Shown: one piece after another, positions 1-56,444 of the stretch
Layout: each line of letters starts with the position of its first letter
Position numbering within the stretch: position 1 is the first letter of the stretch
Virus record (IMG/VR): IMGVR_UViG_3300037585_004733
Location: 1-56,444 of that record
DNA length: 56,444 nt
Source of the DNA: a virus
Taxonomy: Duplodnaviria; Caudoviricetes
Reading direction: 5' to 3' (one strand)
The notes under the pieces: generated by a model
Databases searched by the model: none
What the model was told of the DNA's origin: nothing
The model's input: only the letters and a program-made list of their open reading frames with translations
Made by a program: the position numbers and the translations under genes

Positions 1-111
1 AAAATGGAACAATAGATAAACCAACTCCTGAAGAAGAGTTAGAATCTATTAAGTTGCAATATCAAGATTCAATAGAAAAGCAGCAACAATACGCTGCTAT
101 TGCTCAAAGAT
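1..111. repeat. Terminal direct repeat, left copy (circular assembly overlap)
   Basis: 1-111 is identical to 56334-56444, and an ORF reads across the join. Confidence 0.97.
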
Positions 112-162
112 GTTTGGGGGCGATTGAAATTCTCGAGAGATTAATCGGAACCGAGGATACTA

Positions 163-309
163 GTGAGTGATTCACTTAAAGCTATAGTGACTAGTACCGG
201 AACTATATTAGTTAATGTATGGGAGCTAGTCCCTGAGGCACTAGGAGTTGTATTGATCGTAATGAATATAATCTATATATGGCTCAAAATCAAGAGATTA
301 ATTAAATAG
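163..309 (+). CDS. Small membrane protein, holin-like (48 aa)
   Basis: Manual translation from GTG: MSDSLKAIVTSTGTILVNVWELVPEALGVVLIVMNIIYIWLKIKRLIK; hydrophobic with a basic C-terminus; tiles between neighbours. Confidence 0.6.
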   Translation: MSDSLKAIVTSTGTILVNVWELVPEALGVVLIVMNIIYIWLKIKRLIK

Positions 310-317
310 GAGAGAAT

Positions 318-1103
318 ATGCCTAGAAAAAAGAAAAGTGCCGTTAAGAGGGCAATAGTAACCCCAGACAAGCACTTCCCTTTGGCAGATGGTCCAGCTAT
401 GAATGTTTTAGCACAGGCTATCGAATTAGTAAAACCGGATATTTATATTGATTTGGGAGATGTAGGGGAGTGGCATGGATGTTCACATTGGCAATGGAAA
501 AAAAAGAAAAGGCCTCCATTAGAATATCAGATGCCTTTTATACAAGAGGACATTGAAGATGTGAATGTTGGGATGGATTTTGTTGATAGAGCTTTAAAAA
601 AGGCTGGCTGTAAAGAGAAGCATATGATTGAAGGTAATCATGATGCATGGATGAATAATTTTGTTGATGAGCATCCATATCTTGCAGATCGCTATCTATT
701 CAAGAATGCTGTTAATCTTGAAAAGCGTAAATATCATTATACTCCTAATAGTGAATTTCTAACTATTGGAGACTTAAACTTTTATCATGGCAATCAATAT
801 GCCGGTATACAGCATACCAGAAATCACTTACTAAGATTAGGTTGTAATCTTATGTATGGGCATCACCATGATATACAGCAATCATCAGTTACTCATCTTG
901 ATGGATCTAAGAGCGCTTGGAGTATTGGGTGTTTAAAGGATATGAGTAAAGAGAAGAATGCATGGATGGGTGGTAGACCAAATAATTGGTCTCATGCTTT
1001 TGCCATAGTAGACTTTTATGATAAAGGCAATTTTACTGTTCAGATAGTATCTATTGCTGACGGTAAAACAAGTTTGTGGGGAGAAGTATTGGATGGTAAT
1101 TAA
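318..1103 (+). CDS. Calcineurin-like metallophosphoesterase
   Basis: Motifs PDKH, LGDVGE, GNHD, YHG and GHHH in canonical order; GGAG RBS. Confidence 0.9.
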   Translation: MPRKKKSAVKRAIVTPDKHFPLADGPAMNVLAQAIELVKPDIYIDLGDVGEWHGCSHWQWKKKKRPPLEYQMPFIQEDIEDVNVGMDFVDRALKKAGCKEKHMIEGNHDAWMNNFVDEHPYLADRYLFKNAVNLEKRKYHYTPNSEFLTIGDLNFYHGNQYAGIQHTRNHLLRLGCNLMYGHHHDIQQSSVTHLDGSKSAWSIGCLKDMSKEKNAWMGGRPNNWSHAFAIVDFYDKGNFTVQIVSIADGKTSLWGEVLDGN

Positions 1104-1360
1104 TGGATATTTTTGCTATAATAGAGAAATTTGGTATACCGGTAGCCGTAGCAATGGCTTTCGGATTCTTTATATGGAAGCAAAACAAATTTATCCAGGA
1201 TACCTTAATGGAGGAGTTGGAAGAAAGTTTTAAGAGGCTAGAGGGTATTATCATCCAACTTATTAATCAACAAAAGAAAATACAAATAGAGCAAAAAGGT
1301 ATTGAAAAATCCTACAAAGCTCTTGTAGATATAGTAACTAAACTAATAAAGGAGAAGTGA
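1103..1360 (+). CDS. Membrane protein with N-terminal TM helix and coiled coil (holin-like)
   Basis: FGIPVAVAMAFGFFIW hydrophobic segment; TAATG coupling to the upstream gene. Confidence 0.6.
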   Translation: MDIFAIIEKFGIPVAVAMAFGFFIWKQNKFIQDTLMEELEESFKRLEGIIIQLINQQKKIQIEQKGIEKSYKALVDIVTKLIKEK

Positions 1361-1361
1361 T

Positions 1362-1661
1362 ATGTTTGGGACTTTAACAGCATTAGCAACAAAGCAAGTA
1401 GCTGCTTACGCAGGAATGGGTGTAGCAGGTATAGCTACTGCATATATTTTAAAGAAAATACCTAATAATCGCATTAAAGCTAAATTCGGCTCTTGGATGT
1501 ATAACCTTGGAGTCTTTTGTACTTTGGGACTATCTAAATGGAAATGGACTAAAACCGTTTGGAATAAAACTGTTGAGCCATATTGCATTGATCTGATTGA
1601 CAATATTGTTGTGACTGGTGTTGCAAAGTTCGTTGAAGGTCTTCGTTCGGATAATGACTAA
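1362..1661 (+). CDS. Membrane-associated hypothetical protein (possible lysis accessory)
   Basis: Hydrophobic N-terminal segment; position among small TM genes. Confidence 0.55.
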   Translation: MFGTLTALATKQVAAYAGMGVAGIATAYILKKIPNNRIKAKFGSWMYNLGVFCTLGLSKWKWTKTVWNKTVEPYCIDLIDNIVVTGVAKFVEGLRSDND

Positions 1662-1785
1662 AAAAGAATCTAAGCCAAAGACTCGAAACTGGAAAGATTA
1701 TGATCAAGAGAGTGTATTATTATATTCCTATTTAAAGAAAAAGGGAAAGCATAAGCGTGCCGAAGAAAATAAAAAGAGTAAATAA
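1654..1785 (+). CDS. Small basic hypothetical protein (43 aa)
   Basis: Manual translation MTKKESKPKTRNWKDYDQESVLLYSYLKKKGKHKRAEENKKSK; fills the gap between neighbours. Confidence 0.35.
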   Translation: MTKKESKPKTRNWKDYDQESVLLYSYLKKKGKHKRAEENKKSK

Positions 1786-4700
1786 GTTTGAGAAAGGATT
1801 AATTAATAATCCTGATAAGCGTGACATACCGGAAGGTGGTCTAGCTAATGCTACAAATGTAATGGTTGATATCCCTGGCCAAGTTAGGCAGATGGGAAAC
1901 GAAGTTACGTCATATGTATTAGGAGCCGATAATAGTTCGCTATCAGGAGCATTAACTCCTGGTTACGGTACGCATGTTTTAAAAGCAGATCATAATATGG
2001 TCAACTTTAATACTCAAGCTGCAAAGATGATTATAGTGCAAAATAATCAAGACTTTAATGTTATTGGCAATGGGATTGAATATGCAGATGAAATAGATAC
2101 CGGATGGACTGGGTCACAAATTAATCCTACCTTTTTTGATTTTAATGGTACACTCAGAGTTTCCCAAGGAGCGTTTAATCATGATGATCATGAGAATTAT
2201 GTATTTACACATATAAATAAAGTATGGTTTGCAGATGCGGTAGATTCTGCTGATGCTAATGCAGGTGCAAAGAAAATATATGCTCATGGGAATACAAGCG
2301 GAGGTTATGGAGGAGCTACATCAGGTGACTGGATAGATGTTCCTCAGCGGATTAAAAGGCCTGGTGACTCTCTGTTAACAGAAAATGATGCAATTACTTC
2401 TAGCGCCCTGCCAATTGTGCCGGGCAGGCCTTATGTAGATATAGAGTGGACTAATGCAGAGAATGTTGGTGATAGCGGAGAGTGGCCTAGTGATACAGCT
2501 TATAAATTTGGTATATCCTATTTATATGATGGTATTGGTGAGGTTCTCCAAGAGTCATTAATTCATGTATGCGCTAATACAGTTAATCCAAGTGGAGACT
2601 GGGGAGATGATAATGGTATTCTTGGCATAAAAATGGGGTTTGTGGCGGATACTGGCATTGATATAGGCGCTGCTCCCTCATATGACCCTAGAATAGTTGG
2701 CGCACATTTATATTGGTGCGGCGATAGTACCGGAGATTTTGATGATCCATTGCTTATAGCTAAAGCTGATTTAATAAAATCTATAGTTACAACACATGAT
2801 GGTGAAGAAGCTTTAATGGATTATGAACAAGTTTCAGGCACTATTTATCGATATGGCAATAATATTACTACCTCTGGGCATTCTCATTTGCTATGTAGTA
2901 AGATTCCTACTACTACATATGAAGCTCAAACAACATTTCCTTCAACTGTTGAAACTAATTATGCAAGGTTTAAAACTGCTGTAATTTCTAATAGAAGATT
3001 ATATGCGGCAAATGTACAGAGATATAAAGAGAATAATATTGGGAATATAACAGCATTGCCAGCAGAAAATGATAGGATGCTAGTCTCTCCTGCTAATAAT
3101 ATGGACTTACTTCCTAGCAGTGATTATTTAGATATTGCCACTCAAGATGGAGATGCAATAACGGCGTTAGCCGCACTTGGTGATAAGATCCTGCAATTTA
3201 AAAATAATACTTTATATATTATTAATACATCTCAAGATTATGAATATGTTGAAGCAGAGCATAAATTTCTAGGAGTTGCATCTCCGTATGGAGTGATGAA
3301 AACTGAATTTGGGATTGTATGGGTAAATACTAATGGATGCTATATTTATGATGGCAAAGAAGTAAAAAATTTAGTAGATGGAAAGATTTCATTAATTAAA
3401 GATTCTACTCCGACTCTGATTAATGGAGAAAGTAAAGAAATGGAGATGCCTGGCTGGTCTCAATTTATAACAAACAGTCAGTATGGTCAGGTTGGATATA
3501 TAACATTAACTAAGCAGCTTGTTGTATTTGATTCTCCATATGGAACAACAAATCATTCTGGTGATATTATGGTATATGATTTTAGGACTCAAAGCTGGAC
3601 ATACGGCAAGGATAGAGTTGGATTAGCATCTAGATCAAATATTATTACTGATTATATTGATGAGTTAATATATATGACTTTTGGAGATCATTCATCCGGA
3701 GATACTGTTAGCCAATATATTATAGCCGGTAATTCTGGTGTAGCTGGACAGAATCAGGTATGGACAGTCGGTGGAATAACCACTGCCATGGTAAATACAG
3801 ACATAACTACGTCAATCATTCTAGAAATGAATAATGATACTCCTATAAGTGAACCTGTTAATATCATAGCATCTGAGGTAGATTCAGATTCAAACAATAC
3901 AATGATCCATAAACTTGCTACTGCTATTAGGGAAAAATTAGGCGCATCAGTTACAGTAAGCATTATAGATGCTGGATCAACTTTGCATATTTCATATGAT
4001 AAGTATTCTTCTGATCTTGCTACATATAGTAATGAAACTCCTTTGCAATTCGATACTGATGTAGGTGAAGTCCCAGTTAGTGCGGGTACTGTTCTTGCAC
4101 ATGGGAAACATTTGATTTCATCTGATGACAATGCGACAACTCGTAAAGTATACCCTGCAATTAGCTTTGGAGAGCCAACTGGCTCTAGTGAGAGTGGTGG
4201 AGTTTCAAATGGGGCCCGTTTAAGAATGGGTTTAGCTATAAACTCATCTGTTGTTGAGGCTGATCCTCTTTCTTATGGAGCAATTAGCCCTGAAGTTATA
4301 AGTGAGATGGCTATTCAATATCCTAATAGTAGGCTTTATGATACAGTAACAAATACAGGTAGACATCCAATGTGGTCGAGTTCGACAGCTGCTTATGAGG
4401 GTCAAATGAATGCATCATGGGCCAATGGTGAGATTAAACCGGATAATATATTCGAACATGTTGACCTAGATCATGATACCCCTGAATGGGAATATTTCAC
4501 AACAATAGATGGATTTTCCCTGCCTTATGATCATTTTCATAATCCAAGTGGAGATTATAATACTCCACAGACCAGTATGTATGGGTATCATCCATCTTCA
4601 GACAAGAGGTTTTGTAATCCAGGAGCAATATGGATTAAGAATTGGTTAGGCGTACCTGGAGATGGTCAATCTGATCCTGGGACTTCTGTTTTTCCCGATG

Positions 4701-7333
4701 AGAATCTACAAACACAATCTCTCCCATCATCAAAGCCAACATATCCTAATGGATGGTATAAAACTCCACTACGCACTCTTCCCATTAACCATGATTATGT
4801 TTATAATAAGAGTCATAATATGAATGGTTTTGGATACGCTTTCCTTATTGGGCAACAAGAAACAAAGGTTGACACAGTCTCTGGCATGGGTGACAACGTA
4901 GGTGAAGATGGAAAACCACATGTAAGTACAAGCGCTTTTAACTCATGGATGGTTGCTTGCGCAGCCGATAAAGCTTATATCCTACATCCAAGCTCGGGGG
5001 ATGTATCTTTGTTTACTCACATGATGAAATGGGCTGGAAATGTATCTTATATGGATATAGAAGCTACATATATATTAAATGAGGGAAATAATATAGCTGA
5101 ACAATTTATTAATGAAAAAGTATACTCATGGGATACAGATCCTATAGGTATGTTTAAGCGTCTTGGCGTTACACAAAGTACTCAGGCAACTGCATATTCT
5201 TCTTATGCCAGTGGTAGTATACCATTAACAACGTCTACTGGGTCCTCTAACCTTGGGACGATTAGCGGTACAGGCCCTGATGATGCTGTTGTTAAATTTG
5301 CGATATCAAGAGGTGGTTATTGGGGCGACTATTATTTTGATATTAGGATGGAGAATACAGAGCCGGTTGGTTCTTTCGAATTTGGAATTGACACGGTGAT
5401 ATCATTCGGCATCCCTCAGATTACTAGGATTAACCCCTTTGACGGAGCTATTCATACATATGAATTTACGACTTCACTTGCACAAGGAAATGGAGCCACT
5501 ACTGATATATTAACAGGATCCTCCACTACTGGAGTAATTCCTCCTGGCAATCATTTTCTCTGCAAGCTCGAGGCCGTTAATATACTTGAGATGAGCTTTA
5601 ATTCACTATTTGATCCATCTCAATACTATAATCACGATATTGGGATATCTGCTATACTAGGGAATAAGGTTAATGCGAATTGGGCGAATAATCTGAATTA
5701 CGATTATCCCATTATAGAGGATACAACTCATTTAAGTGGGCAAACTGGAATTAGCCTAAATAGTGTCGAAATAGAAGGAGAAATTGAACTTTCGTGTAAT
5801 ACTGTTAATATACTTCCATGTGGCTCAAGTCCTATAAAAGGAATAGATCCGGAACTTCCATCTACAAAAGGTGACTTACTAATAATGATAGTAGGCGATT
5901 ATGGCAGTGATTTTGCTGCAGGCACGCATTATGAATTTGGATTTGGTGGTGCAAGTTATCCAGCGTTTGGGGGAGTAGAAACAGAATATAACTTCCCATC
6001 TCCGGCTTATTTAAGCTACAAGAAAGTAAAAACTTTTGAAACTACTAATGCTGCTGGCAACGAGTGGCCGGTAAATAGCGTTACTTATTTATTATTCAAA
6101 GGCGAAGACCAAGGTTCTTTGATGCAAAATCACTTTTATGAATTAGCAACATGCAAAAAAGGTTTTGGAGCTGTTGGAATATGGCTCGATCACGAAGAGA
6201 CTGCTTTTTTAATAAACCAGAATAGTTCAGCATCGTTTCAGAATCTTGCACAGGGTATTGCTCCTGCCCCTCGAATTGTTTATGCTAGATTTTCTAGAAG
6301 TTATTATGATCATAGTGCATTTTATACCTTTACGCTCGATCATCCAAATCATCCAAGTGACAATTTTAATTATACTGCAACCTGGGAATCCGGAGCTTAT
6401 AAATCTTCATTAGATGTGGCTAGTAATTTTCAGGGACAATTAGAAACTGGATTAACTAGTCAAGCTATTCATGCAATAAATTATTTAGATAATACAGCCC
6501 TTTATAAGCCGCGTTTATGGACAGCAACAGGCAGGATATCTGGTGGTGGAAATAATGATATATTCATAAGGACAGTTGGTGCTGATGATAATTATCATGA
6601 TAGTAATGTAGATTTATCACTTGAATTAAGAATAGGAGATACATTTAAGATAAGTAATGCTCCAACAGCAACCAAGGAATATATAGTGGCTAATGTAGAA
6701 TATGGAGTTGGCGTAAATATTATTACGATTAAAACGTCTGGAGAAGGAATACCTGCTGGGAATATTGCAACAGAAGCAGAATTTTTTGCTGAGGGTGATG
6801 GGACTATCACATCATCAACAATAGTTTTACAAGAAACAAACGTACTTTCTAGCGGAGAGGGCTTTAGTATAGACGGGAAAGTACATACAGACCTGATGGT
6901 TAAGGGCTTTAAAAATGATAGTATATTTATACAAAGTCAAGAGGCTAAAGAAGGATCGATATTAATAGAAACTCCTGATTATATTCTTAACCAGGAATCG
7001 TCTAAATCAAATGTAAATAAAGTATATGTCTCTCTTAAAGATGAGTCATATTATAATAATGGGCGTTTCAGCATGCATTATGCCACTGATAATAATGATG
7101 ACTGGAGGGTATTGTACTTTAAGCCGATTGCAGGATCTGTAGATATTCCTCCAATGCCAGCTGCTAATATAGTTGTTGGAGATATATGGGGAAACCCGGC
7201 ATTATACTTTAATGAAGATCTTTCGTCATTAAAAAATGCATCATCTATACGTTTTAGAATAATCGGAACTGATTTCCAGTCATTTAAATTAAATGATATT
7301 AATATACTATTTAGAGATAAGCATATAAGCTGA
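1757..7333 (+). CDS. Tail nozzle / tail tubular B-like protein with a very large central insertion
   Basis: N-terminal FEKGLINNPDKRDI, beta-propeller-like GIVWVNTNGCYIYDG and MVYDFRTQSW, C-terminal IETPDY...KVYVS...SIRFRI...INILFR resemble podovirus tail stabilisation proteins. Confidence 0.7.
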   Translation: MPKKIKRVNKFEKGLINNPDKRDIPEGGLANATNVMVDIPGQVRQMGNEVTSYVLGADNSSLSGALTPGYGTHVLKADHNMVNFNTQAAKMIIVQNNQDFNVIGNGIEYADEIDTGWTGSQINPTFFDFNGTLRVSQGAFNHDDHENYVFTHINKVWFADAVDSADANAGAKKIYAHGNTSGGYGGATSGDWIDVPQRIKRPGDSLLTENDAITSSALPIVPGRPYVDIEWTNAENVGDSGEWPSDTAYKFGISYLYDGIGEVLQESLIHVCANTVNPSGDWGDDNGILGIKMGFVADTGIDIGAAPSYDPRIVGAHLYWCGDSTGDFDDPLLIAKADLIKSIVTTHDGEEALMDYEQVSGTIYRYGNNITTSGHSHLLCSKIPTTTYEAQTTFPSTVETNYARFKTAVISNRRLYAANVQRYKENNIGNITALPAENDRMLVSPANNMDLLPSSDYLDIATQDGDAITALAALGDKILQFKNNTLYIINTSQDYEYVEAEHKFLGVASPYGVMKTEFGIVWVNTNGCYIYDGKEVKNLVDGKISLIKDSTPTLINGESKEMEMPGWSQFITNSQYGQVGYITLTKQLVVFDSPYGTTNHSGDIMVYDFRTQSWTYGKDRVGLASRSNIITDYIDELIYMTFGDHSSGDTVSQYIIAGNSGVAGQNQVWTVGGITTAMVNTDITTSIILEMNNDTPISEPVNIIASEVDSDSNNTMIHKLATAIREKLGASVTVSIIDAGSTLHISYDKYSSDLATYSNETPLQFDTDVGEVPVSAGTVLAHGKHLISSDDNATTRKVYPAISFGEPTGSSESGGVSNGARLRMGLAINSSVVEADPLSYGAISPEVISEMAIQYPNSRLYDTVTNTGRHPMWSSSTAAYEGQMNASWANGEIKPDNIFEHVDLDHDTPEWEYFTTIDGFSLPYDHFHNPSGDYNTPQTSMYGYHPSSDKRFCNPGAIWIKNWLGVPGDGQSDPGTSVFPDENLQTQSLPSSKPTYPNGWYKTPLRTLPINHDYVYNKSHNMNGFGYAFLIGQQETKVDTVSGMGDNVGEDGKPHVSTSAFNSWMVACAADKAYILHPSSGDVSLFTHMMKWAGNVSYMDIEATYILNEGNNIAEQFINEKVYSWDTDPIGMFKRLGVTQSTQATAYSSYASGSIPLTTSTGSSNLGTISGTGPDDAVVKFAISRGGYWGDYYFDIRMENTEPVGSFEFGIDTVISFGIPQITRINPFDGAIHTYEFTTSLAQGNGATTDILTGSSTTGVIPPGNHFLCKLEAVNILEMSFNSLFDPSQYYNHDIGISAILGNKVNANWANNLNYDYPIIEDTTHLSGQTGISLNSVEIEGEIELSCNTVNILPCGSSPIKGIDPELPSTKGDLLIMIVGDYGSDFAAGTHYEFGFGGASYPAFGGVETEYNFPSPAYLSYKKVKTFETTNAAGNEWPVNSVTYLLFKGEDQGSLMQNHFYELATCKKGFGAVGIWLDHEETAFLINQNSSASFQNLAQGIAPAPRIVYARFSRSYYDHSAFYTFTLDHPNHPSDNFNYTATWESGAYKSSLDVASNFQGQLETGLTSQAIHAINYLDNTALYKPRLWTATGRISGGGNNDIFIRTVGADDNYHDSNVDLSLELRIGDTFKISNAPTATKEYIVANVEYGVGVNIITIKTSGEGIPAGNIATEAEFFAEGDGTITSSTIVLQETNVLSSGEGFSIDGKVHTDLMVKGFKNDSIFIQSQEAKEGSILIETPDYILNQESSKSNVNKVYVSLKDESYYNNGRFSMHYATDNNDDWRVLYFKPIAGSVDIPPMPAANIVVGDIWGNPALYFNEDLSSLKNASSIRFRIIGTDFQSFKLNDINILFRDKHIS

Positions 7334-8823
7334 TGTCAAATATAAACCATTTAAATAAAACTAAAGGATTCCGGGTAAAAGTATCAAAAAAGCTACCCAA
7401 AGACAGCGAAGGCTTTGATGGTGAAATACGCGTTATTGTTAGAGATGGAGTATGGTTATACTTTAAATATGGACACTCTTGGTATAAGGCATCCTCGCAA
7501 AGCACAAAGGTAAGTGGCAGAGGAGGCAATACTCCAATAACTATGAGTGGAGTGTCAGGTAATACAGCTACACAAATTAATAGCCGGAATAATCAATTGG
7601 AGATGAGTGATAATATTAATTTAGGTACTAATGCTATGTCTTTTAATGGGAGGGGTAAGGGCATTAAGTTTGAGGACAGCACTACTGCAAGAGTAGATGT
7701 AGCTAATACTAAAATTGGGACCCTTGGTAGAATGGTACTTACTGATAATCAATTAGATGTAAGTAGTGGAGACTTAACAATACAGACCGGTTCAGGTGGT
7801 GCAGGAAATATTATTCTAGATGCCTATGGAGGGTCTGTAACAATAAAAGATCCAACCCCAGCTGATTTGTCTCCAACTTTTATTTTACAGTCTGATCATA
7901 ATGGAGCATTGGGACCTCAGTGGTATACTCTTTTTGATTCTGATAGTCCAGCTGTAACTGATTATATATTTTTTGATTCTCATGTAGGTAAAAATGATGC
8001 AGATGAACTTGTAACATATGTATATAAATATGCACAAATACTTAATGTTGAGGATGGGGATGAATGTTCAAATTTTTATACTTTGATTATGGCAAATGGG
8101 ACTTCAAGGAATCTTATTACTGGAACTGGTACTGTAGGAGATTTAGTTAATGTAAGTATAGGTTATGGAGCTACATCTACAGCTACTATAGCAGGTAATT
8201 TAGATATAGATGGGGCAAAGATTACAAGTGTAGGAGCTTTAGAGATAGACCCGGGTGGAGCATTATCAGTTACAGGACAGGACCTTATTATTGATGCTGC
8301 AAAATACCTTCGCTTAGATGGGAGTGCTTCAGGGAATACATATATATATGAAGCAACTGCTGATACGGTCAGGCATGTTGTAGGTGGAACTAACGTTATG
8401 GTATTGTCTGATAACGGTGGCGATGGAAATGAAGTTGCCTTTGGAGGTTGTGCAGGGTTTACTCAACTAGAACCCAGCTATGATGCAGTAGCCACTATTG
8501 TAGACTTTAGGAAATCAAATAAACAGAATGTAACATTTGGGGCTGGAAACATAGGGCATGTCATATTTTACTTCCCTGAAGTATCAGGCAATTTTCAGCT
8601 ATTATTAAAACAGGATGGCACAGGAAGTAGAACTATTACAGGTCTTTATAAAGTTTATGCATTTGATGAAACTATTGCTGAGGGAGAAGGTCAAGTTAAA
8701 TGGGCAGGTGGCTCTGCTCCAACATTAACAACAGATGCTAATCATGTTGATATATTGTCATTTTATTGGGATGCTGAGAATGAAATAGTTTATGGTGTAG
8801 CAACATTGGATTTTCAATTCTAA
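7333..8823 (+). CDS. Tail fibre/spike-like structural protein
   Basis: Gly/Thr/Asp-rich beta composition; C-terminal QDGTGSRTIT...VKWAGGSAPTLTT...DILSFYWD domain typical of phage fibres. Confidence 0.65.
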   Translation: MSNINHLNKTKGFRVKVSKKLPKDSEGFDGEIRVIVRDGVWLYFKYGHSWYKASSQSTKVSGRGGNTPITMSGVSGNTATQINSRNNQLEMSDNINLGTNAMSFNGRGKGIKFEDSTTARVDVANTKIGTLGRMVLTDNQLDVSSGDLTIQTGSGGAGNIILDAYGGSVTIKDPTPADLSPTFILQSDHNGALGPQWYTLFDSDSPAVTDYIFFDSHVGKNDADELVTYVYKYAQILNVEDGDECSNFYTLIMANGTSRNLITGTGTVGDLVNVSIGYGATSTATIAGNLDIDGAKITSVGALEIDPGGALSVTGQDLIIDAAKYLRLDGSASGNTYIYEATADTVRHVVGGTNVMVLSDNGGDGNEVAFGGCAGFTQLEPSYDAVATIVDFRKSNKQNVTFGAGNIGHVIFYFPEVSGNFQLLLKQDGTGSRTITGLYKVYAFDETIAEGEGQVKWAGGSAPTLTTDANHVDILSFYWDAENEIVYGVATLDFQF

Positions 8824-9374
8824 TGGCAACAGTTAATCTACTACCAAATGCTGATATATCAAACAGCCCTGCTTGGACACTTTCAACAGGGACAGATATT
8901 TATGCACTTATAGATGATGCAGGTACAGGAAATGTTGGGTCTGATTCAAGTATGATTTCTGCTACTGCTTCAGGTAAGAGTTGCTCAGTAGCCTTTCAAG
9001 ACCTTGATGCAGGATTATCTGGTGCTACTATAAATTCTGTTACTGCTGTGATTGAGTGTAATAATAATGGTAGAGGGCGTACTTATGAGATAACTTGCAA
9101 GATAGGTCGTGCTGCAGGTGTGGATTATACAGAAAGTACAGGAACAGTAGCTGCAAGTATTGGTTGGTTAACAAAAACTTTCACAGAAAGGACAACCTCT
9201 GATGGCTCAAGTGCTTGGACTTTTGGAGATGTAAATGATATGAGGATGGTATTGGAATTGACTGCACATTCAGGACATGTAACAGGAATTAGTTATGCTT
9301 ATTTAACTGTGGATTATACAGCTGCTACAGCAGCAAGTACAGACAACGCAATATTTTTTGGAACTAATTTTTAA
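8823..9374 (+). CDS. Virion structural protein (beta-rich)
   Basis: Ala/Thr/Ser-rich; coupled to the fibre gene. Confidence 0.6.
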   Translation: MATVNLLPNADISNSPAWTLSTGTDIYALIDDAGTGNVGSDSSMISATASGKSCSVAFQDLDAGLSGATINSVTAVIECNNNGRGRTYEITCKIGRAAGVDYTESTGTVAASIGWLTKTFTERTTSDGSSAWTFGDVNDMRMVLELTAHSGHVTGISYAYLTVDYTAATAASTDNAIFFGTNF

Positions 9375-9378
9375 TCAT

Positions 9379-9408
9379 TTGGAAAAGTATACAACAAAGT
9401 GTTAAATT
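9379..9408 (+). promoter_or_regulatory. Putative sigma70-like promoter TTGGAA-N18-TAAATT
   Basis: Intergenic, upstream of the ejected-protein cluster; same pattern as 47974-48003. Confidence 0.5.
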
Positions 9409-9434
9409 GCGGGCAATTTTAAGGAGTAAATAAA

Positions 9435-10136
9435 ATGGTATCAAATGGACAACAAGGACCTCCGGTAACAAAAAGACAGGCGCAAAGTAATCGAAGAGCA
9501 ATTAAGCGTAAAAACTTAAGAGATGTAAGGCAATATGGTTACCAAAGCGGTGAACAAGCTCAGAAAGCTGGCACTAATTCTATGGTGGGTAGAATACTAG
9601 GATCTGGAGGAGGTATGGCTGCCTTATGGGCGTTATCAGCATTCGTGCCTGCAATTGGTATTCCTGTAATGTATGCGTTAGCTGCTGGTGCCGGAAGTTA
9701 TTATGGATCTAAAAAAGGTGAAAAGAATGTTGGCGGGTATGATATAGATCCTCTTGAAGGAAATTTATTCTACAAAGATGAAGAAGAAGATATTATAAAT
9801 GACATGAATCTCCTGCAAAATAAAGCTGATACAGCGAGAGTTAAAAATGCCGGTATTGATGCCCTTACTGCATACTTATCTGTTGGTGGTAATCTTCCTG
9901 GATTAAAAGGAGCTAATAAGCCAATCAGTCCATCAGCTGCAAGTGCAGTTGGCCCGGTTGGACCGATGCCAGCTATTACTAAGCCAGGATTTATGGATAT
10001 GGTTAAAACTGTAGGAGCTAATCTTGGTGAAAAAGCTACAGCTCCTAGTTTAGGCAATTTACTTGAATCTGGTAAAACATTAAGTGCAATCCAAGCTCCA
10101 TTTAGTATTTATAATTATACTAAGAATGATAAATAA
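9435..10136 (+). CDS. Putative DNA-pilot/ejection protein
   Basis: Gly/Ala-rich hydrophobic helices, no Cys, first gene of the internal-protein cluster. Confidence 0.55.
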   Translation: MVSNGQQGPPVTKRQAQSNRRAIKRKNLRDVRQYGYQSGEQAQKAGTNSMVGRILGSGGGMAALWALSAFVPAIGIPVMYALAAGAGSYYGSKKGEKNVGGYDIDPLEGNLFYKDEEEDIINDMNLLQNKADTARVKNAGIDALTAYLSVGGNLPGLKGANKPISPSAASAVGPVGPMPAITKPGFMDMVKTVGANLGEKATAPSLGNLLESGKTLSAIQAPFSIYNYTKNDK

Positions 10137-10634
10137 ATGAATACTTTATTTTCTTCCTATGTAAGTGGCGGTGGTTATGGAGGTTATTCTGGATTTAGTT
10201 CCGGTCAATTTGATGCAGACTATGCTGATGAGGAACTTGGAAATATATGGGAAGACTTTTTAGGCTTAGATTGGGGGGATGAAGATCCTCTCGCAATTGG
10301 CATGAGCTATGAAGGTTCAGAATTTATAGATAGTGAGCGGGATGCACGTAATCAATTAACTGATTTATATTCAGGCTTTCAAGCAGATACATTTGGAGCC
10401 AGAAAGAAGGCGGCAGAGCAAACAAAGAAATTTGATATAACATCTGGGAGAACTGGATTAATTTCCGGTAAAAGATTATCTGGACGAGAAGAGATATTAA
10501 CTGATTCTGCGGAGGAGCAACAAAGTTTATTCTCTAACTATCTCTCTAGTCGTACTGGCTTAGCCGGAACTATAGACGACGCAAGAAAAGACTGGGTTGA
10601 TTGGCTAGAATCACAAGAACCAGGGGAGGGATAA
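10137..10634 (+). CDS. Putative internal virion protein
   Basis: Acidic/helical, no Cys; GRTGLISG resembles GRSNLMSG of the next gene. Confidence 0.5.
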   Translation: MNTLFSSYVSGGGYGGYSGFSSGQFDADYADEELGNIWEDFLGLDWGDEDPLAIGMSYEGSEFIDSERDARNQLTDLYSGFQADTFGARKKAAEQTKKFDITSGRTGLISGKRLSGREEILTDSAEEQQSLFSNYLSSRTGLAGTIDDARKDWVDWLESQEPGEG

Positions 10635-11483
10635 ATGGCCGGTAGAAGCTTAGGAGATATTTATACGCAAAGCAGTTTTAAAGGAACTAGTTCTGGGGGT
10701 TTATCTATAGAAGATTTAGATGAGCTTTTTACAAAAGAAAGCGGAGGTTCAACAAGTGGTATTTCACCATGGGAGCTGAATTATCAAGATATAAATGCTT
10801 TCTATTATGATGGTCCTAGTGACGTGGCCACTGATCCTAATAGTCCCTTTATAACAGATGAATCTGGTAACTGGACCTATTCCCCAGATAATACTGATAT
10901 AGGGAAAGAGGATTTATATTGGAAGTATGATCAAAAGAAAGAATTTGATATAGAGAATATGTATGACAGGAAGATGAGTTCTCTTTCGGGAACTATCGAC
11001 AAAATGTTTAGAGAGAATAAGCAGAATAAACTCGCAACATCCATTAATATTGGAAGATCTAATCTTATGTCAGGGACACATTTAGACAGTTTAAAATCTC
11101 TATCAGAAGATGCAAATATGAAGCTTATTAAAACTAAAGCAGATATAAATATTGATGCTATTAAAACAGATATGAAGGTTAAAAACCTGCGGAAGGAATA
11201 CGAGTCTGGGATATTAGATGTTACTGATGATATTGGTGCTACGGCTGATATAGAAGCAGGGAGCTTAGGTTGGATTATTGATGAAAATGTAGTTAGTCAA
11301 TATGGCTTAACAACTGGCAATGTAGGTGATGTAATTACAATAAACGGCATAAAGTATACATATAAAAACTATAATACAGTATGGAAGTGGAGAGGGAAAA
11401 CAAGGTCTTATGGCTGGGTTCAGGAAGGTGCTGGTCCAGATCAAGGCAATAATGCCGGTAGCGATAACTGGGATAGTATTTAA
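10635..11483 (+). CDS. Putative internal virion protein
   Basis: No Cys; cluster position; probable paralog of the previous gene. Confidence 0.5.
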   Translation: MAGRSLGDIYTQSSFKGTSSGGLSIEDLDELFTKESGGSTSGISPWELNYQDINAFYYDGPSDVATDPNSPFITDESGNWTYSPDNTDIGKEDLYWKYDQKKEFDIENMYDRKMSSLSGTIDKMFRENKQNKLATSINIGRSNLMSGTHLDSLKSLSEDANMKLIKTKADINIDAIKTDMKVKNLRKEYESGILDVTDDIGATADIEAGSLGWIIDENVVSQYGLTTGNVGDVITINGIKYTYKNYNTVWKWRGKTRSYGWVQEGAGPDQGNNAGSDNWDSI

Positions 11484-11499
11484 AATTTAAGGAGATTTA

Positions 11500-13275
11500 A
11501 TGGCAAGAACCCCCGCACAAGAATTTATGAGAGGTATAAATGCGGAGTCATCTGATTTAGATGATCAGCTAGCTAGTACAGTAGGTGGTATTATGAATCA
11601 ACTGCCTTCCTTGTTAATGAACTATAGCTTGAAAGAAGATGCATTAGCAAAATCTATTGCTACAAAGTCTGCTGAAAATATACTATTAAAGTCTAGCAAG
11701 TTCACTGATAGCAAGCAATACGAAGATAGCATTTCCTATGTTGAGAATTTATTTGCAGAGCATGGTGATGATCTTACTATGACTGCAGTTAGAAATAATG
11801 CATTAGAAGCTTTAAATGAAAATATGTTTAACTTTAATGAAAATGAAAGTGCTACTATTAAGCTTAATTCTTTATTAAGTGATGAGCGTACAGCAAGAAC
11901 TGCATTAGATACTGATGCATATAGAGAAGTTATTAATGACTTTACTTCAATTTTTAATGCTAAGAAAAATTTTCTATCAAAGCAGGCTATTAATAGTTAC
12001 AGTGAAAAACAAGATGATATGTTGAGCTGGTTAGATCATGCTATTTTAACTATGAGTTGGGATGATGATCTAGAATCTCCAGGCCTACAAACTGCAGATA
12101 AAAATATTGAAATGTCTGGGCATGCATTAAAGTTAAATGACTTGAAGGCTGCATTTAAATACCTAGGAGAGGCAGGTAAAGGTATAGCTGCTGGGTCTGA
12201 ACATGCTGCTTATGCTGCTGCAGTACCACAATTAATAACAATAGGTAAGCAACATAATGCATCTGTAGATAAACTTACAAATCAAAAGTATGCTAAATGG
12301 GTATATAAATTCCCCATTCCTAGTCAGGCAAATGCATCTGATTCTAAGGCAATGAAAATGATGGGGCAACAAGTTGAAGTTCAATTGAGTAATATCCTTA
12401 AAGACACTACTGTTAAAGAATTAAAAGATGATGAAGGGATTCCTCTTGCTTCTGATAGCAACAAAAGCATATTAGGGATTATTCAATATCTAGAAGACCA
12501 AGGCGTATGGATGGACATGAATGCCGCAGTTCCTATGCTAGATCAAGTCTTAAACTTTAAGGGAACGGGCAAAGACGTAGAAAGACATGAAGCTATTAAC
12601 TTTTATTTTGGATTGCAAATGTATGATCAGTATTATCAAACTGGAGCGATAGCTAATATGGCAGCGGCTAACGCAGGGCAAAGCTTTGCAGGAGACTTAC
12701 AGGAGTTTGCTACGACAGCCGCTACTGTTAGCGATAGTGTAAATACTAATTTTAATGAAATTGAAGATGTTAGTAATCTTGTTCCTGTTGGGAATGATGA
12801 GTTTGGAACTCCTATATATCAACGTAGAGATACATGGGATATGGACCAGATTGATAAGGTAAATCAAAATAAAGCAGTACAAGATTCTTTGAAACAACAA
12901 CATTTAGATGCTTTGGTTGCATTAGATAGTCTAGCCTCTACATCTACACCTACTACCATTCCTATTGATCCTGGTAATGTAGGATTTGATCGAAGACAAG
13001 CACATCAATCAGCAGAAGGACTACTTGGGCTTGATACCGATAGCTACAGAGAGGATTTAGTACTTGACTCAACTGGGAAAACACTAGGTGCAAATATTAT
13101 TGAAAGATTGCAAGCTCGAACAGGAGATACATTAAGTGATATTCTCGTAAATCAATCACTCGATGATAATGAAACTAGCATGATAATTGAAGAATTATTT
13201 AATAATAGCATGAAGTATTTTGGACAAGAGTTTGAATCAATTGAGGCGATGCTAGCAGAAATTATGAATCAATAG
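11500..13275 (+). CDS. Putative internal virion/ejection protein
   Basis: 591 aa, helical, no Cys, strong AAGGAG RBS. Confidence 0.55.
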   Translation: MARTPAQEFMRGINAESSDLDDQLASTVGGIMNQLPSLLMNYSLKEDALAKSIATKSAENILLKSSKFTDSKQYEDSISYVENLFAEHGDDLTMTAVRNNALEALNENMFNFNENESATIKLNSLLSDERTARTALDTDAYREVINDFTSIFNAKKNFLSKQAINSYSEKQDDMLSWLDHAILTMSWDDDLESPGLQTADKNIEMSGHALKLNDLKAAFKYLGEAGKGIAAGSEHAAYAAAVPQLITIGKQHNASVDKLTNQKYAKWVYKFPIPSQANASDSKAMKMMGQQVEVQLSNILKDTTVKELKDDEGIPLASDSNKSILGIIQYLEDQGVWMDMNAAVPMLDQVLNFKGTGKDVERHEAINFYFGLQMYDQYYQTGAIANMAAANAGQSFAGDLQEFATTAATVSDSVNTNFNEIEDVSNLVPVGNDEFGTPIYQRRDTWDMDQIDKVNQNKAVQDSLKQQHLDALVALDSLASTSTPTTIPIDPGNVGFDRRQAHQSAEGLLGLDTDSYREDLVLDSTGKTLGANIIERLQARTGDTLSDILVNQSLDDNETSMIIEELFNNSMKYFGQEFESIEAMLAEIMNQ

Positions 13276-13284
13276 GAGAGAGAA

Positions 13285-16200
13285 TTGATACCGGGCATTC
13301 AAGCACATAATCCTAATACGTTAAATGATAGCACTTCTAAGCGAACTGTAGCTGAATTTGATACATGGTTTCGTAATAAATATGGCGATACTATATTACC
13401 TGGATTAACAGGTAGTGAGTTAGCTTATTATGCTGACAGAGAGATGTATAGCAACCAATTACTTCCGATGCTACATGACTTTAATATGGGTGGCAATTCT
13501 AACTCCAAACCAAAAATCTCAACGTCTCTAGTTAAAGAGGATGCGGGTTTTATTAACGGCTCAAAGTATACCCAAGATGATTGGAGATCTGATCCGGAAG
13601 AAGTAAAGCAACATAAGCAAGATATATTAGATGAGTCTTGGACTCAAGCAATATGGGATGAAGCTATTAGACCATTATTTAATCTCATTCCAGGGCATGC
13701 TGATCAACCAGAAGGCACAGCAAACCCAGTGCATGTATATGGTCATAAGTTTAGAGAGATGATTAATTTCGCTCCTGAATTTGGGATAGCTGAACTTGCT
13801 AATATACTTGATGTAGGGGCTCATATGCAGGGTATGCAGGGTATGGCTGAAGGATATACAAAGGCCTTGGGTGGAGGTATTCCAGGAGCATATACCCCCG
13901 GAATAATGCCACAAGGGGCAGAACAGGCATTAACTCAGGGAGCTGAATATGATCCCGAGAATGACCCTTATAACGACTTAAAAGAATTAGTCCAGGATAA
14001 TGATAAGCTAAACGAAACATTATATATGCTTAGGCATAAAGCTTATGAGTGGTATAATGATTCAGAGGCTGAACGTAAAGCACGTGAAGCTAGAGATCCA
14101 GCCATACAAGCATATAATAAATGGGTAGAGAGTGAGCCTGCTACTGCTAAAAACTTCTGGCATCCACATATGATTACTCGTGGATTTACTGAGGTTGCCC
14201 CTAGCGTTACGCTAGCTGTATTACCAGGAGTTGCATTAAGAGTAGGTGCAGGCTTAGTAGGTAGGCAAGCAGCTGGAATGCAAGTTGCAGGTATGATACA
14301 GGGAGGCAAAATTGGAACAGCAATGGAGACTATTGGTGGAGCTACTTATTCTGTAACTAATGCAATGTCTACACTTTCTGGCTATATGTCTATTCCTATG
14401 ATTATGGCGATGGAAGGTGGTTCAGAGTTCCAAGAGTCCATGTATTACCTTACAAAAGATCCTGAAGGACCACAACTCCCTCCACAAAAAGCAGTGCCTA
14501 TTGCTGGTACTGTTTCTACAGCATATTCTTTTATGTCTGGGTCTGCAGAAAAATTTCAGTTGGGAATTTTTGCTAAGTATCTTGGCATGGAAAAACAAGC
14601 TAAAAAATCATTTCTTACTGCTCTTTCCAGAAGACTTTTTATGAACTCTGAAAAATATGGTGGATGGGAGAAGTTCTTGCAAAAGGCTGGTACAGGTGGG
14701 CAATTACTTACTGATAATTTTATTGAAGCTGGTGTTGAATCTACGCAAACTGTTATGCAATTAATTACTAATGAGGCATTAAGAAATGGGATTGCTCAAC
14801 ATCCTGATAGAGCTTTAGAATTACTTGCCAAGCAAGTATGGGAAACTAATTACAGAGAGATGTATTTTGAAAATCCTGAAGTAACTCAAACATTCTGGCA
14901 ATCGTTTGCAGGTATGGCTCCTATGACTGTAGGCTCTCATTATGCCGGTAAATCTTTGTCTAATGATGAGATGTTTAAGGATCTACTTATGGATGGCCAT
15001 AAGATATCGGTAGAGCAAAAAGGCAATAACGTCAAGGTATTAGTAAACGAAGAGGTAATTACTGACTTAGACTTTGATAGCCCAGGACAAGCACAAGGAT
15101 TTAAAAAAGATTTAGATCAAGGGCTTAATGATAATGCTCCACAGTTTTCGCAACCATTTAAAGATTTTAATATTCAAGATATAGAAACTCCAGAGCAAAT
15201 GGCTCATGCACTTTCTGTTACCTTATGGAAAGGTAAGCATAGTGAGGATGGCAAAGCTCATTCCCAAGCTGGTAAGCCTATGATTAGTTATTGGCATTCA
15301 TTGCGTAGAGGCAATATGCCAGATACTACCCCAAGAGAAAATGATTCTCCGGAAGAAGCTGCTCGTAAGATTACTCAAGGGGTATTAATACAAGCTAAAT
15401 CTAATCCTGCAAACGTTAGGCAATGGCTGGCAAAGCTTATCCAAGGTATAGGTAGGATTGATAAAAAGAGAGCTGCAAATCTTATTAATAATCTTGAGAT
15501 ACCAGAATCTTTAAAAATAGAAATTGCTCAAGATATTGCTAGTCATAGTAAGGGAGAAAAGAAGGCACGTATTGGTGGAGAGGGCGATGGAACAAAAAGT
15601 TCTACTGAAATCTTAGATGATGTTCCTGATCAAGCATATATTGACGACTTAGCTGATCCTGATTCCAATGCATTAGATTCTGATGTAGATGTAGCATTAA
15701 GAGAAGCTGGCTTTGAATTTACCCTTGGAGAAGCTAATAGTTCTAGACAAGATTATAATACTGATGTTCTAAATGAACCTGAAATGGATGATCCTGATTT
15801 TGCTCAAAAGAATAGTGAGGAAAAACAATTCGAGCGAGATGTAAGAAATGCTCAATCTAACCTAGCAGCTCAAATTACTGCCATGAATTTGGACGTTAAT
15901 ACTTTAAAGGATGAGAAATTAGCACAAGCATTAATGCGTATGGTTGCTATTGGCTTGGATTCACAGACTGTATTATCAGCGCTTTCAGGTCGTAAGGCTG
16001 ATCCTTCTAAAGGAATAGAAGCTAAGGCTAAGTTAAGTAATACTAAACTAAATAAGCTTCAAAAGTCTTTAGGTCTAGGGTTTTCCAAGCAAGATATTTC
16101 TACTAATAGACCTAAGGTTGAGAATGCAGTTGTTGCTGAAATTGAAAAGCAAGCAGCCAAAGGCATTGTAGAGCCAGTAGTAGAAGATACTCCAGCTCCA

Positions 16201-16698
16201 GTTGTTGATTCTAAGACCGTAGAAGGCTTTGTAAAGGCCAATAAAAAAGTTCTGGATGAAGTACTTAAGACGAAAAAAGACAGCCTTATAGATGGCTCTA
16301 TTGCTGCAATACTACCCCAAGATGCATCTTACGGTGTAGATGAGGTAAGAGCACAGCTTGGACTAAAAGAGACAGTTCCTCAAGAGTCTCCAGTTGAAGA
16401 GGCGCCTTCGGCTCCAGCAATCCCAGAACAAGATATAGCAGCTATTATGGCTGCACAACAACAAGGTGTAGCAGCTGAGCTAGCAGATGAGTTTGGGGAT
16501 AATTTTGATGTACCGGTAGACGATTCTAATTTAGGAGATGACCTGGAGGATAGTGATCTAGAGGGTTTAAGTCCAGAGGTTCTTAAAAAAATGAATGAAT
16601 TGGATAGTGAAGATTTGACTATTGGCTCAAGTGAGTCTGCATCTGAAATAGCTTCAGGTCTAAATGATAAAGTTCAAGATGAATTGGGAGATTGTTAA
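13285..16698 (+). CDS. Large internal virion/ejection protein A
   Basis: 1137 aa; Gly/Ala-rich membrane-like middle (EAGVESTQ); acidic tail; its single Cys is the last residue. Confidence 0.65.
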   Translation: MIPGIQAHNPNTLNDSTSKRTVAEFDTWFRNKYGDTILPGLTGSELAYYADREMYSNQLLPMLHDFNMGGNSNSKPKISTSLVKEDAGFINGSKYTQDDWRSDPEEVKQHKQDILDESWTQAIWDEAIRPLFNLIPGHADQPEGTANPVHVYGHKFREMINFAPEFGIAELANILDVGAHMQGMQGMAEGYTKALGGGIPGAYTPGIMPQGAEQALTQGAEYDPENDPYNDLKELVQDNDKLNETLYMLRHKAYEWYNDSEAERKAREARDPAIQAYNKWVESEPATAKNFWHPHMITRGFTEVAPSVTLAVLPGVALRVGAGLVGRQAAGMQVAGMIQGGKIGTAMETIGGATYSVTNAMSTLSGYMSIPMIMAMEGGSEFQESMYYLTKDPEGPQLPPQKAVPIAGTVSTAYSFMSGSAEKFQLGIFAKYLGMEKQAKKSFLTALSRRLFMNSEKYGGWEKFLQKAGTGGQLLTDNFIEAGVESTQTVMQLITNEALRNGIAQHPDRALELLAKQVWETNYREMYFENPEVTQTFWQSFAGMAPMTVGSHYAGKSLSNDEMFKDLLMDGHKISVEQKGNNVKVLVNEEVITDLDFDSPGQAQGFKKDLDQGLNDNAPQFSQPFKDFNIQDIETPEQMAHALSVTLWKGKHSEDGKAHSQAGKPMISYWHSLRRGNMPDTTPRENDSPEEAARKITQGVLIQAKSNPANVRQWLAKLIQGIGRIDKKRAANLINNLEIPESLKIEIAQDIASHSKGEKKARIGGEGDGTKSSTEILDDVPDQAYIDDLADPDSNALDSDVDVALREAGFEFTLGEANSSRQDYNTDVLNEPEMDDPDFAQKNSEEKQFERDVRNAQSNLAAQITAMNLDVNTLKDEKLAQALMRMVAIGLDSQTVLSALSGRKADPSKGIEAKAKLSNTKLNKLQKSLGLGFSKQDISTNRPKVENAVVAEIEKQAAKGIVEPVVEDTPAPVVDSKTVEGFVKANKKVLDEVLKTKKDSLIDGSIAAILPQDASYGVDEVRAQLGLKETVPQESPVEEAPSAPAIPEQDIAAIMAAQQQGVAAELADEFGDNFDVPVDDSNLGDDLEDSDLEGLSPEVLKKMNELDSEDLTIGSSESASEIASGLNDKVQDELGDC

Positions 16699-19600
16699 TG
16701 GCCTGTCCTGTTAATAGAACGGAAATGATTAGAAGAATGTATGATTATGTTGCGCAATATTTAGGCGACACTAGATTTACTTTAGGTGATGCCAATACAG
16801 GCCCAGCAATATCATTGCAATATTTACGAGAAAGATTTAAGGCAAAGAATCCTGGATTAGTTGATTATCTAGATGAGGCAATTGCACAACATTTAAATAA
16901 TGAAGATCTAGTGGTATTATACCAAAGCACTAAACAGCCATTAAGTAAGGCTCCTCAAACTGTTATTAAGTATCCTTTAAATCCCATTGTGGATGATTAT
17001 TTAGGGTATAAAGCTGCCGATCAAACTGATTACGACAATGAAGATAATGGTCCTGCTAAAAACTCTCATATAGGTGATGGTCCAGGTTCTCATTTAATGG
17101 TTAATGATACTACCGGTACTAGTAAATATGATACATTATGGTTCTCTGCCTTAGGGTTAAGGCTTGACAAGCATGAACTTGCAGCACCATATAATGCTGT
17201 AAGACAAGCAGTAATCTTTGAAGAATTTTATGAATGGGTAAAATCTCAATACTCAGGGCAAGTTGATCCTTCTGATAAATTGCAAATGAATAAGCTAAGA
17301 ATGTTTTATCTTGTTAATAGACCTATGAATAGAATGGAAGTGTCTAGAAGGCAAGCTCTAATGTATGTCAATCGATTATTATTTGATAAGGGATATAAAG
17401 AGCAGGGTGATATTGATTATAAAGGACTCTACTGGAAACATAGCTTTAAAGATAAAAATGGGAGAGTAGTTAATCTTAAAACACAACGCCTTGAGCCAGA
17501 ATATGTTCCCACTAATTTTATAGATGGATTGCATACGAATGTAAGAGGTCGCTCTATGGGAGATATGACTGTATATTTTGCATTAGATAATATGATGAAT
17601 CTAATCCCAAAGCAAGATGGAGGATGGTTTGCAACTGATACTTCTAATGAGATGAGTTATTCAGAATTTGTAAACCTTGAGACAGCATTGTCTGAACAAA
17701 ATATGACATTTGTTGGAATGTCTGCTGGCGATAAAGGGAACATGCTTGTTTCCTATATTCTTCCTGAACATCTTGAAGATATTGCCCCTAAAAAAGATAT
17801 TGTTCAATATTTTTGGAAAAAAGAAGTTGATATAAGGCTAATCAATAGTTTAGATGATTTTGATGGAAGCTTTGATGAGTGGTATAGTAACTACCTATCT
17901 ATGTTCGAGTCTACAGACCCAGCTATTAAACTAAATCATACTCAAAAGCAGAATTTTGTAAAAATGACCAAGCTATTAGATAAGTTTATGGTAGCAAGAT
18001 TTGCTAAGCTCATGAAGAAAGAATTAAAGCAGCATTATAATAAAGCTGATGCTGCAAAGCATTTGAATGGGTTTCTTCAAAGTGCACTTGAAATACCCCG
18101 CATGAACAAGACTAGAGCAATACCTATGCATAAATGGCTTGCAGGTATTTTAGCAGGACATGAATGGTATAAAGGTGTACGTGGTAATTCTTATTTAGAT
18201 TATAAATCATTACATACATTTCATAGAATGAAAATACCGGTAACAAAAGGAATGATACTCGAAGAGATGAGTGATACTCGTCACCTTGTATTTGACCACG
18301 AAAATGTAGATATTTATGTAAATGATAAAAAGATAGAGCATTATACTGAAGTTGCAGGTTTATTAGGCGTAAAGAATATATCTGATGGGTGGAGTATGGT
18401 TTCTACTGACTTTTTAGATAGAACAGCTGATAATGCTGGTAATACAGCTGTCTTAGAAAATGATCATGGTACTCGTGAAGTTAAGAGTGTTGTAATGTAT
18501 TTATCTAAGGATGGTAAAAATTATGTTGAGCTTAAGCATTCAGAGCAACAAGCTATTGGTGAGGTAAAAATTACCCAAAAGGGAGATAAGAATGCGTTAA
18601 TAGCACAAACAATTAGTACAGATAATGGTATATTAATGTATGATGGTGATGGCAATACTATTGATATGATTTCTGATCTTGATGTTGCCAAAACTACTAC
18701 CGGAACATTCAGGAGAAAAATTGCTTCAGATAATTTTGCTAAGTTTAATTTGCCTACAGAATCTAGAAGAGTAGTCATACTTCCAAGGCCGTCATCTAAT
18801 CACTCTGTGTATGGGCCAGTACAAGTTCTTAATGCATTAAACTTTAAACCTGGAACTCTTTCTGATTTAGAAACTCAAGAATTAAATGATTTTATAGAAG
18901 CTTTTGATGCTATGATGCATGAGAATAGTGATGTTTGGACATCTACTATGTTAGGTGCGGTTGATGATCCTGATGCTATGCGTAGAATCGTTGGCTATAT
19001 GTATTCAGATAAAGCAGAAGCAAAGGATAATATTCGCAATAAAATGAATGCTACTGACGGCATTGGAATACATCATCCGGATAATATTACGGGATATATT
19101 GCTATGCTAAGCAATAACTTCCTTATAAAAGGAGCACTTCAAGCTCGAACATTTGTTCAAAAATTGCTTGGAAGTGGAGCTACTAAGAATGAAATGGTGG
19201 GTTCTGATTATGTGATGAAGCCAGACCTTGAAGGACGTATTCCATTAGATGAGAATGGAAACCCTATTGGAGTTATATTATCTGCTGGGAATAGAGGCAT
19301 TTTTAATAAAGCAGTAAAAATGATGATAGATGCTAAAGGCGTTGAATCTATTTTATCAGAATTACAGGATAATGAGCTTGTTAATTCAAGTATGTATAAT
19401 CAGATTGTATCTGGGTCAAAAGAGGAAAAGTTAAAGCTTATCTCTAGAGTATATAATAAAAATGTAAGCTTGGTAAATGAATTTCTAAATGATGAAGCCT
19501 TTGATGATATGCATGTACTTACATATCGATCTCCGATTTTAAGTTCTGTATCTGTTGCAGCTAGAAAGATATTAGAATTTACACAAGATGATGGGAATGC

Positions 19601-21143
19601 TGTTTATCACCATCCATCTGATACATTTAAGAGATTAATTGGAGATTATGATATCGATGAGGCTGGTGTTTTTGTAGTTGGAGCTGAATTTGTTCAAGCA
19701 TTATATAAGTTTCAAAACTCATCATTTCATAAACAGCGTTCAGATTATTCAGTAGACCTAGATATATTTGAGCTTGGCGAGGCTGCAGAATTATCTAATA
19801 AGCCAGGGCTATTTAAAGAAATGGTTATGCAGATTAAAGGTCACAGGACTCAAGGAAGCACAACAAATACTAAAAATTTAATAGGAACACTCTCGCAACA
19901 TATTAATAATATTGGATTTAGCGATGGATTAGAGCTTAGACCTAAAAACTTTAATGATAGTATTATAATGAATTATGCTCCTTTAGCTGCAGGCGTAACA
20001 CAGTCTAAATTAGATGCATTAGGGTGGACTTGGGCAAGTATTATAAAAATTGGCGATCAGAACTATTTAAAGACAACAGTAGAGCATGAAATGATGCTCT
20101 TAATTAATGCAGCAACTGACCATCCTAAGCTAAATCTTATCACTAAGCAATGGGGATTTGGTAAATCTCCTAAAGAAGGTAATAAAGAACCGGATAATAA
20201 TTGGCTTGTAAGAAAAATGTTTACTGCACATCGGGGAGGTCAGCAAGTTTCTACAGATGAGATTAGTGGAGCCCATATTAGATTAATGCGTGGGTTTAAA
20301 GATAATGATGGTGAATATCACAATGGAATATTAAGCCAATTTAATTATTCTAGAGTAAAACGTGGTGAAGATGGCCTTGGAAGAAAAATGAAAATGGGCC
20401 AAGTATGGTATAAGCTTGAAGAATTATATCGATTCTTACAAAATACTCCTAGTGAGCAAGCTGAGATACTTACAAGTCATGATCCAATAAAACAGCATTC
20501 TCTTCCTGATTTAAGCATTAATAGCTTAGACATGAATAATGTTACTACAATAGAAGAAAAATTAATTATACGTCCATGGCAGATGGTATTAGATAGATAT
20601 GGCGATGACTTTGCTAGTTCTCCATTTGCATATGAAGAGGATAGGATAGAATTTGCCCACTTTCAAGCTGCTGATAATGTTCAGGATTATGTAGCCAATA
20701 AATATAAGATTACTAGGGAAGGTGCAAAGAAGGCTATTATATTATCTAAGAGATTATTGCATAATTTTCATGCAGTTTTTGCAGAAAATAATAAGTATAC
20801 ATCTGAAGCTGTAAACTATGATGATGATTTGCTTATCTTAACTAAAAACTTTGAAGATGCAATTAAGCAGGGTGTTGATAAATATGGCGATGGATTTAGT
20901 GCATATGTGTCATTGAAGTATCTTGAAGGTTATTATAATACTACAGAGCAAGCACATAAAAGAAAATTGGATATCCTTCCCCCACTTGAGTTATGGAATG
21001 AAGAAGTTTATGTAGAGTACATGAAGAGCTGGGAGAAAGAGTTTTTTAAAGGGGAAATGGTTGTTGATCCGGCTGAACTAGAGAAATATAAGTCAAGATC
21101 TAAAGGACTTAAAACTGCTAATTTAATAGCGAGGTGTAACTAA
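16698..21143 (+). CDS. Virion-packaged two-barrel (double-psi) RNA polymerase, crAss-like
   Basis: Motifs HRMKIPVTKG, SDGWSMVS, VKSVV...LKHS, IDMISDLDVAK, YRSP, GDYDID (19641-19658), INAATDHPK; likely start at ATG 16698 (TAATG overlap). Confidence 0.85.
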   Translation: MACPVNRTEMIRRMYDYVAQYLGDTRFTLGDANTGPAISLQYLRERFKAKNPGLVDYLDEAIAQHLNNEDLVVLYQSTKQPLSKAPQTVIKYPLNPIVDDYLGYKAADQTDYDNEDNGPAKNSHIGDGPGSHLMVNDTTGTSKYDTLWFSALGLRLDKHELAAPYNAVRQAVIFEEFYEWVKSQYSGQVDPSDKLQMNKLRMFYLVNRPMNRMEVSRRQALMYVNRLLFDKGYKEQGDIDYKGLYWKHSFKDKNGRVVNLKTQRLEPEYVPTNFIDGLHTNVRGRSMGDMTVYFALDNMMNLIPKQDGGWFATDTSNEMSYSEFVNLETALSEQNMTFVGMSAGDKGNMLVSYILPEHLEDIAPKKDIVQYFWKKEVDIRLINSLDDFDGSFDEWYSNYLSMFESTDPAIKLNHTQKQNFVKMTKLLDKFMVARFAKLMKKELKQHYNKADAAKHLNGFLQSALEIPRMNKTRAIPMHKWLAGILAGHEWYKGVRGNSYLDYKSLHTFHRMKIPVTKGMILEEMSDTRHLVFDHENVDIYVNDKKIEHYTEVAGLLGVKNISDGWSMVSTDFLDRTADNAGNTAVLENDHGTREVKSVVMYLSKDGKNYVELKHSEQQAIGEVKITQKGDKNALIAQTISTDNGILMYDGDGNTIDMISDLDVAKTTTGTFRRKIASDNFAKFNLPTESRRVVILPRPSSNHSVYGPVQVLNALNFKPGTLSDLETQELNDFIEAFDAMMHENSDVWTSTMLGAVDDPDAMRRIVGYMYSDKAEAKDNIRNKMNATDGIGIHHPDNITGYIAMLSNNFLIKGALQARTFVQKLLGSGATKNEMVGSDYVMKPDLEGRIPLDENGNPIGVILSAGNRGIFNKAVKMMIDAKGVESILSELQDNELVNSSMYNQIVSGSKEEKLKLISRVYNKNVSLVNEFLNDEAFDDMHVLTYRSPILSSVSVAARKILEFTQDDGNAVYHHPSDTFKRLIGDYDIDEAGVFVVGAEFVQALYKFQNSSFHKQRSDYSVDLDIFELGEAAELSNKPGLFKEMVMQIKGHRTQGSTTNTKNLIGTLSQHINNIGFSDGLELRPKNFNDSIIMNYAPLAAGVTQSKLDALGWTWASIIKIGDQNYLKTTVEHEMMLLINAATDHPKLNLITKQWGFGKSPKEGNKEPDNNWLVRKMFTAHRGGQQVSTDEISGAHIRLMRGFKDNDGEYHNGILSQFNYSRVKRGEDGLGRKMKMGQVWYKLEELYRFLQNTPSEQAEILTSHDPIKQHSLPDLSINSLDMNNVTTIEEKLIIRPWQMVLDRYGDDFASSPFAYEEDRIEFAHFQAADNVQDYVANKYKITREGAKKAIILSKRLLHNFHAVFAENNKYTSEAVNYDDDLLILTKNFEDAIKQGVDKYGDGFSAYVSLKYLEGYYNTTEQAHKRKLDILPPLELWNEEVYVEYMKSWEKEFFKGEMVVDPAELEKYKSRSKGLKTANLIARCN

Positions 21144-24100
21144 TGGCGTGTGAAAGAGAGCAAGCTAGAGTAAGTAATGTAATCAAGAATATTGAAGATT
21201 CTTATGAAGAATCTTTCGGACGTAACCCAGAAGATTTTGATGCTCGTGAAAATATTGCATTAGAAATTGAACTAAACAAAAATGATATACTGATAACAAA
21301 AAATGCTCTTGCTATAGAAAAAGCAAAACTTTCAAAGAAAAAAACTTACACTAGCAAAGAAAAGATTCGATTAGAAAAAGCATTAAAGAACTTTGAAAAG
21401 CTATCAAAGAGATTAGATGTAGAATTTAAAACTTATCCTTTGAAGAAAAAATTAATGATTGGCATACGAAACTTAATGCTTAATAGGCTTGAAATTAATG
21501 CTGATGAAAATACATATAGTGAATCTTTTGAGCCTGATGTATTAATTAAATCTATGAAAGATATATTAGTTAAAAGGCATATTCCGTTTAATTCATTAGA
21601 GCAACTACCAATGGCTGAAATAAATTCAATGCATAATTTTATTGCAAAGTCATTTATAAAGCAAGATAAGCTTGAACATAAGAATAAAAGAACTAGATTT
21701 TCAACTCAAATTAAAGATCCGGCTATGGCAATGTTAGATGCAGATAAAACTATGACTGCATATAGATTTATTGAGCGGTCAAAGGATTATATTGCGGATA
21801 GATATGCTCAAGCTAATAAATATCATGAAGAAATCTCAGAAATTGAAAGTTTGATAGAAAACGACGCTCATAGTGGTACCTATTACCGCGTTTCAGACAC
21901 TGCGGCAAACCCAGCGTCCAGAAAAAAAGAAAGTGTCAGGAACATGGTAGCAATGGCCTCAGATATGCTAAACGGTCAAACTAGATACTTTCAGCATCAA
22001 AATATCTATAATCCAGATGGAAGCTTAACTGCAGAGTATTTAGAAGATAAAAAAGAGTATGAAAAGAAACTAAGGCATAATCTTACCAACAAAGTTCAGA
22101 TTAAAGATGGAAGAACTATTGTTCAAGGCATCTATGATGGTGGAGATATTCAAAAATTTACAGATCCTAAAACTAAAAAAGATTTTTATTATATCTCAGT
22201 TAGAGCTGAAGATGGTAATGGACATGAATATTTTAGGGTTTATGAAGTTCCTACTAGAATGATAGAATGGGAAGGTGATACCGGAGTTAAAAAGCGTGTA
22301 CCTCAAATGATGTTTCCTGATTATATAGATACAAACGAAGAATGGAAAAAATATTTCACATCAGAAAATACTCGAGGTAATTTATTATCTGATAGAATGG
22401 ATGAAGGTTGGTACACTGCAAGTACATATGTACCATTAGAGGGAGAATATAAAGAAGCTAAGACTGGTAGATTAAAAACATTTAAAACATCAGCATGGAA
22501 TCGATTTGTTAAAGATGATACCGTAGATAATGCTAATGATCCATTGCCAGACTCTGTTAAGGATTTTGTAGTTCAGATGAGAGGTTTCTTTAAATTCGCT
22601 CATGGATCTGCGATTAGTAAATCAATATCAGCAAATAAAAAGAGAAAAAATGCTATAACCAAAGCAAAGCAAGAAGGTAGAGTAAAGTCTGAAAATATTG
22701 ATGAAGCTTTGGAAGAAATTATGGGAATAGACTTCTATAATAATGTCTTTGAAAAGGATGGTAATTTAATTACAGTTAATACTATAATGGGCCATCGAGA
22801 TTTATATCTTCCATTTAAGTTTAATATCGTAGACACCATTAATAATAATTTACGCACCCATGAACATATCGAAAGAGGTATTGAGAAGATAGAAGATAGT
22901 ATTAATGCTTTAATTGATGATCCTGATGGGGATATGAATGAAGTTATTAGATTAAATGAAGAGCTAATCAAGGAAAAGGATATACTCCAGCACTCTCAAG
23001 AAATGCTTGAAGTTATGACCGGTAAACGAAGCTCTCATGATGTTAATACCAAAATGAGTCAAGAGACTATATTTGGGTTTGCTAGACATAGAGGCGCTGC
23101 TTCAAGTCCAATAGCTAATTTCTATCCTAATTATGATGGCATAAGAAAAGATATGGATGTCTTTTATGAATATGCTGATGAGCTAGCTAAAGTTACTTCT
23201 CAAAATGAATTGAAATCAGATTTAATTGAGCCAATGATTTATACTAAGGGAGACAATACCAAACGGTATTTAATAAGTCAGTTAAAAGCTACATTTGGAC
23301 AATTAGATGCTGGTGCTGAGCTATTTTTCTTTAAATATGGAGATGAACAACTAGCAGATATATTAAGCAAAATGCCGGGAGTAAATATTAGTCCAGAAGG
23401 ATTATATTTCTTCTTAAAAAGTAATAGTGCATTAGTTAGTGGAAATTTGCTTGGGGCAGGATCTGCTATGAATAATAACTTTCAAAGATTTAGTATCTAT
23501 ATGAAAGCTAATGTTCAACTACAGCTTGCTATTGATGATTTACCTCAAGCAACTAAAGATATGATTGTTAAAAAATCTGGAACTGATGATGTAATGCAGA
23601 TGATTGGAGATGCACTGATTAGTGCTACAGGGGAGGAGCCGTCATTCTTTACTGGCATGCATACTAAAAAAGATTTAGCTTTATTGTGGCTAACGCCAAA
23701 AATGTTCTTAGCTAGGTCATTAAAGAATAATGGTTTCTGGATGAGATGGATTGAGAAGGTTATAGAACGTGGAGGTAATGATGCTAATGCTGCTGGAAGA
23801 AGAGTTTTTATGCGTGGTGTATATGATTTAGCTCATGGATTAGCCGAAGGAAGTGTTAACAAGAAAACAGAAAAGGCAATCATTAGTAAACTTAAAAGAG
23901 TCATGACTACTGATATGATTAATACATTCTTGCATTGGGGATTACGTGGTGGTTGGATGTATAATATATTTAAAAGAACTAATTTAGGTAAATCTTTTAG
24001 TTTTATGGAATCTGAAGGAGAAATGCGTAAGGAATCATCTGTAATGGGAGCTTTAATGACTGTAGCTCAGCTTAAGAATGAAGCAGGATGGAAAGAGTGG

Positions 24101-24829
24101 GAAAGAGAGGAAGGAAAATCTAGATATGAGCATCCAGAGGTTCTTGCTGGCGCAAGAAATCTTACTAATGCTACTATGTTTGGTATGTCACAACAGTTTC
24201 AACCTCTATTTTTACGTGGAGCTATGGGACAAACTTTATTTAAATTTTGGAATTATACTCGTGCAGAGGCTGCTTTAGAATGGAATACTTGGAGATCTTA
24301 TCGAGATAGCTTGCAGAAACTCCCATTAAATGAACGTAAAAGAATATACGGTCAGATCTTTACAAATGATGTAGAAAGCATGCATCCATCTATGCAAGGT
24401 TGGGCTAAAATGTTAAGAACAAGAGTTTTAGTGTCAACGGCTGTTATAGCCGGCCAAATATACTTACCTATTTTTACAGAAGCAAGTAAATGGGGGATGA
24501 AATTAGGTGGGAAAATGTTAGGGACATCATTTGGAAGTATACGTCGTGGTGGTAGTTCTATTGTGGCTGATACAGCATTCAGAGGTATAGGTCTTATACT
24601 TAAATCATTTGCAATATATGGCAATGATAAAGATGATGACGAATATTATCGAGAATCAATGCGATATTTTCTTCCTATATATATGAATATGGTAATAGAT
24701 ACATTATGGAGAGTATTCCTATCAAATGATGAATATTCATTAAGTGAAATATTCTCAAATAATGTTACTATATATAATAAGGGATTTGGGAATCTAGTTA
24801 AAGAAGTTGACGGGCTCTTTAGTGAGTAG
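21143..24829 (+). CDS. Large internal virion/ejection protein C
   Basis: 1228 aa; C-terminal helical region (ARNLTNATMF...GQTLFKFWNY) of the kind seen in large ejected proteins; single Cys at residue 3. Confidence 0.65.
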   Translation: MACEREQARVSNVIKNIEDSYEESFGRNPEDFDARENIALEIELNKNDILITKNALAIEKAKLSKKKTYTSKEKIRLEKALKNFEKLSKRLDVEFKTYPLKKKLMIGIRNLMLNRLEINADENTYSESFEPDVLIKSMKDILVKRHIPFNSLEQLPMAEINSMHNFIAKSFIKQDKLEHKNKRTRFSTQIKDPAMAMLDADKTMTAYRFIERSKDYIADRYAQANKYHEEISEIESLIENDAHSGTYYRVSDTAANPASRKKESVRNMVAMASDMLNGQTRYFQHQNIYNPDGSLTAEYLEDKKEYEKKLRHNLTNKVQIKDGRTIVQGIYDGGDIQKFTDPKTKKDFYYISVRAEDGNGHEYFRVYEVPTRMIEWEGDTGVKKRVPQMMFPDYIDTNEEWKKYFTSENTRGNLLSDRMDEGWYTASTYVPLEGEYKEAKTGRLKTFKTSAWNRFVKDDTVDNANDPLPDSVKDFVVQMRGFFKFAHGSAISKSISANKKRKNAITKAKQEGRVKSENIDEALEEIMGIDFYNNVFEKDGNLITVNTIMGHRDLYLPFKFNIVDTINNNLRTHEHIERGIEKIEDSINALIDDPDGDMNEVIRLNEELIKEKDILQHSQEMLEVMTGKRSSHDVNTKMSQETIFGFARHRGAASSPIANFYPNYDGIRKDMDVFYEYADELAKVTSQNELKSDLIEPMIYTKGDNTKRYLISQLKATFGQLDAGAELFFFKYGDEQLADILSKMPGVNISPEGLYFFLKSNSALVSGNLLGAGSAMNNNFQRFSIYMKANVQLQLAIDDLPQATKDMIVKKSGTDDVMQMIGDALISATGEEPSFFTGMHTKKDLALLWLTPKMFLARSLKNNGFWMRWIEKVIERGGNDANAAGRRVFMRGVYDLAHGLAEGSVNKKTEKAIISKLKRVMTTDMINTFLHWGLRGGWMYNIFKRTNLGKSFSFMESEGEMRKESSVMGALMTVAQLKNEAGWKEWEREEGKSRYEHPEVLAGARNLTNATMFGMSQQFQPLFLRGAMGQTLFKFWNYTRAEAALEWNTWRSYRDSLQKLPLNERKRIYGQIFTNDVESMHPSMQGWAKMLRTRVLVSTAVIAGQIYLPIFTEASKWGMKLGGKMLGTSFGSIRRGGSSIVADTAFRGIGLILKSFAIYGNDKDDDEYYRESMRYFLPIYMNMVIDTLWRVFLSNDEYSLSEIFSNNVTIYNKGFGNLVKEVDGLFSE

Positions 24830-24937
24830 CTCCGGATGTTCTTCATATAAATTAATTAAGCGCTCTAGTTTTTTTAGAGCGTTTTTTATTGCTATTAGTT
24901 CTTTTTTTATGTCTTTTATTGGTCTATTGTTTGTCAC
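24794..24937 (-). CDS. Small coiled-coil protein (47 aa)
   Basis: Manual translation from GTG: MTNNRPIKDIKKELIAIKNALKKLERLINLYEEHPELLTKEPVNFFN; GGAG RBS. Confidence 0.45.
   Translation of the reverse strand: MTNNRPIKDIKKELIAIKNALKKLERLINLYEEHPELLTKEPVNFFN
24861..24887 (+). terminator. Intrinsic terminator where the two genome arms converge
   Basis: CGCTCTA-loop-TAGAGCG hairpin followed by T6. Confidence 0.65.
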
Positions 24938-25271
24938 CGATTAACTCCAAGAAATGATTAACGTCTAATGCAACATAGGTTTTACTTCTATTTCGTTTAA
25001 ATACAAGCACAGGCTCCCTTCCGCTGCAATTATCTTCAGCCTGTTCCAAAGAAGCCCATAAATCTAAGCGCTCTTTGTTTTTACATTCAAAACTGTAGCC
25101 TATCACATCTTGAGCTGCAGGGGAAAGAACTATGTCTTCCCCACACATACCCATTGTTTGTGACTTGATGTCATCATCGCGCAAAGCTGGAAAAGCCTCC
25201 TTTAACTTGTCTCTCAAAAAGTTTTGGAGTCTTCTCCCTTTTGCTTTGGCGCTCTTTACGTTACTCATCAT
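24924..25271 (-). CDS. Holliday junction resolvase, PD-(D/E)xK (Hjc-like)
   Basis: KAKGRRLQ...GEDI...FECKNKE...EQA...PVLVFKRNR. Confidence 0.85.
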   Translation of the reverse strand: MMSNVKSAKAKGRRLQNFLRDKLKEAFPALRDDDIKSQTMGMCGEDIVLSPAAQDVIGYSFECKNKERLDLWASLEQAEDNCSGREPVLVFKRNRSKTYVALDVNHFLELIGDKQ

Positions 25272-25500
25272 CCTCTTGGGATAAATCTATTATTTTTGTA
25301 TTAGATCGTCTTGATCTTATATAGAATTTTGCTTGATCCCATATTGATGACATTTTCTTTTCATCAATGTCATATGGATTAAGCTCTAATATTGCTTTTG
25401 CAAGCTTTTCACCTTCTTTCATTTTAAGATAATAATATCTCTGTGTAGGACCGTGAATATCACCGCCTTTAAAATCTGGATCAATATCTTCTATATTCAT
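25261..25500 (-). CDS. Hypothetical protein
   Basis: ORF tiles within the operon. Confidence 0.6.
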   Translation of the reverse strand: MNIEDIDPDFKGGDIHGPTQRYYYLKMKEGEKLAKAILELNPYDIDEKKMSSIWDQAKFYIRSRRSNTKIIDLSQEDDE

Positions 25501-25754
25501 TCTTTAGGTTCCTTTATCCTATTTATAGCGTTTTTAATTATTATATTTAACTCTTCCGGAGAAGGTAATATAGCCTTAAGTTTATCTTTTACTCTAGCTT
25601 TTTCTTTTTCTATGTCAGCATATCCCAACACCCATTCTAATGCTTCTATCCATCCTTGATTATTAGCCCAATCAGTTTCACTCATAGGCATAGTTCCATC
25701 ACGAGCATCATATTCTTTTTGCAATAATTCTTCTATTGTCTCCTTATTCTTCAT
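25497..25754 (-). CDS. Hypothetical protein (GWIEALEWVL motif)
   Basis: Likely start MKNKETIEELL at 25754. Confidence 0.6.
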   Translation of the reverse strand: MKNKETIEELLQKEYDARDGTMPMSETDWANNQGWIEALEWVLGYADIEKEKARVKDKLKAILPSPEELNIIIKNAINRIKEPKE

Positions 25755-25971
25755 CAAAAAACCACTTTCTTTTTTTATTTTTAGGTCCAATCTCTTTAAT
25801 CGCACATTTTTTACATATTTCATATGTATATGGATCTACAAGTGCTGCTATAGCTGGATGTGGCCTGCGAATGAAAATATTCACAGGCTTTATCCAGCTT
25901 GTACCACAGCCTTTGCACTTAAAGCTGGCCTTCTTTTGATTCGGATTGCTTAGCGTTGGCAAGTTCTTCAA
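25744..25971 (-). CDS. Zinc-ribbon protein (CxxC...CxxC)
   Basis: CKGC and CKKC pairs; start uncertain. Confidence 0.55.
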   Translation of the reverse strand: MKNLPTLSNPNQKKASFKCKGCGTSWIKPVNIFIRRPHPAIAALVDPYTYEICKKCAIKEIGPKNKKRKWFFDEE

Positions 25972-26095
25972 TTATCAACTCCAATTCATTTATTTGTCTA
26001 AACAAATCAAGCATACGCTTTGAAGTTTGCTCTCTAAATACATTTATGCCATCTTTCCAGTCAGCATCTTCAGTCATTCTATCATATCCGCTCAT
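25919..26095 (-). CDS. Small hypothetical protein (58 aa)
   Basis: Manual translation MSGYDRMTEDADWKDGINVFREQTSKRMLDLFRQINELELIIEELANAKQSESKEGQL; ATGA overlap with the upstream gene. Confidence 0.6.
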   Translation of the reverse strand: MSGYDRMTEDADWKDGINVFREQTSKRMLDLFRQINELELIIEELANAKQSESKEGQL

Positions 26096-26538
26096 ACTGT
26101 TTCATCTCCCAGTGATTGATAAGATACTTCACCAGTTTCTGGGTCAAAGGCTGACTTAGGCTTACTATCTACAAATCCACTATCAGATAAAAATTCTTCC
26201 ACTCCCATAGTAGCTTCTTGATCCCATTGTACTGACATTTCACCTTCTACCATAGCCCAATACAAAGTAAGATATACAATTGCATCTTTAATGCGACCTC
26301 TAATATCTTCTCTTTGAGATGTATAGCCATTTATATGAGCCGTTATGCCATCCATATGCTTCATAAGAAATGTCATCAATACTTTATCTCTTGTAGTATT
26401 TAACTGCCTGGCTGTTCTTTCAAAGTTTGCAAAAACATTGATAGTATCATGAGCATATTCTTTCTGCCCACTATCCCTTGTTTCTTTAACTTCATCTATT
26501 ATTTTGACGAAAAGTTCATCAAATTGTGATTTGTTCAC
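26092..26538 (-). CDS. All-alpha nucleotide-modification-associated protein (DUF1599/Nmad1-like, possible dNTP pyrophosphatase fold)
   Basis: KEYA...FANFE...KH...RIKDAIVY pattern. Confidence 0.55.
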   Translation of the reverse strand: MNKSQFDELFVKIIDEVKETRDSGQKEYAHDTINVFANFERTARQLNTTRDKVLMTFLMKHMDGITAHINGYTSQREDIRGRIKDAIVYLTLYWAMVEGEMSVQWDQEATMGVEEFLSDSGFVDSKPKSAFDPETGEVSYQSLGDETV

Positions 26539-28306
26539 GTGTATTCTCCTTAAATATTCTGTTATTTTCTACTCTTAGACTTACATCTAAGTGCTCACGT
26601 TCTCTATTAGCTTCACATCTTACTCTAAGATATTCTATTAATCCTGTAGTTCTGCTCTTAGATGGAATAACTGATAATAACTTATTAGTATTATAAGCTG
26701 TTCTAAATGAGCCTTTAGCTGATGCCATATTCATATTGCCTTCATGGAATGCAGATTTAGTAATCTCACTAACAGTAAATATAATTAAATTATGTCTTAC
26801 TGCAAGTTCCATCATTGCTTGAGATGCTTCTTCTGTTTTCATATTAGGATCACGTTGTTTAGATTTAAATAAACCCATATGATCAACTACGACTATTTCC
26901 GGTTTGACTGGCAACATCATAATCCTTTTCTCTAACTCACTGGCGTAAGGACTTGAATAATCTACAGTTAGCCATTTAAAACGTTTATCCATACCATTTT
27001 GCATTTGCTGATAATGAGACTTTAAATCATCTTCAGACCATCCCATTTCAATTTGAACAAATCTAGACCATATTTGCCTTGGACTCATTTCCATTTCTAT
27101 AAAGTATGTGGGCCTTTTAAGTCCATTAACAATATTTTGTAAAAGCATTGTTTTCATACTTTTAGGAGGAGCTTGAATAACAACTACTTCTCCAGGATAA
27201 ATAGGAAAATTTTCTCCTTCAAATATAGTTCCTAGATTAAGAGGATCTCTATTTAATCTATAAAAATCAATTAATGCATTTTCCATAGATGAAGAATCCA
27301 TAACTGCCTGGTTTTTCTTAGACTTATAGAGCTTACAGGTTTCTTGGCAATGACTGTCCATGATTTTATCTCCACATCCATATCTATTACCTTGTCCACC
27401 ATGAGATTCATAAGCACTTTTAATAATACTTTCCATTTCTTTAACTGTAAATGGACTACTAGAATCATCTACTTGCTGTCTCCATTGCTCCATAACAATA
27501 CGTACAATTGATTCAGGATAAAGCCATCTAAACCATGCAGAAAGACGTAAAGCAGTAGCATGACGTTCACCTTGTGCATTACTAGATAGCATATTAGAAA
27601 TACAAGGATAATTTACTGGATCAGGATTCCTACCTTGACTAATAAATTCAGGAGTTGCCGGTTCATCCTTTTTCTCTCTTTCTAGTACATCAAAGACAGG
27701 ATTGCATTCTAAATCAAAATCATCTACATCTCCAGGCTTTGTTGCTATTAATTGCATAGTAGCTTTAATATCAGATGCATTTAATTGATTTTTTGTTATT
27801 TGACACTTCCATAATCGAGCTTTTAGATTTTTAGTATTAACAATTCTAATTAGCCTCAGTTTATCTGTTACAGACACATCTGCATATTCAAATATACCTG
27901 CATTAGTCAAAGCATCTTTTACCTTTAAATGTAAGTCTTTGCAAGGCTTCCATCGAAATGCTGCTCCTGGTATTCCAAGATGAAATCCTTTATTGCCAGA
28001 AAAATATAATCTATATGGTATATCTAAGTCATCTAATAATAACGTTAATCCAATAGTTTTTTGTCTAGCATTTTCTAAATCATCAAAATCTTTGCCATCT
28101 ATATCTAATATAAATTCATCAGGCATGTAAACTAGCCCATCAAATCCTGATAATGTTTTATTTTTAGCGAAAAAATCAGTAATGCTGTCATCAAATTCAT
28201 ATAATGACATATATGTATCTCTATCTATATTCATCCAATTGCCTATTTCACTTGTATCCTGAAAGTAATGTCTTTGTGCTAATCCAAAGGCAAATTCTTT
28301 AATCAT
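26519..28306 (-). CDS. AEP primase fused to a PriL/PriCT-like domain and a DnaB/RecA-like helicase
   Basis: LDID, FSGNKGFH and RLIR primase motifs; GERH; Walker A APPKSMKT; FIEMEM; Walker B VVVDH. Confidence 0.88.
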   Translation of the reverse strand: MIKEFAFGLAQRHYFQDTSEIGNWMNIDRDTYMSLYEFDDSITDFFAKNKTLSGFDGLVYMPDEFILDIDGKDFDDLENARQKTIGLTLLLDDLDIPYRLYFSGNKGFHLGIPGAAFRWKPCKDLHLKVKDALTNAGIFEYADVSVTDKLRLIRIVNTKNLKARLWKCQITKNQLNASDIKATMQLIATKPGDVDDFDLECNPVFDVLEREKKDEPATPEFISQGRNPDPVNYPCISNMLSSNAQGERHATALRLSAWFRWLYPESIVRIVMEQWRQQVDDSSSPFTVKEMESIIKSAYESHGGQGNRYGCGDKIMDSHCQETCKLYKSKKNQAVMDSSSMENALIDFYRLNRDPLNLGTIFEGENFPIYPGEVVVIQAPPKSMKTMLLQNIVNGLKRPTYFIEMEMSPRQIWSRFVQIEMGWSEDDLKSHYQQMQNGMDKRFKWLTVDYSSPYASELEKRIMMLPVKPEIVVVDHMGLFKSKQRDPNMKTEEASQAMMELAVRHNLIIFTVSEITKSAFHEGNMNMASAKGSFRTAYNTNKLLSVIPSKSRTTGLIEYLRVRCEANREREHLDVSLRVENNRIFKENTREQITI

Positions 28307-28323
28307 GCTATCTCCTTGTTAAA

Positions 28324-28383
28324 ATAAGAGAGAGCTTTTCCCTCTAAAAGTATTAACCTTGCAGGGCCTAAACTCTCTCTTAT
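28324..28383 (-). promoter_or_regulatory. Structured leader upstream of the primase-helicase
   Basis: 11-bp stem ATAAGAGAGAG/CTCTCTCTTAT enclosing two small hairpins. Confidence 0.55.
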
Positions 28384-28393
28384 AGTTATTTAT

Positions 28394-28912
28394 TTAGAAA
28401 GGAATATCACTTGTTTCTGTGGTAGTCTCTTCAGTAACTTCCATTTTTGGCTTAACATATTCGTTGAAATACCTTTCAGCTTTTCCTTTAAAATATGCCA
28501 CATCTTTAGCATCAAACTCTTCAACTATATTTTTAAATTCAGTTGGAGCAATTTGATTTAAGATTCTAGTAAATTTACCATTCTTATAAAAGAATGCATT
28601 TACTTCTTGTCCGGTTAACTGCTCTGGACCATCATCCATCTTAATAACAGTTTCCCCTGTAGCACTTTCTAAAGCATCAGTGATACCTGCATTTGCAAAT
28701 CTAAATAAATTTCCAATTGCAAACTCTTCTCCATCTTTACCATGCTTTTCATATATTCTCATGTTAAAGTTATCAGGATATCCATCAAACCATACATCGA
28801 TATATTTACTGTCATTATAAGTGCCATATTTTGCATTACTGACGGTTAGTTTATGCCAACCTTCAGTCCATGCACCTGTGCCTTTTTTAGGCAATGTAAA
28901 TGTTCTAGACAT
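28394..28912 (-). CDS. Single-stranded DNA-binding protein (phage type)
   Basis: EGWHKLTV N-terminus, acidic tail ending DIPF, adjacent to ERF. Confidence 0.65.
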   Translation of the reverse strand: MSRTFTLPKKGTGAWTEGWHKLTVSNAKYGTYNDSKYIDVWFDGYPDNFNMRIYEKHGKDGEEFAIGNLFRFANAGITDALESATGETVIKMDDGPEQLTGQEVNAFFYKNGKFTRILNQIAPTEFKNIVEEFDAKDVAYFKGKAERYFNEYVKPKMEVTEETTTETSDIPF

Positions 28913-28922
28913 TCTTACTCCT

Positions 28923-29429
28923 TTATTGTTTCTTATTTACTTGATCGCTAGGACGAGGAGCACGTTTAATTCCGGTATTTCCATCGTCATCTGCTTGTGC
29001 TATACCTACCATCGATGATAGTAAATATCTTCTTCCGTATGTTGTTGCAGCACCTACACCATGAGGATCTTTCTTCATGATTGGCATACGGATTTCACTT
29101 TTAATCCACTCACCTGAACTATGCATTAACATTGATGTAATATAAAAACCATTATTATCATTGTCCCATCTGTTACCTTGAACTAATGCGATTTCATGTT
29201 TATTTAATGCAGGCATTGCAGTTTCTAATACTGATGCTAATGAAGCATACTTACTATTAAAAAATGGATTAGTGCTTTTAGCTTCTACCATTGTCATCTC
29301 ACCTTGAGCTTTAGCTAATGCTCCAGCTATTTTACCAATAGTTTCTGACATTACAGGCTCAAAAGCCTCAAAATCAAAATTATCAGAGTCGAGATAGTCT
29401 TCAACAGTTTTAGTTGTTTCTTCTGACAT
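28923..29429 (-). CDS. erf: ERF-family ssDNA annealing protein
   Basis: NPFFNSKYASL, HSSGEWI, GAATTYGRRYLLSSMVGIAQADDDGN. Confidence 0.93.
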   Translation of the reverse strand: MSEETTKTVEDYLDSDNFDFEAFEPVMSETIGKIAGALAKAQGEMTMVEAKSTNPFFNSKYASLASVLETAMPALNKHEIALVQGNRWDNDNNGFYITSMLMHSSGEWIKSEIRMPIMKKDPHGVGAATTYGRRYLLSSMVGIAQADDDGNTGIKRAPRPSDQVNKKQ

Positions 29430-29455
29430 GTACTTCTCCTATTAAGGGGGTGAAA

Positions 29456-29500
29456 GAAGGGGCAATATAGACCAATAATTTTGGAAGATACTACCCCTTC
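29456..29500 (-). promoter_or_regulatory. Hairpin between E1 and ERF
   Basis: GAAGGGG/CCCCTTC stem with a large loop; followed by TTTC on the minus strand. Confidence 0.45.
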
Positions 29501-29546
29501 ATGATTTACACAGATAAGGAATACTTGTGTTAAGTGTATCTATAAA

Positions 29547-30209
29547 TTACGATACCATAACCGATTTTTCCAATAACATTGTTGGGAAATTAAATGAGAA
29601 TTGTCTGTTAAACGGTTGACCGGTTGCAAGTTTCCTTACTGCATTGGCTATAAAGCTACCACTCATTGAAGAGCAGTAAGCTGTAGCTTTTGCATTACAT
29701 GGTTCTGGACTTCCATTGGAATCAGAATACCATGTCTTTTTATACTTGGATAGAGTAGGCTTATCAAATATATATTGTTGATAATGTTCTGCTCCCATCC
29801 TTCCATCAATAAGAAATTCAGGTTTTACATGCTTATTTACACATAGAGCTTCTACAGCTTGTAGTCTTGATTCCATAGAATCAAATCCAAGAATAGCTAC
29901 ATCATTATTCCCTTGAGAATAATATTCTGTAAATCGCTCATTATATGTATACACCTGACTATTATCATTAATGGACATTATATGTCCTTCTAAGGCATCT
30001 ACTTTTGACTTATTAATATCAGCCAAAGTATATTGTGATACACCTATATTAACTGCCTCAACTTTATCCATATCATATAAACAGAATTGATCTGCACCCA
30101 TTCTGGCTAATTGTAAGGCTGCAGAGCTTCCAATAGCTCCGCAACCTAATATATGAAAAACGAATTGGTCTAAGTTATCTACTAATGCACTTGATCGTGT
30201 ATTTATCAT
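29547..30209 (-). CDS. E1-like (ThiF/MoeB-family) Ubl-activating enzyme
   Basis: ILGCGAIGS, YDMDKVEAVNI, SKVDAL, GFDSMESR, IDGRMG; candidate catalytic Cys in EPC; no CxxC pairs; likely start MINTR at 30209 (TAATG overlap). Confidence 0.92.
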   Translation of the reverse strand: MINTRSSALVDNLDQFVFHILGCGAIGSSAALQLARMGADQFCLYDMDKVEAVNIGVSQYTLADINKSKVDALEGHIMSINDNSQVYTYNERFTEYYSQGNNDVAILGFDSMESRLQAVEALCVNKHVKPEFLIDGRMGAEHYQQYIFDKPTLSKYKKTWYSDSNGSPEPCNAKATAYCSSMSGSFIANAVRKLATGQPFNRQFSFNFPTMLLEKSVMVS

Positions 30210-31111
30210 TAATAAATGCCTCCCCAAGCTACTTCATTGCTTCTATAATCTGCATAAATATCATATGCATTAGAATTACTTCTATAAACATAATCTGCAG
30301 GAGGAGCGAACATTATATCTTCATCAAGAGCCTTTTTACTTAATAAGCCAATTAAATATTCACCGGCATATTTTGTTGCCAACTCATTGTTAAGTTCAGA
30401 TACAGCTTTAGTCCAATCATTATACGATAATGTACCATCAGAATAGCTTTTATTGATTTTATCAATAGAGTCACAAGCATAATTATATTCAGTGGGCTGA
30501 ATAAATACGCTAGTTTGACGATCTTCAACGCTAGGCTTGGCATTTAATGGATAGTTTTTGGTATAAGTAGTCTTGTAAGATTTAGGTGAATAGCTAGTTA
30601 TGGCTTGTTTTGTACATAACTTTCCTACTTCCTTAAGTATAGATTTTGGTACTTTATGTTCATCAGTTATTATTTCTAATTCTACATCTTCATGACAAAC
30701 AAAAGGTTTCCATACAGATACTCTTAATTTATATTCACCTTTTAAATTAACTACCAAGGCAAAACTAAAATCACCATCAGAATATTCTTGAATAGCATTT
30801 AAATCTGTTCCAGACCAGAATGCAGACATAGTATGATGACTATGCCACCATACAAATCTAAAATTCTTATCCTTATACTTAGCTCCGGCTTTGGTATAAT
30901 AAGGAGCTAATGCTTCTTTATCTAATACACAATTCCCAGCACTGATTGCTTGTTTTAATATTACCGGATCTTTTAGATGCCAATCACCTGCTTCATCTTC
31001 GATTGCTACAAGCATACCTCCAATTTCTGATTTCTCAGTATCATAAGCTGCTTGAGAATAATTGTGTATCTTTTTCCAGTCTTTATCATCCATATAAAAT
31101 GTATTTTCCAT
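30209..31111 (-). CDS. JAB/JAMM (MPN+) metalloprotease, putative Ubl-maturing/deconjugating enzyme
   Basis: SEIGG plus HSHHTMSAFWSGTD = E...HxH-x7-S-x2-D. Confidence 0.92.
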   Translation of the reverse strand: MENTFYMDDKDWKKIHNYSQAAYDTEKSEIGGMLVAIEDEAGDWHLKDPVILKQAISAGNCVLDKEALAPYYTKAGAKYKDKNFRFVWWHSHHTMSAFWSGTDLNAIQEYSDGDFSFALVVNLKGEYKLRVSVWKPFVCHEDVELEIITDEHKVPKSILKEVGKLCTKQAITSYSPKSYKTTYTKNYPLNAKPSVEDRQTSVFIQPTEYNYACDSIDKINKSYSDGTLSYNDWTKAVSELNNELATKYAGEYLIGLLSKKALDEDIMFAPPADYVYRSNSNAYDIYADYRSNEVAWGGIY

Positions 31112-31131
31112 TTTTACTCCTTGTTTTTAGC

Positions 31132-32739
31132 CTAAAAAGGCAGTTCAGCATCATTTAAATTAACCCTTGCTTCAGAAATCGTAGGATTAGATCTATATTG
31201 ATCTAATAATGATTGCTCGAGATCTGATGGTGGTTCAAGTTCTTCAAATTCAATCTCAAAATGTTCATGACCTTCAAAAACGTTTTGAACCCAACTATTT
31301 ACATCTTCATAATCGGACATATGCAGGTATTCAATAGCATCTGAAAAATCTATTCTATGAAGATTTATCATTAAAGCTCTAGATAGTCCTGTAGAAGCCC
31401 TACAATTAAAGTGATTAGCAAATTGAGCTTGAAATTCACCTATATAGTGACTAGTAGATTCATAAATATCTAGCCATTTGCGTTTTAATTGATAATAAGA
31501 CCAATTTTCATAATCATCATATGCGGTATTTCCCATTAATCGTAAATCTATTATCAATGCTTCTGATTTTGAGAGTATATCTGTATCGTTAGATCCATAT
31601 ACTTCAATATATTTTTCACAATCAGTTCTTAATAGACATTTATTAACATCACAATAGCTATCTTTCTTATCAATATTGTGATTAATTGAGTAATTGCAAT
31701 TATCACCTCTTGATGAGAAATTTATACCTATATTAGTCCATACTAATGTATCCATTCCGGGTAATTGTCCGAAAAACATATTTTGATATGAATTTAATGG
31801 TCCAGTAGTGCCTATTTTAAAAGATTTAGTCCATTGAGATATTAACATATGATATGCTAATAAATCACCACTATAAGTGGCATTTTTTATATCACTAACA
31901 TAATTACCAAAGCAAACTTGTCCATAACTATCAATTTGACTTCCATGATGATTGAAAATAGGAACTGATGCACTTGATGATAGGTTATTCGGGTTATTTA
32001 TGTAGGGAAATTTTATTCCTTCAAATAATGGCCTAAAAGTAGCGCCATGTGTATCAGATGTATGAGAAGTTGCACTATTAGATCCCAATGTTTGCCCTTT
32101 AATTGACTCAGTAAGCAACTGGATCAAGTCTACACTAGTAAAAACATTAATATCTCCCATTGAAACGATAATTTCTTCATCTCCTGCATATATAGTAGTA
32201 TGAACATTTTTAATTGTAGTTCTAAAAATAATACAATCTCTTTCAATATTTTCATACATACCTATCTTTTTGGATGTAACATAATCTATAGTAGTTTCAA
32301 TATTGTCAATTAAATTATTGGCTGACTCTAGTTGAGACTCTATTTTTTGGATATAATTAGTCATTATTTCTTCTACTTCTTCATCATGTTTCTTAAAATT
32401 TGTATTAGATGCTCTTAATCTATACAAATCATTATCTATAGAAGAAATACTTTCTTTAAATTGATTTATCATCCATTGTTTTTCACTAATAGCATTAAAA
32501 TATGTTGATATTTTTCTTTTTTGGGGAATATCAAACTTATTTAGTACTACATTATGTAACTTTTTATAAAATCTAGGCTGCCATCTAAAAGTTGGAGTTA
32601 TTCTAAAATCAGTTCCAAATCTTTGATTCATTCGCCTTAGTTTTAATAAAATTCTTTCTTGTGGTCCAGCAATTAAATCATTAGCAATTTTCTTTAGATT
32701 GATTAGATTTAAATTTAAGTTCTTTAATGTATAGTGCAT
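31132..32739 (-). CDS. Putative E2-like conjugating enzyme with N-terminal coiled coil and Cys cluster
   Basis: FPYI...GQVCFG...DLLAYHMLISQW resembles the E2 HPxI...GxxC plus helix core; lies between Ubl and JAB. Confidence 0.55.
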   Translation of the reverse strand: MHYTLKNLNLNLINLKKIANDLIAGPQERILLKLRRMNQRFGTDFRITPTFRWQPRFYKKLHNVVLNKFDIPQKRKISTYFNAISEKQWMINQFKESISSIDNDLYRLRASNTNFKKHDEEVEEIMTNYIQKIESQLESANNLIDNIETTIDYVTSKKIGMYENIERDCIIFRTTIKNVHTTIYAGDEEIIVSMGDINVFTSVDLIQLLTESIKGQTLGSNSATSHTSDTHGATFRPLFEGIKFPYINNPNNLSSSASVPIFNHHGSQIDSYGQVCFGNYVSDIKNATYSGDLLAYHMLISQWTKSFKIGTTGPLNSYQNMFFGQLPGMDTLVWTNIGINFSSRGDNCNYSINHNIDKKDSYCDVNKCLLRTDCEKYIEVYGSNDTDILSKSEALIIDLRLMGNTAYDDYENWSYYQLKRKWLDIYESTSHYIGEFQAQFANHFNCRASTGLSRALMINLHRIDFSDAIEYLHMSDYEDVNSWVQNVFEGHEHFEIEFEELEPPSDLEQSLLDQYRSNPTISEARVNLNDAELPF

Positions 32740-32899
32740 TTTTTAATTCTCCTTTGCATTGATTGCATTTTACTTTTTTTAATCCATAAGTAGGGAAGCC
32801 TTCATATACTTCGCTACAAATTGTACGTTTATTATAATTATATTGCTCTAGCCAGACACCTTTACATACAGGACAAGCTTTTAACTCATTTTTATTCAT
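32681..32899 (-). CDS. Zinc-ribbon protein
   Basis: CPVCKGVW...CNQC. Confidence 0.65.
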   Translation of the reverse strand: MNKNELKACPVCKGVWLEQYNYNKRTICSEVYEGFPTYGLKKVKCNQCKGELKNALYIKELKFKSNQSKENC

Positions 32900-32918
32900 T
32901 TAAAGATTCCTTAATTAT

Positions 32919-33229
32919 ATTCTAAGCCACACTCTCTTAATACGCAGTCAACACATTAATTTCAATCACTTGAATAAAATGTGGCTTTAGAATGTTAAAA
33001 TTATGTCATAACAATTATTATACAGTATAAACAGTGACACTCGAGGTATGCTATCTCACCTGCAATTAAAGATAAAGATCAGGCAGTCCTTTATCTGCTA
33101 TGACATATAAATATTTGGGGAAGCCTAACTCCTTAAACTTCCCCTATGCGATGACAGTCTCATGCTTTCAGGCCATGATGAGTAGTTCACCAACTATCAT
33201 TTAATTTTTGGGTGGTTTAACCTCCACCC
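32919..33229 (-). ncRNA. Cluster of structured intergenic RNA elements inside the Ubl cassette
   Basis: Inverted repeats at 32919-32993, 33002-33107, 33117-33144 and 33210-33229. Confidence 0.45.
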
Positions 33230-33253
33230 TAGGTTCAGGAGACAATTAATGTC

Positions 33254-33460
33254 TTAACAACCACCAGTCTTATTCGACTGAACTGCAGCTACTAAGTCAT
33301 CATCTTGCAATTGATAAGAACTACTTACATTATCGCCATTAACAGCAATAGTTGCATTAGAATCAATATTTAATTCTTCACGCAATTCGCAAATAGTTTC
33401 ACTTTTAACTTCCTGTGTGACGAATCCGCCACCACTTAACACTTTGATCTTACGAGCCAT
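33254..33460 (-). CDS. Ubiquitin-like beta-grasp protein ending GG-C
   Basis: KIKVL...TICELREEL...IAVNG...YQLQDDDLVAAV...KTGGC; 68 aa; GGAG RBS. Confidence 0.88.
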   Translation of the reverse strand: MARKIKVLSGGGFVTQEVKSETICELREELNIDSNATIAVNGDNVSSSYQLQDDDLVAAVQSNKTGGC

Positions 33461-33477
33461 TGTGTGCTCTCCTTATC

Positions 33478-34161
33478 TTACGAGTTAACTAGTATATCAT
33501 CATCACCATCAGAATTGATAGTCAATGATAATTCTTTTCTTTCTTCTACAGCTTTAATTACTTCATCACGAGGTATCATAAAGCTCATAGCAGACTTTAG
33601 AGTATATGCTGAGCCTACATTAAAGACCCAATATAATACTTTACGTAAAGAACGTTTAGTCACTTTACCAGTATATGAAGCATACATATTAATTGTAGCT
33701 AAATAAGTAAAAGGACTTTTATTTTCTTTATTAATACGTTTTAGTACCGGAATACCGCCTAACGTTTTAAGAGCAGTGATACAATTATGAGTTCTATCAC
33801 TTATTCTATTATGCCCACCTTTAAGATATATTTCAAGCTCTTGGGATGGACTCATTTTCATAACGCCATCATTAGTATGCATAAATAATTCTTCATATTC
33901 TTTCTTTGAAGATATATCTTTTACTACTAATGCAGGTATTTGTGCATCGGGGTCAATATAAGATAGAGCTGTAGCTCTTCTATGTCCGTCGATTAACTTT
34001 TTGTCTTCAGTTATAAGTACTGGAGTAATAACACCAGTTTTCTTAAAACTCAAGGCTAATGATTTAACTTTATTAGTTCTTTCTGCCGGGTTTAAGCTTG
34101 AATATTTCAGCTCTTTAACCGGAATAGATATTAAATCATAATCATATTGTTTTAATTGCAT
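33478..34161 (-). CDS. ParB/Srx N-terminal domain protein
   Basis: IPVKEL...LNP...LALSFKKTGVITPVLI...LIDGHRRATAL. Confidence 0.85.
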   Translation of the reverse strand: MQLKQYDYDLISIPVKELKYSSLNPAERTNKVKSLALSFKKTGVITPVLITEDKKLIDGHRRATALSYIDPDAQIPALVVKDISSKKEYEELFMHTNDGVMKMSPSQELEIYLKGGHNRISDRTHNCITALKTLGGIPVLKRINKENKSPFTYLATINMYASYTGKVTKRSLRKVLYWVFNVGSAYTLKSAMSFMIPRDEVIKAVEERKELSLTINSDGDDDILVNS

Positions 34162-34393
34162 TTTTGCCTTCTTTCTTTTCTTTTATTGGTTCACCGGCTG
34201 CATCTCTAATTGAGAAGAGCCCTTTTATTTCATCTTCACTACTATCGTCATCAGTATGATTTAAGATAGCGTCTACATATCCTAAGATATAAGTTTCTGC
34301 TTCTTGCATGTAATCAAATGGACGGAGAGGGTGATCAGAGACCACCCCATCCTCTTTGACAGACAAGAACACAATATAATTAGGCTGTTCCAT
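34142..34393 (-). CDS. Hypothetical protein
   Basis: ORF tiles within the operon. Confidence 0.6.
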   Translation of the reverse strand: MEQPNYIVFLSVKEDGVVSDHPLRPFDYMQEAETYILGYVDAILNHTDDDSSEDEIKGLFSIRDAAGEPIKEKKEGKNAIKTI

Positions 34394-34580
34394 TGTTGCT
34401 ATTCCCTTGCTTTTTAAGGAACCTAAGACCGGTTAATTCAAAATATCGTCTTTTGGTTGCCTCTATAAGAGTATCAGTTACGGTAACGCCAAATTCAGTC
34501 TTAGCTCCTAAGCCAAGCTTCTTGAATTTCTTTAATTGTCCTTTATAGAAACCTATTAGTTCTATGCGATTAATTGTCAT
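34380..34580 (-). CDS. Hypothetical protein
   Basis: Likely start MTINRIELIGFY at 34580 with AGGAG RBS. Confidence 0.6.
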   Translation of the reverse strand: MTINRIELIGFYKGQLKKFKKLGLGAKTEFGVTVTDTLIEATKRRYFELTGLRFLKKQGNSNNGTA

Positions 34581-34920
34581 TCTTTCTCCTTTCAAGAATA
34601 TATTGTACGTGTATTTCTTTGGGCATCTTCCCGCCGAAGTAATGTTTTGTTGCAGCACATAGCCACATAGTACTTGTAGTAGTATATTCATCATAAACAC
34701 CACCACCAGACTCTTCATGTTGTAAATGTAAAGTATAATCTGATGTTGGAAAGCTTCTATTTGAAAATACGAGACTAATCTTTTCGTCTCCTTTAGCAAG
34801 ATAATCCAAGAAAGTATCTGCTCCTGCTACAAATGGTTCTTTTACTAAGTTATAATTTGGCTCATCAAACACCCACATAGGGCCATGTTTATAAGCATTT
34901 ATAACACTTAAACTGTTCAT
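34570..34920 (-). CDS. DUF6717-like protein
   Basis: MNSLSVI.AYK...WVFDE...LVKEPFVAGAD...WLC...YF...P pattern. Confidence 0.7.
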   Translation of the reverse strand: MNSLSVINAYKHGPMWVFDEPNYNLVKEPFVAGADTFLDYLAKGDEKISLVFSNRSFPTSDYTLHLQHEESGGGVYDEYTTTSTMWLCAATKHYFGGKMPKEIHVQYILERRKNDN

Positions 34921-35237
34921 TAATACATCTCCTTTTCTCTTGATTGCATAAAAGAATTATATTCTTTCTTTTCATGTATAGTACAATTCTTGCATATTAA
35001 ATCGTATCTGTAATATTCTTGAATTGTATTTTCATCTAGCAATACTATTTGATATAATCTTCTCGTTTCCGGATGATTACTATATTTTTTACATAAGGCA
35101 TCTATACCATTCCATATATGTGCTTTCCTATTACTTCCATCATAATTTAGTTTAGCATCATCAAATGGAATTAGAAATACAGAGCCTAAGTCTGGTCTTA
35201 ATAACTCGGAATTTAATTCCCAATTCTTTTCTAGCAT
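34920..35237 (-). CDS. Hypothetical protein, possible Zn site (H...C...CxxC)
   Basis: AHIWNGIDALC...ICKNC. Confidence 0.6.
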   Translation of the reverse strand: MLEKNWELNSELLRPDLGSVFLIPFDDAKLNYDGSNRKAHIWNGIDALCKKYSNHPETRRLYQIVLLDENTIQEYYRYDLICKNCTIHEKKEYNSFMQSREKEMY

Positions 35238-35249
35238 TATGTCTCCTTT

Positions 35250-35276
35250 AAATTAAGGGGGCAGTTTCCCACCCCC
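35250..35276 (-). terminator. GNRA-capped hairpin, probable intrinsic terminator
   Basis: Minus strand GGGGGUGG-GAAA-CUGCCCCC followed by UUAAUUU. Confidence 0.6.
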
Positions 35277-35280
35277 ATAA

Positions 35281-35388
35281 TTACCACATAATTATGTGTT
35301 TAATAAAGTATACTATTCCTAACCATAGCAATGTATTCAATGCTATTAACATACATAGTTCAAAATAGTCTTTAAGTGGCCTAAACAT
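35281..35388 (-). CDS. Small TM peptide (35 aa)
   Basis: Manual translation MFRPLKDYFELCMLIALNTLLWLGIVYFIKHIIMW. Confidence 0.4.
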   Translation of the reverse strand: MFRPLKDYFELCMLIALNTLLWLGIVYFIKHIIMW

Positions 35389-35617
35389 TTATTAGCTTCC
35401 CATAATGTTTTTGCATATTATTAAGAAGATTAGAAGAATCATCTTTTACATTAGATATTCTTTTCTGCTCTAATGCTACAGCTTGTATAATAATGGGATT
35501 ATCTAATTCAGTTCTATATGTTGATAGTTCTTTAAGTTCACTATCAAGTTTCTCGATATAATTAGATAAACTATTAATCACAATAGTCACTTCTTTATTT
35601 TCTACGTTAAGCTTCAT
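35381..35617 (-). CDS. Hypothetical coiled-coil protein
   Basis: Likely start MKLNVENKEV with GAGGAG RBS. Confidence 0.6.
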   Translation of the reverse strand: MKLNVENKEVTIVINSLSNYIEKLDSELKELSTYRTELDNPIIIQAVALEQKRISNVKDDSSNLLNNMQKHYGKLINV

Positions 35618-36020
35618 TACGCATCTCCTCATTTTTTTGTTTAGAATCAGGTGTATCTCCAAAGCCAAATGATTCTAGTAAGTCACTTTGTGAGCTCTCA
35701 TCTAGATTATGTAGCGTTTTATGGAAATCATTAAGGTCATCCATCAATGTATTAACAAATTCTTGCTCTTCATCGCTGGCCTTTCTACTTAGCTCTACTT
35801 TATCAGTATTTAATCTAAACTGTAGGGCTTGAGTTAACATTATCCATTCTTTATATTTATTATCTATTATAGCATCAGATAGAATAGTAAAGAAATCACC
35901 ATGTTTTCCGGGCACTTTGATAAAAGCTTTTCTCAACTGTATAATACAATTATGAAGCTCAGTCATTATTTGTAAATAAAACTGCGCAGGCAGCTCTTTT
36001 ACACTTTTTATCTTGGTCAT
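35607..36020 (-). CDS. Hypothetical protein
   Basis: AAGGAG RBS, 137 aa. Confidence 0.7.
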   Translation of the reverse strand: MTKIKSVKELPAQFYLQIMTELHNCIIQLRKAFIKVPGKHGDFFTILSDAIIDNKYKEWIMLTQALQFRLNTDKVELSRKASDEEQEFVNTLMDDLNDFHKTLHNLDESSQSDLLESFGFGDTPDSKQKNEEMRNEA

Positions 36021-36069
36021 ATTGTCTCCTTTGACTTTATGCGTTAATTAATTTGTTTGATAATATCCC

Positions 36070-36130
36070 AGCACATAGCCCAAAGCCATTGAAAACTCCA
36101 CTCGAAGTTGCTTTATATGGACTACGCACC
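36070..36130 (-). ncRNA. Small structured RNA element
   Basis: 12-bp outer stem completed by G-U pairs on the minus strand; inner stems AAAGC/GCUUU and AACUUC/GGAGUU. Confidence 0.5.
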
Positions 36131-36141
36131 AAGAATAATAA

Positions 36142-36543
36142 TGTGTGTGTATGCAAGACTTGATTAGTTACTTGCAAGAATCCGCTTCTATCCCCTAGTG
36201 AAAGGGCAATATCCTCTTGTTAGACTGTCGTCCTATCCTTATACTCCCTTGCGAGGAATACATTAGACAAAGCTATCATAGCTAATTAAGAGTGCATACA
36301 CCATGAAGAATGGTTAAGTATGCTTAATACCGGGAAAAGACTAATCTTTTCTATTTAACTGAATCCTACATTGGGTCAGTGATTAACTGTGCACTGTATC
36401 ATTTGATACCTGGTGCGAGTACAACCTCTACGCCTCTCTCGGCTTCCCAATTACCTGCACTACAATCTTTTCCATTATAGCTACACAGGTTTATACATAA
36501 ACCATATCATACACCGGATCAAGGTGTAAGTATGAACACACAA
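36142..36543 (-). ncRNA. Putative large multi-helix ncRNA (about 400 nt)
   Basis: No ORF of 60 aa or more; closing helix UGUGUGU/ACACACA; about ten internal hairpins, including a GCAA tetraloop. Confidence 0.6.
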
Positions 36544-36666
36544 ATTTAATAATAAAGCACATCACATCTTTCATCTCTAAGCTATTGATTTAGATGTATA
36601 ATGTGCCACGATATCGTTATGAAGGCTAATAAACAGGGCCGTTGCTACGATATACTTTTAATTTAG

Positions 36667-36736
36667 TTGCGGGGGACAGAGTCGAACTGCCCAGATCAAG
36701 CTTATGAGGCTTAAATTGCTACCGGCATTCCCCGCT
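36667..36736 (-). tRNA. tRNA-Met(CAU)-like, atypical short D arm, A1:A72 mismatch
   Basis: Acceptor GCGGGG/CCCCGC; anticodon arm TAAGC-CTCATAA-GCTTG; T arm GGCAG-TTCGACT-CTGTC; no encoded CCA. Confidence 0.8.
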
Positions 36737-36743
36737 GGAAAGA

Positions 36744-36796
36744 CGCTCTGGTGTCATCTAAGTGACAAGGTTAATAAAGGACCTTAATCCAGAGCG
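36744..36796. ncRNA. Three-way-junction element adjacent to the tRNA
   Basis: CGCTCTGG/CCAGAGCG enclosing TGTCA/TGACA and AAGGT/ACCTT. Confidence 0.5.
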
Positions 36797-36809
36797 CTTG
36801 AAGAAGAAC

Positions 36810-37106
36810 TTATCTTATAAAGTTTCTAATCTTTTTACCTAACTGCATATTATTAGGAGTTTTATCTACAATCTTCTTTATTTCTTTGGTATAGCATTCT
36901 AAGCATTTATTAGCTTCACATATTTCATTTGAATCAATGATATTCAATACGTCAAGTAGTGCTCCACGATATGCGTGATTAGCTTCATACTCAGTGCATG
37001 ATAGATCACCATAATGACTATCCCATTCTTTATCTATTCTAGCTTTCTCGGCTTCATTATCTGCCATTAACTCTAGAACTGCTGCTTTGATTTGTTCTGT
37101 ATTCAT
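36810..37106 (-). CDS. Hypothetical early protein
   Basis: Likely start MNTEQIKAAV with AAGGAG RBS. Confidence 0.65.
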   Translation of the reverse strand: MNTEQIKAAVLELMADNEAEKARIDKEWDSHYGDLSCTEYEANHAYRGALLDVLNIIDSNEICEANKCLECYTKEIKKIVDKTPNNMQLGKKIRNFIR

Positions 37107-37125
37107 GATTGTCTCCTTTGAATAA

Positions 37126-37410
37126 TTATATTTCACCTTCCATTGCTGCCAATTCTTGTTCACGTAATTCATGTTCTTCATCTTCACAGACAGGACACAT
37201 GTACAACTCACATGTAGGATAATCATGAGGAATAATACAATCATCCAATACATCGATAGTTTCAATATGGATAACAGCAGTATCATTGATATCATCCATA
37301 CGATGATTTAATAAGTTGAAGTGTTGATTAGCTTGATCATAATCACTGTAAGTTGCTTGAACTGAACGACGATTATCTAACTCTGTTACATATACTTGAT
37401 ATACTTGCAT
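37126..37410 (-). CDS. Hypothetical early protein with Cys/His cluster
   Basis: AGGAG RBS; C...H...C...CPVC. Confidence 0.65.
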   Translation of the reverse strand: MQVYQVYVTELDNRRSVQATYSDYDQANQHFNLLNHRMDDINDTAVIHIETIDVLDDCIIPHDYPTCELYMCPVCEDEEHELREQELAAMEGEI

Positions 37411-37511
37411 TTGATTCTCCTGATTGGTATAAGTTTATTATAATAAGACGTACGAGTGCAGGTGTTAAGACCCACACTCATTGCCTATATAGATTGACCC
37501 GGAAAACCTCC

Positions 37512-37754
37512 CTAAAGGGAGATTTCCACTGTGTTGCTGGGTGTTGGAACCATTGACTGCAAATCCTTGAGAGTAAGGAAGTAAACTGCAGTTGATTGCT
37601 CACCAGTTTCACGGTTCACCTTGTTGCGATGCAACTCAAATACATCTTCACCATTAACAATGTGAGTCTTGACCCACTTGGCTTGGACTGGGGGATAAGT
37701 TCTGCCATCGATAGTCCATACGATAGGCATTGTGTCTTCGATTTTGTAAGTCAT
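37512..37754 (-). CDS. Hypothetical protein, first gene of the minus-strand arm
   Basis: GGAGG RBS. Confidence 0.7.
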   Translation of the reverse strand: MTYKIEDTMPIVWTIDGRTYPPVQAKWVKTHIVNGEDVFELHRNKVNRETGEQSTAVYFLTLKDLQSMVPTPSNTVEISL

Positions 37755-37872
37755 AATAGACCTCCATTTTGGATTGAAAAATAACGTAATGTGGTATGTA
37801 AAAACCCACTCAATGGGGTACGTGGTCAGTTGTTTAGGGGAGCATACAAATTCTACAATTTTTGAAACCTCT

Positions 37873-37900
37873 TTGAAAGTTAACGAAAAAGTATTATATT
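37873..37900 (+). promoter_or_regulatory. Putative sigma70-like promoter TTGAAA-N16-TATATT
   Basis: Located at the divergence point, upstream of the first + arm ORF. Confidence 0.4.
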
Positions 37901-37923
37901 ACCGGTAATAAAAGGGGGCCTAA

Positions 37924-38076
37924 ATGACATGGGCGAATTTAATTACAATTTTATATACGGTGAGTCTAACTATGGTTATGAAGCACCTCGATACTATGCC
38001 TGGGTATTCGTGCCCGGAGTATTGTGGAGTGCAGCATAAGCATTATCCTTTGGATTCACAATCCGATTTGGAGTAG
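37924..38076 (+). CDS. Small protein with hydrophobic N-terminus and CPxYCxxxHxH motif (50 aa)
   Basis: Manual translation MTWANLITILYTVSLTMVMKHLDTMPGYSCPEYCGVQHKHYPLDSQSDLE. Confidence 0.5.
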   Translation: MTWANLITILYTVSLTMVMKHLDTMPGYSCPEYCGVQHKHYPLDSQSDLE

Positions 38077-38135
38077 TAGAACACCAATTTTACTAAGTTG
38101 TTGTTTTATAGGGACTTAGCACTTTAAAAAAGTAT

Positions 38136-38164
38136 TTGACTTTAGGTTAAAAGCTTAGTAAACT
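38136..38164 (+). promoter_or_regulatory. Sigma70-like promoter TTGACT-N17-TAAACT
   Basis: Near-consensus -35/-10 with an A-rich upstream tract. Confidence 0.7.
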
Positions 38165-38201
38165 AGTGGAGTGTTTTATATACAATTTAAGGAGACTTGA
38201 C

Positions 38202-38381
38202 ATGAAGAGATATATACTTGAGATTGCTTATAATGATGAGACTGAAGAGATTGAATATTTAACAGAAGAAATACTACATGAAGATACTACATTCTATTAT
38301 GGAGATATTGATCTTGGAGAGTATTTTGATGAAGAGACTATGGAGCTACTCAAAGATGGATATATTATAGGAGATTCATAA
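38202..38381 (+). CDS. Small acidic hypothetical protein
   Basis: Likely start MKRYILEI with AAGGAG RBS. Confidence 0.65.
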   Translation: MKRYILEIAYNDETEEIEYLTEEILHEDTTFYYGDIDLGEYFDEETMELLKDGYIIGDS

Positions 38382-38448
38382 TTTCTTCTTAACGCAAACA
38401 AGCGTTTGCTAAAGAAATTGCAACAAGGATGGTCAATAAGGAGGTGAG

Positions 38449-38595
38449 ATGGATCCATTAGAAATGGAGAATATAATCGGTATTGTTACCAGGCAAATAG
38501 AAGATTTAACATACCGGGTTTATAAGTTGGAGGATAGCGTGGCAGAATTATATGCATATGCTGAAGAACAAAAAGAGGAGGGTATAGATGCCTAG
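38449..38595 (+). CDS. Small coiled-coil protein (48 aa)
   Basis: TAAGGAGGTG RBS; MDPLEMENIIGIVTRQIEDLTYRVYKLEDSVAELYAYAEEQKEEGIDA. Confidence 0.65.
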   Translation: MDPLEMENIIGIVTRQIEDLTYRVYKLEDSVAELYAYAEEQKEEGIDA

Positions 38596-38779
38596 TTTAG
38601 ATGGTCACTCATTAAATGAAGAGATTAAAAAGCTAAGAGAAGAAATATTTACTGAATTACTCGCAATGCGAGAATCATTTCGAGAATTATATTCTTATAT
38701 AAATAAGAAGGAGTCTAGCGTTGAAAAGAAAGCCGAGAAAACCAAAAAGCCCAAAAAAGCCAGCATACCCCAAGCCTAA
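38588..38779 (+). CDS. Hypothetical protein
   Basis: GGAGG RBS; tiles with neighbours. Confidence 0.65.
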   Translation: MPSLDGHSLNEEIKKLREEIFTELLAMRESFRELYSYINKKESSVEKKAEKTKKPKKASIPQA

Positions 38780-38788
38780 AAAATATTA

Positions 38789-39613
38789 ATGGAAGATTTA
38801 GATAAAGATATTGAAGCTGGCTCCCAAGAAACGGATTGGTTTGGGAGCCTATTTGACAACTTACAGGCAGTATTAAAACAAACAGCCTTTAAAGCAATCG
38901 CCCCTCCAGGGGCAGACTTAGCATTAAAAGCGGCTAGAAAGGGAGTGCAGCATGCTGTTGGTGGAGTTGTTACAGATTTAGTTGATCCTTATGGGTATGG
39001 GACGAAAAGCTATAAGCCAAGTAAAGTTGAAGAGGTGATGGACATTTTAAAGTATTCAAAGGAAGATCCTGAGTATTATGATGAAGTGGCCAGTAGAGCA
39101 ACTAAAAGAAATAAGGCTCGTGAATTTCCTTTTCGTCAAGGGTTTGGCTTACCATCTAGAGATAATTGGGAAAAAATTTATAAACAGAATGAGGATGGCA
39201 CTTATAGATTTAGTACGGTTGACGAGCTAACTAAAATGCATGAATCCGGAGAATTGAGCAAGAAACAGGTTCTAGTAGCATTAAAAAATATTACTGATAT
39301 GAAGTGGGCAGAAGATGGTAGTCATGATCAATTAATGGCTAATTATGAAAGTTCGCGCAATGAAGATGGGAGTTTTAACTATTATGATAAATGGGATTTT
39401 GCTATTAATGAAGGCGAAGAGAGCGCCTGGTCTAAATTTAAGAAGTGGAATGATGATCGAGATAACATGAAAAATAAAAAAAATTTATTAGCGCATTTAA
39501 GTCGAGTAGGCATATCACAACTATTTGATCCGGTAGAATTTAAGGGGACTATTACTGAGGATGATATCTATCATGCGAATCAATTATCGGAAGAAATAAG
39601 GTCACAATATTGA
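38789..39613 (+). CDS. Hypothetical protein, possibly virion-internal (YYDKWDF motif)
   Basis: 274 aa, no Cys. Confidence 0.55.
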   Translation: MEDLDKDIEAGSQETDWFGSLFDNLQAVLKQTAFKAIAPPGADLALKAARKGVQHAVGGVVTDLVDPYGYGTKSYKPSKVEEVMDILKYSKEDPEYYDEVASRATKRNKAREFPFRQGFGLPSRDNWEKIYKQNEDGTYRFSTVDELTKMHESGELSKKQVLVALKNITDMKWAEDGSHDQLMANYESSRNEDGSFNYYDKWDFAINEGEESAWSKFKKWNDDRDNMKNKKNLLAHLSRVGISQLFDPVEFKGTITEDDIYHANQLSEEIRSQY

Positions 39614-39735
39614 AAAAAGGCTATCATACATGACCAAAGAAAAAGACAGCTCATCCGGCGGGTGAGAAGCATTCTAAGTCAAATGATAAGTTTAAATACA
39701 ATTTCCCAAAGAACCAATATAAAGAAGGAAGATGA
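39610..39735 (+). CDS. Candidate UGA-readthrough (selenocysteine?) mini-protein, 41 aa
   Basis: TTG start overlaps the upstream TGA; in-frame TGA at 39631-39633; hairpin at 39650-39666; final TGA overlaps the downstream ATG. Confidence 0.45.
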
Positions 39736-40460
39736 GAGTTTACCGGGTTAATGGGATAGAGCATAAAGTATTTGATCCCGATGACATTCTGCCAGCAGGA
39801 CTAATTGTTCAGTCTAATTGGAGAAAAGGAAGAGTCGGGGATTGGATTAAATCTGACGACGATTGTGTTCTGGAGGTATTGCGTCAGGGCACAATGAAGC
39901 GTCAGAAGGGGAAGAGTAGAGAAGTAGCTTATGTAGGTACATGCACAGGGACATTCCCGGCATATACTAATACTAAGATGGATACTTCTAAAAGAATTAA
40001 TATATATTCATTTGGAGGCGGGAGGTTGGCAGATGATGTATTAATAGAACGCGAAAATCTTTCTAAGTGTGAACAGGTTTTTGTTGTTTATTTAGCATCT
40101 GGACTAACACCACAAGAAGCTTATATAAAGGCTTATCCTACAAATGATCCTGGGTATGCAAAATTTAAATCTACTCAGCTAGTTAAAACAACGAGGATTA
40201 GATCAGCTATGAAAGAAGAATTAAAGCCAGTTTTAGAAGAACTCGATATAGACGAGAAGTTTATACTTAATAACATCAAGGAGGTTATTCTCTCTTCTGA
40301 AAAGGATGATACTCGCCTGAAGGCTCTTTTTAAACTGGCTGATATTATGGATATGGAAGATAAAACTAGAACTCAACAAACAACTCTCGCCGTAGGCGCC
40401 TTTAAAGGTTTTTCTGAAACCATGGTAGAGGCTGCTCAAAGACCAAAGGAAATAGAATAA
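39732..40460 (+). CDS. Putative terminase small subunit
   Basis: HTH-like FVVYLASGLTPQEAYIKAY followed by helical RLKALFKLADI; upstream of TerL. Confidence 0.55.
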   Translation: MRVYRVNGIEHKVFDPDDILPAGLIVQSNWRKGRVGDWIKSDDDCVLEVLRQGTMKRQKGKSREVAYVGTCTGTFPAYTNTKMDTSKRINIYSFGGGRLADDVLIERENLSKCEQVFVVYLASGLTPQEAYIKAYPTNDPGYAKFKSTQLVKTTRIRSAMKEELKPVLEELDIDEKFILNNIKEVILSSEKDDTRLKALFKLADIMDMEDKTRTQQTTLAVGAFKGFSETMVEAAQRPKEIE

Positions 40461-42862
40461 TGGCAGATCCTAAAAGAGTAGTATTAGACGAGAACGAGAA
40501 TCAAATACCAGAAGAAATGTCTGGCTTCCTTGGTTATGGAACTAGTGATCCTGCCCCACCTGAATATGAGATGGATAGGAATGAGTTAAACTGGCTACAG
40601 CAATCTGTAATGGATTTTTATCAAAATGAAAGTATAGACCCTGGCATTAGATCCGCGTTAGCGGCGCTAGATGACTGGATGCCTGGGATTCCTTTTCATG
40701 ATATTGTTCCGGATCCTCCAACATCTTTACCCGGGAGTACAATAATGCCAGGAACTCGCAAGCATATCGAAGGCCAAGATTATGACCCTAGGAATCCAGA
40801 GTCATGGCATTTTACTGAAGATGAGATTATTTCTGCTGATGCAGCTAGAGCTAGTTTTGGCAAGGTAGGTTTTGTTGGTGATGTCCTCACAGGAGCTGCA
40901 GGTGCATATAAAGCAGGTAAATATATAAAAGGTGCATATACAGAGGCTGGGAGCGTAAATGCTGCACTAAATAATGCACTTCAACAAGTTAAGAATTGGC
41001 GAAATCCTAAAGGAATTATTGATTCTCCTGAGCCGGGATATGGTGGATCATTTCCTGAGCCTAGAGCTAGTGCTGGATCACGGTACGATGCAAGCGATCC
41101 TAATGTAAATTGGTCTAGCCTAGATAATTCAAGAACCGGGTTTCTACCTCCACACGCAGGTCAAGGATTTTCTCAAGCACCTATATATGGGAGAGAGTAT
41201 GCCGGGGGAGCGTTTAAGCGAATAAATAATAGTGGTGATTTACATATGCCTAATATAGATGATGGAACTATTACCATTGGAGGTAATGTACAGTCTAATC
41301 TTGATTTAAATAATCTTCGACCTGCTTATGAAACGAATAATGGCTATGTAATTTATCAAGATATTACAGATAATCGACGCTTCTATTCTCTAGACCTTGG
41401 ATCTAATGGGTCATATACCTTAGTAGATGATACTAATGAATTAGAGAGCCTCTTAGATGGCTTTGATGGAACACTTGATTGGAATGAAATAAGCACTTTT
41501 AATAAAATGCTAGGAAACTCTCCGGCTGTTCCTAGTAATATTAAAGGCATACAAGATTCATTTGCAAATAGCATGAACCCAAATACATTATCAGAGCTCA
41601 ATCTCTCAGACCTAGATAATCTGCCTATGGGCCAAGAGCTCGCCGGCACATTAGAGAATGGAACAAAAGTTATTCTTAAGAATGGCGATGAGGTTGCTGG
41701 GCAAAAAATGTTTGAAGACGCGAACAATATAACAATTCAAACAAAGAATGGCGATACTGTGAATATAGCCGCAGATAATATAAAAAATATAACACGAAAC
41801 ACAAAAGGCAATCCATTGACCGTAAGGATTCAAGGAGATCGACCAGGGGTATTTAATGTTGCCTTTGATGATAAAAATAAAGATGTAGTTCATGTGGGAC
41901 AGCTAATTAAAGAGAAGGATCTTATTGGCCCTGTGCAACCGCTAACTAGTGGAACGCAAGGATCTCGCTTAAGATTTCAAGCTACTAGACTCCCCGATGG
42001 ACAATTAGAAATTAGTCATATATCTTTATTTGCAGATAATATTCATCAGGCTGGGGGTGATATAGCAAAGGGGATTTATAAAATGCCTGATGGCACAGAT
42101 TTCGATGTAATTGCAGATAGCAAATTACATACTAGATTTACAACAGAGACTGGCGAACTTAGGCAAATAACTAAGATTGTAGATAATGATACCGGAGACG
42201 TATTAAAGGAAATTATAACACCTGGAGGAAGAGCTGCAGAGAAATTGATAGCCAGAACTTCTCTTTCCGGTGGAAAAAGTTTAATAAAAATGATGGATAT
42301 GATGCCTGATGATGCTATTATTAGAGAGTCTGATATGACATTAGATTCTCTTTATGTCTTAATACATCAAACAGTAAAAAAATCTCAAGCCCGAGTTAGA
42401 GCAGGAAAATCTCCACTAAAAGTTGATATTAGTGACTGGCAACTTGGAGGATCAGGCAAACAAAGCAGTCAGTCTGCTTCATTTATGTTTGGGAATGAAA
42501 GGGTAGCACGCTCAAATTGGAGTAAACAGTTTGATAAGCTTATGCAAATGCCTTCTGGTGCGGATCAGAAACAAGCAACATTAGAACTTGTTGTTGAGAT
42601 ACAGCAAAAGATGAATAGAGCTATCGACAGGGGAGACCTTACTAGCGTTCATGGGAATTTATTTGAAGTAGTTGCCGGTACAAGTGGTCGTGTTGGTTAT
42701 GATGGGAAGGCAATAGGCTATAGTCAGTTTAGTGTTTCCGGGTTTAAATCTATTGTAGCCGGTTTATTTGGATATAGTACTTGGAATGAGTATTCTTCTA
42801 TGTTAAAAGATGAGAATACAAATAATGTGGAAAATCAGGTATTTGATCAGATTCAATTTTAA
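40460..42862 (+). CDS. Large multidomain protein of unknown function between TerS and TerL
   Basis: 800 aa, no Cys, coupled on both sides by TAATG. Confidence 0.65.
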   Translation: MADPKRVVLDENENQIPEEMSGFLGYGTSDPAPPEYEMDRNELNWLQQSVMDFYQNESIDPGIRSALAALDDWMPGIPFHDIVPDPPTSLPGSTIMPGTRKHIEGQDYDPRNPESWHFTEDEIISADAARASFGKVGFVGDVLTGAAGAYKAGKYIKGAYTEAGSVNAALNNALQQVKNWRNPKGIIDSPEPGYGGSFPEPRASAGSRYDASDPNVNWSSLDNSRTGFLPPHAGQGFSQAPIYGREYAGGAFKRINNSGDLHMPNIDDGTITIGGNVQSNLDLNNLRPAYETNNGYVIYQDITDNRRFYSLDLGSNGSYTLVDDTNELESLLDGFDGTLDWNEISTFNKMLGNSPAVPSNIKGIQDSFANSMNPNTLSELNLSDLDNLPMGQELAGTLENGTKVILKNGDEVAGQKMFEDANNITIQTKNGDTVNIAADNIKNITRNTKGNPLTVRIQGDRPGVFNVAFDDKNKDVVHVGQLIKEKDLIGPVQPLTSGTQGSRLRFQATRLPDGQLEISHISLFADNIHQAGGDIAKGIYKMPDGTDFDVIADSKLHTRFTTETGELRQITKIVDNDTGDVLKEIITPGGRAAEKLIARTSLSGGKSLIKMMDMMPDDAIIRESDMTLDSLYVLIHQTVKKSQARVRAGKSPLKVDISDWQLGGSGKQSSQSASFMFGNERVARSNWSKQFDKLMQMPSGADQKQATLELVVEIQQKMNRAIDRGDLTSVHGNLFEVVAGTSGRVGYDGKAIGYSQFSVSGFKSIVAGLFGYSTWNEYSSMLKDENTNNVENQVFDQIQF

Positions 42863-44418
42863 TGTCTAATATAAACTTACATAATGTTTCCAAGATGGAA
42901 GAGCAACTCCAGCTTGCAAAGCATGATTTAATAGCGTTTGGAAAGTTATTCTTGCCAGATGATTACATGCGATCAGAGACGCCCTTCTTTCATTATGAAG
43001 TGGCAGATGCATTATTAAATAAAGATTACCGGCAGTTAGGTGTTATTTTACCTAGGGGGCACGGAAAGACAGTATTGACTAAGTGTAATATCGTGCATGA
43101 TTTTTTGTTCACTGAGTCCCCATTATTCTATGGGTGGGTAGCAGCATCTAGTAAAATATCTGTTCCAAACTTAGATTATGTAAAATACCATTTGGAATAT
43201 AATGAAAGAGTGTCGTATTATTTCGGCGATGTTAAAGGGAGAAAATGGACAGAAGATGATATTGAACTTAAAAATGGCAGCAAACTTATCTCGAAGTCAA
43301 ACCTTTCAGGTATACGTGGCGGGGCTAAGCTGCATAAGAGATACGATCTTATCATCCTCGATGACTTTGAAGACGAGAATAATACCGTTACACCTGAGTC
43401 TCGTTCTAAAATCGCGAATCTTGTTACGGCAGTGGTCTTCCCTGCTTTGGAGCCAGTTGATGGCCGTTTGCGTATTAATGGTACGCCTGTGCATTTCGAT
43501 GCGTTTACTACAAACATTCTTAACGGGCATATCAAAGCTAAAGCTCAAGGCAAAGACTATTCATGGAAAGTCATAACATACAAGGCATTACAGCCAGATG
43601 GAACTCCTTTATGGCCAGATTGGTTTGGGCACAAGGAAATGGAGCGAAAGAAAAAGTTTTATGCGGACAGTGGGCAGCCGCAAAAGTTTTATCAAGAATA
43701 TATGATGGAAGTCCAAAATGAAGAAGATGCAATCTTTAATAGGAACCATATTAAGTATTGGGATGGAGTTTATAACCGGGATGATGAGACCGGTATTAAC
43801 TACATTAGAACGGCTGAAGGGGATGAGATTCCAATCAATATATTTGTTGGTGTTGATCCCGCTACAGACAGTACTCGCCGTGATTCTGACTTTAGTGTTT
43901 TACTTGCTGTGGGCGTCGACGCTAATAACAATTGTTATGTTCTTGATTATTTACGAAAGCGTTCGTTGCCTGTACTCGGTATTCCGGGAGATTCTAAAAA
44001 AGGGATTGTCGATTATATATTTGACTATAACAGAATATACGATCCAAGCTTATTCTGCATTGAAGATACGACTATGTCGAAGCCGGTATTTCAAGCCATT
44101 AATGCAGAAATGCGAAGAAGGAATGATTTCACTGTCAAGTTTACTGCAGAAAAGCCGGGTACGCGTATGTCTAAAAGAGACCGTATTCAAGAGATATTGG
44201 CTCAAAGGTTTGCGGTTGGTGGAGTCCATCTTAAAAAGGACCAGTACGATTTGCAACAAGAAATAATGACATTTGGCCCTCGTATGGGTCATGATGATAC
44301 TATAGATGCTTTAGCATATGCATGTAAATATGCTCATCCTCCTAATTCTGTAAAGCAGAATAAAGATGGGGATTGGTATAGACATCAACCAAAAGCAAAA
44401 AGCTGGGTAACAGCTTAG
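42862..44418 (+). CDS. terL: Terminase large subunit
   Basis: Walker A PRGHGKT, Walker B IILDDFE, INGT, nuclease VGVDPA and HDDTIDA. Confidence 0.95.
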   Translation: MSNINLHNVSKMEEQLQLAKHDLIAFGKLFLPDDYMRSETPFFHYEVADALLNKDYRQLGVILPRGHGKTVLTKCNIVHDFLFTESPLFYGWVAASSKISVPNLDYVKYHLEYNERVSYYFGDVKGRKWTEDDIELKNGSKLISKSNLSGIRGGAKLHKRYDLIILDDFEDENNTVTPESRSKIANLVTAVVFPALEPVDGRLRINGTPVHFDAFTTNILNGHIKAKAQGKDYSWKVITYKALQPDGTPLWPDWFGHKEMERKKKFYADSGQPQKFYQEYMMEVQNEEDAIFNRNHIKYWDGVYNRDDETGINYIRTAEGDEIPINIFVGVDPATDSTRRDSDFSVLLAVGVDANNNCYVLDYLRKRSLPVLGIPGDSKKGIVDYIFDYNRIYDPSLFCIEDTTMSKPVFQAINAEMRRRNDFTVKFTAEKPGTRMSKRDRIQEILAQRFAVGGVHLKKDQYDLQQEIMTFGPRMGHDDTIDALAYACKYAHPPNSVKQNKDGDWYRHQPKAKSWVTA

Positions 44419-44426
44419 GAGAGAAT

Positions 44427-44819
44427 ATGCCTAAATTTGGGAAGAATAGTCGTGAAAGACTTGCGACATGTGATAAAAAATTACAAGCAGTGTTTAATGA
44501 GGTCATTAAGCATGTAGATTGTTCAGTACTAGAAGGACATCGAGGTGAAGAAAGACAAAACAGATTCGTTGACGAGGGAAAAAGTAAAGTTCGTTTCCCT
44601 AATGGTAGGCATAATGCTATGCCTAGTCGTGCTGTTGATGTCACACCTTATCCCGTGGACTGGGAAGACCGAGAGCGTCAAACTCTTTTTGCAGGGTTTG
44701 TCATTGGGCTGGCTAGTGGGATGGGCATTAACCTTCGGTGGGGAGGCGACTGGGACCAAGACTTCCAGGTAGCAGATAATAAATTTGATGATTTTCCACA
44801 TTTTGAAATAAAGGATTAA
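44427..44819 (+). CDS. Endolysin, peptidase M15 family (L-Ala-D-Glu peptidase-like)
   Basis: EGHRGEERQ, RHN...AVD, LRWGGDW, DFPHFE. Confidence 0.9.
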   Translation: MPKFGKNSRERLATCDKKLQAVFNEVIKHVDCSVLEGHRGEERQNRFVDEGKSKVRFPNGRHNAMPSRAVDVTPYPVDWEDRERQTLFAGFVIGLASGMGINLRWGGDWDQDFQVADNKFDDFPHFEIKD

Positions 44820-44821
44820 AT

Positions 44822-45214
44822 ATGGCAACACTAACACCAACACTAACCTTGTCTAGCACAGATGCAAGTAGCGATACTTTGGCATTATCAGTAACAGATA
44901 GTTTAACTATAGGGGCTCCGGCAATTGGTGTATCTAAGACTGCTATTGCGGCTTCTGGAGGAACAGCATCAGTACTTAAGCCTTCCGGATCAGCTAATCA
45001 ATACTTTTATATAAGGCATACTGGCTATCAGGCTGATGGGACAACAGCCACTACAAATCAAGTAGCAGTAGAACTTGGTGGCAATACTGACCTACTTAGG
45101 ATAGCTGCTGGAGAATGGGCTTTTTTCCCAGTAAAATCAGATGTTATTGTAGAGGCATTATCCTCTAGTTCACATCTTATATTAATTGAATATGCATATT
45201 GGACAGCTGCATAA
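44822..45214 (+). CDS. Small virion structural protein
   Basis: Ala/Thr/Ser-rich beta protein starting MATLT. Confidence 0.55.
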   Translation: MATLTPTLTLSSTDASSDTLALSVTDSLTIGAPAIGVSKTAIAASGGTASVLKPSGSANQYFYIRHTGYQADGTTATTNQVAVELGGNTDLLRIAAGEWAFFPVKSDVIVEALSSSSHLILIEYAYWTAA

Positions 45215-45236
45215 ATGAGATTTTAAGGAGAAATAA

Positions 45237-45692
45237 ATGGCGACACTAACACTACAACTTTCTGAAAGTTTAACTCTTAATGGTAGAGAAGAAGGTTCTA
45301 TAAAGACTGTATCATATGCTGGCATAAATGAAATATTTAAAAGAACTGTAACTATTGCAGCAGGAACTCATGCTACTCCACAGGAAGTGGTAACTTTTAC
45401 CGCAACACCAGCTGCAGCTACTGCCTATACATTAGATCAGGATCATGTAGTTTATATTAGGGTAACTAATTTAAGCTCAAATACTCTCGGGTTAATTTTA
45501 AATGGTGCTACTACTGCAATAGCATTTAGTCTTGGCGGCGGTCAATCACAAGTATTTAATAATGGCTTAATGCAAGGTGACGATACTGTAGACAGTATAG
45601 ATGCGGTTCCTTCAATTAAAATTGAAAGTATAGAGGTTACGGGAGATTCTGGGAATACTTCAGATATTGAGTTATTTGTAGGATTATCATAG
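45237..45692 (+). CDS. Small virion structural protein
   Basis: Starts MATLT; YIRVTNL; probable paralog of the previous gene. Confidence 0.55.
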   Translation: MATLTLQLSESLTLNGREEGSIKTVSYAGINEIFKRTVTIAAGTHATPQEVVTFTATPAAATAYTLDQDHVVYIRVTNLSSNTLGLILNGATTAIAFSLGGGQSQVFNNGLMQGDDTVDSIDAVPSIKIESIEVTGDSGNTSDIELFVGLS

Positions 45693-45699
45693 GAGAGAT

Positions 45700-48000
45700 A
45701 TGGCTAAAGTAGACAAAACAGCAGCTAGGGTAAGAAAGCTATTTAATAGCTGTAATCAAAAAAGCAGAGCTCAATGGGAGTATGTAAACCAAAAGGGATT
45801 TGATTTTTCTAATGACAATCAATTAACCGAAGAAGAAAGGCGTTCCCTGGAAGAACAAGGCATGCCTACTTTTACAATTAATCGTATCCTCCCTGTAGTA
45901 GAAATGCTTAACTATTATGCAACAGCATCTAATCCCAGATGGCAAGCAGTAGCAGCAGAAGGTAGTGATACTAATGTTGCTGCATTATTCTCAGATGTTG
46001 CTGATTATATTTGGTATAATTCTGATGGTCAAAGTTTGTATTCTAATGCTATTAATGACGCTATTACTAAATCATTAGGTTGGCTAATGGTTACTGTTAA
46101 TCCTGATAGTGATAATGGATTAGGTGATGTTATCGTTACTCAACCGGATCCATTTGATATTTATGTAGATCCTAAATCAAGAGATATGTTATTTAGGGAT
46201 GCAGGATTTATTTTAGTTAGAAAATTATTACCTACATCACAATTGGAGCAAATGTTCCCTGGATCAGTAAGAAAAATTAAAAAGGCTTCCTCTGATGAAA
46301 GCACAGATTATACTTATACAGAGAAGTCAATGGGGATTGATCAAAAGGATTTTGACTATAAGGATATAGATGAATCAGAATCAATTGATCCTAAAACCGG
46401 AGAGACTGATAAACTTTTAGAGTTCTTTGAAATTCATGAAAAAGTAAAAGTTCCATTAGTGAATATTACTTATAGATTACCGCCTGATCCTGCTCAAATG
46501 GAAGAAATCCAAAGTAAAGCTGCCGTACAAATAGAAGATATGAAAAAAGAGCTTGAGGTAGAGTTAATTGAGCAAGAAGCTAAAATGCGTGAGGCTGTAG
46601 ATGCTGGAGAGATGTTAAAGCCTCGATATGATTTAGAGATGGAAAAAGCTCAAGAAATGATGCAAGCTCAACTAGAATCTGCTAAACAAGAGTTTGCCGC
46701 ACAAATACAAGAAAGCATGTCTCAAGTAATTAATAAGATTATATCTAAAAAAGAATTTAATCAATTAATGAAGGATGAGAAGTTTGCTAGTCTTCTTATA
46801 GATCAAGTATCGTTCTATGGTTCTCGTATTAAACAAACCGGTATAGTTGGTGATGTAACTTTATATGAACATGTTTTGCCAGAAAATGTTGAAGAATATC
46901 CATTAATTCCTTTTAGCTTTAAATGGACAGGTACTCCATATCCAATGTCAGCTGTAGCTCCTTTAATTGGTAAGCAACGGGAGATGAATAAAGCTCATCA
47001 AATAATGGTGCATAATGCCTCATTAGGATCATCATTAAGATGGATGCATGAAGAAGGAAGCATTGATACCGATTATTGGGAAAAATATTCTAGTTCACCT
47101 GGAGCATTACTTCCAATTAGACCTGGAGCTGTTCCTCCTACTGCAGTACAACCCGCTCCATTATCTAATGCATTCTTCTCTATTGTTCAAGAAGGCAAAA
47201 ATGATATGGAGTATTTAGCTGGTATTTATGGAGCTATGCAGGGAGATACAAATACACAGCATGATACTTATCGAGGCATGCTTGCTATGGATGAGTATGG
47301 CACAAGACGAGTTAAGCAGTGGATGAAAAATAACATTGAGCCTGGATTACGACAATTAGGGAAAGTAATTGCAGAAATGTCTAGAGTTGTATATCAAGAT
47401 CATAGAATGTTTAGAATTGTACAGCCAAATAATATTAATGAAGAAAAACAGGTAGAGATTAATATTCCTATATATAATGACTTTGGTGATGTTATTGGAA
47501 AACAAAATGATTATAGTACTCTTAAGTTTGATGTACGCATTATTGCCGGTTCTACGCTACCGGTTAATAGATGGGCTTATTTAGATGAACTTAAAGAACT
47601 AATGAAACTAGGAGTGATTGACGATATTGCACTACTAGCTGAAACAGACTTACGTAATAAAGAGAATATCGTGAAACGTAAGAGCATGTACTCTCAACTC
47701 CAAAATCAAATTGGGCAACTTGAGGAACAAATGAAAAATGCATCTGGTACTATTGAAACACTTGAACGACAACTTGTTCAAGCTGGTATCAAAGGCAAAG
47801 TTCTTCAAGCTTCTATGGAAGTTAATAATAAGAAGAATGAAGTTAAGAGTAGACAAGAAAAAGAATATCTTGAGACACAGGCCCAACAGAAAGTTCTTAG
47901 AGAGACCCAAAGAGGTTTCGCTGAGAAGGAAAGAACTAATCTCAAGACCTCTTTAAACCAGGTAATAAAAGACTTGCAAAACAAAAAGAAAGAGTCTTAA
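45700..48000 (+). CDS. Portal protein (P22-like, with C-terminal coiled coil)
   Basis: FTINRILPVV, DIYVDP, YPLIPF, QREMNK; size and position between TerL and scaffold. Confidence 0.88.
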   Translation: MAKVDKTAARVRKLFNSCNQKSRAQWEYVNQKGFDFSNDNQLTEEERRSLEEQGMPTFTINRILPVVEMLNYYATASNPRWQAVAAEGSDTNVAALFSDVADYIWYNSDGQSLYSNAINDAITKSLGWLMVTVNPDSDNGLGDVIVTQPDPFDIYVDPKSRDMLFRDAGFILVRKLLPTSQLEQMFPGSVRKIKKASSDESTDYTYTEKSMGIDQKDFDYKDIDESESIDPKTGETDKLLEFFEIHEKVKVPLVNITYRLPPDPAQMEEIQSKAAVQIEDMKKELEVELIEQEAKMREAVDAGEMLKPRYDLEMEKAQEMMQAQLESAKQEFAAQIQESMSQVINKIISKKEFNQLMKDEKFASLLIDQVSFYGSRIKQTGIVGDVTLYEHVLPENVEEYPLIPFSFKWTGTPYPMSAVAPLIGKQREMNKAHQIMVHNASLGSSLRWMHEEGSIDTDYWEKYSSSPGALLPIRPGAVPPTAVQPAPLSNAFFSIVQEGKNDMEYLAGIYGAMQGDTNTQHDTYRGMLAMDEYGTRRVKQWMKNNIEPGLRQLGKVIAEMSRVVYQDHRMFRIVQPNNINEEKQVEINIPIYNDFGDVIGKQNDYSTLKFDVRIIAGSTLPVNRWAYLDELKELMKLGVIDDIALLAETDLRNKENIVKRKSMYSQLQNQIGQLEEQMKNASGTIETLERQLVQAGIKGKVLQASMEVNNKKNEVKSRQEKEYLETQAQQKVLRETQRGFAEKERTNLKTSLNQVIKDLQNKKKES

Positions 48001-48003
48001 ATT
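47974..48003 (+). promoter_or_regulatory. Putative promoter TTGCAA-N18-TAAATT for the head genes
   Basis: Same pattern as 9379-9408; directly upstream of scaffold and MCP. Confidence 0.5.
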
Positions 48004-48035
48004 ATTAAATACTCTATAAAGACAAGGAGAGTTAG

Positions 48036-48905
48036 ATGAAAGATTTAGAAGCTATGGAACAGGATAACCCACAGAATAGTGGCTCCAGTGAAGACTTCTT
48101 TAATGCTATAGAAGCACAAGTAAACGGTGCAATTATAGACAACGATCAACAACCACAGGACAACCCTCAGGTTCAAAGTGACCCTGCCCCGCAGGCAACT
48201 CACGCTCAAGCACCAGAGACCCCTACTAGTAAGGATGTTGATTGGGAGAAACGGTATCGGGATTCAAGTAGAGAGGCTACAAGAATGCGGCAAGAGTTAA
48301 ATAGACTTCAACCGTTCGTACCCGTTCTCGACGTAATGGCGCAAGATAGTGGCCTAGTTGATACAGTCAAGGATTACCTTGAAGGTGGTGGAAAGCCGGC
48401 AAAGAACGTACAAGAGCAATTAGGATTAGATGAAGATTTTATCTTCGATGCCGAAGAGGCAATGAATAATCCTACTTCAGATTCAGCTAAAGTATTTAAT
48501 GCTCAAGTTGATAAGATTGTCTCTGATAGAGTTAATAGTTCAATGCAAGTTCAAAACCAGCAAGTGCAACAAGATAAAGCGAAAGCTAAGATGCGGTCAG
48601 ATGCAAAAAATTTTATGGATAGACATGGTATGTCTGAAAAAGAATTTAGTAGCATGATGGCTGACTCTAGAGATCGTCAATTAACTCTAGATGATATTTA
48701 TTATTTACTTAATAAAGATAAATCTAGTAGTAATGTTGCAAAAGCAACCCAACAAGGAATCGTTAATCAGATGAAGAATGTTCAGAATCTTCCAACGAGT
48801 GTTGCCGGGATTAACACCCCTAGAGCAGAAGTCTCAGTGGAAGATACAGCATTCGACGCTATACTGGATCATGGCACTAGTCTTGATGATATATTCAATG
48901 GTTAA
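48036..48905 (+). CDS. Capsid scaffolding protein
   Basis: Acidic, coiled coil, DWEKRYRDSSREA; between portal and MCP. Confidence 0.75.
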   Translation: MKDLEAMEQDNPQNSGSSEDFFNAIEAQVNGAIIDNDQQPQDNPQVQSDPAPQATHAQAPETPTSKDVDWEKRYRDSSREATRMRQELNRLQPFVPVLDVMAQDSGLVDTVKDYLEGGGKPAKNVQEQLGLDEDFIFDAEEAMNNPTSDSAKVFNAQVDKIVSDRVNSSMQVQNQQVQQDKAKAKMRSDAKNFMDRHGMSEKEFSSMMADSRDRQLTLDDIYYLLNKDKSSSNVAKATQQGIVNQMKNVQNLPTSVAGINTPRAEVSVEDTAFDAILDHGTSLDDIFNG

Positions 48906-48962
48906 TCCCTACTAGAAGGTCTTGTAGACAGTTGATAGAGGGATAAAGAAAGGAAAAATCTG

Positions 48963-50519
48963 ATGGCAGATATTTTCAATCTGGGAACCCCGAGTAATGC
49001 CACTGCTGATACAGTTTCGACGAACGGAGTCACATCCGGTGCGAGATTCGGAACTGGACTAGATACCGGAGCACTTCGTAGAAAGTTTAATTTCGGTGAT
49101 CGAGTATCAGAGTTAGCATTATCTCAGGATCCCTTTTTTCGATTCGTAAGTAAGGTAGGCAAAAAGCCTACAGACGATCCAAGCTTCAAATATACTGAAA
49201 AGCGTGGATCATGGATGAAACGTTATGCATATGTATGTAATCATGGTACATCGGCTCCAGCTAATACAGCTGGCACTGAAGCTTCTGTAACACATGGTAA
49301 TGTTGATGCAGGTGATATTTATTATTTCACAATGATTACTGATTATAATTCTAAGGGTAACCTTCAGAATGTATATGGTCAGTCTTCTAATGAAATCTCA
49401 CCTGGAGACGCTGATACACAACCTGCATTCTTTCTTCCTGGACAATTAGTGAAGATTCCTTATATGACTGGCGTAACAGCTGGCTCATGGGATGATGCTT
49501 CAGCTTCTGCAGCTTCAACTGCAGATGATTATCTAGTTGTTAAAGTTATGACAGTTGATACTGATGCAGTGTCAAATGCAGCTAACTTAAAGTGTAAAGT
49601 CGTTCGTAAAGGTAGTGGAACAAGTGTATTTGAACTTGCTTCATATTCTGATTTCAACTCACCTCTAACTGGTCTAGATGTTTCTGGAAAATCAATTTCT
49701 GAATATCTAGAACCTAAAAGATGCTATGTAGTTGGTTCAGCTTTTGCTGAAGGATCTGGTTATCCTGAAACATGGAAAGACCAACCCTATTCAACCGGAC
49801 AAGGTCAAACCCAAATCTGGAAGACAGCAATGGCAATGACTAACACTGCACGTGCAACTTCACTTAAATATGAATCCAATGAATGGTCTCGTATTTGGCG
49901 TGAAAAACTAGTTGAACACAAATGGGATATTGAGCATTCAATACTATTTGGTTCACAGTACACTGATGGTGATGGTATTCAATATACTCAAGGTGGAATT
50001 GATTTCGTAGCAACATACGGAAATTCATTCAGCTTAGATATTAATACTAAAACTGCAGACGACTTTTTAGATGACATGTCTAATTATATGGATCCTCGTT
50101 ATAACTCTTCCGGTGGTACAGTATTTTTCTGTTCTACTGCAGTGTATAACTGGTTGCATAAATTAGGCGGCTATTTCAAGAACAATCTTGAAGTATCATC
50201 TAATTATCGTGCTGACATGGCTATTACTGGCAAGAAAAAAATCATGGGAGTTGACATTACTGTTATCTCTACACCTTATGGTGACATGAATGTAGCTCGA
50301 GATATTCACCTTGATGGTACGAATGTTAAGCTATTTGCTTGTAATATGAACTATGCTAAATATCGCCCACTCGTGGGTAACGGTCTCAACAGAGATACAT
50401 CTGTTTACGTTGGAGTTCAAACGTTAGAAAACAGTGGTATCGACCGCCGAGTTGATTTAATCTTAACAGAAGCTGGAATGGAATGGTCAATGCCCGAATG
50501 CCATGCCATCTGGTCTTAA
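48963..50519 (+). CDS. Major capsid protein (HK97 fold, DUF5309/SU10-like)
   Basis: VGSAFAEGS, TQIWKTAMAMTNTARAT, EHKWDIEHSILFG, TPYGDMNV, ILTEAGME. Confidence 0.9.
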   Translation: MADIFNLGTPSNATADTVSTNGVTSGARFGTGLDTGALRRKFNFGDRVSELALSQDPFFRFVSKVGKKPTDDPSFKYTEKRGSWMKRYAYVCNHGTSAPANTAGTEASVTHGNVDAGDIYYFTMITDYNSKGNLQNVYGQSSNEISPGDADTQPAFFLPGQLVKIPYMTGVTAGSWDDASASAASTADDYLVVKVMTVDTDAVSNAANLKCKVVRKGSGTSVFELASYSDFNSPLTGLDVSGKSISEYLEPKRCYVVGSAFAEGSGYPETWKDQPYSTGQGQTQIWKTAMAMTNTARATSLKYESNEWSRIWREKLVEHKWDIEHSILFGSQYTDGDGIQYTQGGIDFVATYGNSFSLDINTKTADDFLDDMSNYMDPRYNSSGGTVFFCSTAVYNWLHKLGGYFKNNLEVSSNYRADMAITGKKKIMGVDITVISTPYGDMNVARDIHLDGTNVKLFACNMNYAKYRPLVGNGLNRDTSVYVGVQTLENSGIDRRVDLILTEAGMEWSMPECHAIWS

Positions 50520-50531
50520 GGAGGTCTGAAT

Positions 50532-51035
50532 ATGGCAAATCCAATGTATGGACAAAATAAAGCAGATGATGGTCTTGATATGGCTAGTAATGCTAACTTA
50601 GGTGGTTTAGATGTAATTGTAGGCGGTGATGATGAAGCATTTACTTTAAGTAAAGCTGATTGTTGCAAGACCTATGTTAACGGGAATGCTGGTGGCATGG
50701 ATATTAGTCTTCCCTCAATAAGTGCAGCAGATGCTGGGTTATGGATAAAAATTCAAACAGGAGTTACAGTAACTGCTTCTGATTTGATTTCTGTTACTGC
50801 CCAATCTGGAGATCTTCTTGAAGGTCATGTAATAATGACTAAAGCTACTGATGCAGTAGCTAACGCAGTTTACTTTGCAGCAGATGAATCTAATGACCTT
50901 ATTTTTTCAATGAATGGTGGCACTACCGGTGGTTTAATAGGTAGTTGGGCTAAATTCACTGTTAATAAGAATGGTTATTGGTCTGTTGAAGGTGAACTAA
51001 ATGGTAGCTCTACATTAGCTACTCCATTTTCTTAA
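50532..51035 (+). CDS. Capsid decoration/auxiliary protein
   Basis: Immediately after MCP with a strong RBS; beta-rich. Confidence 0.6.
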   Translation: MANPMYGQNKADDGLDMASNANLGGLDVIVGGDDEAFTLSKADCCKTYVNGNAGGMDISLPSISAADAGLWIKIQTGVTVTASDLISVTAQSGDLLEGHVIMTKATDAVANAVYFAADESNDLIFSMNGGTTGGLIGSWAKFTVNKNGYWSVEGELNGSSTLATPFS

Positions 51036-51046
51036 GGAGGTAACTG

Positions 51047-51511
51047 ATGGCTAATGTAAAACTAGGCAGTCAAGCTTCTTGGAACAATGATTATGCTGAG
51101 TCAATAACCACTACTAAGCAATTAGCACGTGGTGATTCTGGCAAAATATTCTTTGTTGATCAAGGGTCTGGTGCTTATGTTATCAGCCTACCTGAACTAT
51201 CTAGCAATATTGCTGGATGGAATGCTGAGTTTATTTTAAGAACTGCAGGTGATGCAGTTGAAGTAAACTGCTATGGCGTTCCTCAAGGTGGTATAGCTGT
51301 AGCTGATCCAGTTGATACTGATAGCGATAAGATGTATGCTGTAGAAATAGGGCATACAGAAGCTGTCGCTTCTGCAACAGATGGAATAGCATTTGGTGCA
51401 AGTGCGACAAGTATTGGCGCAAGAATCAAAGTTACTACAGATGGTACATCTTGGTATGCTATGGGATTTGGTGGCGTTGCTGCTGATATCGTAGACTTAG
51501 ATACTGACTGA
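51047..51511 (+). CDS. Capsid decoration/auxiliary protein (paralog-like)
   Basis: DSGKIFFV...ISLP...DGTSWY, similar to the previous gene. Confidence 0.6.
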   Translation: MANVKLGSQASWNNDYAESITTTKQLARGDSGKIFFVDQGSGAYVISLPELSSNIAGWNAEFILRTAGDAVEVNCYGVPQGGIAVADPVDTDSDKMYAVEIGHTEAVASATDGIAFGASATSIGARIKVTTDGTSWYAMGFGGVAADIVDLDTD

Positions 51512-51532
51512 TAACTAGTTAAAACAAAATGA

Positions 51533-51597
51533 ATCTGCCCCCTCTCACCTGAGGACTTTTCTCTCCCCAGGGAGGGGGTGGGTTTTATCAAGGAGTT
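51533..51597 (+). terminator. Long hairpin / intrinsic terminator after the head genes
   Basis: ATCTGCCCCCTCTC pairs with GGAGGGGGTGGGT, followed by a T-tract. Confidence 0.7.
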
Positions 51598-51599
51598 GA

Positions 51600-52397
51600 A
51601 TGAGCGAAACAGTAAGAAAAGCGAAACATGGTCAACCTATCTTTACCCAAGCGGCATATCTTTTTGGTTATAATTCTAGTAGTTTTATAAATAATCAAAA
51701 TCTTATTAGTGCATGGGTTATGGATGGAGTTTGCGATATCTCTCGTAAATTGTATTCTATCAATCCAAGAGATGCCGAGCAATTCACTCGTGTTCGTAAA
51801 TTTACTTCTAACCCAATTAGCATTGATGGTATTATGATTACTAATGTTATAAGAGATACTGGGAATACATATTATAATGAGGCTAAGAGTGTAACTAATG
51901 ATTATCGTATTGCAAAGCGTATACATCCTGGAGTAGCAGCTAGATTACAGGATCCAACTAGTTTACATTTCCGGTCTAAATATAATCCGGTATATTATTT
52001 TGAAGGACAAATAGAGGAAGAGCAAACTGGGAATAGGAATGAATTAATTCTTCAGGTATTACCGACTCCATCAGAAGCATCAGATGTAAAGATAACTTAT
52101 ATACCTTATACTCGAAGGGGCTCAAGTGATGGCTTTACATGGAACAAACTAAATCCAACACAGCATGCATTTATAGAATATTTCCCTGATGAAATGATAT
52201 ATATGGTGGCTAAATATATTGCCATTAGAATGCTAGAAGCTAAAATACAAGAATTAACATTGGTAGAAGAAGATATTGAATTGGCTACAGAATTAAGAAA
52301 GTCACATCTTATCTTGAAGCAAGAATATGAAGCCTATTTTCCTAAGCCTCAAAAACAAGAGCAAGAGGAAGAACAACCTCAAAGGAGAGCTAGATGA
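51600..52397 (+). CDS. Head-tail adaptor / tail ring protein
   Basis: PVYYF...LQVLPTP...FPDEMIYMVAKYIA; position after the head genes. Confidence 0.6.
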   Translation: MSETVRKAKHGQPIFTQAAYLFGYNSSSFINNQNLISAWVMDGVCDISRKLYSINPRDAEQFTRVRKFTSNPISIDGIMITNVIRDTGNTYYNEAKSVTNDYRIAKRIHPGVAARLQDPTSLHFRSKYNPVYYFEGQIEEEQTGNRNELILQVLPTPSEASDVKITYIPYTRRGSSDGFTWNKLNPTQHAFIEYFPDEMIYMVAKYIAIRMLEAKIQELTLVEEDIELATELRKSHLILKQEYEAYFPKPQKQEQEEEQPQRRAR

Positions 52398-52699
52398 AGG
52401 TATCTGAATTAATGGAAAGGGTTGGGAGTGAAGAAACCGGTAGAGTTACTGCTTATTTAAAAGATGCATTAGAAGAGATGAATATGACTTCTCCTGAGCA
52501 TGTAACTAGTGTTGGTATTAATATAGTGGCAGATCAACGTTATTATGATCTTCCTGCAGATTATGTAAAGATATTAGATATTAGAATCAAGAACCATGCA
52601 AATAGTAGCGATGAATATAGAAGTATCCCACGCATGATTGGTGAGCCACCTGTAGAGGATGCTCCGGATTCTCATTATGGTTTTGGAGAGCTAGAGTAA
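52394..52699 (+). CDS. Tail ring/adaptor protein (N-terminal-like module)
   Basis: YLKDALEEM...DQRYYDLPADYVKI. Confidence 0.55.
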   Translation: MKVSELMERVGSEETGRVTAYLKDALEEMNMTSPEHVTSVGINIVADQRYYDLPADYVKILDIRIKNHANSSDEYRSIPRMIGEPPVEDAPDSHYGFGELE

Positions 52700-53451
52700 T
52701 GGCAGCATCAAAAGAATATGCTTATTTTATTAAAGGCAATAAATTATCTTTAGTTGAAAAAGATTTTAGCGGAACCGGTAGTGGGCTAAACTATACATAT
52801 AGTGCTGCTGATGGCATTGAACTTCCTTCTGGAGGAGGTACATGGAAAAGTCCATTAACTTCTGTTACTAATGGGATACAGATTGAATATACTCATGGTG
52901 GAGGTTATGAATTTACTTATAATTCATTTGTAGGATATGCAGCATATGTAAGCCTTACAGATACTAATGGTACCATTGCTGAATCAACTATAATTGGCAG
53001 TTCAACAAAAGGATTATATGCAATTGCAGCAGAGGGAATAAGTATAAATTGGGGGACATATTTAAGCATTGGAGATTACATTGTGGTAAGAGGGGATTCT
53101 GATTTATCAGGATTGCATAGAATCCATAGCTTTGAGAATTATGGGGGGACCAATAGAGCGATAGTTTTAGATACCAGATATCCATCATCAGGTGCTAATC
53201 AGCGACAAGGATCTTTAAGAGTATACTATGATGTAAAGCCATTATTAGATGAAGATTCAGAAATACAAATTCCTCGGTATAAAGCAGTAGCAATAAGCTA
53301 TTATATTAAAGCTAGACTATTAGAAGATATGGGGAAATTAAAAGAGTCAGAGTATTTTATGGCTAAATTTTTTAAACATTTAGAAAGACATGATGACGCA
53401 AAGGTATGGAGCTTAAGACAAGTTATGCCGGGTGGTCACGCAATTAGATAA
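52699..53451 (+). CDS. Tail ring/adaptor protein (C-terminal-like module)
   Basis: EIQIPRYKAVAISYYIKARL. Confidence 0.55.
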   Translation: MAASKEYAYFIKGNKLSLVEKDFSGTGSGLNYTYSAADGIELPSGGGTWKSPLTSVTNGIQIEYTHGGGYEFTYNSFVGYAAYVSLTDTNGTIAESTIIGSSTKGLYAIAAEGISINWGTYLSIGDYIVVRGDSDLSGLHRIHSFENYGGTNRAIVLDTRYPSSGANQRQGSLRVYYDVKPLLDEDSEIQIPRYKAVAISYYIKARLLEDMGKLKESEYFMAKFFKHLERHDDAKVWSLRQVMPGGHAIR

Positions 53452-53461
53452 CAATAAACGA

Positions 53462-53499
53462 GCCCATTCACGGACGGTCAGTCCTTAGGGCAGGAGGTA
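53462..53499 (+). promoter_or_regulatory. Structured leader abutting the RBS
   Basis: GCCC..GGAC-GGTCA-GTCC..GGGC followed by AGGAGGT. Confidence 0.5.
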
Positions 53500-53502
53500 A
53501 AT

Positions 53503-53853
53503 ATGGCAAACTTACATAAATTTACAGTGCAAGAATCATTGAATGCATCAACAGGTAATGCTGGCGGATGGACAGTTAATACATTGCAAACAGTTGAAGG
53601 CAGCGATGATACATTAAATGAACTTCAGTTAAATGATGCTACTACTATAGTGGTACTACAAGCTACTGTAGAAACTCAAATAAGATTTACAACAACTTCA
53701 AATGATTCTGAACAGTTAACTACTGGAGATATTAGTATTCCTGCTAGTTCAATTGTTACCATGAATGTTCCAAGGAATTTAGGGACAGGGATATATTTAC
53801 AATTCGAGTCTGCATCTACCACTCATGGTAATTTAAAGATTGTAGAGGTATAA
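53503..53853 (+). CDS. Small tail-associated structural protein
   Basis: Beta-rich; strong RBS; precedes the fibre gene. Confidence 0.6.
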   Translation: MANLHKFTVQESLNASTGNAGGWTVNTLQTVEGSDDTLNELQLNDATTIVVLQATVETQIRFTTTSNDSEQLTTGDISIPASSIVTMNVPRNLGTGIYLQFESASTTHGNLKIVEV

Positions 53854-53854
53854 T

Positions 53855-55933
53855 ATGCTGAATGGAATGATAAACTCAGTATCTCCAATAAATGTTTCTG
53901 GTGGAAGTTCTGCTGAAATATATTCAGATAAAACTAGAGATAATTATGGAATAGGTGAAAATCTAGTATTTAATGCTCATTCTACTGACAATATAGCTAT
54001 TGGTAAAGATGCTTTAAATAGTACTGGTAATGCTGCTCTCTATAATATTGCTATTGGCAGTGATGCTTTAACTGCAAATGCTACAGGCGATGGTAATGTA
54101 GGTATAGGTTTTAATGCTGGAAAGGCTCTTACAGTAGGTGGCTGTAATACATTAATGGGTTATAATGTTATGGATGCAGCTACTACTGCAACAAACAATA
54201 CTGCTATAGGTTATGCAGCTATGGGCACTGTGCCTGCTGCCCAAGCAGTTACTAAATGTGTAGCTATAGGTGGATATGCCTTAGTGGGTACAGCTGCTAC
54301 TACTACTGGTATAGACAATACAATAGCAATAGGGTATGAAGCTCTTAGTGGACTTACAACTGGTGCTGGCAATACTGCTATTGGACATCAAGCCTTAAAA
54401 ACTCATACAACTGGTAGTAATAATACAGTTATGGGTTATCAAGCTATGGATGATACAGATGACGATGCTAATACTTTATCTTCTTCAGATTGTACATTTA
54501 TAGGAAAAGGAGCAGGCGGTGGAGCTTGGGATAATGGTCCTTGTAGTAGGAATACCTCTCTTGGTTCTGGAAGTATGGCAGGAAACTTAGATAGTGCTGT
54601 TGATAATACTGCTATAGGTTCTACTGCACTATCAGCACTTACAAGTGGGATAAATAATACTGCTGTTGGTAGTGTATCAGGAGGCGGAATTACCTCTGGT
54701 AGCTATAATACAGCTATGGGAAAAGGAGCTTTAGCTTCAGCCTGTGCTGATGCCAATGTAGCTCTTGGATATGCATCTGCAATAGCTACTACAGGAGCTA
54801 ATAATGTTTCAATAGGATATGCATCTATGCTTACAGCTACAGCTGTAGACAGGTGTATATCAATAGGGTATGAAGCATTGGAACTTGCAAATACTAATAC
54901 TTCTGATGGTACTGTTGCTATAGGTTATAAAGCAGGCGAAAGTTATAATCCTGCTGCTGATGCTGTTGGTGGAACTACTCTTGTAGGATATAATTGCGGC
55001 AATGATGATGGTAATGCTGCACATGGATTAACAACAGGAATAAAAAATACTGCTGTAGGGTATGAAGCTTTAGGTGCTAATGCTAATGGTGCACTAACAG
55101 GTAGTGGCAATACTGTAATGGGATATAGAGCCGGGTATGGACTACATACTGGTGCATCATATAATACTCTTATAGGTACTGAAGCTGGAGATGCTATTAC
55201 AGTAGCTACTTATTGTGTAGCAGTTGGAAATCAAGCAGGTGGAAATCAAACTACAGGTTCTCAAAATGTTTATGTCGGTCATAATACTGGTCTTGGTGTT
55301 GATGGTGCAGGGGCTCATAATACTTTTATTGGTGATAATGCTGATGGAGTTAACACTCATTATCAATGTGCTATAGGCAAGGGAGCAGAAACTCAAAATA
55401 AATATGAAGTTCGTATTGGGGCTTTTGGTGGATTCCAATTTTTTTCAGGAGAATTTGAGGCTACTGTTACTGATGCTACTGAATTTAATGTTGCGGATAC
55501 AAATTATATGTTTAAAATACCTGCATTTGCTTATATAAAATCTATTAGTGCTACTTGTTTAAATTTGCATGGAGATAGTACAGCTGATTTTATGATAGTA
55601 AGGTCTGTAGATCCATCGGCTGGTGATGAAGATTTATTAAGTGAAGGAACTTCGGGTTGGATAGAACTACTTGGGGCTGGAGCAGATGGAACTATAAATA
55701 CAGGTAATTTAAGTAGTGGTGGAGCTCATGATTTAGAGGCTGGAAGTACATCAGGTAACTTGAAGCAAGTTTGGTATAATGAAAAGGTATCAAATCTAAA
55801 TACTGCTAATCATGCAACAGAATTAGCTGATAGTTATATTTGGCTTCTTAATGCAGGGACAGGCAATGCAGATAACAACCATACCACAAAAGCTAAATGG
55901 AGAGTATGCGTAGAGTTTATAGGGCAAGATTAA
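53855..55933 (+). CDS. Tail fibre/adhesin with YadA-head-like NTAIGxxAL repeats
   Basis: Many 14-residue-like N(T/I)A(I/V)G repeats followed by a distinct C-terminal domain. Confidence 0.8.
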   Translation: MLNGMINSVSPINVSGGSSAEIYSDKTRDNYGIGENLVFNAHSTDNIAIGKDALNSTGNAALYNIAIGSDALTANATGDGNVGIGFNAGKALTVGGCNTLMGYNVMDAATTATNNTAIGYAAMGTVPAAQAVTKCVAIGGYALVGTAATTTGIDNTIAIGYEALSGLTTGAGNTAIGHQALKTHTTGSNNTVMGYQAMDDTDDDANTLSSSDCTFIGKGAGGGAWDNGPCSRNTSLGSGSMAGNLDSAVDNTAIGSTALSALTSGINNTAVGSVSGGGITSGSYNTAMGKGALASACADANVALGYASAIATTGANNVSIGYASMLTATAVDRCISIGYEALELANTNTSDGTVAIGYKAGESYNPAADAVGGTTLVGYNCGNDDGNAAHGLTTGIKNTAVGYEALGANANGALTGSGNTVMGYRAGYGLHTGASYNTLIGTEAGDAITVATYCVAVGNQAGGNQTTGSQNVYVGHNTGLGVDGAGAHNTFIGDNADGVNTHYQCAIGKGAETQNKYEVRIGAFGGFQFFSGEFEATVTDATEFNVADTNYMFKIPAFAYIKSISATCLNLHGDSTADFMIVRSVDPSAGDEDLLSEGTSGWIELLGAGADGTINTGNLSSGGAHDLEAGSTSGNLKQVWYNEKVSNLNTANHATELADSYIWLLNAGTGNADNNHTTKAKWRVCVEFIGQD

Positions 55934-55961
55934 TAAAACTTAAATAAAAAGGAAATTAACA

Positions 55962-56279
55962 GTGAAATATAAAGACTGGAGTGCATTAAAGGCTGCTGGT
56001 AAAGTATCTTTTAAAAAGATAGCAGCGGTAGCAGAAGTAGAAGTAGTACATAACTCAGATGGAAGTATCAAGACACATGGCGTTTCATCTCAAAAAGCAT
56101 ATACTGTACTTGAAAAGAAATCTTACAATCCAGATACAGGGGAAGAATCAACTGTTGAAGAGAAATTAAGCCTGTCTGATTTGGAAAGTAAAGAATCACA
56201 ACTTACAGCTGAACTAGCAAAAGTACAAGCCGAACTTACGGAAGTTGGCAAAATGATAACTGAAATCAAAAAGGTATAA
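55962..56279 (+). CDS. Hypothetical protein with C-terminal coiled coil (possible fibre chaperone)
   Basis: Follows the fibre gene. Confidence 0.55.
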   Translation: MKYKDWSALKAAGKVSFKKIAAVAEVEVVHNSDGSIKTHGVSSQKAYTVLEKKSYNPDTGEESTVEEKLSLSDLESKESQLTAELAKVQAELTEVGKMITEIKKV

Positions 56280-56281
56280 TA

Positions 56282-56444
56282 ATGAAAACTAAAAAGGTAA
56301 CATCTAAAGAAGTAACCGATTCTAAAGTATCTGAAAATGGAACAATAGATAAACCAACTCCTGAAGAAGAGTTAGAATCTATTAAGTTGCAATATCAAGA
56401 TTCAATAGAAAAGCAGCAACAATACGCTGCTATTGCTCAAAGAT
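56282..56444 (+). CDS. Small coiled-coil hypothetical protein spanning the circular junction (continues to TGA at 168-170, about 73 aa)
   Basis: Manual translation MKTKKVTSKEVTDSK...AQRCLGAIEILERLIGTEDTSE*, open across the join. Confidence 0.75.
   Translation, partial: MKTKKVTSKEVTDSKVSENGTIDKPTPEEELESIKLQYQDSIEKQQQYAAIAQR
56334..56444. repeat. Terminal direct repeat, right copy
   Basis: Identical to 1-111. Confidence 0.97.

What the first reader, a model, noticed from the sequence alone, without database searches (positions are those of the whole stretch)
13285..24829. Three giant ejected proteins have cysteines only at their junctions, suggesting a head-to-tail disulfide chain
Seen by manual scan of about 3850 aa: only four Cys. 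Protein A ends ...ELGDC, the RNAP starts MAC and ends ...ARCN, and protein C starts MAC. A has none at its N-terminus and C none at its C-terminus. Both junctions are TAATG-coupled (16696-16700, 21141-21145). Inference: A-RNAP-C are linked tail-to-head by two disulfides (or metal sites) into a pseudo-polyprotein that is threaded out of the capsid in order and released in the reducing cytoplasm.
Basis: partly seen in the sequence, partly recalled or inferred. Interest (0 to 1): 0.8.

Follow-up and report, generated by a model that had tools for sequence, protein, structure and literature searches.

The report
Cysteine pairs stitch split phage polymerase proteins
Three giant proteins that this phage probably carries in its head, one of them an RNA polymerase, have cysteines only where one protein ends and the next begins, and relatives with fused genes lack exactly those cysteines, which suggests a removable chemical stitch between the proteins.

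Summary
A (1137 aa), B (1481 aa) and C (1228 aa) hold 4 Cys in 3846 residues: A's last residue, B residues 3 and 1480, and C residue 3.

It is not chance. In 21 related marine lineages every junction end examined keeps its Cys (19/19, 19/19, 20/20, 20/20), with 4 internal Cys in 74,490 residues.

B folds like the virion RNA polymerase of crAss-like phage phi14:2. The same Cys pattern holds in 16 of 16 GenBank crAss-like genomes examined, including phi14:2 and crAss001.

The decisive evidence comes from gene fusions:
- 52 of 52 A-B fusions have no N-terminal Cys and keep a C-terminal Cys; 49 have exactly one Cys.
- One A-B-C fusion (3651 aa) has none.
- The single-chain N4 polymerase (3500 aa) has none.

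So each chain break carries a Cys pair and each fusion lacks it.

Best reading (about 0.6): head-to-tail interchain disulfides make a pseudo-polyprotein in the virion, cut by reduction in the host. The bond, the threading order and the release are inferred, not shown. I found no report of this pattern in the papers searched.

The parts
13285..16698 (+). Gene A, 1137 aa. First piece of the trio, poorly conserved, no family match.
   Evidence: Alignment A3 has 13-22% identity to the window's A. Residues about 250-550 match the N-terminal part of A-B fusion proteins. No HExxH motif.
16693..16695 (+). Codon of Cys 1137, the last residue and only Cys of A.
   Evidence: A Cys 0-13 residues from the end is kept in 19 of 19 lineages with a complete A C-terminus.
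16696..16700 (+). TAATG stop/start overlap between A and B.
16698..21143 (+). Gene B, 1481 aa. Two-barrel RNA polymerase of the crAss-like virion RNAP / QDE-1 type.
   Evidence: AF2 model of residues 300-1481: pLDDT 83.2, pTM 0.78. Foldseek top hit 6vr4_A, the phi14:2 virion RNAP, E = 7.6e-10, followed by QDE-1 chains.
16704..16706 (+). Codon of B Cys 3.
   Evidence: Invariant column in alignment A1. Present in 19 of 19 lineages.
19644..19658 (+). DYDID (B residues 983-987), the DxDxD metal-binding motif.
   Evidence: D983, D985 and D987 are invariant. Variants in relatives: DFDID, DHDID, DNDYD, DADGD, DSDGD, DGDGD. phi14:2 gp66 has 1361-DFDID-1365 (passage of the preprint 10.1101/2020.03.07.982082).
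21135..21137 (+). Codon of B Cys 1480, the second-to-last residue.
   Evidence: Invariant column. Present in 20 of 20 lineages. The last 12 residues of the model have pLDDT under 50, so the tail is probably flexible.
21141..21145 (+). TAATG stop/start overlap between B and C.
21143..24829 (+). Gene C, 1228 aa. Mostly helical with a beta domain at about residues 280-460; fold not matched.
   Evidence: AF2 model of residues 1-1200: pLDDT 71.4. No PDB fold match at E <= 0.001. No Pfam or PHROG hit.
21149..21151 (+). Codon of C Cys 3, the only Cys of C.
   Evidence: Invariant column in alignment A4. Present in 20 of 20 lineages.
9435..13275 (+). Four Cys-free ORFs (233, 165, 282 and 591 aa) just upstream of A. 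Candidate further ejected or cargo proteins.
   Evidence: In most related loci listed, the ORFs directly upstream of A are also Cys-free. No family match for the 233-, 282- and 591-aa ORFs that were searched. The role is inferred from position only.

Best explanation
A, B and C are the split form of one giant virion-carried module. B is its RNA polymerase, corresponding by fold to gp66 of phi14:2 and by Cys pattern to gp50 of crAss001.

The four cysteines are two junction pairs: A C-end with B N-end, and B C-end with C N-end. Each pair most likely forms an interchain disulfide. In the virion the three chains would then be one linear, nearly unbranched pseudo-polyprotein of about 3850 residues.

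Every other Cys is selected against, as in the Cys-free ejection proteins of N4-like phages. This would prevent any other disulfide from blocking unfolding or passage.

On infection the chain would pass the tail channel and envelope as one thread, and the host's reducing cytoplasm would cut it into three proteins.

Shown here: the pattern, its conservation, its loss on fusion, and the RNAP fold of B.
Inferred: virion packaging of this phage's proteins, the S-S bond, when it forms, the order of passage, and release by reduction.
For: 1. Exact pattern in the window; P = 5e-9 for the Cys depletion alone.

2. Conservation in marine relatives. The window plus 35 loci collapse to 21 lineages at under 90% identity in B. 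Junction Cys are present in 19/19 A C-ends, 19/19 B N-ends, 20/20 B C-ends and 20/20 C N-ends. Only 4 internal Cys occur in 74,490 residues. A is only 13-22% identical across lineages yet keeps its terminal Cys.

3. Both TGT and TGC are used at all four positions, so selection acts on the residue and not on a DNA motif.

4. The same pattern holds in 16 of 16 GenBank crAss-like genomes examined. By annotation, 39 of 40 junction ends have a Cys within 10 residues of the end. The 40th, crAss002 gp33, has Cys 35, which becomes Cys 3 of 'MSC' if translation starts at Met 33. In crAss001 and DAC15, A is encoded on the opposite strand from B and C, so the pattern does not depend on gene adjacency.

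5. Free ends are never Cys-bearing. 0 of 15 A or AB N-ends and 0 of 15 C or BC C-ends have a Cys within 15 residues.

6. Fusions lack the pair.
- Fpv1 A-B fusion: 1 Cys in 4401 aa, at position 4400; its C has Cys 3.
- Eight A-B and four B-C fusions among the GenBank genomes all keep only the remaining junction pair at their ends.
- 7 of 8 A-B fusions have no Cys within about 100 aa of the mapped junction.
- In a profile search of 1.84 billion representatives, 52 of 52 A-B fusions (132,110 residues) have a Cys within 6 residues of the C-end and none at the N-end. 49 have exactly one Cys. 19 of 19 B-alone forms with both ends have Cys at both ends.
- The one A-B-C fusion (P0106, 3651 aa) has no Cys, whereas its sister P0071 keeps the C-terminal Cys.
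- Locus L055 has AB (2453 aa, Cys 2452 only) followed by C (1255 aa, Cys 5 only).

7. N4 gp50 (3500 aa, one chain), gp51 and gp52 have 0 Cys.

8. Disulfides exist in crAss001 virions by cryo-EM, in the tail and the portal vertex. gp47, gp49 and gp50 are in those virions by mass spectrometry (passages of PMC10172136).

9. The Cys sit 0-13 residues from the chain ends, and B's C-terminal tail is low-confidence and probably flexible.
Against: - No bond is shown; all support is comparative.
- Independent events are few. The tree of 62 B cores needs only 2 architecture changes, so 52/52 reflects conservation within one clade. Other transitions come from the crAss families.
- Assembly happens in a reducing cytoplasm, so a disulfide would have to form in the capsid or after lysis. 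Gut crassviruses live without oxygen.
- A two-Cys metal bridge would give the same sequence pattern.
- Drobysheva et al. suggest that fused forms are cleaved into parts. If so, linkage might not be needed at all.
- One representative (P0092, 1213 aa) has an apparently complete C-terminal region without a terminal Cys.
- Seven B-sized proteins lack the N-terminal Cys. They align from their first residues to the interior of A-B fusions and may be truncated gene calls, but real Cys-less splits are not excluded.
- Some gut phages have many internal Cys: cr7_1 has 13 in each protein and cr271_1 B-C has 15.
- A and C of the marine clade show no detectable sequence homology to crAss A and C.
Confidence: 0.6

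Rival explanations
1. The junction pairs are real, but the link is a metal ion (such as Zn, Cu(I) or Fe) bridging the two thiolates, possibly shared between copies of the complex, rather than a disulfide.
For: The sequence pattern is the same as for a disulfide. A metal bridge could form in the reducing cytoplasm during assembly, which a disulfide cannot easily do.
Against: There is only one Cys per end, with no CxxC and no conserved His or Cys near it (tails listed). Two-piece forms have just two Cys in about 3700-6000 residues, too few for a Cys4 site within one complex. Disulfides are documented in crAss001 virions.
Confidence: 0.12
2. Terminal Cys bond to something other than the neighbouring chain: the same Cys of a second copy (homodimers), or the portal, capsid or tail proteins, as anchors for packaging.
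For: crAss001 uses disulfides between structural proteins. p-crAssphage gp47, another putative cargo protein, also has a lone Cys at 856 of 857.
Against: This does not explain why A's N-end and C's C-end never carry Cys (0 of 15 each in GenBank genomes; 0 of 52 AB N-ends). It also does not explain why both Cys of a junction are absent together in fusions, or why the triple fusion and N4 gp50 have none.
Confidence: 0.08
3. The terminal Cys are free thiols with a non-linking role, for example redox sensing that switches the polymerase on in the host, or a processing or recognition mark at chain ends.
For: phi14:2 gp66 is packaged in a self-inhibited state whose activation is unexplained (passages of the preprint).
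Against: A role at chain ends as such would also predict Cys at the free ends. A role in polymerase activation would not predict loss in fusions or in the Cys-free triple fusion.
Confidence: 0.07
4. Chance or shared ancestry without function.
For: Few independent architecture changes were found.
Against: The four Cys columns are invariant while flanking sequence diverges to 13-35% identity. Both Cys codons are used. There are 4 internal Cys in 74,490 residues. Matching changes appear in separate lineages: the marine AB clade, P0106, Suoliviridae, Intestiviridae and Fpv1.
Confidence: 0.01

Closest known systems
phi14:2 gp65/gp66/gp67 (locus tags gp078/gp077/gp076) and crAss001 gp47/gp50/gp49: virion RNA polymerase with two companion giant proteins of crAss-like phages
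   Same: Three giant genes at the end of the structural block. B's model has the fold of gp66 (6vr4) and a DxDxD motif. The terminal-Cys pattern is identical: phi14:2 has Cys 1797 of 1797; 3 and 2179 of 2180; and 3 of 1421. The crAss001 proteins are in virions by mass spectrometry.
   Different: Genome of 56 kb against about 100 kb. B is 1481 aa against 2180-2412. Profile comparison of B is not significant. A lacks the zincin motif. C shows no detectable homology. Portal, capsid and terminase do not match crassviruses. The papers read do not mention these cysteines.
Cys-free ejection proteins of Schitoviridae (N4 gp50/gp51/gp52; DEV gp71-73)
   Same: Giant virion RNA polymerase ejected into the host, with near-total suppression of Cys. 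This is published: gp71 homologs have 0.00075% Cys against 0.865% across the proteomes, explained there by passage through the periplasm (PMC11445570, passages). N4 counted here: 0 Cys in gp50, gp51 and gp52.
   Different: N4 has a single chain with a T7-like polymerase (recalled, not tested here) and no Cys at all. Here the module is split and keeps Cys exactly at the breaks.
Polyvalent proteins of phages and conjugative elements (Iyer et al. 2017, PMC5512222)
   Same: Giant multi-domain proteins delivered with the DNA, often with a metallopeptidase proposed to cut them into parts (passages). The protein atlas gave weak leads to LPD domains for A and C.
   Different: That paper proposes release by proteolysis. 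It has no occurrence of 'cysteine' or 'disulfide'. The LPD leads are low-share and untested.
Two-chain toxins whose chains are held by one disulfide that is reduced after translocation (recalled from general knowledge, no call)
   Same: Works alike, if the reading is right: a single interchain disulfide keeps parts together during passage through a narrow channel, and cytosolic reduction frees the active part.
   Different: No relation in sequence, origin or purpose. Those chains arise by cleavage of one precursor, whereas here they come from separate genes.

Membership tests
crAss-like / QDE-1-type two-barrel RNA polymerase (B) | DxDxD metal-binding motif | tested here: met
   DYDID at B 983-987. 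D983, D985 and D987 are invariant. Variants occur in relatives.
crAss-like / QDE-1-type two-barrel RNA polymerase (B) | Fold like phi14:2 gp66 | tested here: met
   Foldseek 6vr4_A E = 7.6e-10, prob 1.00, TM 0.42 by query length; QDE-1 chains follow at 3.6e-5 and weaker. Model pLDDT 83.2.
crAss-like / QDE-1-type two-barrel RNA polymerase (B) | Sequence-profile homology to crassvirus polymerases | tested here: inconclusive
   hhalign probability 0.6% and 1.8%, although the second alignment ends on the shared YRxP...DxDxD stretch. No PDB sequence hit.
crAss-like / QDE-1-type two-barrel RNA polymerase (B) | Packaged in the virion, ejected, and transcribes early genes | not testable with these tools
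   Known for phi14:2 gp66 (abstract and passages of the preprint). Inferred here.
Tripartite crassvirus cargo module (A, polymerase, C) | Three giant genes in the order A, B, C after the tail genes | tested here: met
   compare.
Tripartite crassvirus cargo module (A, polymerase, C) | Zincin (HExxH) domain in A | tested here: not met
   No HExxH in any of the 29 marine A sequences, complete or partial. HExxH appears in the consensus of the related A-B fusion clade.
Tripartite crassvirus cargo module (A, polymerase, C) | C homologous to crassvirus C | tested here: not met
   hhalign A4 against A8: probability 0.2%.
Order Crassvirales (the phage as a whole) | Genome of about 90-105 kb with capsid, portal and terminase of crassvirus type | tested here: not met
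   56,444 bases with terminal repeats. No capsid match. None of the listed or tallied organisms in the terminase and portal searches is a crassvirus. Shared extras: a ThiF plus JAB gene pair.
Cys-suppressed ejection proteins (as described for Schitoviridae) | Cys frequency far below that of the proteome | tested here: met
   0 internal Cys in 3846 aa against 0.77% elsewhere in the window. 4 internal Cys in 74,490 residues in the clade.
Interchain-disulfide-linked assembly | Complementary single Cys at the ends that meet, absent when the ends are fused | tested here: met
Interchain-disulfide-linked assembly | A covalent S-S bond between the chains in virions | not testable with these tools
   Needs non-reducing gels or disulfide mapping by mass spectrometry.

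The most novel reading that the evidence does not exclude
Across crAss-like phages and their marine relatives, a junction disulfide acts as a reversible peptide bond. The giant polymerase module can be encoded as one, two or three genes. Split versions are re-joined in the virion by end-to-end disulfides into one thread, and total avoidance of other Cys keeps that thread free of cross-links. The host's own reducing power then serves as the 'protease' that releases and perhaps activates the polymerase. Fused versions would use the zincin domain instead.
Probability: 0.5. Interest if true: 0.85.

Novelty: new variant of a known kind. Interest (0 to 1): 0.8.

Why it matters
Crassviruses are described as the most abundant viruses of the human gut (abstract of PMC10172136). 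How their huge polymerase proteins are packed, pass a tail channel narrower than 50 Å and become active is stated to be open (passages of PMC10172136 and PMC13434306).

The rule found here is one Cys pair per chain break and none in fusions. It gives a concrete and inexpensive test in three cultured phages: crAss001, phi14:2 and DAC15.

If the stitch is real, it explains three things:
- why the module can switch between one, two and three genes during evolution;
- why ejected proteins avoid Cys;
- how several proteins can leave the capsid as one thread in a fixed order and amount.

It also offers a simple sequence signature for finding ejected protein sets in uncultured phages.

Tried and rejected
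**Family and sequence searches**
- Pfam and PHROGs on A, B and C found nothing.
- PDB sequence profiles for B, C and A gave nothing meaningful, only coiled-coil or low-complexity noise.
- tblastn of B and of the capsid protein against GenBank phages gave no match.
- A single-protein scan of IMG/VR found nothing; the alignment-based scan worked.
- Profile comparisons of the marine clade against crassvirus B and C were not significant.
- The fold search for C found no match at E <= 0.001.
- The protein atlas gave only weak LPD-domain leads.

**Complex prediction**
- Complex prediction was run on B's C-terminal domain with C residues 1-650. The verdict was 'no answer', score 0.00, controls not run. 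This is evidence neither for nor against binding.

**Ideas rejected**
- A DNA-level motif explains the Cys codons: rejected, because both TGT and TGC are used and crAss001 and DAC15 encode A on the other strand.
- Split inteins or ligation chemistry: rejected, because the tails beyond the Cys are only 0-13 residues.
- A single Cys4 metal site shared by all four ends: rejected, because two-piece forms keep only two Cys.
- A zincin 'cysteine switch': rejected, because the marine A has no HExxH.

**Literature**
- Searches, and 'find' calls in PMC10172136, the preprint 10.1101/2020.03.07.982082, PMC13434306, PMC10136315, PMC11445570 and PMC5512222, found no mention of these junction cysteines.
- The journal version of Drobysheva et al. 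was not held.
- Supplements are closed. The extended mass-spectrometry tables of PMC10172136 could bear on this claim, because that study compared reduced and untreated virions.

**Rows not counted**
- 60 of the 150 listed representatives, all under 1200 aa, were not analysed.
- In one search, 10 fragments, P0079 (cut at its C-end) and 7 B-sized proteins without an N-terminal Cys were kept apart.
- Among the 86 representatives with a complete C-terminal region (triple fusion excluded), 85 have a Cys within 6 residues of the end. P0092 is the miss.
- 10 A-B rows whose profile match covered only part of the core were left out of the tree.


Full report
**1. The observation**

The three ORFs are A 13285-16698 (1137 aa, TTG start), B 16698-21143 (1481 aa) and C 21143-24829 (1228 aa). 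They hold four cysteines in 3846 residues:
- the last residue of A (...ELGDC);
- residues 3 and 1480 of B (MAC..., ...ARCN);
- residue 3 of C (MAC...).

Both junctions are TAATG overlaps at the stated coordinates. In the ORFs of the window outside the block 9435-24829, Cys makes up 0.77% of residues (93 of 12,044; my arithmetic on the table). About 30 Cys would therefore be expected in the trio; Poisson P(4 or fewer) = 5e-9. The four ORFs upstream (9435-13275) have no Cys. The window is a complete 56,444-base virus record with terminal repeats.

**2. Conservation in relatives**

A search of 5.8 billion proteins with B returned 10 proteins, the window's own among them, at 27-87% identity for the nine relatives. 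All 10 have exactly two Cys, one at position 3-8 and one 0-3 residues from the end. One of the ten, P0009, is 1265 aa and covers only 84% of B.

Alignment-based scans fetched 10 IMG/VR loci and 25 metagenome loci holding the gene trio. With the window these collapse to 21 lineages at under 90% identity in B. Taking the most complete copy per lineage:
- A has a Cys 0-13 residues from its end in 19 of 19.
- B has a Cys at position 3-13 in 19 of 19.
- B has a Cys 0-3 residues from its end in 20 of 20.
- C has a Cys at position 3-11 in 20 of 20.

Internal Cys number 4 in 74,490 residues: one in B of L027, two in C of L009 and one in C of L010. A is only 13-22% identical across lineages and still keeps the terminal Cys. 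Both Cys codons occur at each of the four positions, with TGT:TGC counts of 12:4, 10:8, 14:4 and 10:7. Selection therefore acts on the amino acid.

**3. What the proteins are**

No Pfam, PHROG or PDB sequence match exists for A, B or C.

An AlphaFold2 model of B residues 300-1481, built on 21 sequences, has mean pLDDT 83.2 and pTM 0.78. Its last 12 residues, which include Cys 1480, have pLDDT under 50. Foldseek against the PDB ranks 6vr4_A first, the virion-packaged RNA polymerase of crAss-like phage phi14:2 (E = 7.6e-10). QDE-1 chains follow (3.6e-5 and weaker), then plant RDR2 and bacterial beta-prime subunits.

B carries DYDID at residues 983-987 with all three Asp invariant. phi14:2 gp66 has DFDID at 1361-1365 (passage of the preprint). 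Profile-profile comparison with crassvirus polymerases is not significant.

C is mostly helical with one beta domain (pLDDT 71.4). It has no fold match and no detectable homology to crassvirus C proteins. A has no HExxH motif.

The phage itself is not a crassvirus by size or by capsid, portal and terminase similarity. It does share the gene layout and a ThiF plus JAB gene pair with crAss001.

**4. The same pattern in cultured crAss-like phages**

- phi14:2: the protein upstream of the polymerase (1797 aa) has one Cys, its last residue. The polymerase (2180 aa) has Cys 3 and 2179 only. The downstream protein (1421 aa) has Cys 3 only.
- crAss001: gp47 has Cys 2339 of 2341 only. gp50 has Cys 5, 1334 and 2404 of 2412. 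gp49 has Cys 5 only. gp47 lies on the opposite strand from gp50 and gp49.
- DAC15 and cr111_1 follow the same pattern.

Sixteen GenBank genomes were examined in all. By annotation, 39 of 40 junction ends carry a Cys within 10 residues of the end. The exception is crAss002 gp33 (Cys 35), whose sequence reads ...YMSC..., so a start at Met 33 would give MSC. The C gene of cr10_1 is unannotated and cut by the record end; its ORF begins ...MKIIC.

None of 15 A or AB N-ends, and none of 15 C or BC C-ends, has a Cys within 15 residues of the end.

**5. Fusions are the natural experiment**

*A-B fusions among GenBank genomes.* These are Fpv1, cr1_1, cr50_1, cr10_1, cr109_1, cr52_1, cr118_1 and cr7_1.
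- All have no N-terminal Cys.
- All have a Cys 0-10 residues from the C-end.
- All have a partner C with Cys at position 3-6.
- Fpv1's fusion has one Cys in 4401 residues.
- Mapping the junction with local BLAST shows no Cys within about 100 residues of it in 7 of 8. cr7_1 is ambiguous.

*B-C fusions among GenBank genomes.* These are Carjivirus communis, crAss002, Rudgehvirus and cr271_1. All keep the A C-end and BC N-end pair, and all have no Cys at the C-end.

*Profile search of representatives.* A profile of the B core was searched against 1.84 billion representative proteins and gave 227 hits at E <= 0.001. I analysed 90 of the 150 listed.
- 19 B-alone proteins (1461-1678 aa) all have Cys at both ends; 17 have exactly two Cys.
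- 52 A-B fusions (1847-3653 aa; 132,110 residues) all have a Cys within 6 residues of the C-end and none at the N-end. They hold 4 internal Cys in total, and 49 have exactly one Cys.
- The N-terminal parts of these fusions match the window's A, down to E = 8e-19.
- One A-B-C fusion, P0106 (3651 aa), contains B-like and C-like regions and has no Cys at all. Its sister on the tree, P0071, keeps the C-terminal Cys.

*Further cases.* A locus of the fusion clade shows AB (2453 aa, Cys 2452 only) followed by C (1255 aa, Cys 5 only). N4's single-chain polymerase gp50 (3500 aa), gp51 and gp52 have none.

In every architecture, each chain break carries a Cys at both of the ends that meet, and the free ends carry none. 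In the marine clade the number of Cys is almost exactly twice the number of breaks.

**6. Results against, and limits**

- The tree of 62 cores needs only two architecture changes. B-alone forms one side of a branch (support 100), and P0106 is nested in the fusion clade. The large counts therefore reflect conservation within clades, not many independent events. Further transitions come from the crassvirus families.
- P0092 has an apparently complete C-terminal region without a terminal Cys.
- Seven B-sized proteins lack the N-terminal Cys. Their nearest relatives are A-B fusions, to whose interior they align from their first residues. One is 99.7% identical to the C-terminal half of P0102. They are probably truncated gene calls, but the library gives no context.
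- Some gut phages carry many internal Cys.
- Complex prediction gave no answer; it is reported under Tried and rejected only.

**7. Mechanism**

Pairing A's C-end with B's N-end, and B's C-end with C's N-end, is the only scheme consistent with all four architectures. Any other pairing leaves orphan Cys in the two-piece forms.

With one thiol per end, no CxxC and no conserved His or Cys nearby, a disulfide is the simplest chemistry. Several published facts make it plausible:
- Disulfides are seen by cryo-EM in crAss001 virions.
- gp47, gp49 and gp50 are in those virions.
- These proteins are thought to pass partly unfolded through constrictions under 50 Å (passages of PMC10172136).

Cys suppression in ejected proteins is already published for N4-like phages, where it is explained by passage through the periplasm (PMC11445570).

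I therefore read the trio as a disulfide-stitched pseudo-polyprotein. The stitches lie at the very ends of the chains, so the thread stays almost linear. Reduction in the cytoplasm would release the three proteins. Fused forms may instead rely on the zincin domain, as proposed for polyvalent proteins.

Still inferred:
- packaging of these proteins in this phage;
- the bond itself;
- when it forms, given that assembly takes place in a reducing cytoplasm;
- the order of passage;
- release by reduction.

**8. Novelty**

Cys-free ejection proteins and the tripartite crassvirus polymerase module are known. The junction-Cys rule, and its loss on fusion, were not found in any paper searched or read.

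I rate this a new variant of a known kind. Interest is 0.8, because it applies to the whole crAss-like group and is directly testable in cultured phages.

Noticed in passing
window 29547-31111 (- strand): Overlapping ThiF-family (E = 2.6e-19) and JAB-like (E = 1.6e-4, below the Pfam cut-off) genes. crAss001 has a similar pair, gp76 ThiF and gp77 metalloprotease.
   Followed up: partly
window 40460-42862 (+) and 38789-39613 (+): An 800-aa ORF (no PHROG match) and a 274-aa ORF (not searched), just upstream of the terminase, both Cys-free. Possibly further virion-internal proteins.
   Followed up: no
window 1757-7333 (+): A 1858-aa ORF (GTG start, 10 Cys, no PHROG match) a few genes upstream of the Cys-free block. 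By position it may correspond to the crAss001 muzzle protein gp44, which has 1371 aa and 10 Cys.
   Followed up: no
L040 (Carjivirus communis) gp47, locus 1588-4161: Another putative cargo protein (857 aa) has a single Cys at 856 of 857, and its neighbour gp46 has none. The end-Cys device may be used by other cargo proteins too.
   Followed up: no
L043 (crAss002) gp33, locus 9088: The annotated start is probably 32 codons too far upstream. The sequence reads ...YMSC..., and a start at Met 33 gives the usual MSC N-end.
   Followed up: partly
Alignment A9 (A-B fusion clade, P0071 and relatives): The fusion clade has HExxH in its A part and HEADHDGDT at the catalytic site. The split marine clade has no HExxH and mostly DxDID.
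   Followed up: partly
L040, L044, L046: Several crassviruses encode small thioredoxin-like proteins near the module (Carjivirus gp39 and gp37, cr111_1 gp042, Rudgehvirus 'TRX'). They may make or break the proposed bonds, or may serve ribonucleotide reductase. No thioredoxin was found among 10 window ORFs scanned.
   Followed up: no
L049, L050, L054 (cr109_1, cr52_1, cr7_1): The annotated giant genes contain 26-148 in-frame stops under table 11, the known stop-codon recoding of some crassviruses. The terminal Cys pattern still holds.
   Followed up: no
window 26519-28306, 28923-29429, 24924-25271 (- strand): Primase-helicase, ERF recombinase and a PDDEXK nuclease make up the replication block on the opposite strand.
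   Followed up: no

Follow-up and report, generated by a model that had tools for sequence, protein, structure and literature searches.

A candidate ubiquitin-like conjugation cassette in the replication module of a phage genome

The window, that is, the whole stretch of DNA analyzed, is a complete phage genome of 56,444 bp with direct terminal repeats; together with its terminase, portal, capsid, and endolysin genes, these repeats confirm its phage origin. The original prediction also called the phage apparently lytic, and the absence of an integrase among 49 ORFs is compatible with such a lifestyle but does not prove it. Its central claim was that five co-oriented genes ahead of the ERF, SSB, and primase genes specify a ubiquitin-like (Ubl) tagging pathway: a 68-aa beta-grasp Ubl ending in KTGG-C, a zinc ribbon, a 535-aa protein with an FPYI...GQVCFG core, a JAB protease with an intact E/HxH-x7-S-x2-D motif, and an E1/ThiF enzyme with a GxGxxG motif and a candidate cysteine in EPC. 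All five ORFs were found where predicted, on the minus strand and with these motifs in place.

33254..33460, minus strand: Ubl precursor, 68 aa, ending KTGGC, a ThiS/MoaD-like beta-grasp candidate
32900..33253, minus strand: non-coding spacer of 354 nt that separates the Ubl gene from the other cassette genes and contains two G+C-rich hairpins
33144..33117, minus strand: terminator-like hairpin in the spacer, one of the two
32681..32899, minus strand: Cys4 zinc-ribbon protein, 72 aa, CPVC ... CNQC (Pfam Zn_ribbon_TFIIB)
31132..32739, minus strand: putative multidomain E2-like protein, 535 aa (AF2 models and family alignment)
30209..31111, minus strand: JAB/JAMM metallopeptidase, 300 aa, catalytic domain at about residues 20-140
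29547..30209, minus strand: minimal E1/ThiF-type adenylating enzyme, about 220 aa (Pfam ThiF)
29429..28923, minus strand: ERF recombinase (ERF, E 2.2e-21), downstream of the cassette
28912..28394, minus strand: SSB-like 172-aa protein ending SDIPF, downstream of the cassette
28306..26519, minus strand: primase-helicase (primase and DnaB-like PHROGs), downstream of the cassette
26519..29429, minus strand: block of the last three genes, conserved downstream neighbors

The order of the ERF, SSB-like, and primase-helicase genes is kept in most of 45 loci; the SSB-like protein gave a DUF669 lead only and no family match. The order Ubl, E2-like, JAB, E1 is likewise kept in related viral contigs wherever the flank suffices, and in loci with enough flank JAB was present in 35/35, the E2-like gene in 27/27, and the Ubl gene in 25/25, so that the predicted co-occurrence in related phages holds. 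Given this order in all such loci and a 535-aa protein family of 151 cluster representatives (E<=1e-3), the cassette is more than a chance arrangement; it is a fixed part of the phage replication/recombination module. The ParB-like gene directly upstream of the cassette in this phage had a tblastn match in 1 of the 45 loci and is not conserved together with it. A comparison with PRTRC (ParB-Related, ThiF-Related Cassette; TIGR03734-03742) had been proposed, and there is some likeness in the mobile-element cassette, ThiF-type E1, JAB-type protein, and small Ubl and, in this one phage, in the ParB-like neighbor. Membership was rejected, as all three matching models fell far below their family cut-offs (ThiF, 22.4 versus 144.75 bits; protein A, 15.3 versus 101.8; ParB, 16.4 versus 278.6).

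The Ubl matched Pfam ThiS slightly under the cut-off (E 6.3e-4; 20.7 versus 22.5 bits). Of the 23 members of its family, 9 matched ThiS at E<=0.01, the strongest of them at 5.1e-5. K64, G66, and G67 (K-x-G-G) are invariant in 23 sequences, and the Gly-Gly is followed by 0 to 62 residues (one here, Cys68), which is the pattern of a precursor needing trimming. The spacer contains no ORF of at least 40 aa and no Rfam match, and in relatives its position is occupied by small variable ORFs. The zinc ribbon scored just above the Zn_ribbon_TFIIB cut-off (E 6.8e-5; 22.6 versus 22 bits), and its ORF shares 59 nt with the start of the 535-aa ORF, an overlap also seen in relatives. With tblastn matches of 35-40% identity in loci L003, L004, L007, L008, and L009 and CxxC mini-ORFs at the same position in L002 and L019, it is an accessory component confined to one subclade, where it invariably lies immediately upstream of the E2-like gene and overlaps it.

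The residues on which the functions of the JAB and E1 proteins would depend are the following.

31013-31027, minus strand: EIGGM, holding the predicted JAB general-base Glu
30803..30850, minus strand: JAMM zinc motif WWHSHHTMSAFWSGTD, HxH-x7-S-x2-D, intact
29670..29708, minus strand: E1 cysteines PEPC177 and AYC185, invariant (n=15), following the DGRMG strand

JAB residues E29, H90, H92, S100, and D103 are invariant in 16 sequences. The protein matched Pfam Prok-JAB below the cut-off (E 1.6e-4), PADLOC JAB models (E 1.2e-7), and, as a profile against the PDB, Rpn11-like 6fjv_A over residues 20-122 (E 1e-4); its C-terminal half has no assigned function. The predicted overlap of the JAB stop and the E1 ATG in TAATG is real and couples their translation. 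The listed E1 start is a TTG at 30227 (30227..29547), but the start most likely lies at 30209, since relatives begin at that Met (MIN...). The E1 is a clear ThiF match (E 2.4e-19; 69.9 bits, cut-off 28.1) that contains LGCGAIGSS and keeps the conserved nucleotide-site residues, with R11, GCGAIGS, D52, K75, D116, DGRMGAEHYQQY, C177, and C185 invariant in 15 sequences; an E1~Ubl thioester might form on either cysteine. The enzyme consists of a single Rossmann adenylation domain and has neither a rhodanese nor a UFD domain nor an inserted Cys domain. That it lacks an E2-binding domain and an inserted Cys domain counts against a conjugation cascade. NCBIfam ThiF/MoeB/UbaA/Cap2-type models all matched far under their equivalog cut-offs, those of ThiF best. 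In the PDB, the E1 profile matched MccB, UBA5 (E 2.8e-10), UBA6, ThiF, Cap2, and BubCD, and the E1 also matched the E1 part of PADLOC "E1-E2" models (E 5.6e-14), over only about 100 of its residues.

A further point against a cascade is that the Ubl resembles in sequence only ThiS and MoaD, which are sulfur carriers. This, the ThiF-type E1 matches, and the surrounding DNA-metabolism genes would suit a sulfur-carrier pathway in which JAB trims the Ubl, E1 adenylates it, and the resulting thiocarboxylate donates sulfur during phage replication to a nucleic-acid or small-molecule modification, the Cys-rich 535-aa protein being a new sulfur-transfer or modification enzyme. Triads of ThiS/MoaD, a MoeB/ThiF-type E1, and JAB, with a GG-ended beta-grasp protein whose tail is trimmed, are placed in sulfur assimilation by Iyer et al. 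2006 (PMC1779556, Table 1, row 4). However, rhodanese, cysteine desulfurase, PP-loop ATPase, and radical-SAM families had no Pfam match among the 49 different window ORFs scanned (12 + 37), in line with the earlier report of no desulfurase, rhodanese, or thiouridylase; the cassette has no biosynthetic neighbor, its E1 has no rhodanese domain, and its always-linked partner, with an invariant Cys, is modeled with a UBC fold, a fold not known from sulfur transfer. The sulfur might yet come from a host enzyme, but we consider this pathway quite improbable. JAB-ThiF pairs also occur in crAss-like phages and Flavobacterium phage FpV4, where an E1 about 30% identical to ours follows directly on a Prok-JAB-like gene in a replication module with primase and uracil-DNA glycosylase genes; the pairs are annotated "thiamine biosynthesis protein" and "metalloprotease domain." The 420-426-aa proteins encoded upstream of these pairs did not resemble the E2-like profile in hhalign comparisons (probability <1%), and no GG-ended small ORF was found within 6 kb.

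The case for conjugation turns on the 535-aa protein, which comprises an N-terminal helical domain (1-115), a UBC-type domain, a Cys4 module (348-374) that may bind metal, a helical, variable C-terminal region, and a disordered tail.

31750..32385, minus strand: UBC (E2/UEV)-type fold domain, residues ~119-330, as modeled by AF2
31999..32010, minus strand: FPYI, residues 244-247, after the fourth strand; family motif [H/F]-P-[Y/F]-[I/V]
31912..31914, minus strand: Cys276, candidate Ubl-accepting (catalytic) cysteine, in GQVCFG; C-x-G-[D/N] directly before a helix
31618..31698, minus strand: Cys4 module C348, C363, C368, C374, present in 65, 65, 64, and 66 of 66 members
31135..31179, minus strand: disordered C-terminal tail ...ARVNLNDAELPF, pLDDT <50 for residues 521-535

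AF2 models of the protein (pLDDT 76, pTM 0.68) and of the domain alone (pLDDT 77.6, pTM 0.77) support the predicted UBC fold, with the order helix, four strands, loop, Cys, and two helices. VIA fold matches of both models were mostly E2/UEV/RWD chains, covering 116-137 residues of ~150-residue targets; E2/UEV chains made up 37 of the 50 rows listed and, on a second look, all of the top 18, unrelated rows lying lower. Foldseek with these models gave no match at E<=1e-3, sequence-family searches with the protein gave no family match, and its family had no PDB sequence match. Searches with 66 members found 59 families, and none of the 25 of these that were listed is an E2 family; a residue-by-residue superposition of Cys276 on an E2 catalytic Cys was not obtained. 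By its position, FPYI is the counterpart of the E2 "HPN" motif (in 66 members, H 48 and F 15; P 64; Y 52 and F 14). Cys276 is present in 66/66 relatives, is also invariant in a 23-sequence alignment, and is followed by G278 in 65/66; the loop from the fourth strand to Cys276 is of low model confidence and variable length. Family members are 410-738 aa long and have no conserved His after the Cys.

UEV (TSG101, Vps23) and RWD-type chains score level with true E2s, the Asn of "HPN" is absent family-wide, and its His is replaced by Phe in this phage. Tagging may thus be E2 independent in the style of archaeal SAMP/UbaA, with E1 alone activating the Ubl and handing it to targets, the 535-aa protein serving as a non-catalytic UEV/RWD-like scaffold for Ubl or targets, and Cys276 being structural. 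Sampylation is not known to need more than E1 and JAMM, and SAMPs, too, are ThiS-like. Against this stands the conservation of Cys276 in its C-x-G-[D/N] context, as this cysteine is typically lost from non-catalytic UEV and RWD domains (Iyer 2006), and the gene order is that of Bil, which requires its E2 cysteine (PMC10557695). We regard an E2-independent system as unlikely.

The acidic-LPF tip of the 535-aa protein resembles the tips of SSB-like proteins in the same phage group. A PF ending was found in 46 of 310 ORFs of at least 150 aa in the window and loci, divided by length and N terminus into 43 SSB-like and 3 E2-like proteins; across the wide E2-like family it occurs in only 9 of 99 full-length members, which counts against the cascade reading. 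A conserved ...RWAxxxGG(A/S)xN(L/I) ending is found in 28 of 100 family members, and W/Y-GG-x(1-9) forms the C terminus of several JAB proteins, among them that of this phage (...AWGGIY). CBASS Cap2 activates a cyclase C terminus, and the JAB and E1 resemble Cap3 and Cap2 models; by analogy, the E1 might activate the Gly-Gly-containing C-terminal tails of the JAB and E2-like proteins encoded beside it, or the Ubl might be ligated to a non-protein acceptor; the cassette would then join something other than free Ubl to something other than a protein lysine. However, the cassette always includes a dedicated Ubl gene, whose GG is invariant, this phage's own E2-like protein has no GG tail, and no nucleotidyltransferase or other CBASS part was found in the window ORFs by Pfam and PADLOC. 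Conjugation of this kind seems to us very improbable.

Bil, a bacterial ubiquitination-like anti-phage system, is among the closest known systems. The bilA-B-C-D order is Ubl, E2, JAB, and E1 as separate genes (PMC10557695), and BilABCD (type I and type II) and the class 6d/6c operons (Iyer et al. 2006) have the same four functions in the same order as the phage cassette. Further likenesses are one or more residues beyond the reactive Gly of the Ubl, which JAB removes, and, in BilB, a divergent loop linking the fourth strand to the Cys (both from PMC10557695), as well as the lack of a separate E3. The predicted comparison with Bil stands for gene order and logic but does not extend to the E2 motif or to the minimal E1: the phage E1 lacks the inactive second domain, inserted Cys domain, and four-Cys zinc site of Bil E1, and the phage E2-like domain is only one part of a 410-738-aa protein with [H/F]-P-[Y/F]...C-x-G and no conserved His after the Cys. 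The phage Ubl, moreover, is ThiS-like, and the setting is a replication module rather than a bacterial defense island. CBASS type II Cap2 (an E1-E2 fusion) and Cap3 (JAB) are likened to the cassette by the PADLOC matches, but the phage E1 and E2 are unfused, the Ubl has a separate gene, and both a CD-NTase and an effector are lacking. UBA5 is a short homodimeric E1 with its Cys within the adenylation domain; its place among the best E1 matches, and that of UFC1 (7nvk, 3kpa) among the fold matches, recall the UFM1 system, although the phage proteins have no sequence-level membership, the Ubl was not UFM1-like in searches, and no UFSP-type protease is present.

The original reading of a phage Ubl tagging pathway is supported overall by sequence and models, and we suggest, with modest confidence, that this phage probably encodes its own Ubl conjugation cascade of Bil-like build with much smaller and more divergent parts. 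We base this on the family features of E1, JAB, and Ubl, the modeled E2-like fold and invariant Cys276, the match to the bilA-B-C-D order, the conserved linkage, the JAB-E1 coupling, the SSB-tip mimic, and the absence of a sulfur-relay partner among the 49 ORFs. All steps proposed here derive from sequence and models. JAB would trim the residues beyond Gly-Gly from the Ubl precursor (a single Cys in this phage and as many as 62 residues among relatives); the E1, which probably forms homodimers as ThiF, MoeB, and UBA5 do, would adenylate the exposed C-terminal glycine and may carry the Ubl in thioester linkage to Cys177 or Cys185; and the Ubl would pass to Cys276 in the UBC-fold domain. The 535-aa protein would combine E2 and substrate adaptor, its conserved N-terminal helical domain, variable pre-Cys loop, Cys4 module, and fast-evolving C-terminal region selecting the partner and target lysines, and JAB could also take the tag off again. 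As possible purposes, the original prediction named the modification of host defense or replication proteins and the jamming of host Ubl immunity. The choice of target is the weakest step; since the cassette lies in the replication module and the E2-like protein has an SSB-like acidic-LPF tip, the likeliest targets would be phage or host replication, recombination, and repair proteins that bind SSB tails, and the tip hints at the replisome as the place where such a phage-encoded tagging system may act.

The cassette lies in the leftward early/replication arm of the phage genome, which is marked by a strand switch at ~24.9 to 38 kb, and its genes, together with the gene that precedes them, were located as follows.

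34161..33478, minus strand: ParB-like gene, directly upstream of the Ubl gene
33460..33254, minus strand: Ubl gene
32899..32681, minus strand: Zn ribbon gene
32739..31132, minus strand: gene for the 535-aa E2-like protein
31111..30209, minus strand: JAB gene
start ATG at 30209, minus strand: E1 gene, with TAATG common to the JAB stop and the E1 start

The original prediction of co-oriented genes for a Ubl, a Zn ribbon, a 535-aa protein, a JAB peptidase and an E1 was borne out by minus-strand open reading frames (ORFs) in precisely this order, and the proposed JAB-E1 overlap was likewise found. After E1, in transcription order, come ERF, a 172-aa SSB-like protein (28394-28912, minus strand) and a primase-helicase, as the original prediction had them; the SSB label is soft, as the 172-aa protein gave no Pfam, NCBIfam or PHROG match and its sole Atlas lead was DUF669, present in 15% of one neighbouring cluster. 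The Ubl and Zn ribbon genes are separated by a 354-nt ORF-free gap (32900-33253) with two G+C-rich hairpins; the hairpin at 33144..33117 is terminator-like, and nothing in Rfam matched this spacer. On the other side of the Ubl, the ParB N-terminal-domain protein (33478-34161, minus strand) matched the PHROG ParB-like family at 2.7e-8 and fell under the Pfam cut-off. Just upstream of it lies a gene for an 83-aa protein (34142-34393, minus strand) that is kept beside the Ubl in seven related loci at 46 to 55% identity, and further upstream are a DUF6717 protein (34570-34920, minus strand) and the single tRNA-Met (CAT) gene of the early arm (36666-36736, minus strand).

The 56,444-base record has direct terminal repeats and a completeness rating of 100%, and its G+C content ranges from 31 to 39%. 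PHROGs and Pfam identified small and large terminase subunits, a P22-type portal, an SU10-type capsid protein and adaptor, an endolysin and a tail spike, as well as a RusA-like/PD-(D/E)XK resolvase. No integrase family was matched among the 49 different ORFs of the window put to Pfam, which is compatible with a lytic phage and is not proof of one. Four very large ORFs (1858, 1137, 1483 and 1228 aa), with several mid-sized ORFs between them, fill positions 1757-24829 on the plus strand, and neither they nor the intervening ORFs had any PHROG or Pfam match. A blastn search of isolated phages with the cassette region gave no match, and no isolated phage has a large terminase more than 27% identical to that of the window, so that no cultured relative is known.

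The family of the 535-aa protein was too divergent for a pattern search, and the protein itself retrieved no related loci when used as a probe of viral contigs; E1 therefore served as the probe, and 62 pattern-matching stretches yielded 45 confirmed viral loci with E1 proteins 55 to 79% identical to that of the window. By tblastn with the window proteins, 36 of these 45 loci contain JAB, 24 contain Ubl and 21 contain the 535-aa protein; where JAB is missing, E1 stands at the very start of the locus. When searched with profiles, which were partly derived from the same 45 loci, JAB was present in 35/35 loci whose sequence upstream of E1 exceeds 950 nt, the E2-like gene in 27/27 exceeding 2,400 nt and Ubl in 25/25 exceeding 3,300 nt, so that the synteny in related phages on which the original prediction had been staked holds wherever it could be observed. 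Across the loci with room, Ubl, E2-like, JAB and E1 genes lie on one strand in a single order, followed in almost all loci by SSB-like and primase-helicase genes and in many by ERF. The cassette is real, phage-borne and strictly conserved. Ubl (53 to 73% identity) and JAB (26 to 57%, most 39 to 57%) are, like E1, well conserved; the E2-like protein is poorly conserved, at 19 to 36% identity and 410 to 738 aa. The number of variable small ORFs between the Ubl and E2-like genes of the relatives ranges from none to about eight, and the Zn ribbon occurs in a single subclade only. We rejected the ParB-like gene as a component: its tblastn match in only 1/45 loci (L025, 36%) indicates that it probably lies outside the cassette. 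Among species-representative genomes, eight loci were returned, in three of which the match to E1 covered most of the query. One of these, the short contig L047, has the four genes of the cassette, and another, L049, shows a looser grouping together with AAA ATPases. The third, L048:3801-10353, from a Nitrospirota metagenome-assembled genome, encodes a di-Ubl (ThiS plus SAMP2), a 512-aa protein, JAB, ArdA, E1 and an integrase, with the ArdA anti-restriction gene sitting between JAB and E1 and a RuvB-like ATPase beyond the integrase; its 512-aa protein contains H-P-H...C-L-G, which hhalign aligned with the family motif at motif level only (29% probability).

The assignments of E1, JAB and the GG-ended Ubl are secure, the Ubl being a candidate member of the ThiS/MoaD-type beta-grasp family. 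E1 is a single domain of ~220 residues whose ThiF identity, as predicted, was confirmed by Pfam ThiF (PF00899; 69.9 bits against a cut-off of 28.1; one domain, residues 13-216). The NCBIfam ThiF, MoeB, UbaA, PRTRC-ThiF and Cap2-type models were matched far under their cut-offs, and among solved structures the E1 profile matched MccB, UBA5, UBA6, PaaA, ThiF, TcdA, Cap2 and BubCD. In an alignment of 15 sequences, R11, the GCGAIGS loop, D52, K75 and D116, which from MoeB/ThiF structures we take to be ATP-site residues, are invariant, and the DGRMGAEHYQQY block and the candidate thioester cysteines C177 and C185 are likewise kept. JAB fell under the 25-bit cut-off of Pfam Prok-JAB (21.9 bits), matched PADLOC JAB models at an E value of 1.2e-7 and aligned as a profile with the archaeal Rpn11-like JAMM structure 6fjv_A (E value, 1e-4). 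Its E...HxH-x7-S-x2-D zinc motif is intact, as had been claimed, with E29, H90, H92, S100 and D103 invariant in 16 sequences; nothing matched its C-terminal half of ~150 residues. The Ubl scored 20.7 bits with Pfam ThiS (PF02597), just below the cut-off of 22.5, nine of 23 Ubl relatives matched ThiS at an E value of 0.01 or less, and MoaD structures were matched at an E value of 0.087. A sulfur-carrier role is judged improbable. K64, G66 and G67 are invariant in the 23-sequence Ubl alignment, and beyond the GG the tail is absent in L047 (1/23) and 1 to 62 residues long in all others (from 1 to 5 up to 22 in L016 and 62 in L003); an invariant GG beneath a freely varying tail is the pattern expected of a peptidase-trimmed precursor.

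The 535-aa protein was named by no family of Pfam, NCBIfam, PHROGs or PADLOC. None of the Pfam E2 models (UQ_con and Prok-E2_A to E) matched the window protein, there was no E2 family among the 25 families listed of 59 when 66 relatives were put to Pfam, and the family profile found no route to an E2 family among PDB sequences; an Atlas search returned weak Prok-E2_D (0.81) and UQ_con leads, below Atlas's own bar. A word-indexed search found two outside relatives only, and an exhaustive one yielded 151 cluster representatives at an E value of 1e-3 or less, 61 at 1e-10 and 8 at 1e-30, counts that take in the protein's own cluster. The family has a conserved core at about residues 14-390 and a variable remainder. 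C276, W303, P314 and C374 are invariant in the 66-sequence alignment, the cysteines at 348, 363, 368 and 374 are each present in 64 to 66 of the 66, and the signature reads [H/F]-P-[Y/F]-[I/V]-S...C-x-G-[D/N] (His in 48 and Phe in 15; Pro in 64; Tyr in 52 and Phe in 14; Cys in 66; Gly in 65), continuing with W303, T-x-P-L-N (312-316) and G324. The third position of what would be an HPN motif before the Cys is Tyr or Phe and never Asn in the 66 relatives, Phe replaces His in this phage, and no invariant or nearly invariant His occurs anywhere in the alignment.

Support for an E2-type protein came from predicted structure. AlphaFold2 run on the 66-sequence alignment gave a pLDDT of 76 and a pTM of 0.68, and a second model of residues 112-400 from 23 phage sequences gave 77.6 and 0.77. 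The predicted model of the 535-aa protein contains the elements of a UBC fold, namely, an N-terminal helix, a four-stranded sheet, an active-site loop and C-terminal helices, and Cys276 (66/66) is placed by the predicted order of secondary structure between the fourth strand and the second helix. With either model, Foldseek produced no PDB match at an E value of 1e-3 or less, although its best-ranked rows included UEV chains of TSG101. A VIA comparison listed 37 E2 or UEV chains among 50 rows; of the other 13, nine were kinetochore, listerin or RWD proteins, presumably RWD-type versions of the UBC fold, and four were other proteins. A T-fold was considered and dropped, as the GTP cyclohydrolase I entries returned by Foldseek were gone from the best 50 rows (Z down to 2.2) once its 1000 best chains had been aligned anew. 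The E2-like assignment of the original prediction is supported at the level of predicted fold and by an invariant Cys, but not by sequence: E2 sequence models gave no match and an HPN motif is absent.

The absence of the HPN Asn, the Phe in place of His in this phage and the fact that UEV and RWD domains without catalytic activity score as high as true E2s cast doubt on a working E2; the retention of Cys276 in every one of the 66 sequences favours one. On balance we lean towards conjugation of the Ubl through the Cys of the E2-like protein. Tagging that is independent of an E2, with the 535-aa protein serving as a scaffold, appears unlikely; some other chemistry is highly improbable.

In the portions of the Bil study drawn on here (PMC10557695), the order bilA-bilB-bilC-bilD is constant, the residue after the reactive Gly of BilA is removed in pre-processing by BilC, a divergent disordered loop of BilB between strand 4 and the Cys is proposed as a target selector, and conjugation requires the E1 and E2 cysteines. 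As far as that account extends, each of these four points has a counterpart in the phage cassette, which is like Bil in its order of Ubl, E2-like, JAB and E1, in the one-residue tail beyond the GG of its Ubl and in the low-confidence, length-variable loop at residues 252-267 of its E2-like protein. It is unlike Bil in that its E1 is a single ThiF domain, whereas BilD has two adenylation domains, one inactive and one active, together with an inserted, mobile Cys domain and a zinc site of four Cys, and in that the His kept after the Cys of BilB has no counterpart in the phage family. The PADLOC models that matched bore only JAB and E1-E2 names, and the output of the libraries used contained no Bil model. 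The Bub system, in the part of its description used here (PMC11601596), forms Ser and Tyr oxyesters and has a peptidase-E1 fusion, an arrangement that the phage cassette lacks. Membership in PRTRC was rejected on scores of 22.4 against 144.75 bits for TIGR03736 ThiF, 15.3 against 101.8 for TIGR03735 protein A and 16.4 against 278.6 for TIGR03734 ParB. The E1-E2 fusion Cap2 of type II CBASS is matched partially by the phage E1 in PADLOC, and none of the nucleotidyltransferase or effector families of CBASS was found by Pfam among the 49 ORFs of the window. Distant E1 genes (~30% identical) occur in 81 records of isolated phages, mostly Flavobacterium and Bacteroides (crAss-like) phages, where the gene is annotated "thiamine biosynthesis protein." In Flavobacterium phage FpV4 (locus L055, 3536-6606) and crAss-like phage cr111_1 (locus L056, 3406-6636), the ThiF gene is immediately preceded by a JAB-like gene and the pair adjoins primase and uracil-DNA glycosylase genes, and neither phage showed an E2-like relative (hhalign of the upstream proteins) or a GG-ended small ORF within 6 kb. 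In the sections of Iyer et al. (2006) considered here (PMC1779556), phage Ubl-JAB pairs are placed only within tail-assembly clusters, and operons with E1, E2, JAB and Ubl are restricted to bacteria and bacterial mobile elements; no description of a phage-encoded E1-E2-JAB-Ubl cassette was found in CC-licensed PMC papers or bioRxiv.

The C termini of the cassette proteins were also compared. The E2-like protein of the window ends in ...NLNDAELPF (31135-31179, minus strand), a stretch modelled as disordered. Among 310 ORFs of at least 150 aa in the window and the 45 related viral loci, 46 end in Pro-Phe; 43 of these are SSB-like proteins of 172 to 200 aa, recognized by length and N terminus rather than each by alignment, with tips such as ...SDIPF, ...AELPF and ...DDLPF, and the other three are the E2-like proteins of the window, L002 and L007. 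In the 172-aa protein of the window the tail is acidic, with DIPF as its last residues. Bacterial SSB and T7 gp2.5 recruit partners through acidic tails ending in Phe, and an E2-like protein with an SSB-like tip would carry the putative ligase to those partners as well. In the wide E2-like family, an acidic-x-Pro-Phe end was present in nine of 99 full-length members, and the ending ...RWAxxxGG(A/S)xN(L/I) was commoner (28/100 members; proteins P0009-P0150). Several JAB proteins end in W/Y-GG-x(1-9), that of the window in ...AWGGIY (30212-30229, minus strand), so that up to three cassette proteins have a GG near the C terminus. A tentative scheme, which we regard as distinctly unlikely in its entirety, is that an entire lineage of uncultured, apparently lytic phages employs its own ubiquitin-like ligase in replication. 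An E2/E3 hybrid, by imitating the C-terminal tip of SSB and by other C-terminal peptides that evolve fast, would dock onto readers of SSB tails, such as the phage primase-helicase or, in the host, nucleases of replication, repair or defence, and would attach the 67-residue Ubl to the docked proteins, which would thus be rewired or disabled during infection.

To our knowledge, bacterial Ubl conjugation has so far been shown as an anti-phage weapon (Bil and CBASS Cap2/Cap3) or is uncharacterised on plasmids. If correct, the proposed scheme would be the inverse of the bacterial Bil defence, in which phage proteins are tagged. In this phage lineage the cassette is a constant core element of the replication module and follows the same logic as bacterial Ubl conjugation, with an unusually small E1 and an E2-like family of 151 cluster representatives for which there is no database model. 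If it conjugates, it would provide a minimal, tractable E1-E2-DUB-Ubl set and a new branch of the E2 superfamily, and it would be the first case found, as judged from CC-licensed PMC papers and bioRxiv, in which a phage tags proteins by means of its own Ubl.

Follow-up and report, generated by a model that had tools for sequence, protein, structure and literature searches.

The window analyzed here, a DNA stretch of 56,444 nucleotides, is the whole of IMGVR_UViG_3300037585_004733, an IMG/VR virus record (56,444 bp) that is complete and carries direct terminal repeats. The record encodes phage proteins (large terminase, portal, major head protein, tail spike, and primase-helicase), and its terminase is at best ∼25% identical to those of cultured phages and has at least 596 relatives in viral contigs. 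The sequencing runs listed for the stretch or part of it are all labelled marine, seawater, or viral metagenome (24 of 24), with only three of them containing at least half of the sampled words.

Between the stop of a gene for a 98-aa protein (36810) and the start of a gene for a 137-aa protein (36020) is a noncoding gap of 790 bases that holds a tRNA-Met(cat) called by ARAGORN and the flagged RNA stretch. The genes around the latter are on the minus strand. An initial sequence-only reading of the locus had remarked that there is no long ORF here, and this is correct: The minus strand has no ORF of 30 aa or more in 36178..36809, and the only plus-strand ORFs that overlap the element are two short ones (33 and 38 aa). 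The tRNA call is the sole one made by ARAGORN in the window, so that no tRNA or tmRNA is called inside the element, and the Rfam tRNA model has no match at 36666..36736 even at E up to 10. The features of the gap are as follows.

36666..36736, minus strand: tRNA-Met(CAU)-like gene (ARAGORN), 120 nt upstream of the RNA and separate from it
36141..36543, minus strand: whole RNA element, ∼400 nt, where homology to other loci is bounded
near 36543 (5′ end) and near 36142 (3′ end), minus strand: ends of the element, placed by the closing helix and the homology borders

The borders were examined by comparing the 790-nt gap (blastn) to 80 terminase-linked loci. In one of these, L004, the match is confined to query positions 261-674, which correspond to the element (82% identity), and the differences from the window include insertions and deletions of whole hairpins. 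Three other loci match only upstream of the element, and the similarity ends at its 5′ border; L006 retains the tRNA and the spacer, and L025 and L016 retain the spacer alone. In the alignments of homologs, the flanking sequences are unrelated until AAAUUUGUGUG is reached on the 5′ side and CACACAAU on the 3′ side, indicating that the element has sharp borders. The span originally proposed from the letters alone, 36142..36543, coincides with the closing helix (H1, below).

The 402-nt stretch has a predicted folding energy on the minus strand of −118.9 kcal/mol, compared to −98.2 ± 5.3 in 100 shuffled sequences, none of which equals it (z = −3.9). This bears out the expectation that it should fold better than shuffles. 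It should be noted that the plus strand of the same stretch gives z = −3.96, and because both strands score equally, folding energy alone identifies neither the strand nor a function. The decisive support for a structured RNA comes from covariation.

Conserved structure and covariation

RNAalifold applied to 14 sequences proposed 88 pairs, 41 of which have changes on both sides. We then used a structure curated by hand, by column number of the alignment, on 46 full-length sequences and tested on alignment A2. Its 103 pairs form 21 helices, two of which are pseudoknots. H1 and H3 connect the two ends of the RNA, and H2 branches between them. From there, the order of domains is H4/H5, PK1, the four-way junction, a 3′ multihelix domain, the optional H18, and the terminal H19 with PK2. 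Coordinates in the window were mapped from the alignment, except that the registers of H2 and H19 were read by hand.

36537..36542 with 36142..36147, minus strand: H1 (UGUGUG/CACACA), closes the molecule; supported by covariation
36510..36528, minus strand: H2 hairpin (UACACC/GGUGUA), all 6 of 6 stem pairs changed on both sides
36516..36522, minus strand: apical loop of H2, 7 nt, with the palindrome GAUC at 36517..36520
36493..36497 with 36148..36152, minus strand: H3 (UGUAU/AUACA), stacks under H1; 99.6% of cells paired
36484..36490 with 36453..36459, minus strand: H4, encloses H5
36476..36480 with 36460..36464, minus strand: H5 (CUAUAA/UUGUAG), its loop being the 5′ strand of PK1
36465..36473 (GGAAAAGAU) with 36333..36341 (GUCUUUUCC), minus strand: PK1, 9 bp; 99% of cells paired
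36370..36451, minus strand: four-way junction domain, contains a window-specific hairpin, H6, H7, and H8
36447..36451 with 36370..36374, minus strand: H20, closing helix of the four-way junction
36432..36443, minus strand: window-specific inserted hairpin inside the four-way junction domain
36417..36428, minus strand: H6, loop GUUGUA
36391..36416, minus strand: H7, loop AAAU
36377..36389, minus strand: H8, loop UAAUC
36342..36346 with 36162..36166, minus strand: PK2 (GAUUA/UAAUC), 3′ strand in the loop of H19
36207..36332, minus strand: 3′ domain, H10 to H17; 91-99.6% of cells paired, most helices with changes on both sides
36326..36332 with 36207..36213, minus strand: H10
36318..36323 with 36294..36299, minus strand: H11
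36300..36314, minus strand: H12
36288..36292 with 36214..36218, minus strand: H13
36271..36283, minus strand: H14
36265..36270 with 36233..36238, minus strand: H15
36240..36262, minus strand: H16
36223..36232, minus strand: H17
36192..36206, minus strand: H18 (CCCUU/AGGGG), optional variable hairpin, present in the alignments in some relatives and not in others
36153..36175, minus strand: H19 hairpin (GCAAG/CUUGC), its 13-nt loop carrying the 3′ strand of PK2; supported by covariation

Across the 46 sequences, 94.6% of the 4694 cells form standard pairs, compared to a mean of 83.5% after shuffling. Changes on both sides are found for 62 of the 103 pairs (44.1 in shuffles) and in 568 cells (171.5 in shuffles), and the covariation score is 0.400 (0.191 in shuffles). 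On none of these measures did any of 500 shuffles score as high. When the 3′ partners are slid by 1-3 columns, only 35.6%-49.8% of cells pair and the score drops to 0.060-0.086, a control that is somewhat flattering given that the structure was derived from the same 46 sequences, although the counts of both-side changes are unaffected by this. The reverse complement, treated as RNA, has 82.9% of cells paired; in addition, a G-U pair is invariant in 46 of 46 sequences at columns 370-398, and several other G-U pairs are nearly so. Together, the G-U pairs and the asymmetry in paired cells indicate that the RNA is read from the minus strand, as are the neighboring genes. Based on compensatory pairs that exceed both the shuffled and slid controls, on one strand, we conclude that the stretch is a structured, functional RNA. 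The initial suggestion of a large structured noncoding RNA is thus borne out, as is the anticipated covariation among homologs.

Individual helices show this clearly. A G-C pair of H1 is replaced by A-U in 6 sequences, and divergent clades have wholly different yet complementary sequences at this position; in H3, 4 of 5 pairs have changes on both sides. Of the 11 helices read from the letters alone, nine are kept by compensatory changes (H1, H2, H5, H7, H11, H14, H16, H18, and H19). Among these, GCAC..GUAUC/GAUAC..GUGC is H7, GCAUAC/GUAUGC is H11, AGCUA/UAGCU is H14, the stem with the GCAA loop is H16, CCCU/AGGG is H18, and UGCAAG/CUUGCA is H19. The remaining two are not among these. The hairpin GGUUUAU/AUAAACC is not kept in homologs, its bases belonging to the long-range helices H3 and H4, and GAAAAGA/UCUUUUC competes with the better supported pseudoknot PK1.

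Some further pairings were considered and set aside. RNAalifold paired GUAGGA with a 3′ UCCUGC, but this has no both-side change, unlike the local hairpin H19. A kissing interaction between the loops of H5 and H12 is contradicted by 12 A-G, 7 A-C, and 14 other mismatches and is absent in the L023 clade, whereas PK1 is 99% paired. The stretch UAUGAG, which resembles a tRNA anticodon, is buried inside helix H16 and is not a free pairing site.

In most relatives, the 5′ strand of PK1 reads GGA(U)GAAGAC, with one base bulged, and the helix is near-invariant in the main family, partly because its 3′ strand was required by the search patterns. There is no bulge in the window or in L135, both of which have A-U in place of a G-U pair, and the L023 and L159 clades show a compensatory change from G-C to U-A. 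In the L147 clade, the whole helix is replaced (GAUAAGGA/UCCUUAUC, GACAAGGA/UCCUUGUC, GAUAAAGG/CCUUUAUC), with further compensatory changes within the clade. PK2, the 5′ strand of which is the five bases directly 5′ of the PK1 3′ strand, has 4 of 5 pairs changed on both sides, and ∼10 different complementary sequence pairs occur across clades. The complementarity of both pseudoknots survives complete sequence replacement in divergent clades.

The 3′ strand of PK1 (S2) is also complementary to a purine-rich segment just upstream of it (S0). In the main family, S0:S2 pairing is no better than in shuffled sequences (5.42 vs. 5.15 bp). In the L147 clade, S0, the 5′ strand of PK1 (S1), and S2 change together. 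These sequence changes suggest that S2 may have two mutually exclusive pairings, either as a switch or as a folding intermediate. A model of the RNA as a free-standing particle (see below) does not account for the covariation of S0 in this clade.

The apical loop of H2 has an unusual form of conservation. A palindrome of at least 4 nt is present in 41 of 46 loops, compared to 23.5 after mononucleotide shuffling (none of 2000 shuffles reached 41), and its identity differs among sequences.

GAUC: 20 of 46
UGAUCA: 12 of 46
CUGAUCAG: 4 of 46
scored AAUU, with GAUC also present: 2 of 46
AGCU: 2 of 46
CGCG: 1 of 46
no palindrome: 5 of 46 (four of the L073 clade and L109)
14 further distinct sequences: GAUC or UGAUCA in 7, AGCU in 3, GAUAUC in 1, UUAA in 1, UAAUUA in 1, none in L166

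GAUC, UGAUCA, or CUGAUCAG thus account for 36 of the 46 loops, and a palindrome is present in 13 of the 14 further sequences. Adjacent bases within one loop cannot pair with each other, so a palindrome that switches identity and yet persists points to pairing between two copies. The H2 loop may therefore be a self-pairing site between two molecules of the RNA. Short palindromes also serve in DNA as recognition sites for proteins or methylases, and the H2 palindrome may instead be a site of this type at the DNA level. In Kretsch et al. (2025) (PMC12286853), the case for kissing loops between molecules, in OLE (loop L9.3) and GOLLD (loop L21a), draws support from palindrome switching of this kind (GGCC, GAUC, AGCU).

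Homologs, genomic context, and matches in RNA libraries

Pattern scans returned 16 and 20 viral stretches and 43 metagenome stretches. From these, nhmmer confirmed 66 loci, representing 52 distinct sequences; one pattern match (L121) was dropped, as it was unconfirmed. Another 18 loci, with four more divergent clades among them, came from a looser pattern, and a covariance-model search of related phage records yielded a further divergent clade. Overall, the family comprises ∼66 distinct sequences across several divergent clades, all from viral or marine metagenome contigs, and copies of the element differ by 15%-30% or more.

The first pattern scan of one genome per species for 185,579 prokaryote species gave no matches. 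A second scan gave seven, in bacterial genomes and MAGs; these are considered to be chance matches, as the RNA was not recovered there by nhmmer or by the covariance model. Thus, no cellular or prophage copy was confirmed among the 185,579 species genomes scanned. Comparison of the 1-kb region to 50,697 phage records (blastn) also gave no match. The two small flanking proteins have no relatives in viral contigs, and related loci were gathered through the terminase rather than these proteins. Using the covariance model, we found the RNA in 4 of 15 related phage records (4 of 13 when only those at least 90% complete are considered). The RNA is an accessory cassette of an uncultured marine tailed-phage clade.

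The genes next to the element vary. No gene for a constant partner protein was found beside it across the loci compared. The upstream neighbor in 26 loci is an ORF of 146-193 aa with no assigned family. A ParB_N-like protein is encoded directly downstream in 15 loci (the copy in the window is 2 kb further on, and the gene immediately downstream there encodes the 137-aa protein, which is of no known family). PC4-like and HNH proteins are encoded near the element in some loci, and no metabolic gene was found among those downstream. In many loci, the element ends 25-35 nt ahead of the ribosome-binding site of the next gene. This short spacing also suits a leader, and counts to that extent against a free-standing RNA. 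Using simple scans, we found no promoter-like site with a second hexamer just upstream of the RNA 5′ end and no terminator-like site flanking the element; a terminator-like hairpin with a U-rich tail precedes the element, and a long hairpin follows it.

The RNA was originally described as lying downstream of a tRNA gene, as is reportedly common for large phage RNAs. This is the case in the window and in at least 8 of 62 distinct contexts, where ARAGORN calls a tRNA(CAU) upstream on the same strand, and in L086 the tRNA(CAU) directly abuts the first bases of the RNA. The count is a lower bound, given that the tRNA of L123, a locus that ARAGORN does not list, was seen by Rfam and that of L086 was missed by ARAGORN. 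Nevertheless, the loci with a tRNA are a minority, and by ARAGORN it is absent from 54 of 62 contexts.

RNA libraries make up five of the 24 listed runs and contain a small part of the sampled words. Four RNA runs from four studies contain seven contig pieces of 91-339 nt that are 85%-99% alike to the element, all within 36142..36508, although these are contigs that possibly include DNA and cannot prove a transcript. They cover neither the 5′ strand of H1 nor H2, and the uncovered parts (35600..36110 and 36518..37110) carry no evidential weight. Two contigs from different studies, neither of them with a loose end, terminate at 36142 and 36144, at the 3′ end of H1. A third piece has an end of 24 unlike letters. 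DNA contigs of relatives extend beyond the 36142-side end. The coincident ends are only a weak hint.

Given its patchy distribution (4 of 15 related records), we considered whether the element might act as DNA, either as a small nonautonomous mobile element with terminal inverted repeats or as a site for replication or packaging. Its ends do form an inverted repeat (H1), the H2 palindromes resemble sites bound by DNA-binding dimers, and L006, L016, and L025 retain the upstream module, with the match to the window ending at the 5′ border of the element. However, the element occurs as a single copy in its own record, and there is one match in each of the four carrier records. Furthermore, ∼20 internal helices stay paired despite the divergence of 15%-30% or more, which a mobile repeat does not need, the G-U pairs make the structure strand-specific (94.6% vs. 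82.9% of cells paired), and contigs from RNA libraries match the element. We therefore regard a DNA-level role as very improbable.

Known RNA families and the probable role of the RNA

The suspicion that the RNA belongs to no assignable family, and perhaps represents a new class, held up in searches with Rfam 15. There were no matches at gathering scores in the whole window and none within the element at E up to 10 (range 35900..36900 scanned). The matches listed for the window and for 16 relatives include no catalogued ribozyme (group I or II intron, RNase P RNA). The flanks of the element are not conserved exons, and its two ends pair with each other.

A ribozyme outside these families, processing itself or acting on a tRNA or other RNA, would have its active site in the invariant junction bases. 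Numerous loop and junction bases are indeed invariant across the 46 sequences. The element also has two pseudoknots, one being a long-range helix in which a bulged base is conserved, as well as sharp ends and a tRNA gene in its vicinity. On the other hand, the invariance of the stretch AGUCUUUUCC and of the GACA-loop motif was partly imposed by the search patterns, the sequence does not point to any cleavage site, and the tRNA is absent in most contexts, as noted above. Taking this together with the lack of a ribozyme family among the listed matches, we consider catalysis improbable.

The closest parallels are with large RNAs of phages and bacteria. The GOLLD model has no match at E up to 10 in 35900..36900 or in the 16 relatives (27 kb). 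Like the present RNA, GOLLD is phage-encoded, is often near a tRNA, has multiple domains with pseudoknots, and has no known partner protein, and both RNAs have a symmetric loop palindrome that switches between clades. According to passages in Kretsch (2025) (PMC12286853), GOLLD env-38 is from a marine metagenome and is located downstream from a Met-tRNA. The differences are that many members of GOLLD are described as exceeding 800 nt (vs. ∼400 nt here), that its Rfam model does not match, and that the present RNA has one closed architecture with paired ends. For assembly into a homo-oligomeric RNA-only cage, a property of GOLLD, the palindromic loops in 41 of 46 sequences would be no more than an indirect sign.

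The ROOL model is likewise absent from the match lists (the window, the element at E up to 10, and the 16 relatives). ROOL also occurs in phages and prophages, is often near tRNA islands, has several pseudoknots, and has no known protein partner; its self-assembly is described in passages of the same work as driven by kissing loops (Kretsch 2025; PMC12286853). The present RNA differs in being smaller and in occurring in marine, apparently lytic phages, with no prophage or cellular copy found in our scans. OLE, described in another source as a bacterial RNA of ∼600 nt from Bacillota that works with proteins (PMC12054373), is also a large ornate noncoding RNA, and the switching palindrome in the kissing loop at its reported dimer interface is like that in the H2 loop. 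No sequence or Rfam model match connects OLE to the present RNA.

One Rfam model does give signal below the threshold. Of the 16 relatives, three have matches to the model of manA (RF01745), a candidate riboswitch from marine phages, at 25.4, 19.7, and 17.0 bits (gathering score, 55.2). The model aligns full length to element positions ∼54-236, i.e., the four-way junction domain, and L119 searched alone gave E = 0.00011. The window itself has no match at E up to 10. For comparison, the score is 181.6 bits for the genuine manA of phage P-SSM2. That RNA is a plain 198-nt 5′ UTR, preceded by what by eye is a promoter-like stretch and followed by a start codon after 15 nt. In the reciprocal test, a covariance model of the matching domain (R1, 145 positions) scored the P-SSM2 manA at 5.6 bits (E = 4.6), below unrelated noise at 11.4 bits. 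Because the scores are below threshold and the reciprocal test failed, and given that the matches are limited to 3 of the 16 relatives and do not include the window, we did not file the RNA under manA.

There are nevertheless shared features. Both RNAs come from marine phages and metagenomes (for manA, as described in Weinberg 2010), and both have a four-way junction of similar layout, in which a 3-bp hairpin capped by a GUNGUR loop is followed by a second hairpin, AA, and a third hairpin with a UAAYCA-like loop. A GGUAG stretch and a hairpin that has a 7-nt loop come after the junction in both. The two junction domains may share a distant origin. The known manA is described as a leader of ∼190 nt before metabolic genes, whereas the present RNA is ∼400 nt closed by its own ends and precedes varied genes; it also differs in its two pseudoknots and in having an entire additional 3′ domain.

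The resemblance raises the question of whether the RNA is a cis-acting leader or riboswitch related to manA that controls the downstream early genes through a change in internal pairing. The genes downstream are on the same strand, often with a ribosome-binding site at the distance noted above, and S0 and S1, both complementary to S2, would provide the alternative pairings; all three covary in the L147 clade. However, in the main family S0 and S2 pair no better than shuffled sequences do, the manA scores fall well short of the gathering score and the reciprocal test fails, and the element is twice as long as manA. The downstream gene varies by locus, with ParB-like proteins in 15, other families elsewhere, and the 137-aa protein of no known family in the window. 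In addition, the element ends pair with each other, and there is no conserved terminator or helix that sequesters a ribosome-binding site. Thus, we consider a leader unlikely.

In our view, 36141..36543 on the minus strand is probably the gene of a free-standing, trans-acting RNA of ∼400 nt, from an uncatalogued family, carried as a phage accessory cassette. Such an RNA would be made from a leftward early transcript, in some phages together with the upstream tRNA(CAU); in L086, a cut at the 3′ end of the tRNA would create the 5′ end of the RNA. It would accumulate as a stable particle and, as in OLE and GOLLD, symmetric pairing of two copies through the palindromic H2 loop could produce a dimer or higher assembly. 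The particle might bind or sequester a host or phage macromolecule during infection, which is a guess by analogy.

More tentatively, the family could be a new class of self-assembling phage RNA, ∼400 nt long and doubly pseudoknotted, forming an H2-paired dimer or larger RNA-only particle, possibly with two states, given that the pyrimidine strand of PK1 is able to pair with either of two purine segments, both covarying with it in one clade. If so, it would be the smallest ornate RNA-only assembly and the first that is exclusively marine and from lytic phages, and its size would allow direct structural and genetic work.

Large structured RNAs that lack a known function are rare. The present RNA represents a previously uncatalogued family of large, structured RNAs in phages, for which a trans-acting role is the best reading and self-pairing may occur, as its loop sequences suggest. 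Recent work has demonstrated RNA-only assemblies formed by GOLLD, ROOL, and OLE (Kretsch 2025; PMC12286853). The family described here is about half their size and has plentiful natural variation, and its candidate self-pairing loop is accessible to a few point mutations, making this a tractable case for studying the function of phage-borne ornate RNAs. The family also bears on the question of why such RNAs adjoin tRNA genes, and it marks a widespread uncultured marine phage clade. Its covariance model could enter Rfam and thereby improve the annotation of viromes.

A full-text search of the literature found no description of the present RNA. Fremin et al. (2023) (PMC10690425) describe structured RNAs of up to 151 nt predicted from IMG/VR (10,006 candidates), and fragments of the present RNA may be among them.

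tRNA genes next to the RNA element

The gene for the structured RNA element (positions 36141–36543, minus strand) has a tRNA gene on its upstream side, and a tRNA-like sequence also adjoins the element in L086, one of the viral and metagenome loci compared with the window:

36666–36736, minus strand: tRNA-Met(cat), called by ARAGORN
L086, about 7350–7426, plus strand: tRNA(CAU)-like sequence, missed by ARAGORN

The Rfam tRNA model gave no match to the window's tRNA, either at gathering scores or at E-values up to 10; with the same model, the tRNAs of two relatives (L108 and L123) score 36.6 and 39.5 bits, respectively. Because its D-arm region looks degenerate by eye, the window's tRNA may be aberrant or decayed. 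In L086, the tRNA-like sequence ends right where the RNA element begins, with no bases between them, an arrangement that suggests, from the sequence, that the two would be co-transcribed and that tRNA 3′ processing would generate the 5′ end of the RNA.

Structures flanking the element

Three further segments of the noncoding gap adjoin the tRNA, the RNA element, or both:

36737–36809, minus strand: three-way stem structure, directly upstream of the tRNA
36548–36665, minus strand: spacer from the tRNA to the RNA element
36021–36141, minus strand: long hairpin, directly downstream of the RNA element

The three-way stem folds at −20.5 kcal/mol (z = −3.4; none of 200 shuffles was equally good) and may represent a further small structured element or a signal for processing. 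Conservation of this segment is 83% in L014, another of the compared loci, which has no blastn match to the remainder of the gap. The spacer is kept in three relatives (L006, L016, and L025); in each of them, the blastn alignment with the window ends at the 5′ border of the RNA element. The second of the spacer's hairpins is followed by a U-rich tail, resembling an intrinsic terminator, and this hairpin is absent from the listing of a simple scan. Downstream, the long hairpin folds at −30.2 kcal/mol (z = −3.2, again with 0 of 200 shuffles equally good), and this predicted fold could act as a terminator or mark a site of processing.

Coding surroundings and a divergent homologue

36810–37295, minus strand: ORF of 161 aa (mechanical call), overlapped by the last part of the 94-aa ORF upstream
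1757–7333 and 13285–24829, plus strand: very large ORFs (1858, 1137, 1483, and 1228 aa)

Within the 161-aa ORF, a ribosome-binding site is followed by an ATG at 37106, and this start suggests that the real gene is 36810–37106 (98 aa), the product of which has no match in Pfam or PHROG. Two ORFs scanned near the very large ones (7333–8823 and 11500–13275) have no PHROG match; smaller ORFs lie between the very large ORFs within 1757–24829 (plus strand).

A strongly divergent member of the RNA family occurs in a 104-kb record (locus L147, G015:C1:101500-102700, at about 335–745). Its 3′ domain is longer and different, and two mutually exclusive pairings are possible among three of its segments (S0, the PK1 5′ strand, and the PK1 3′ strand, or S2).
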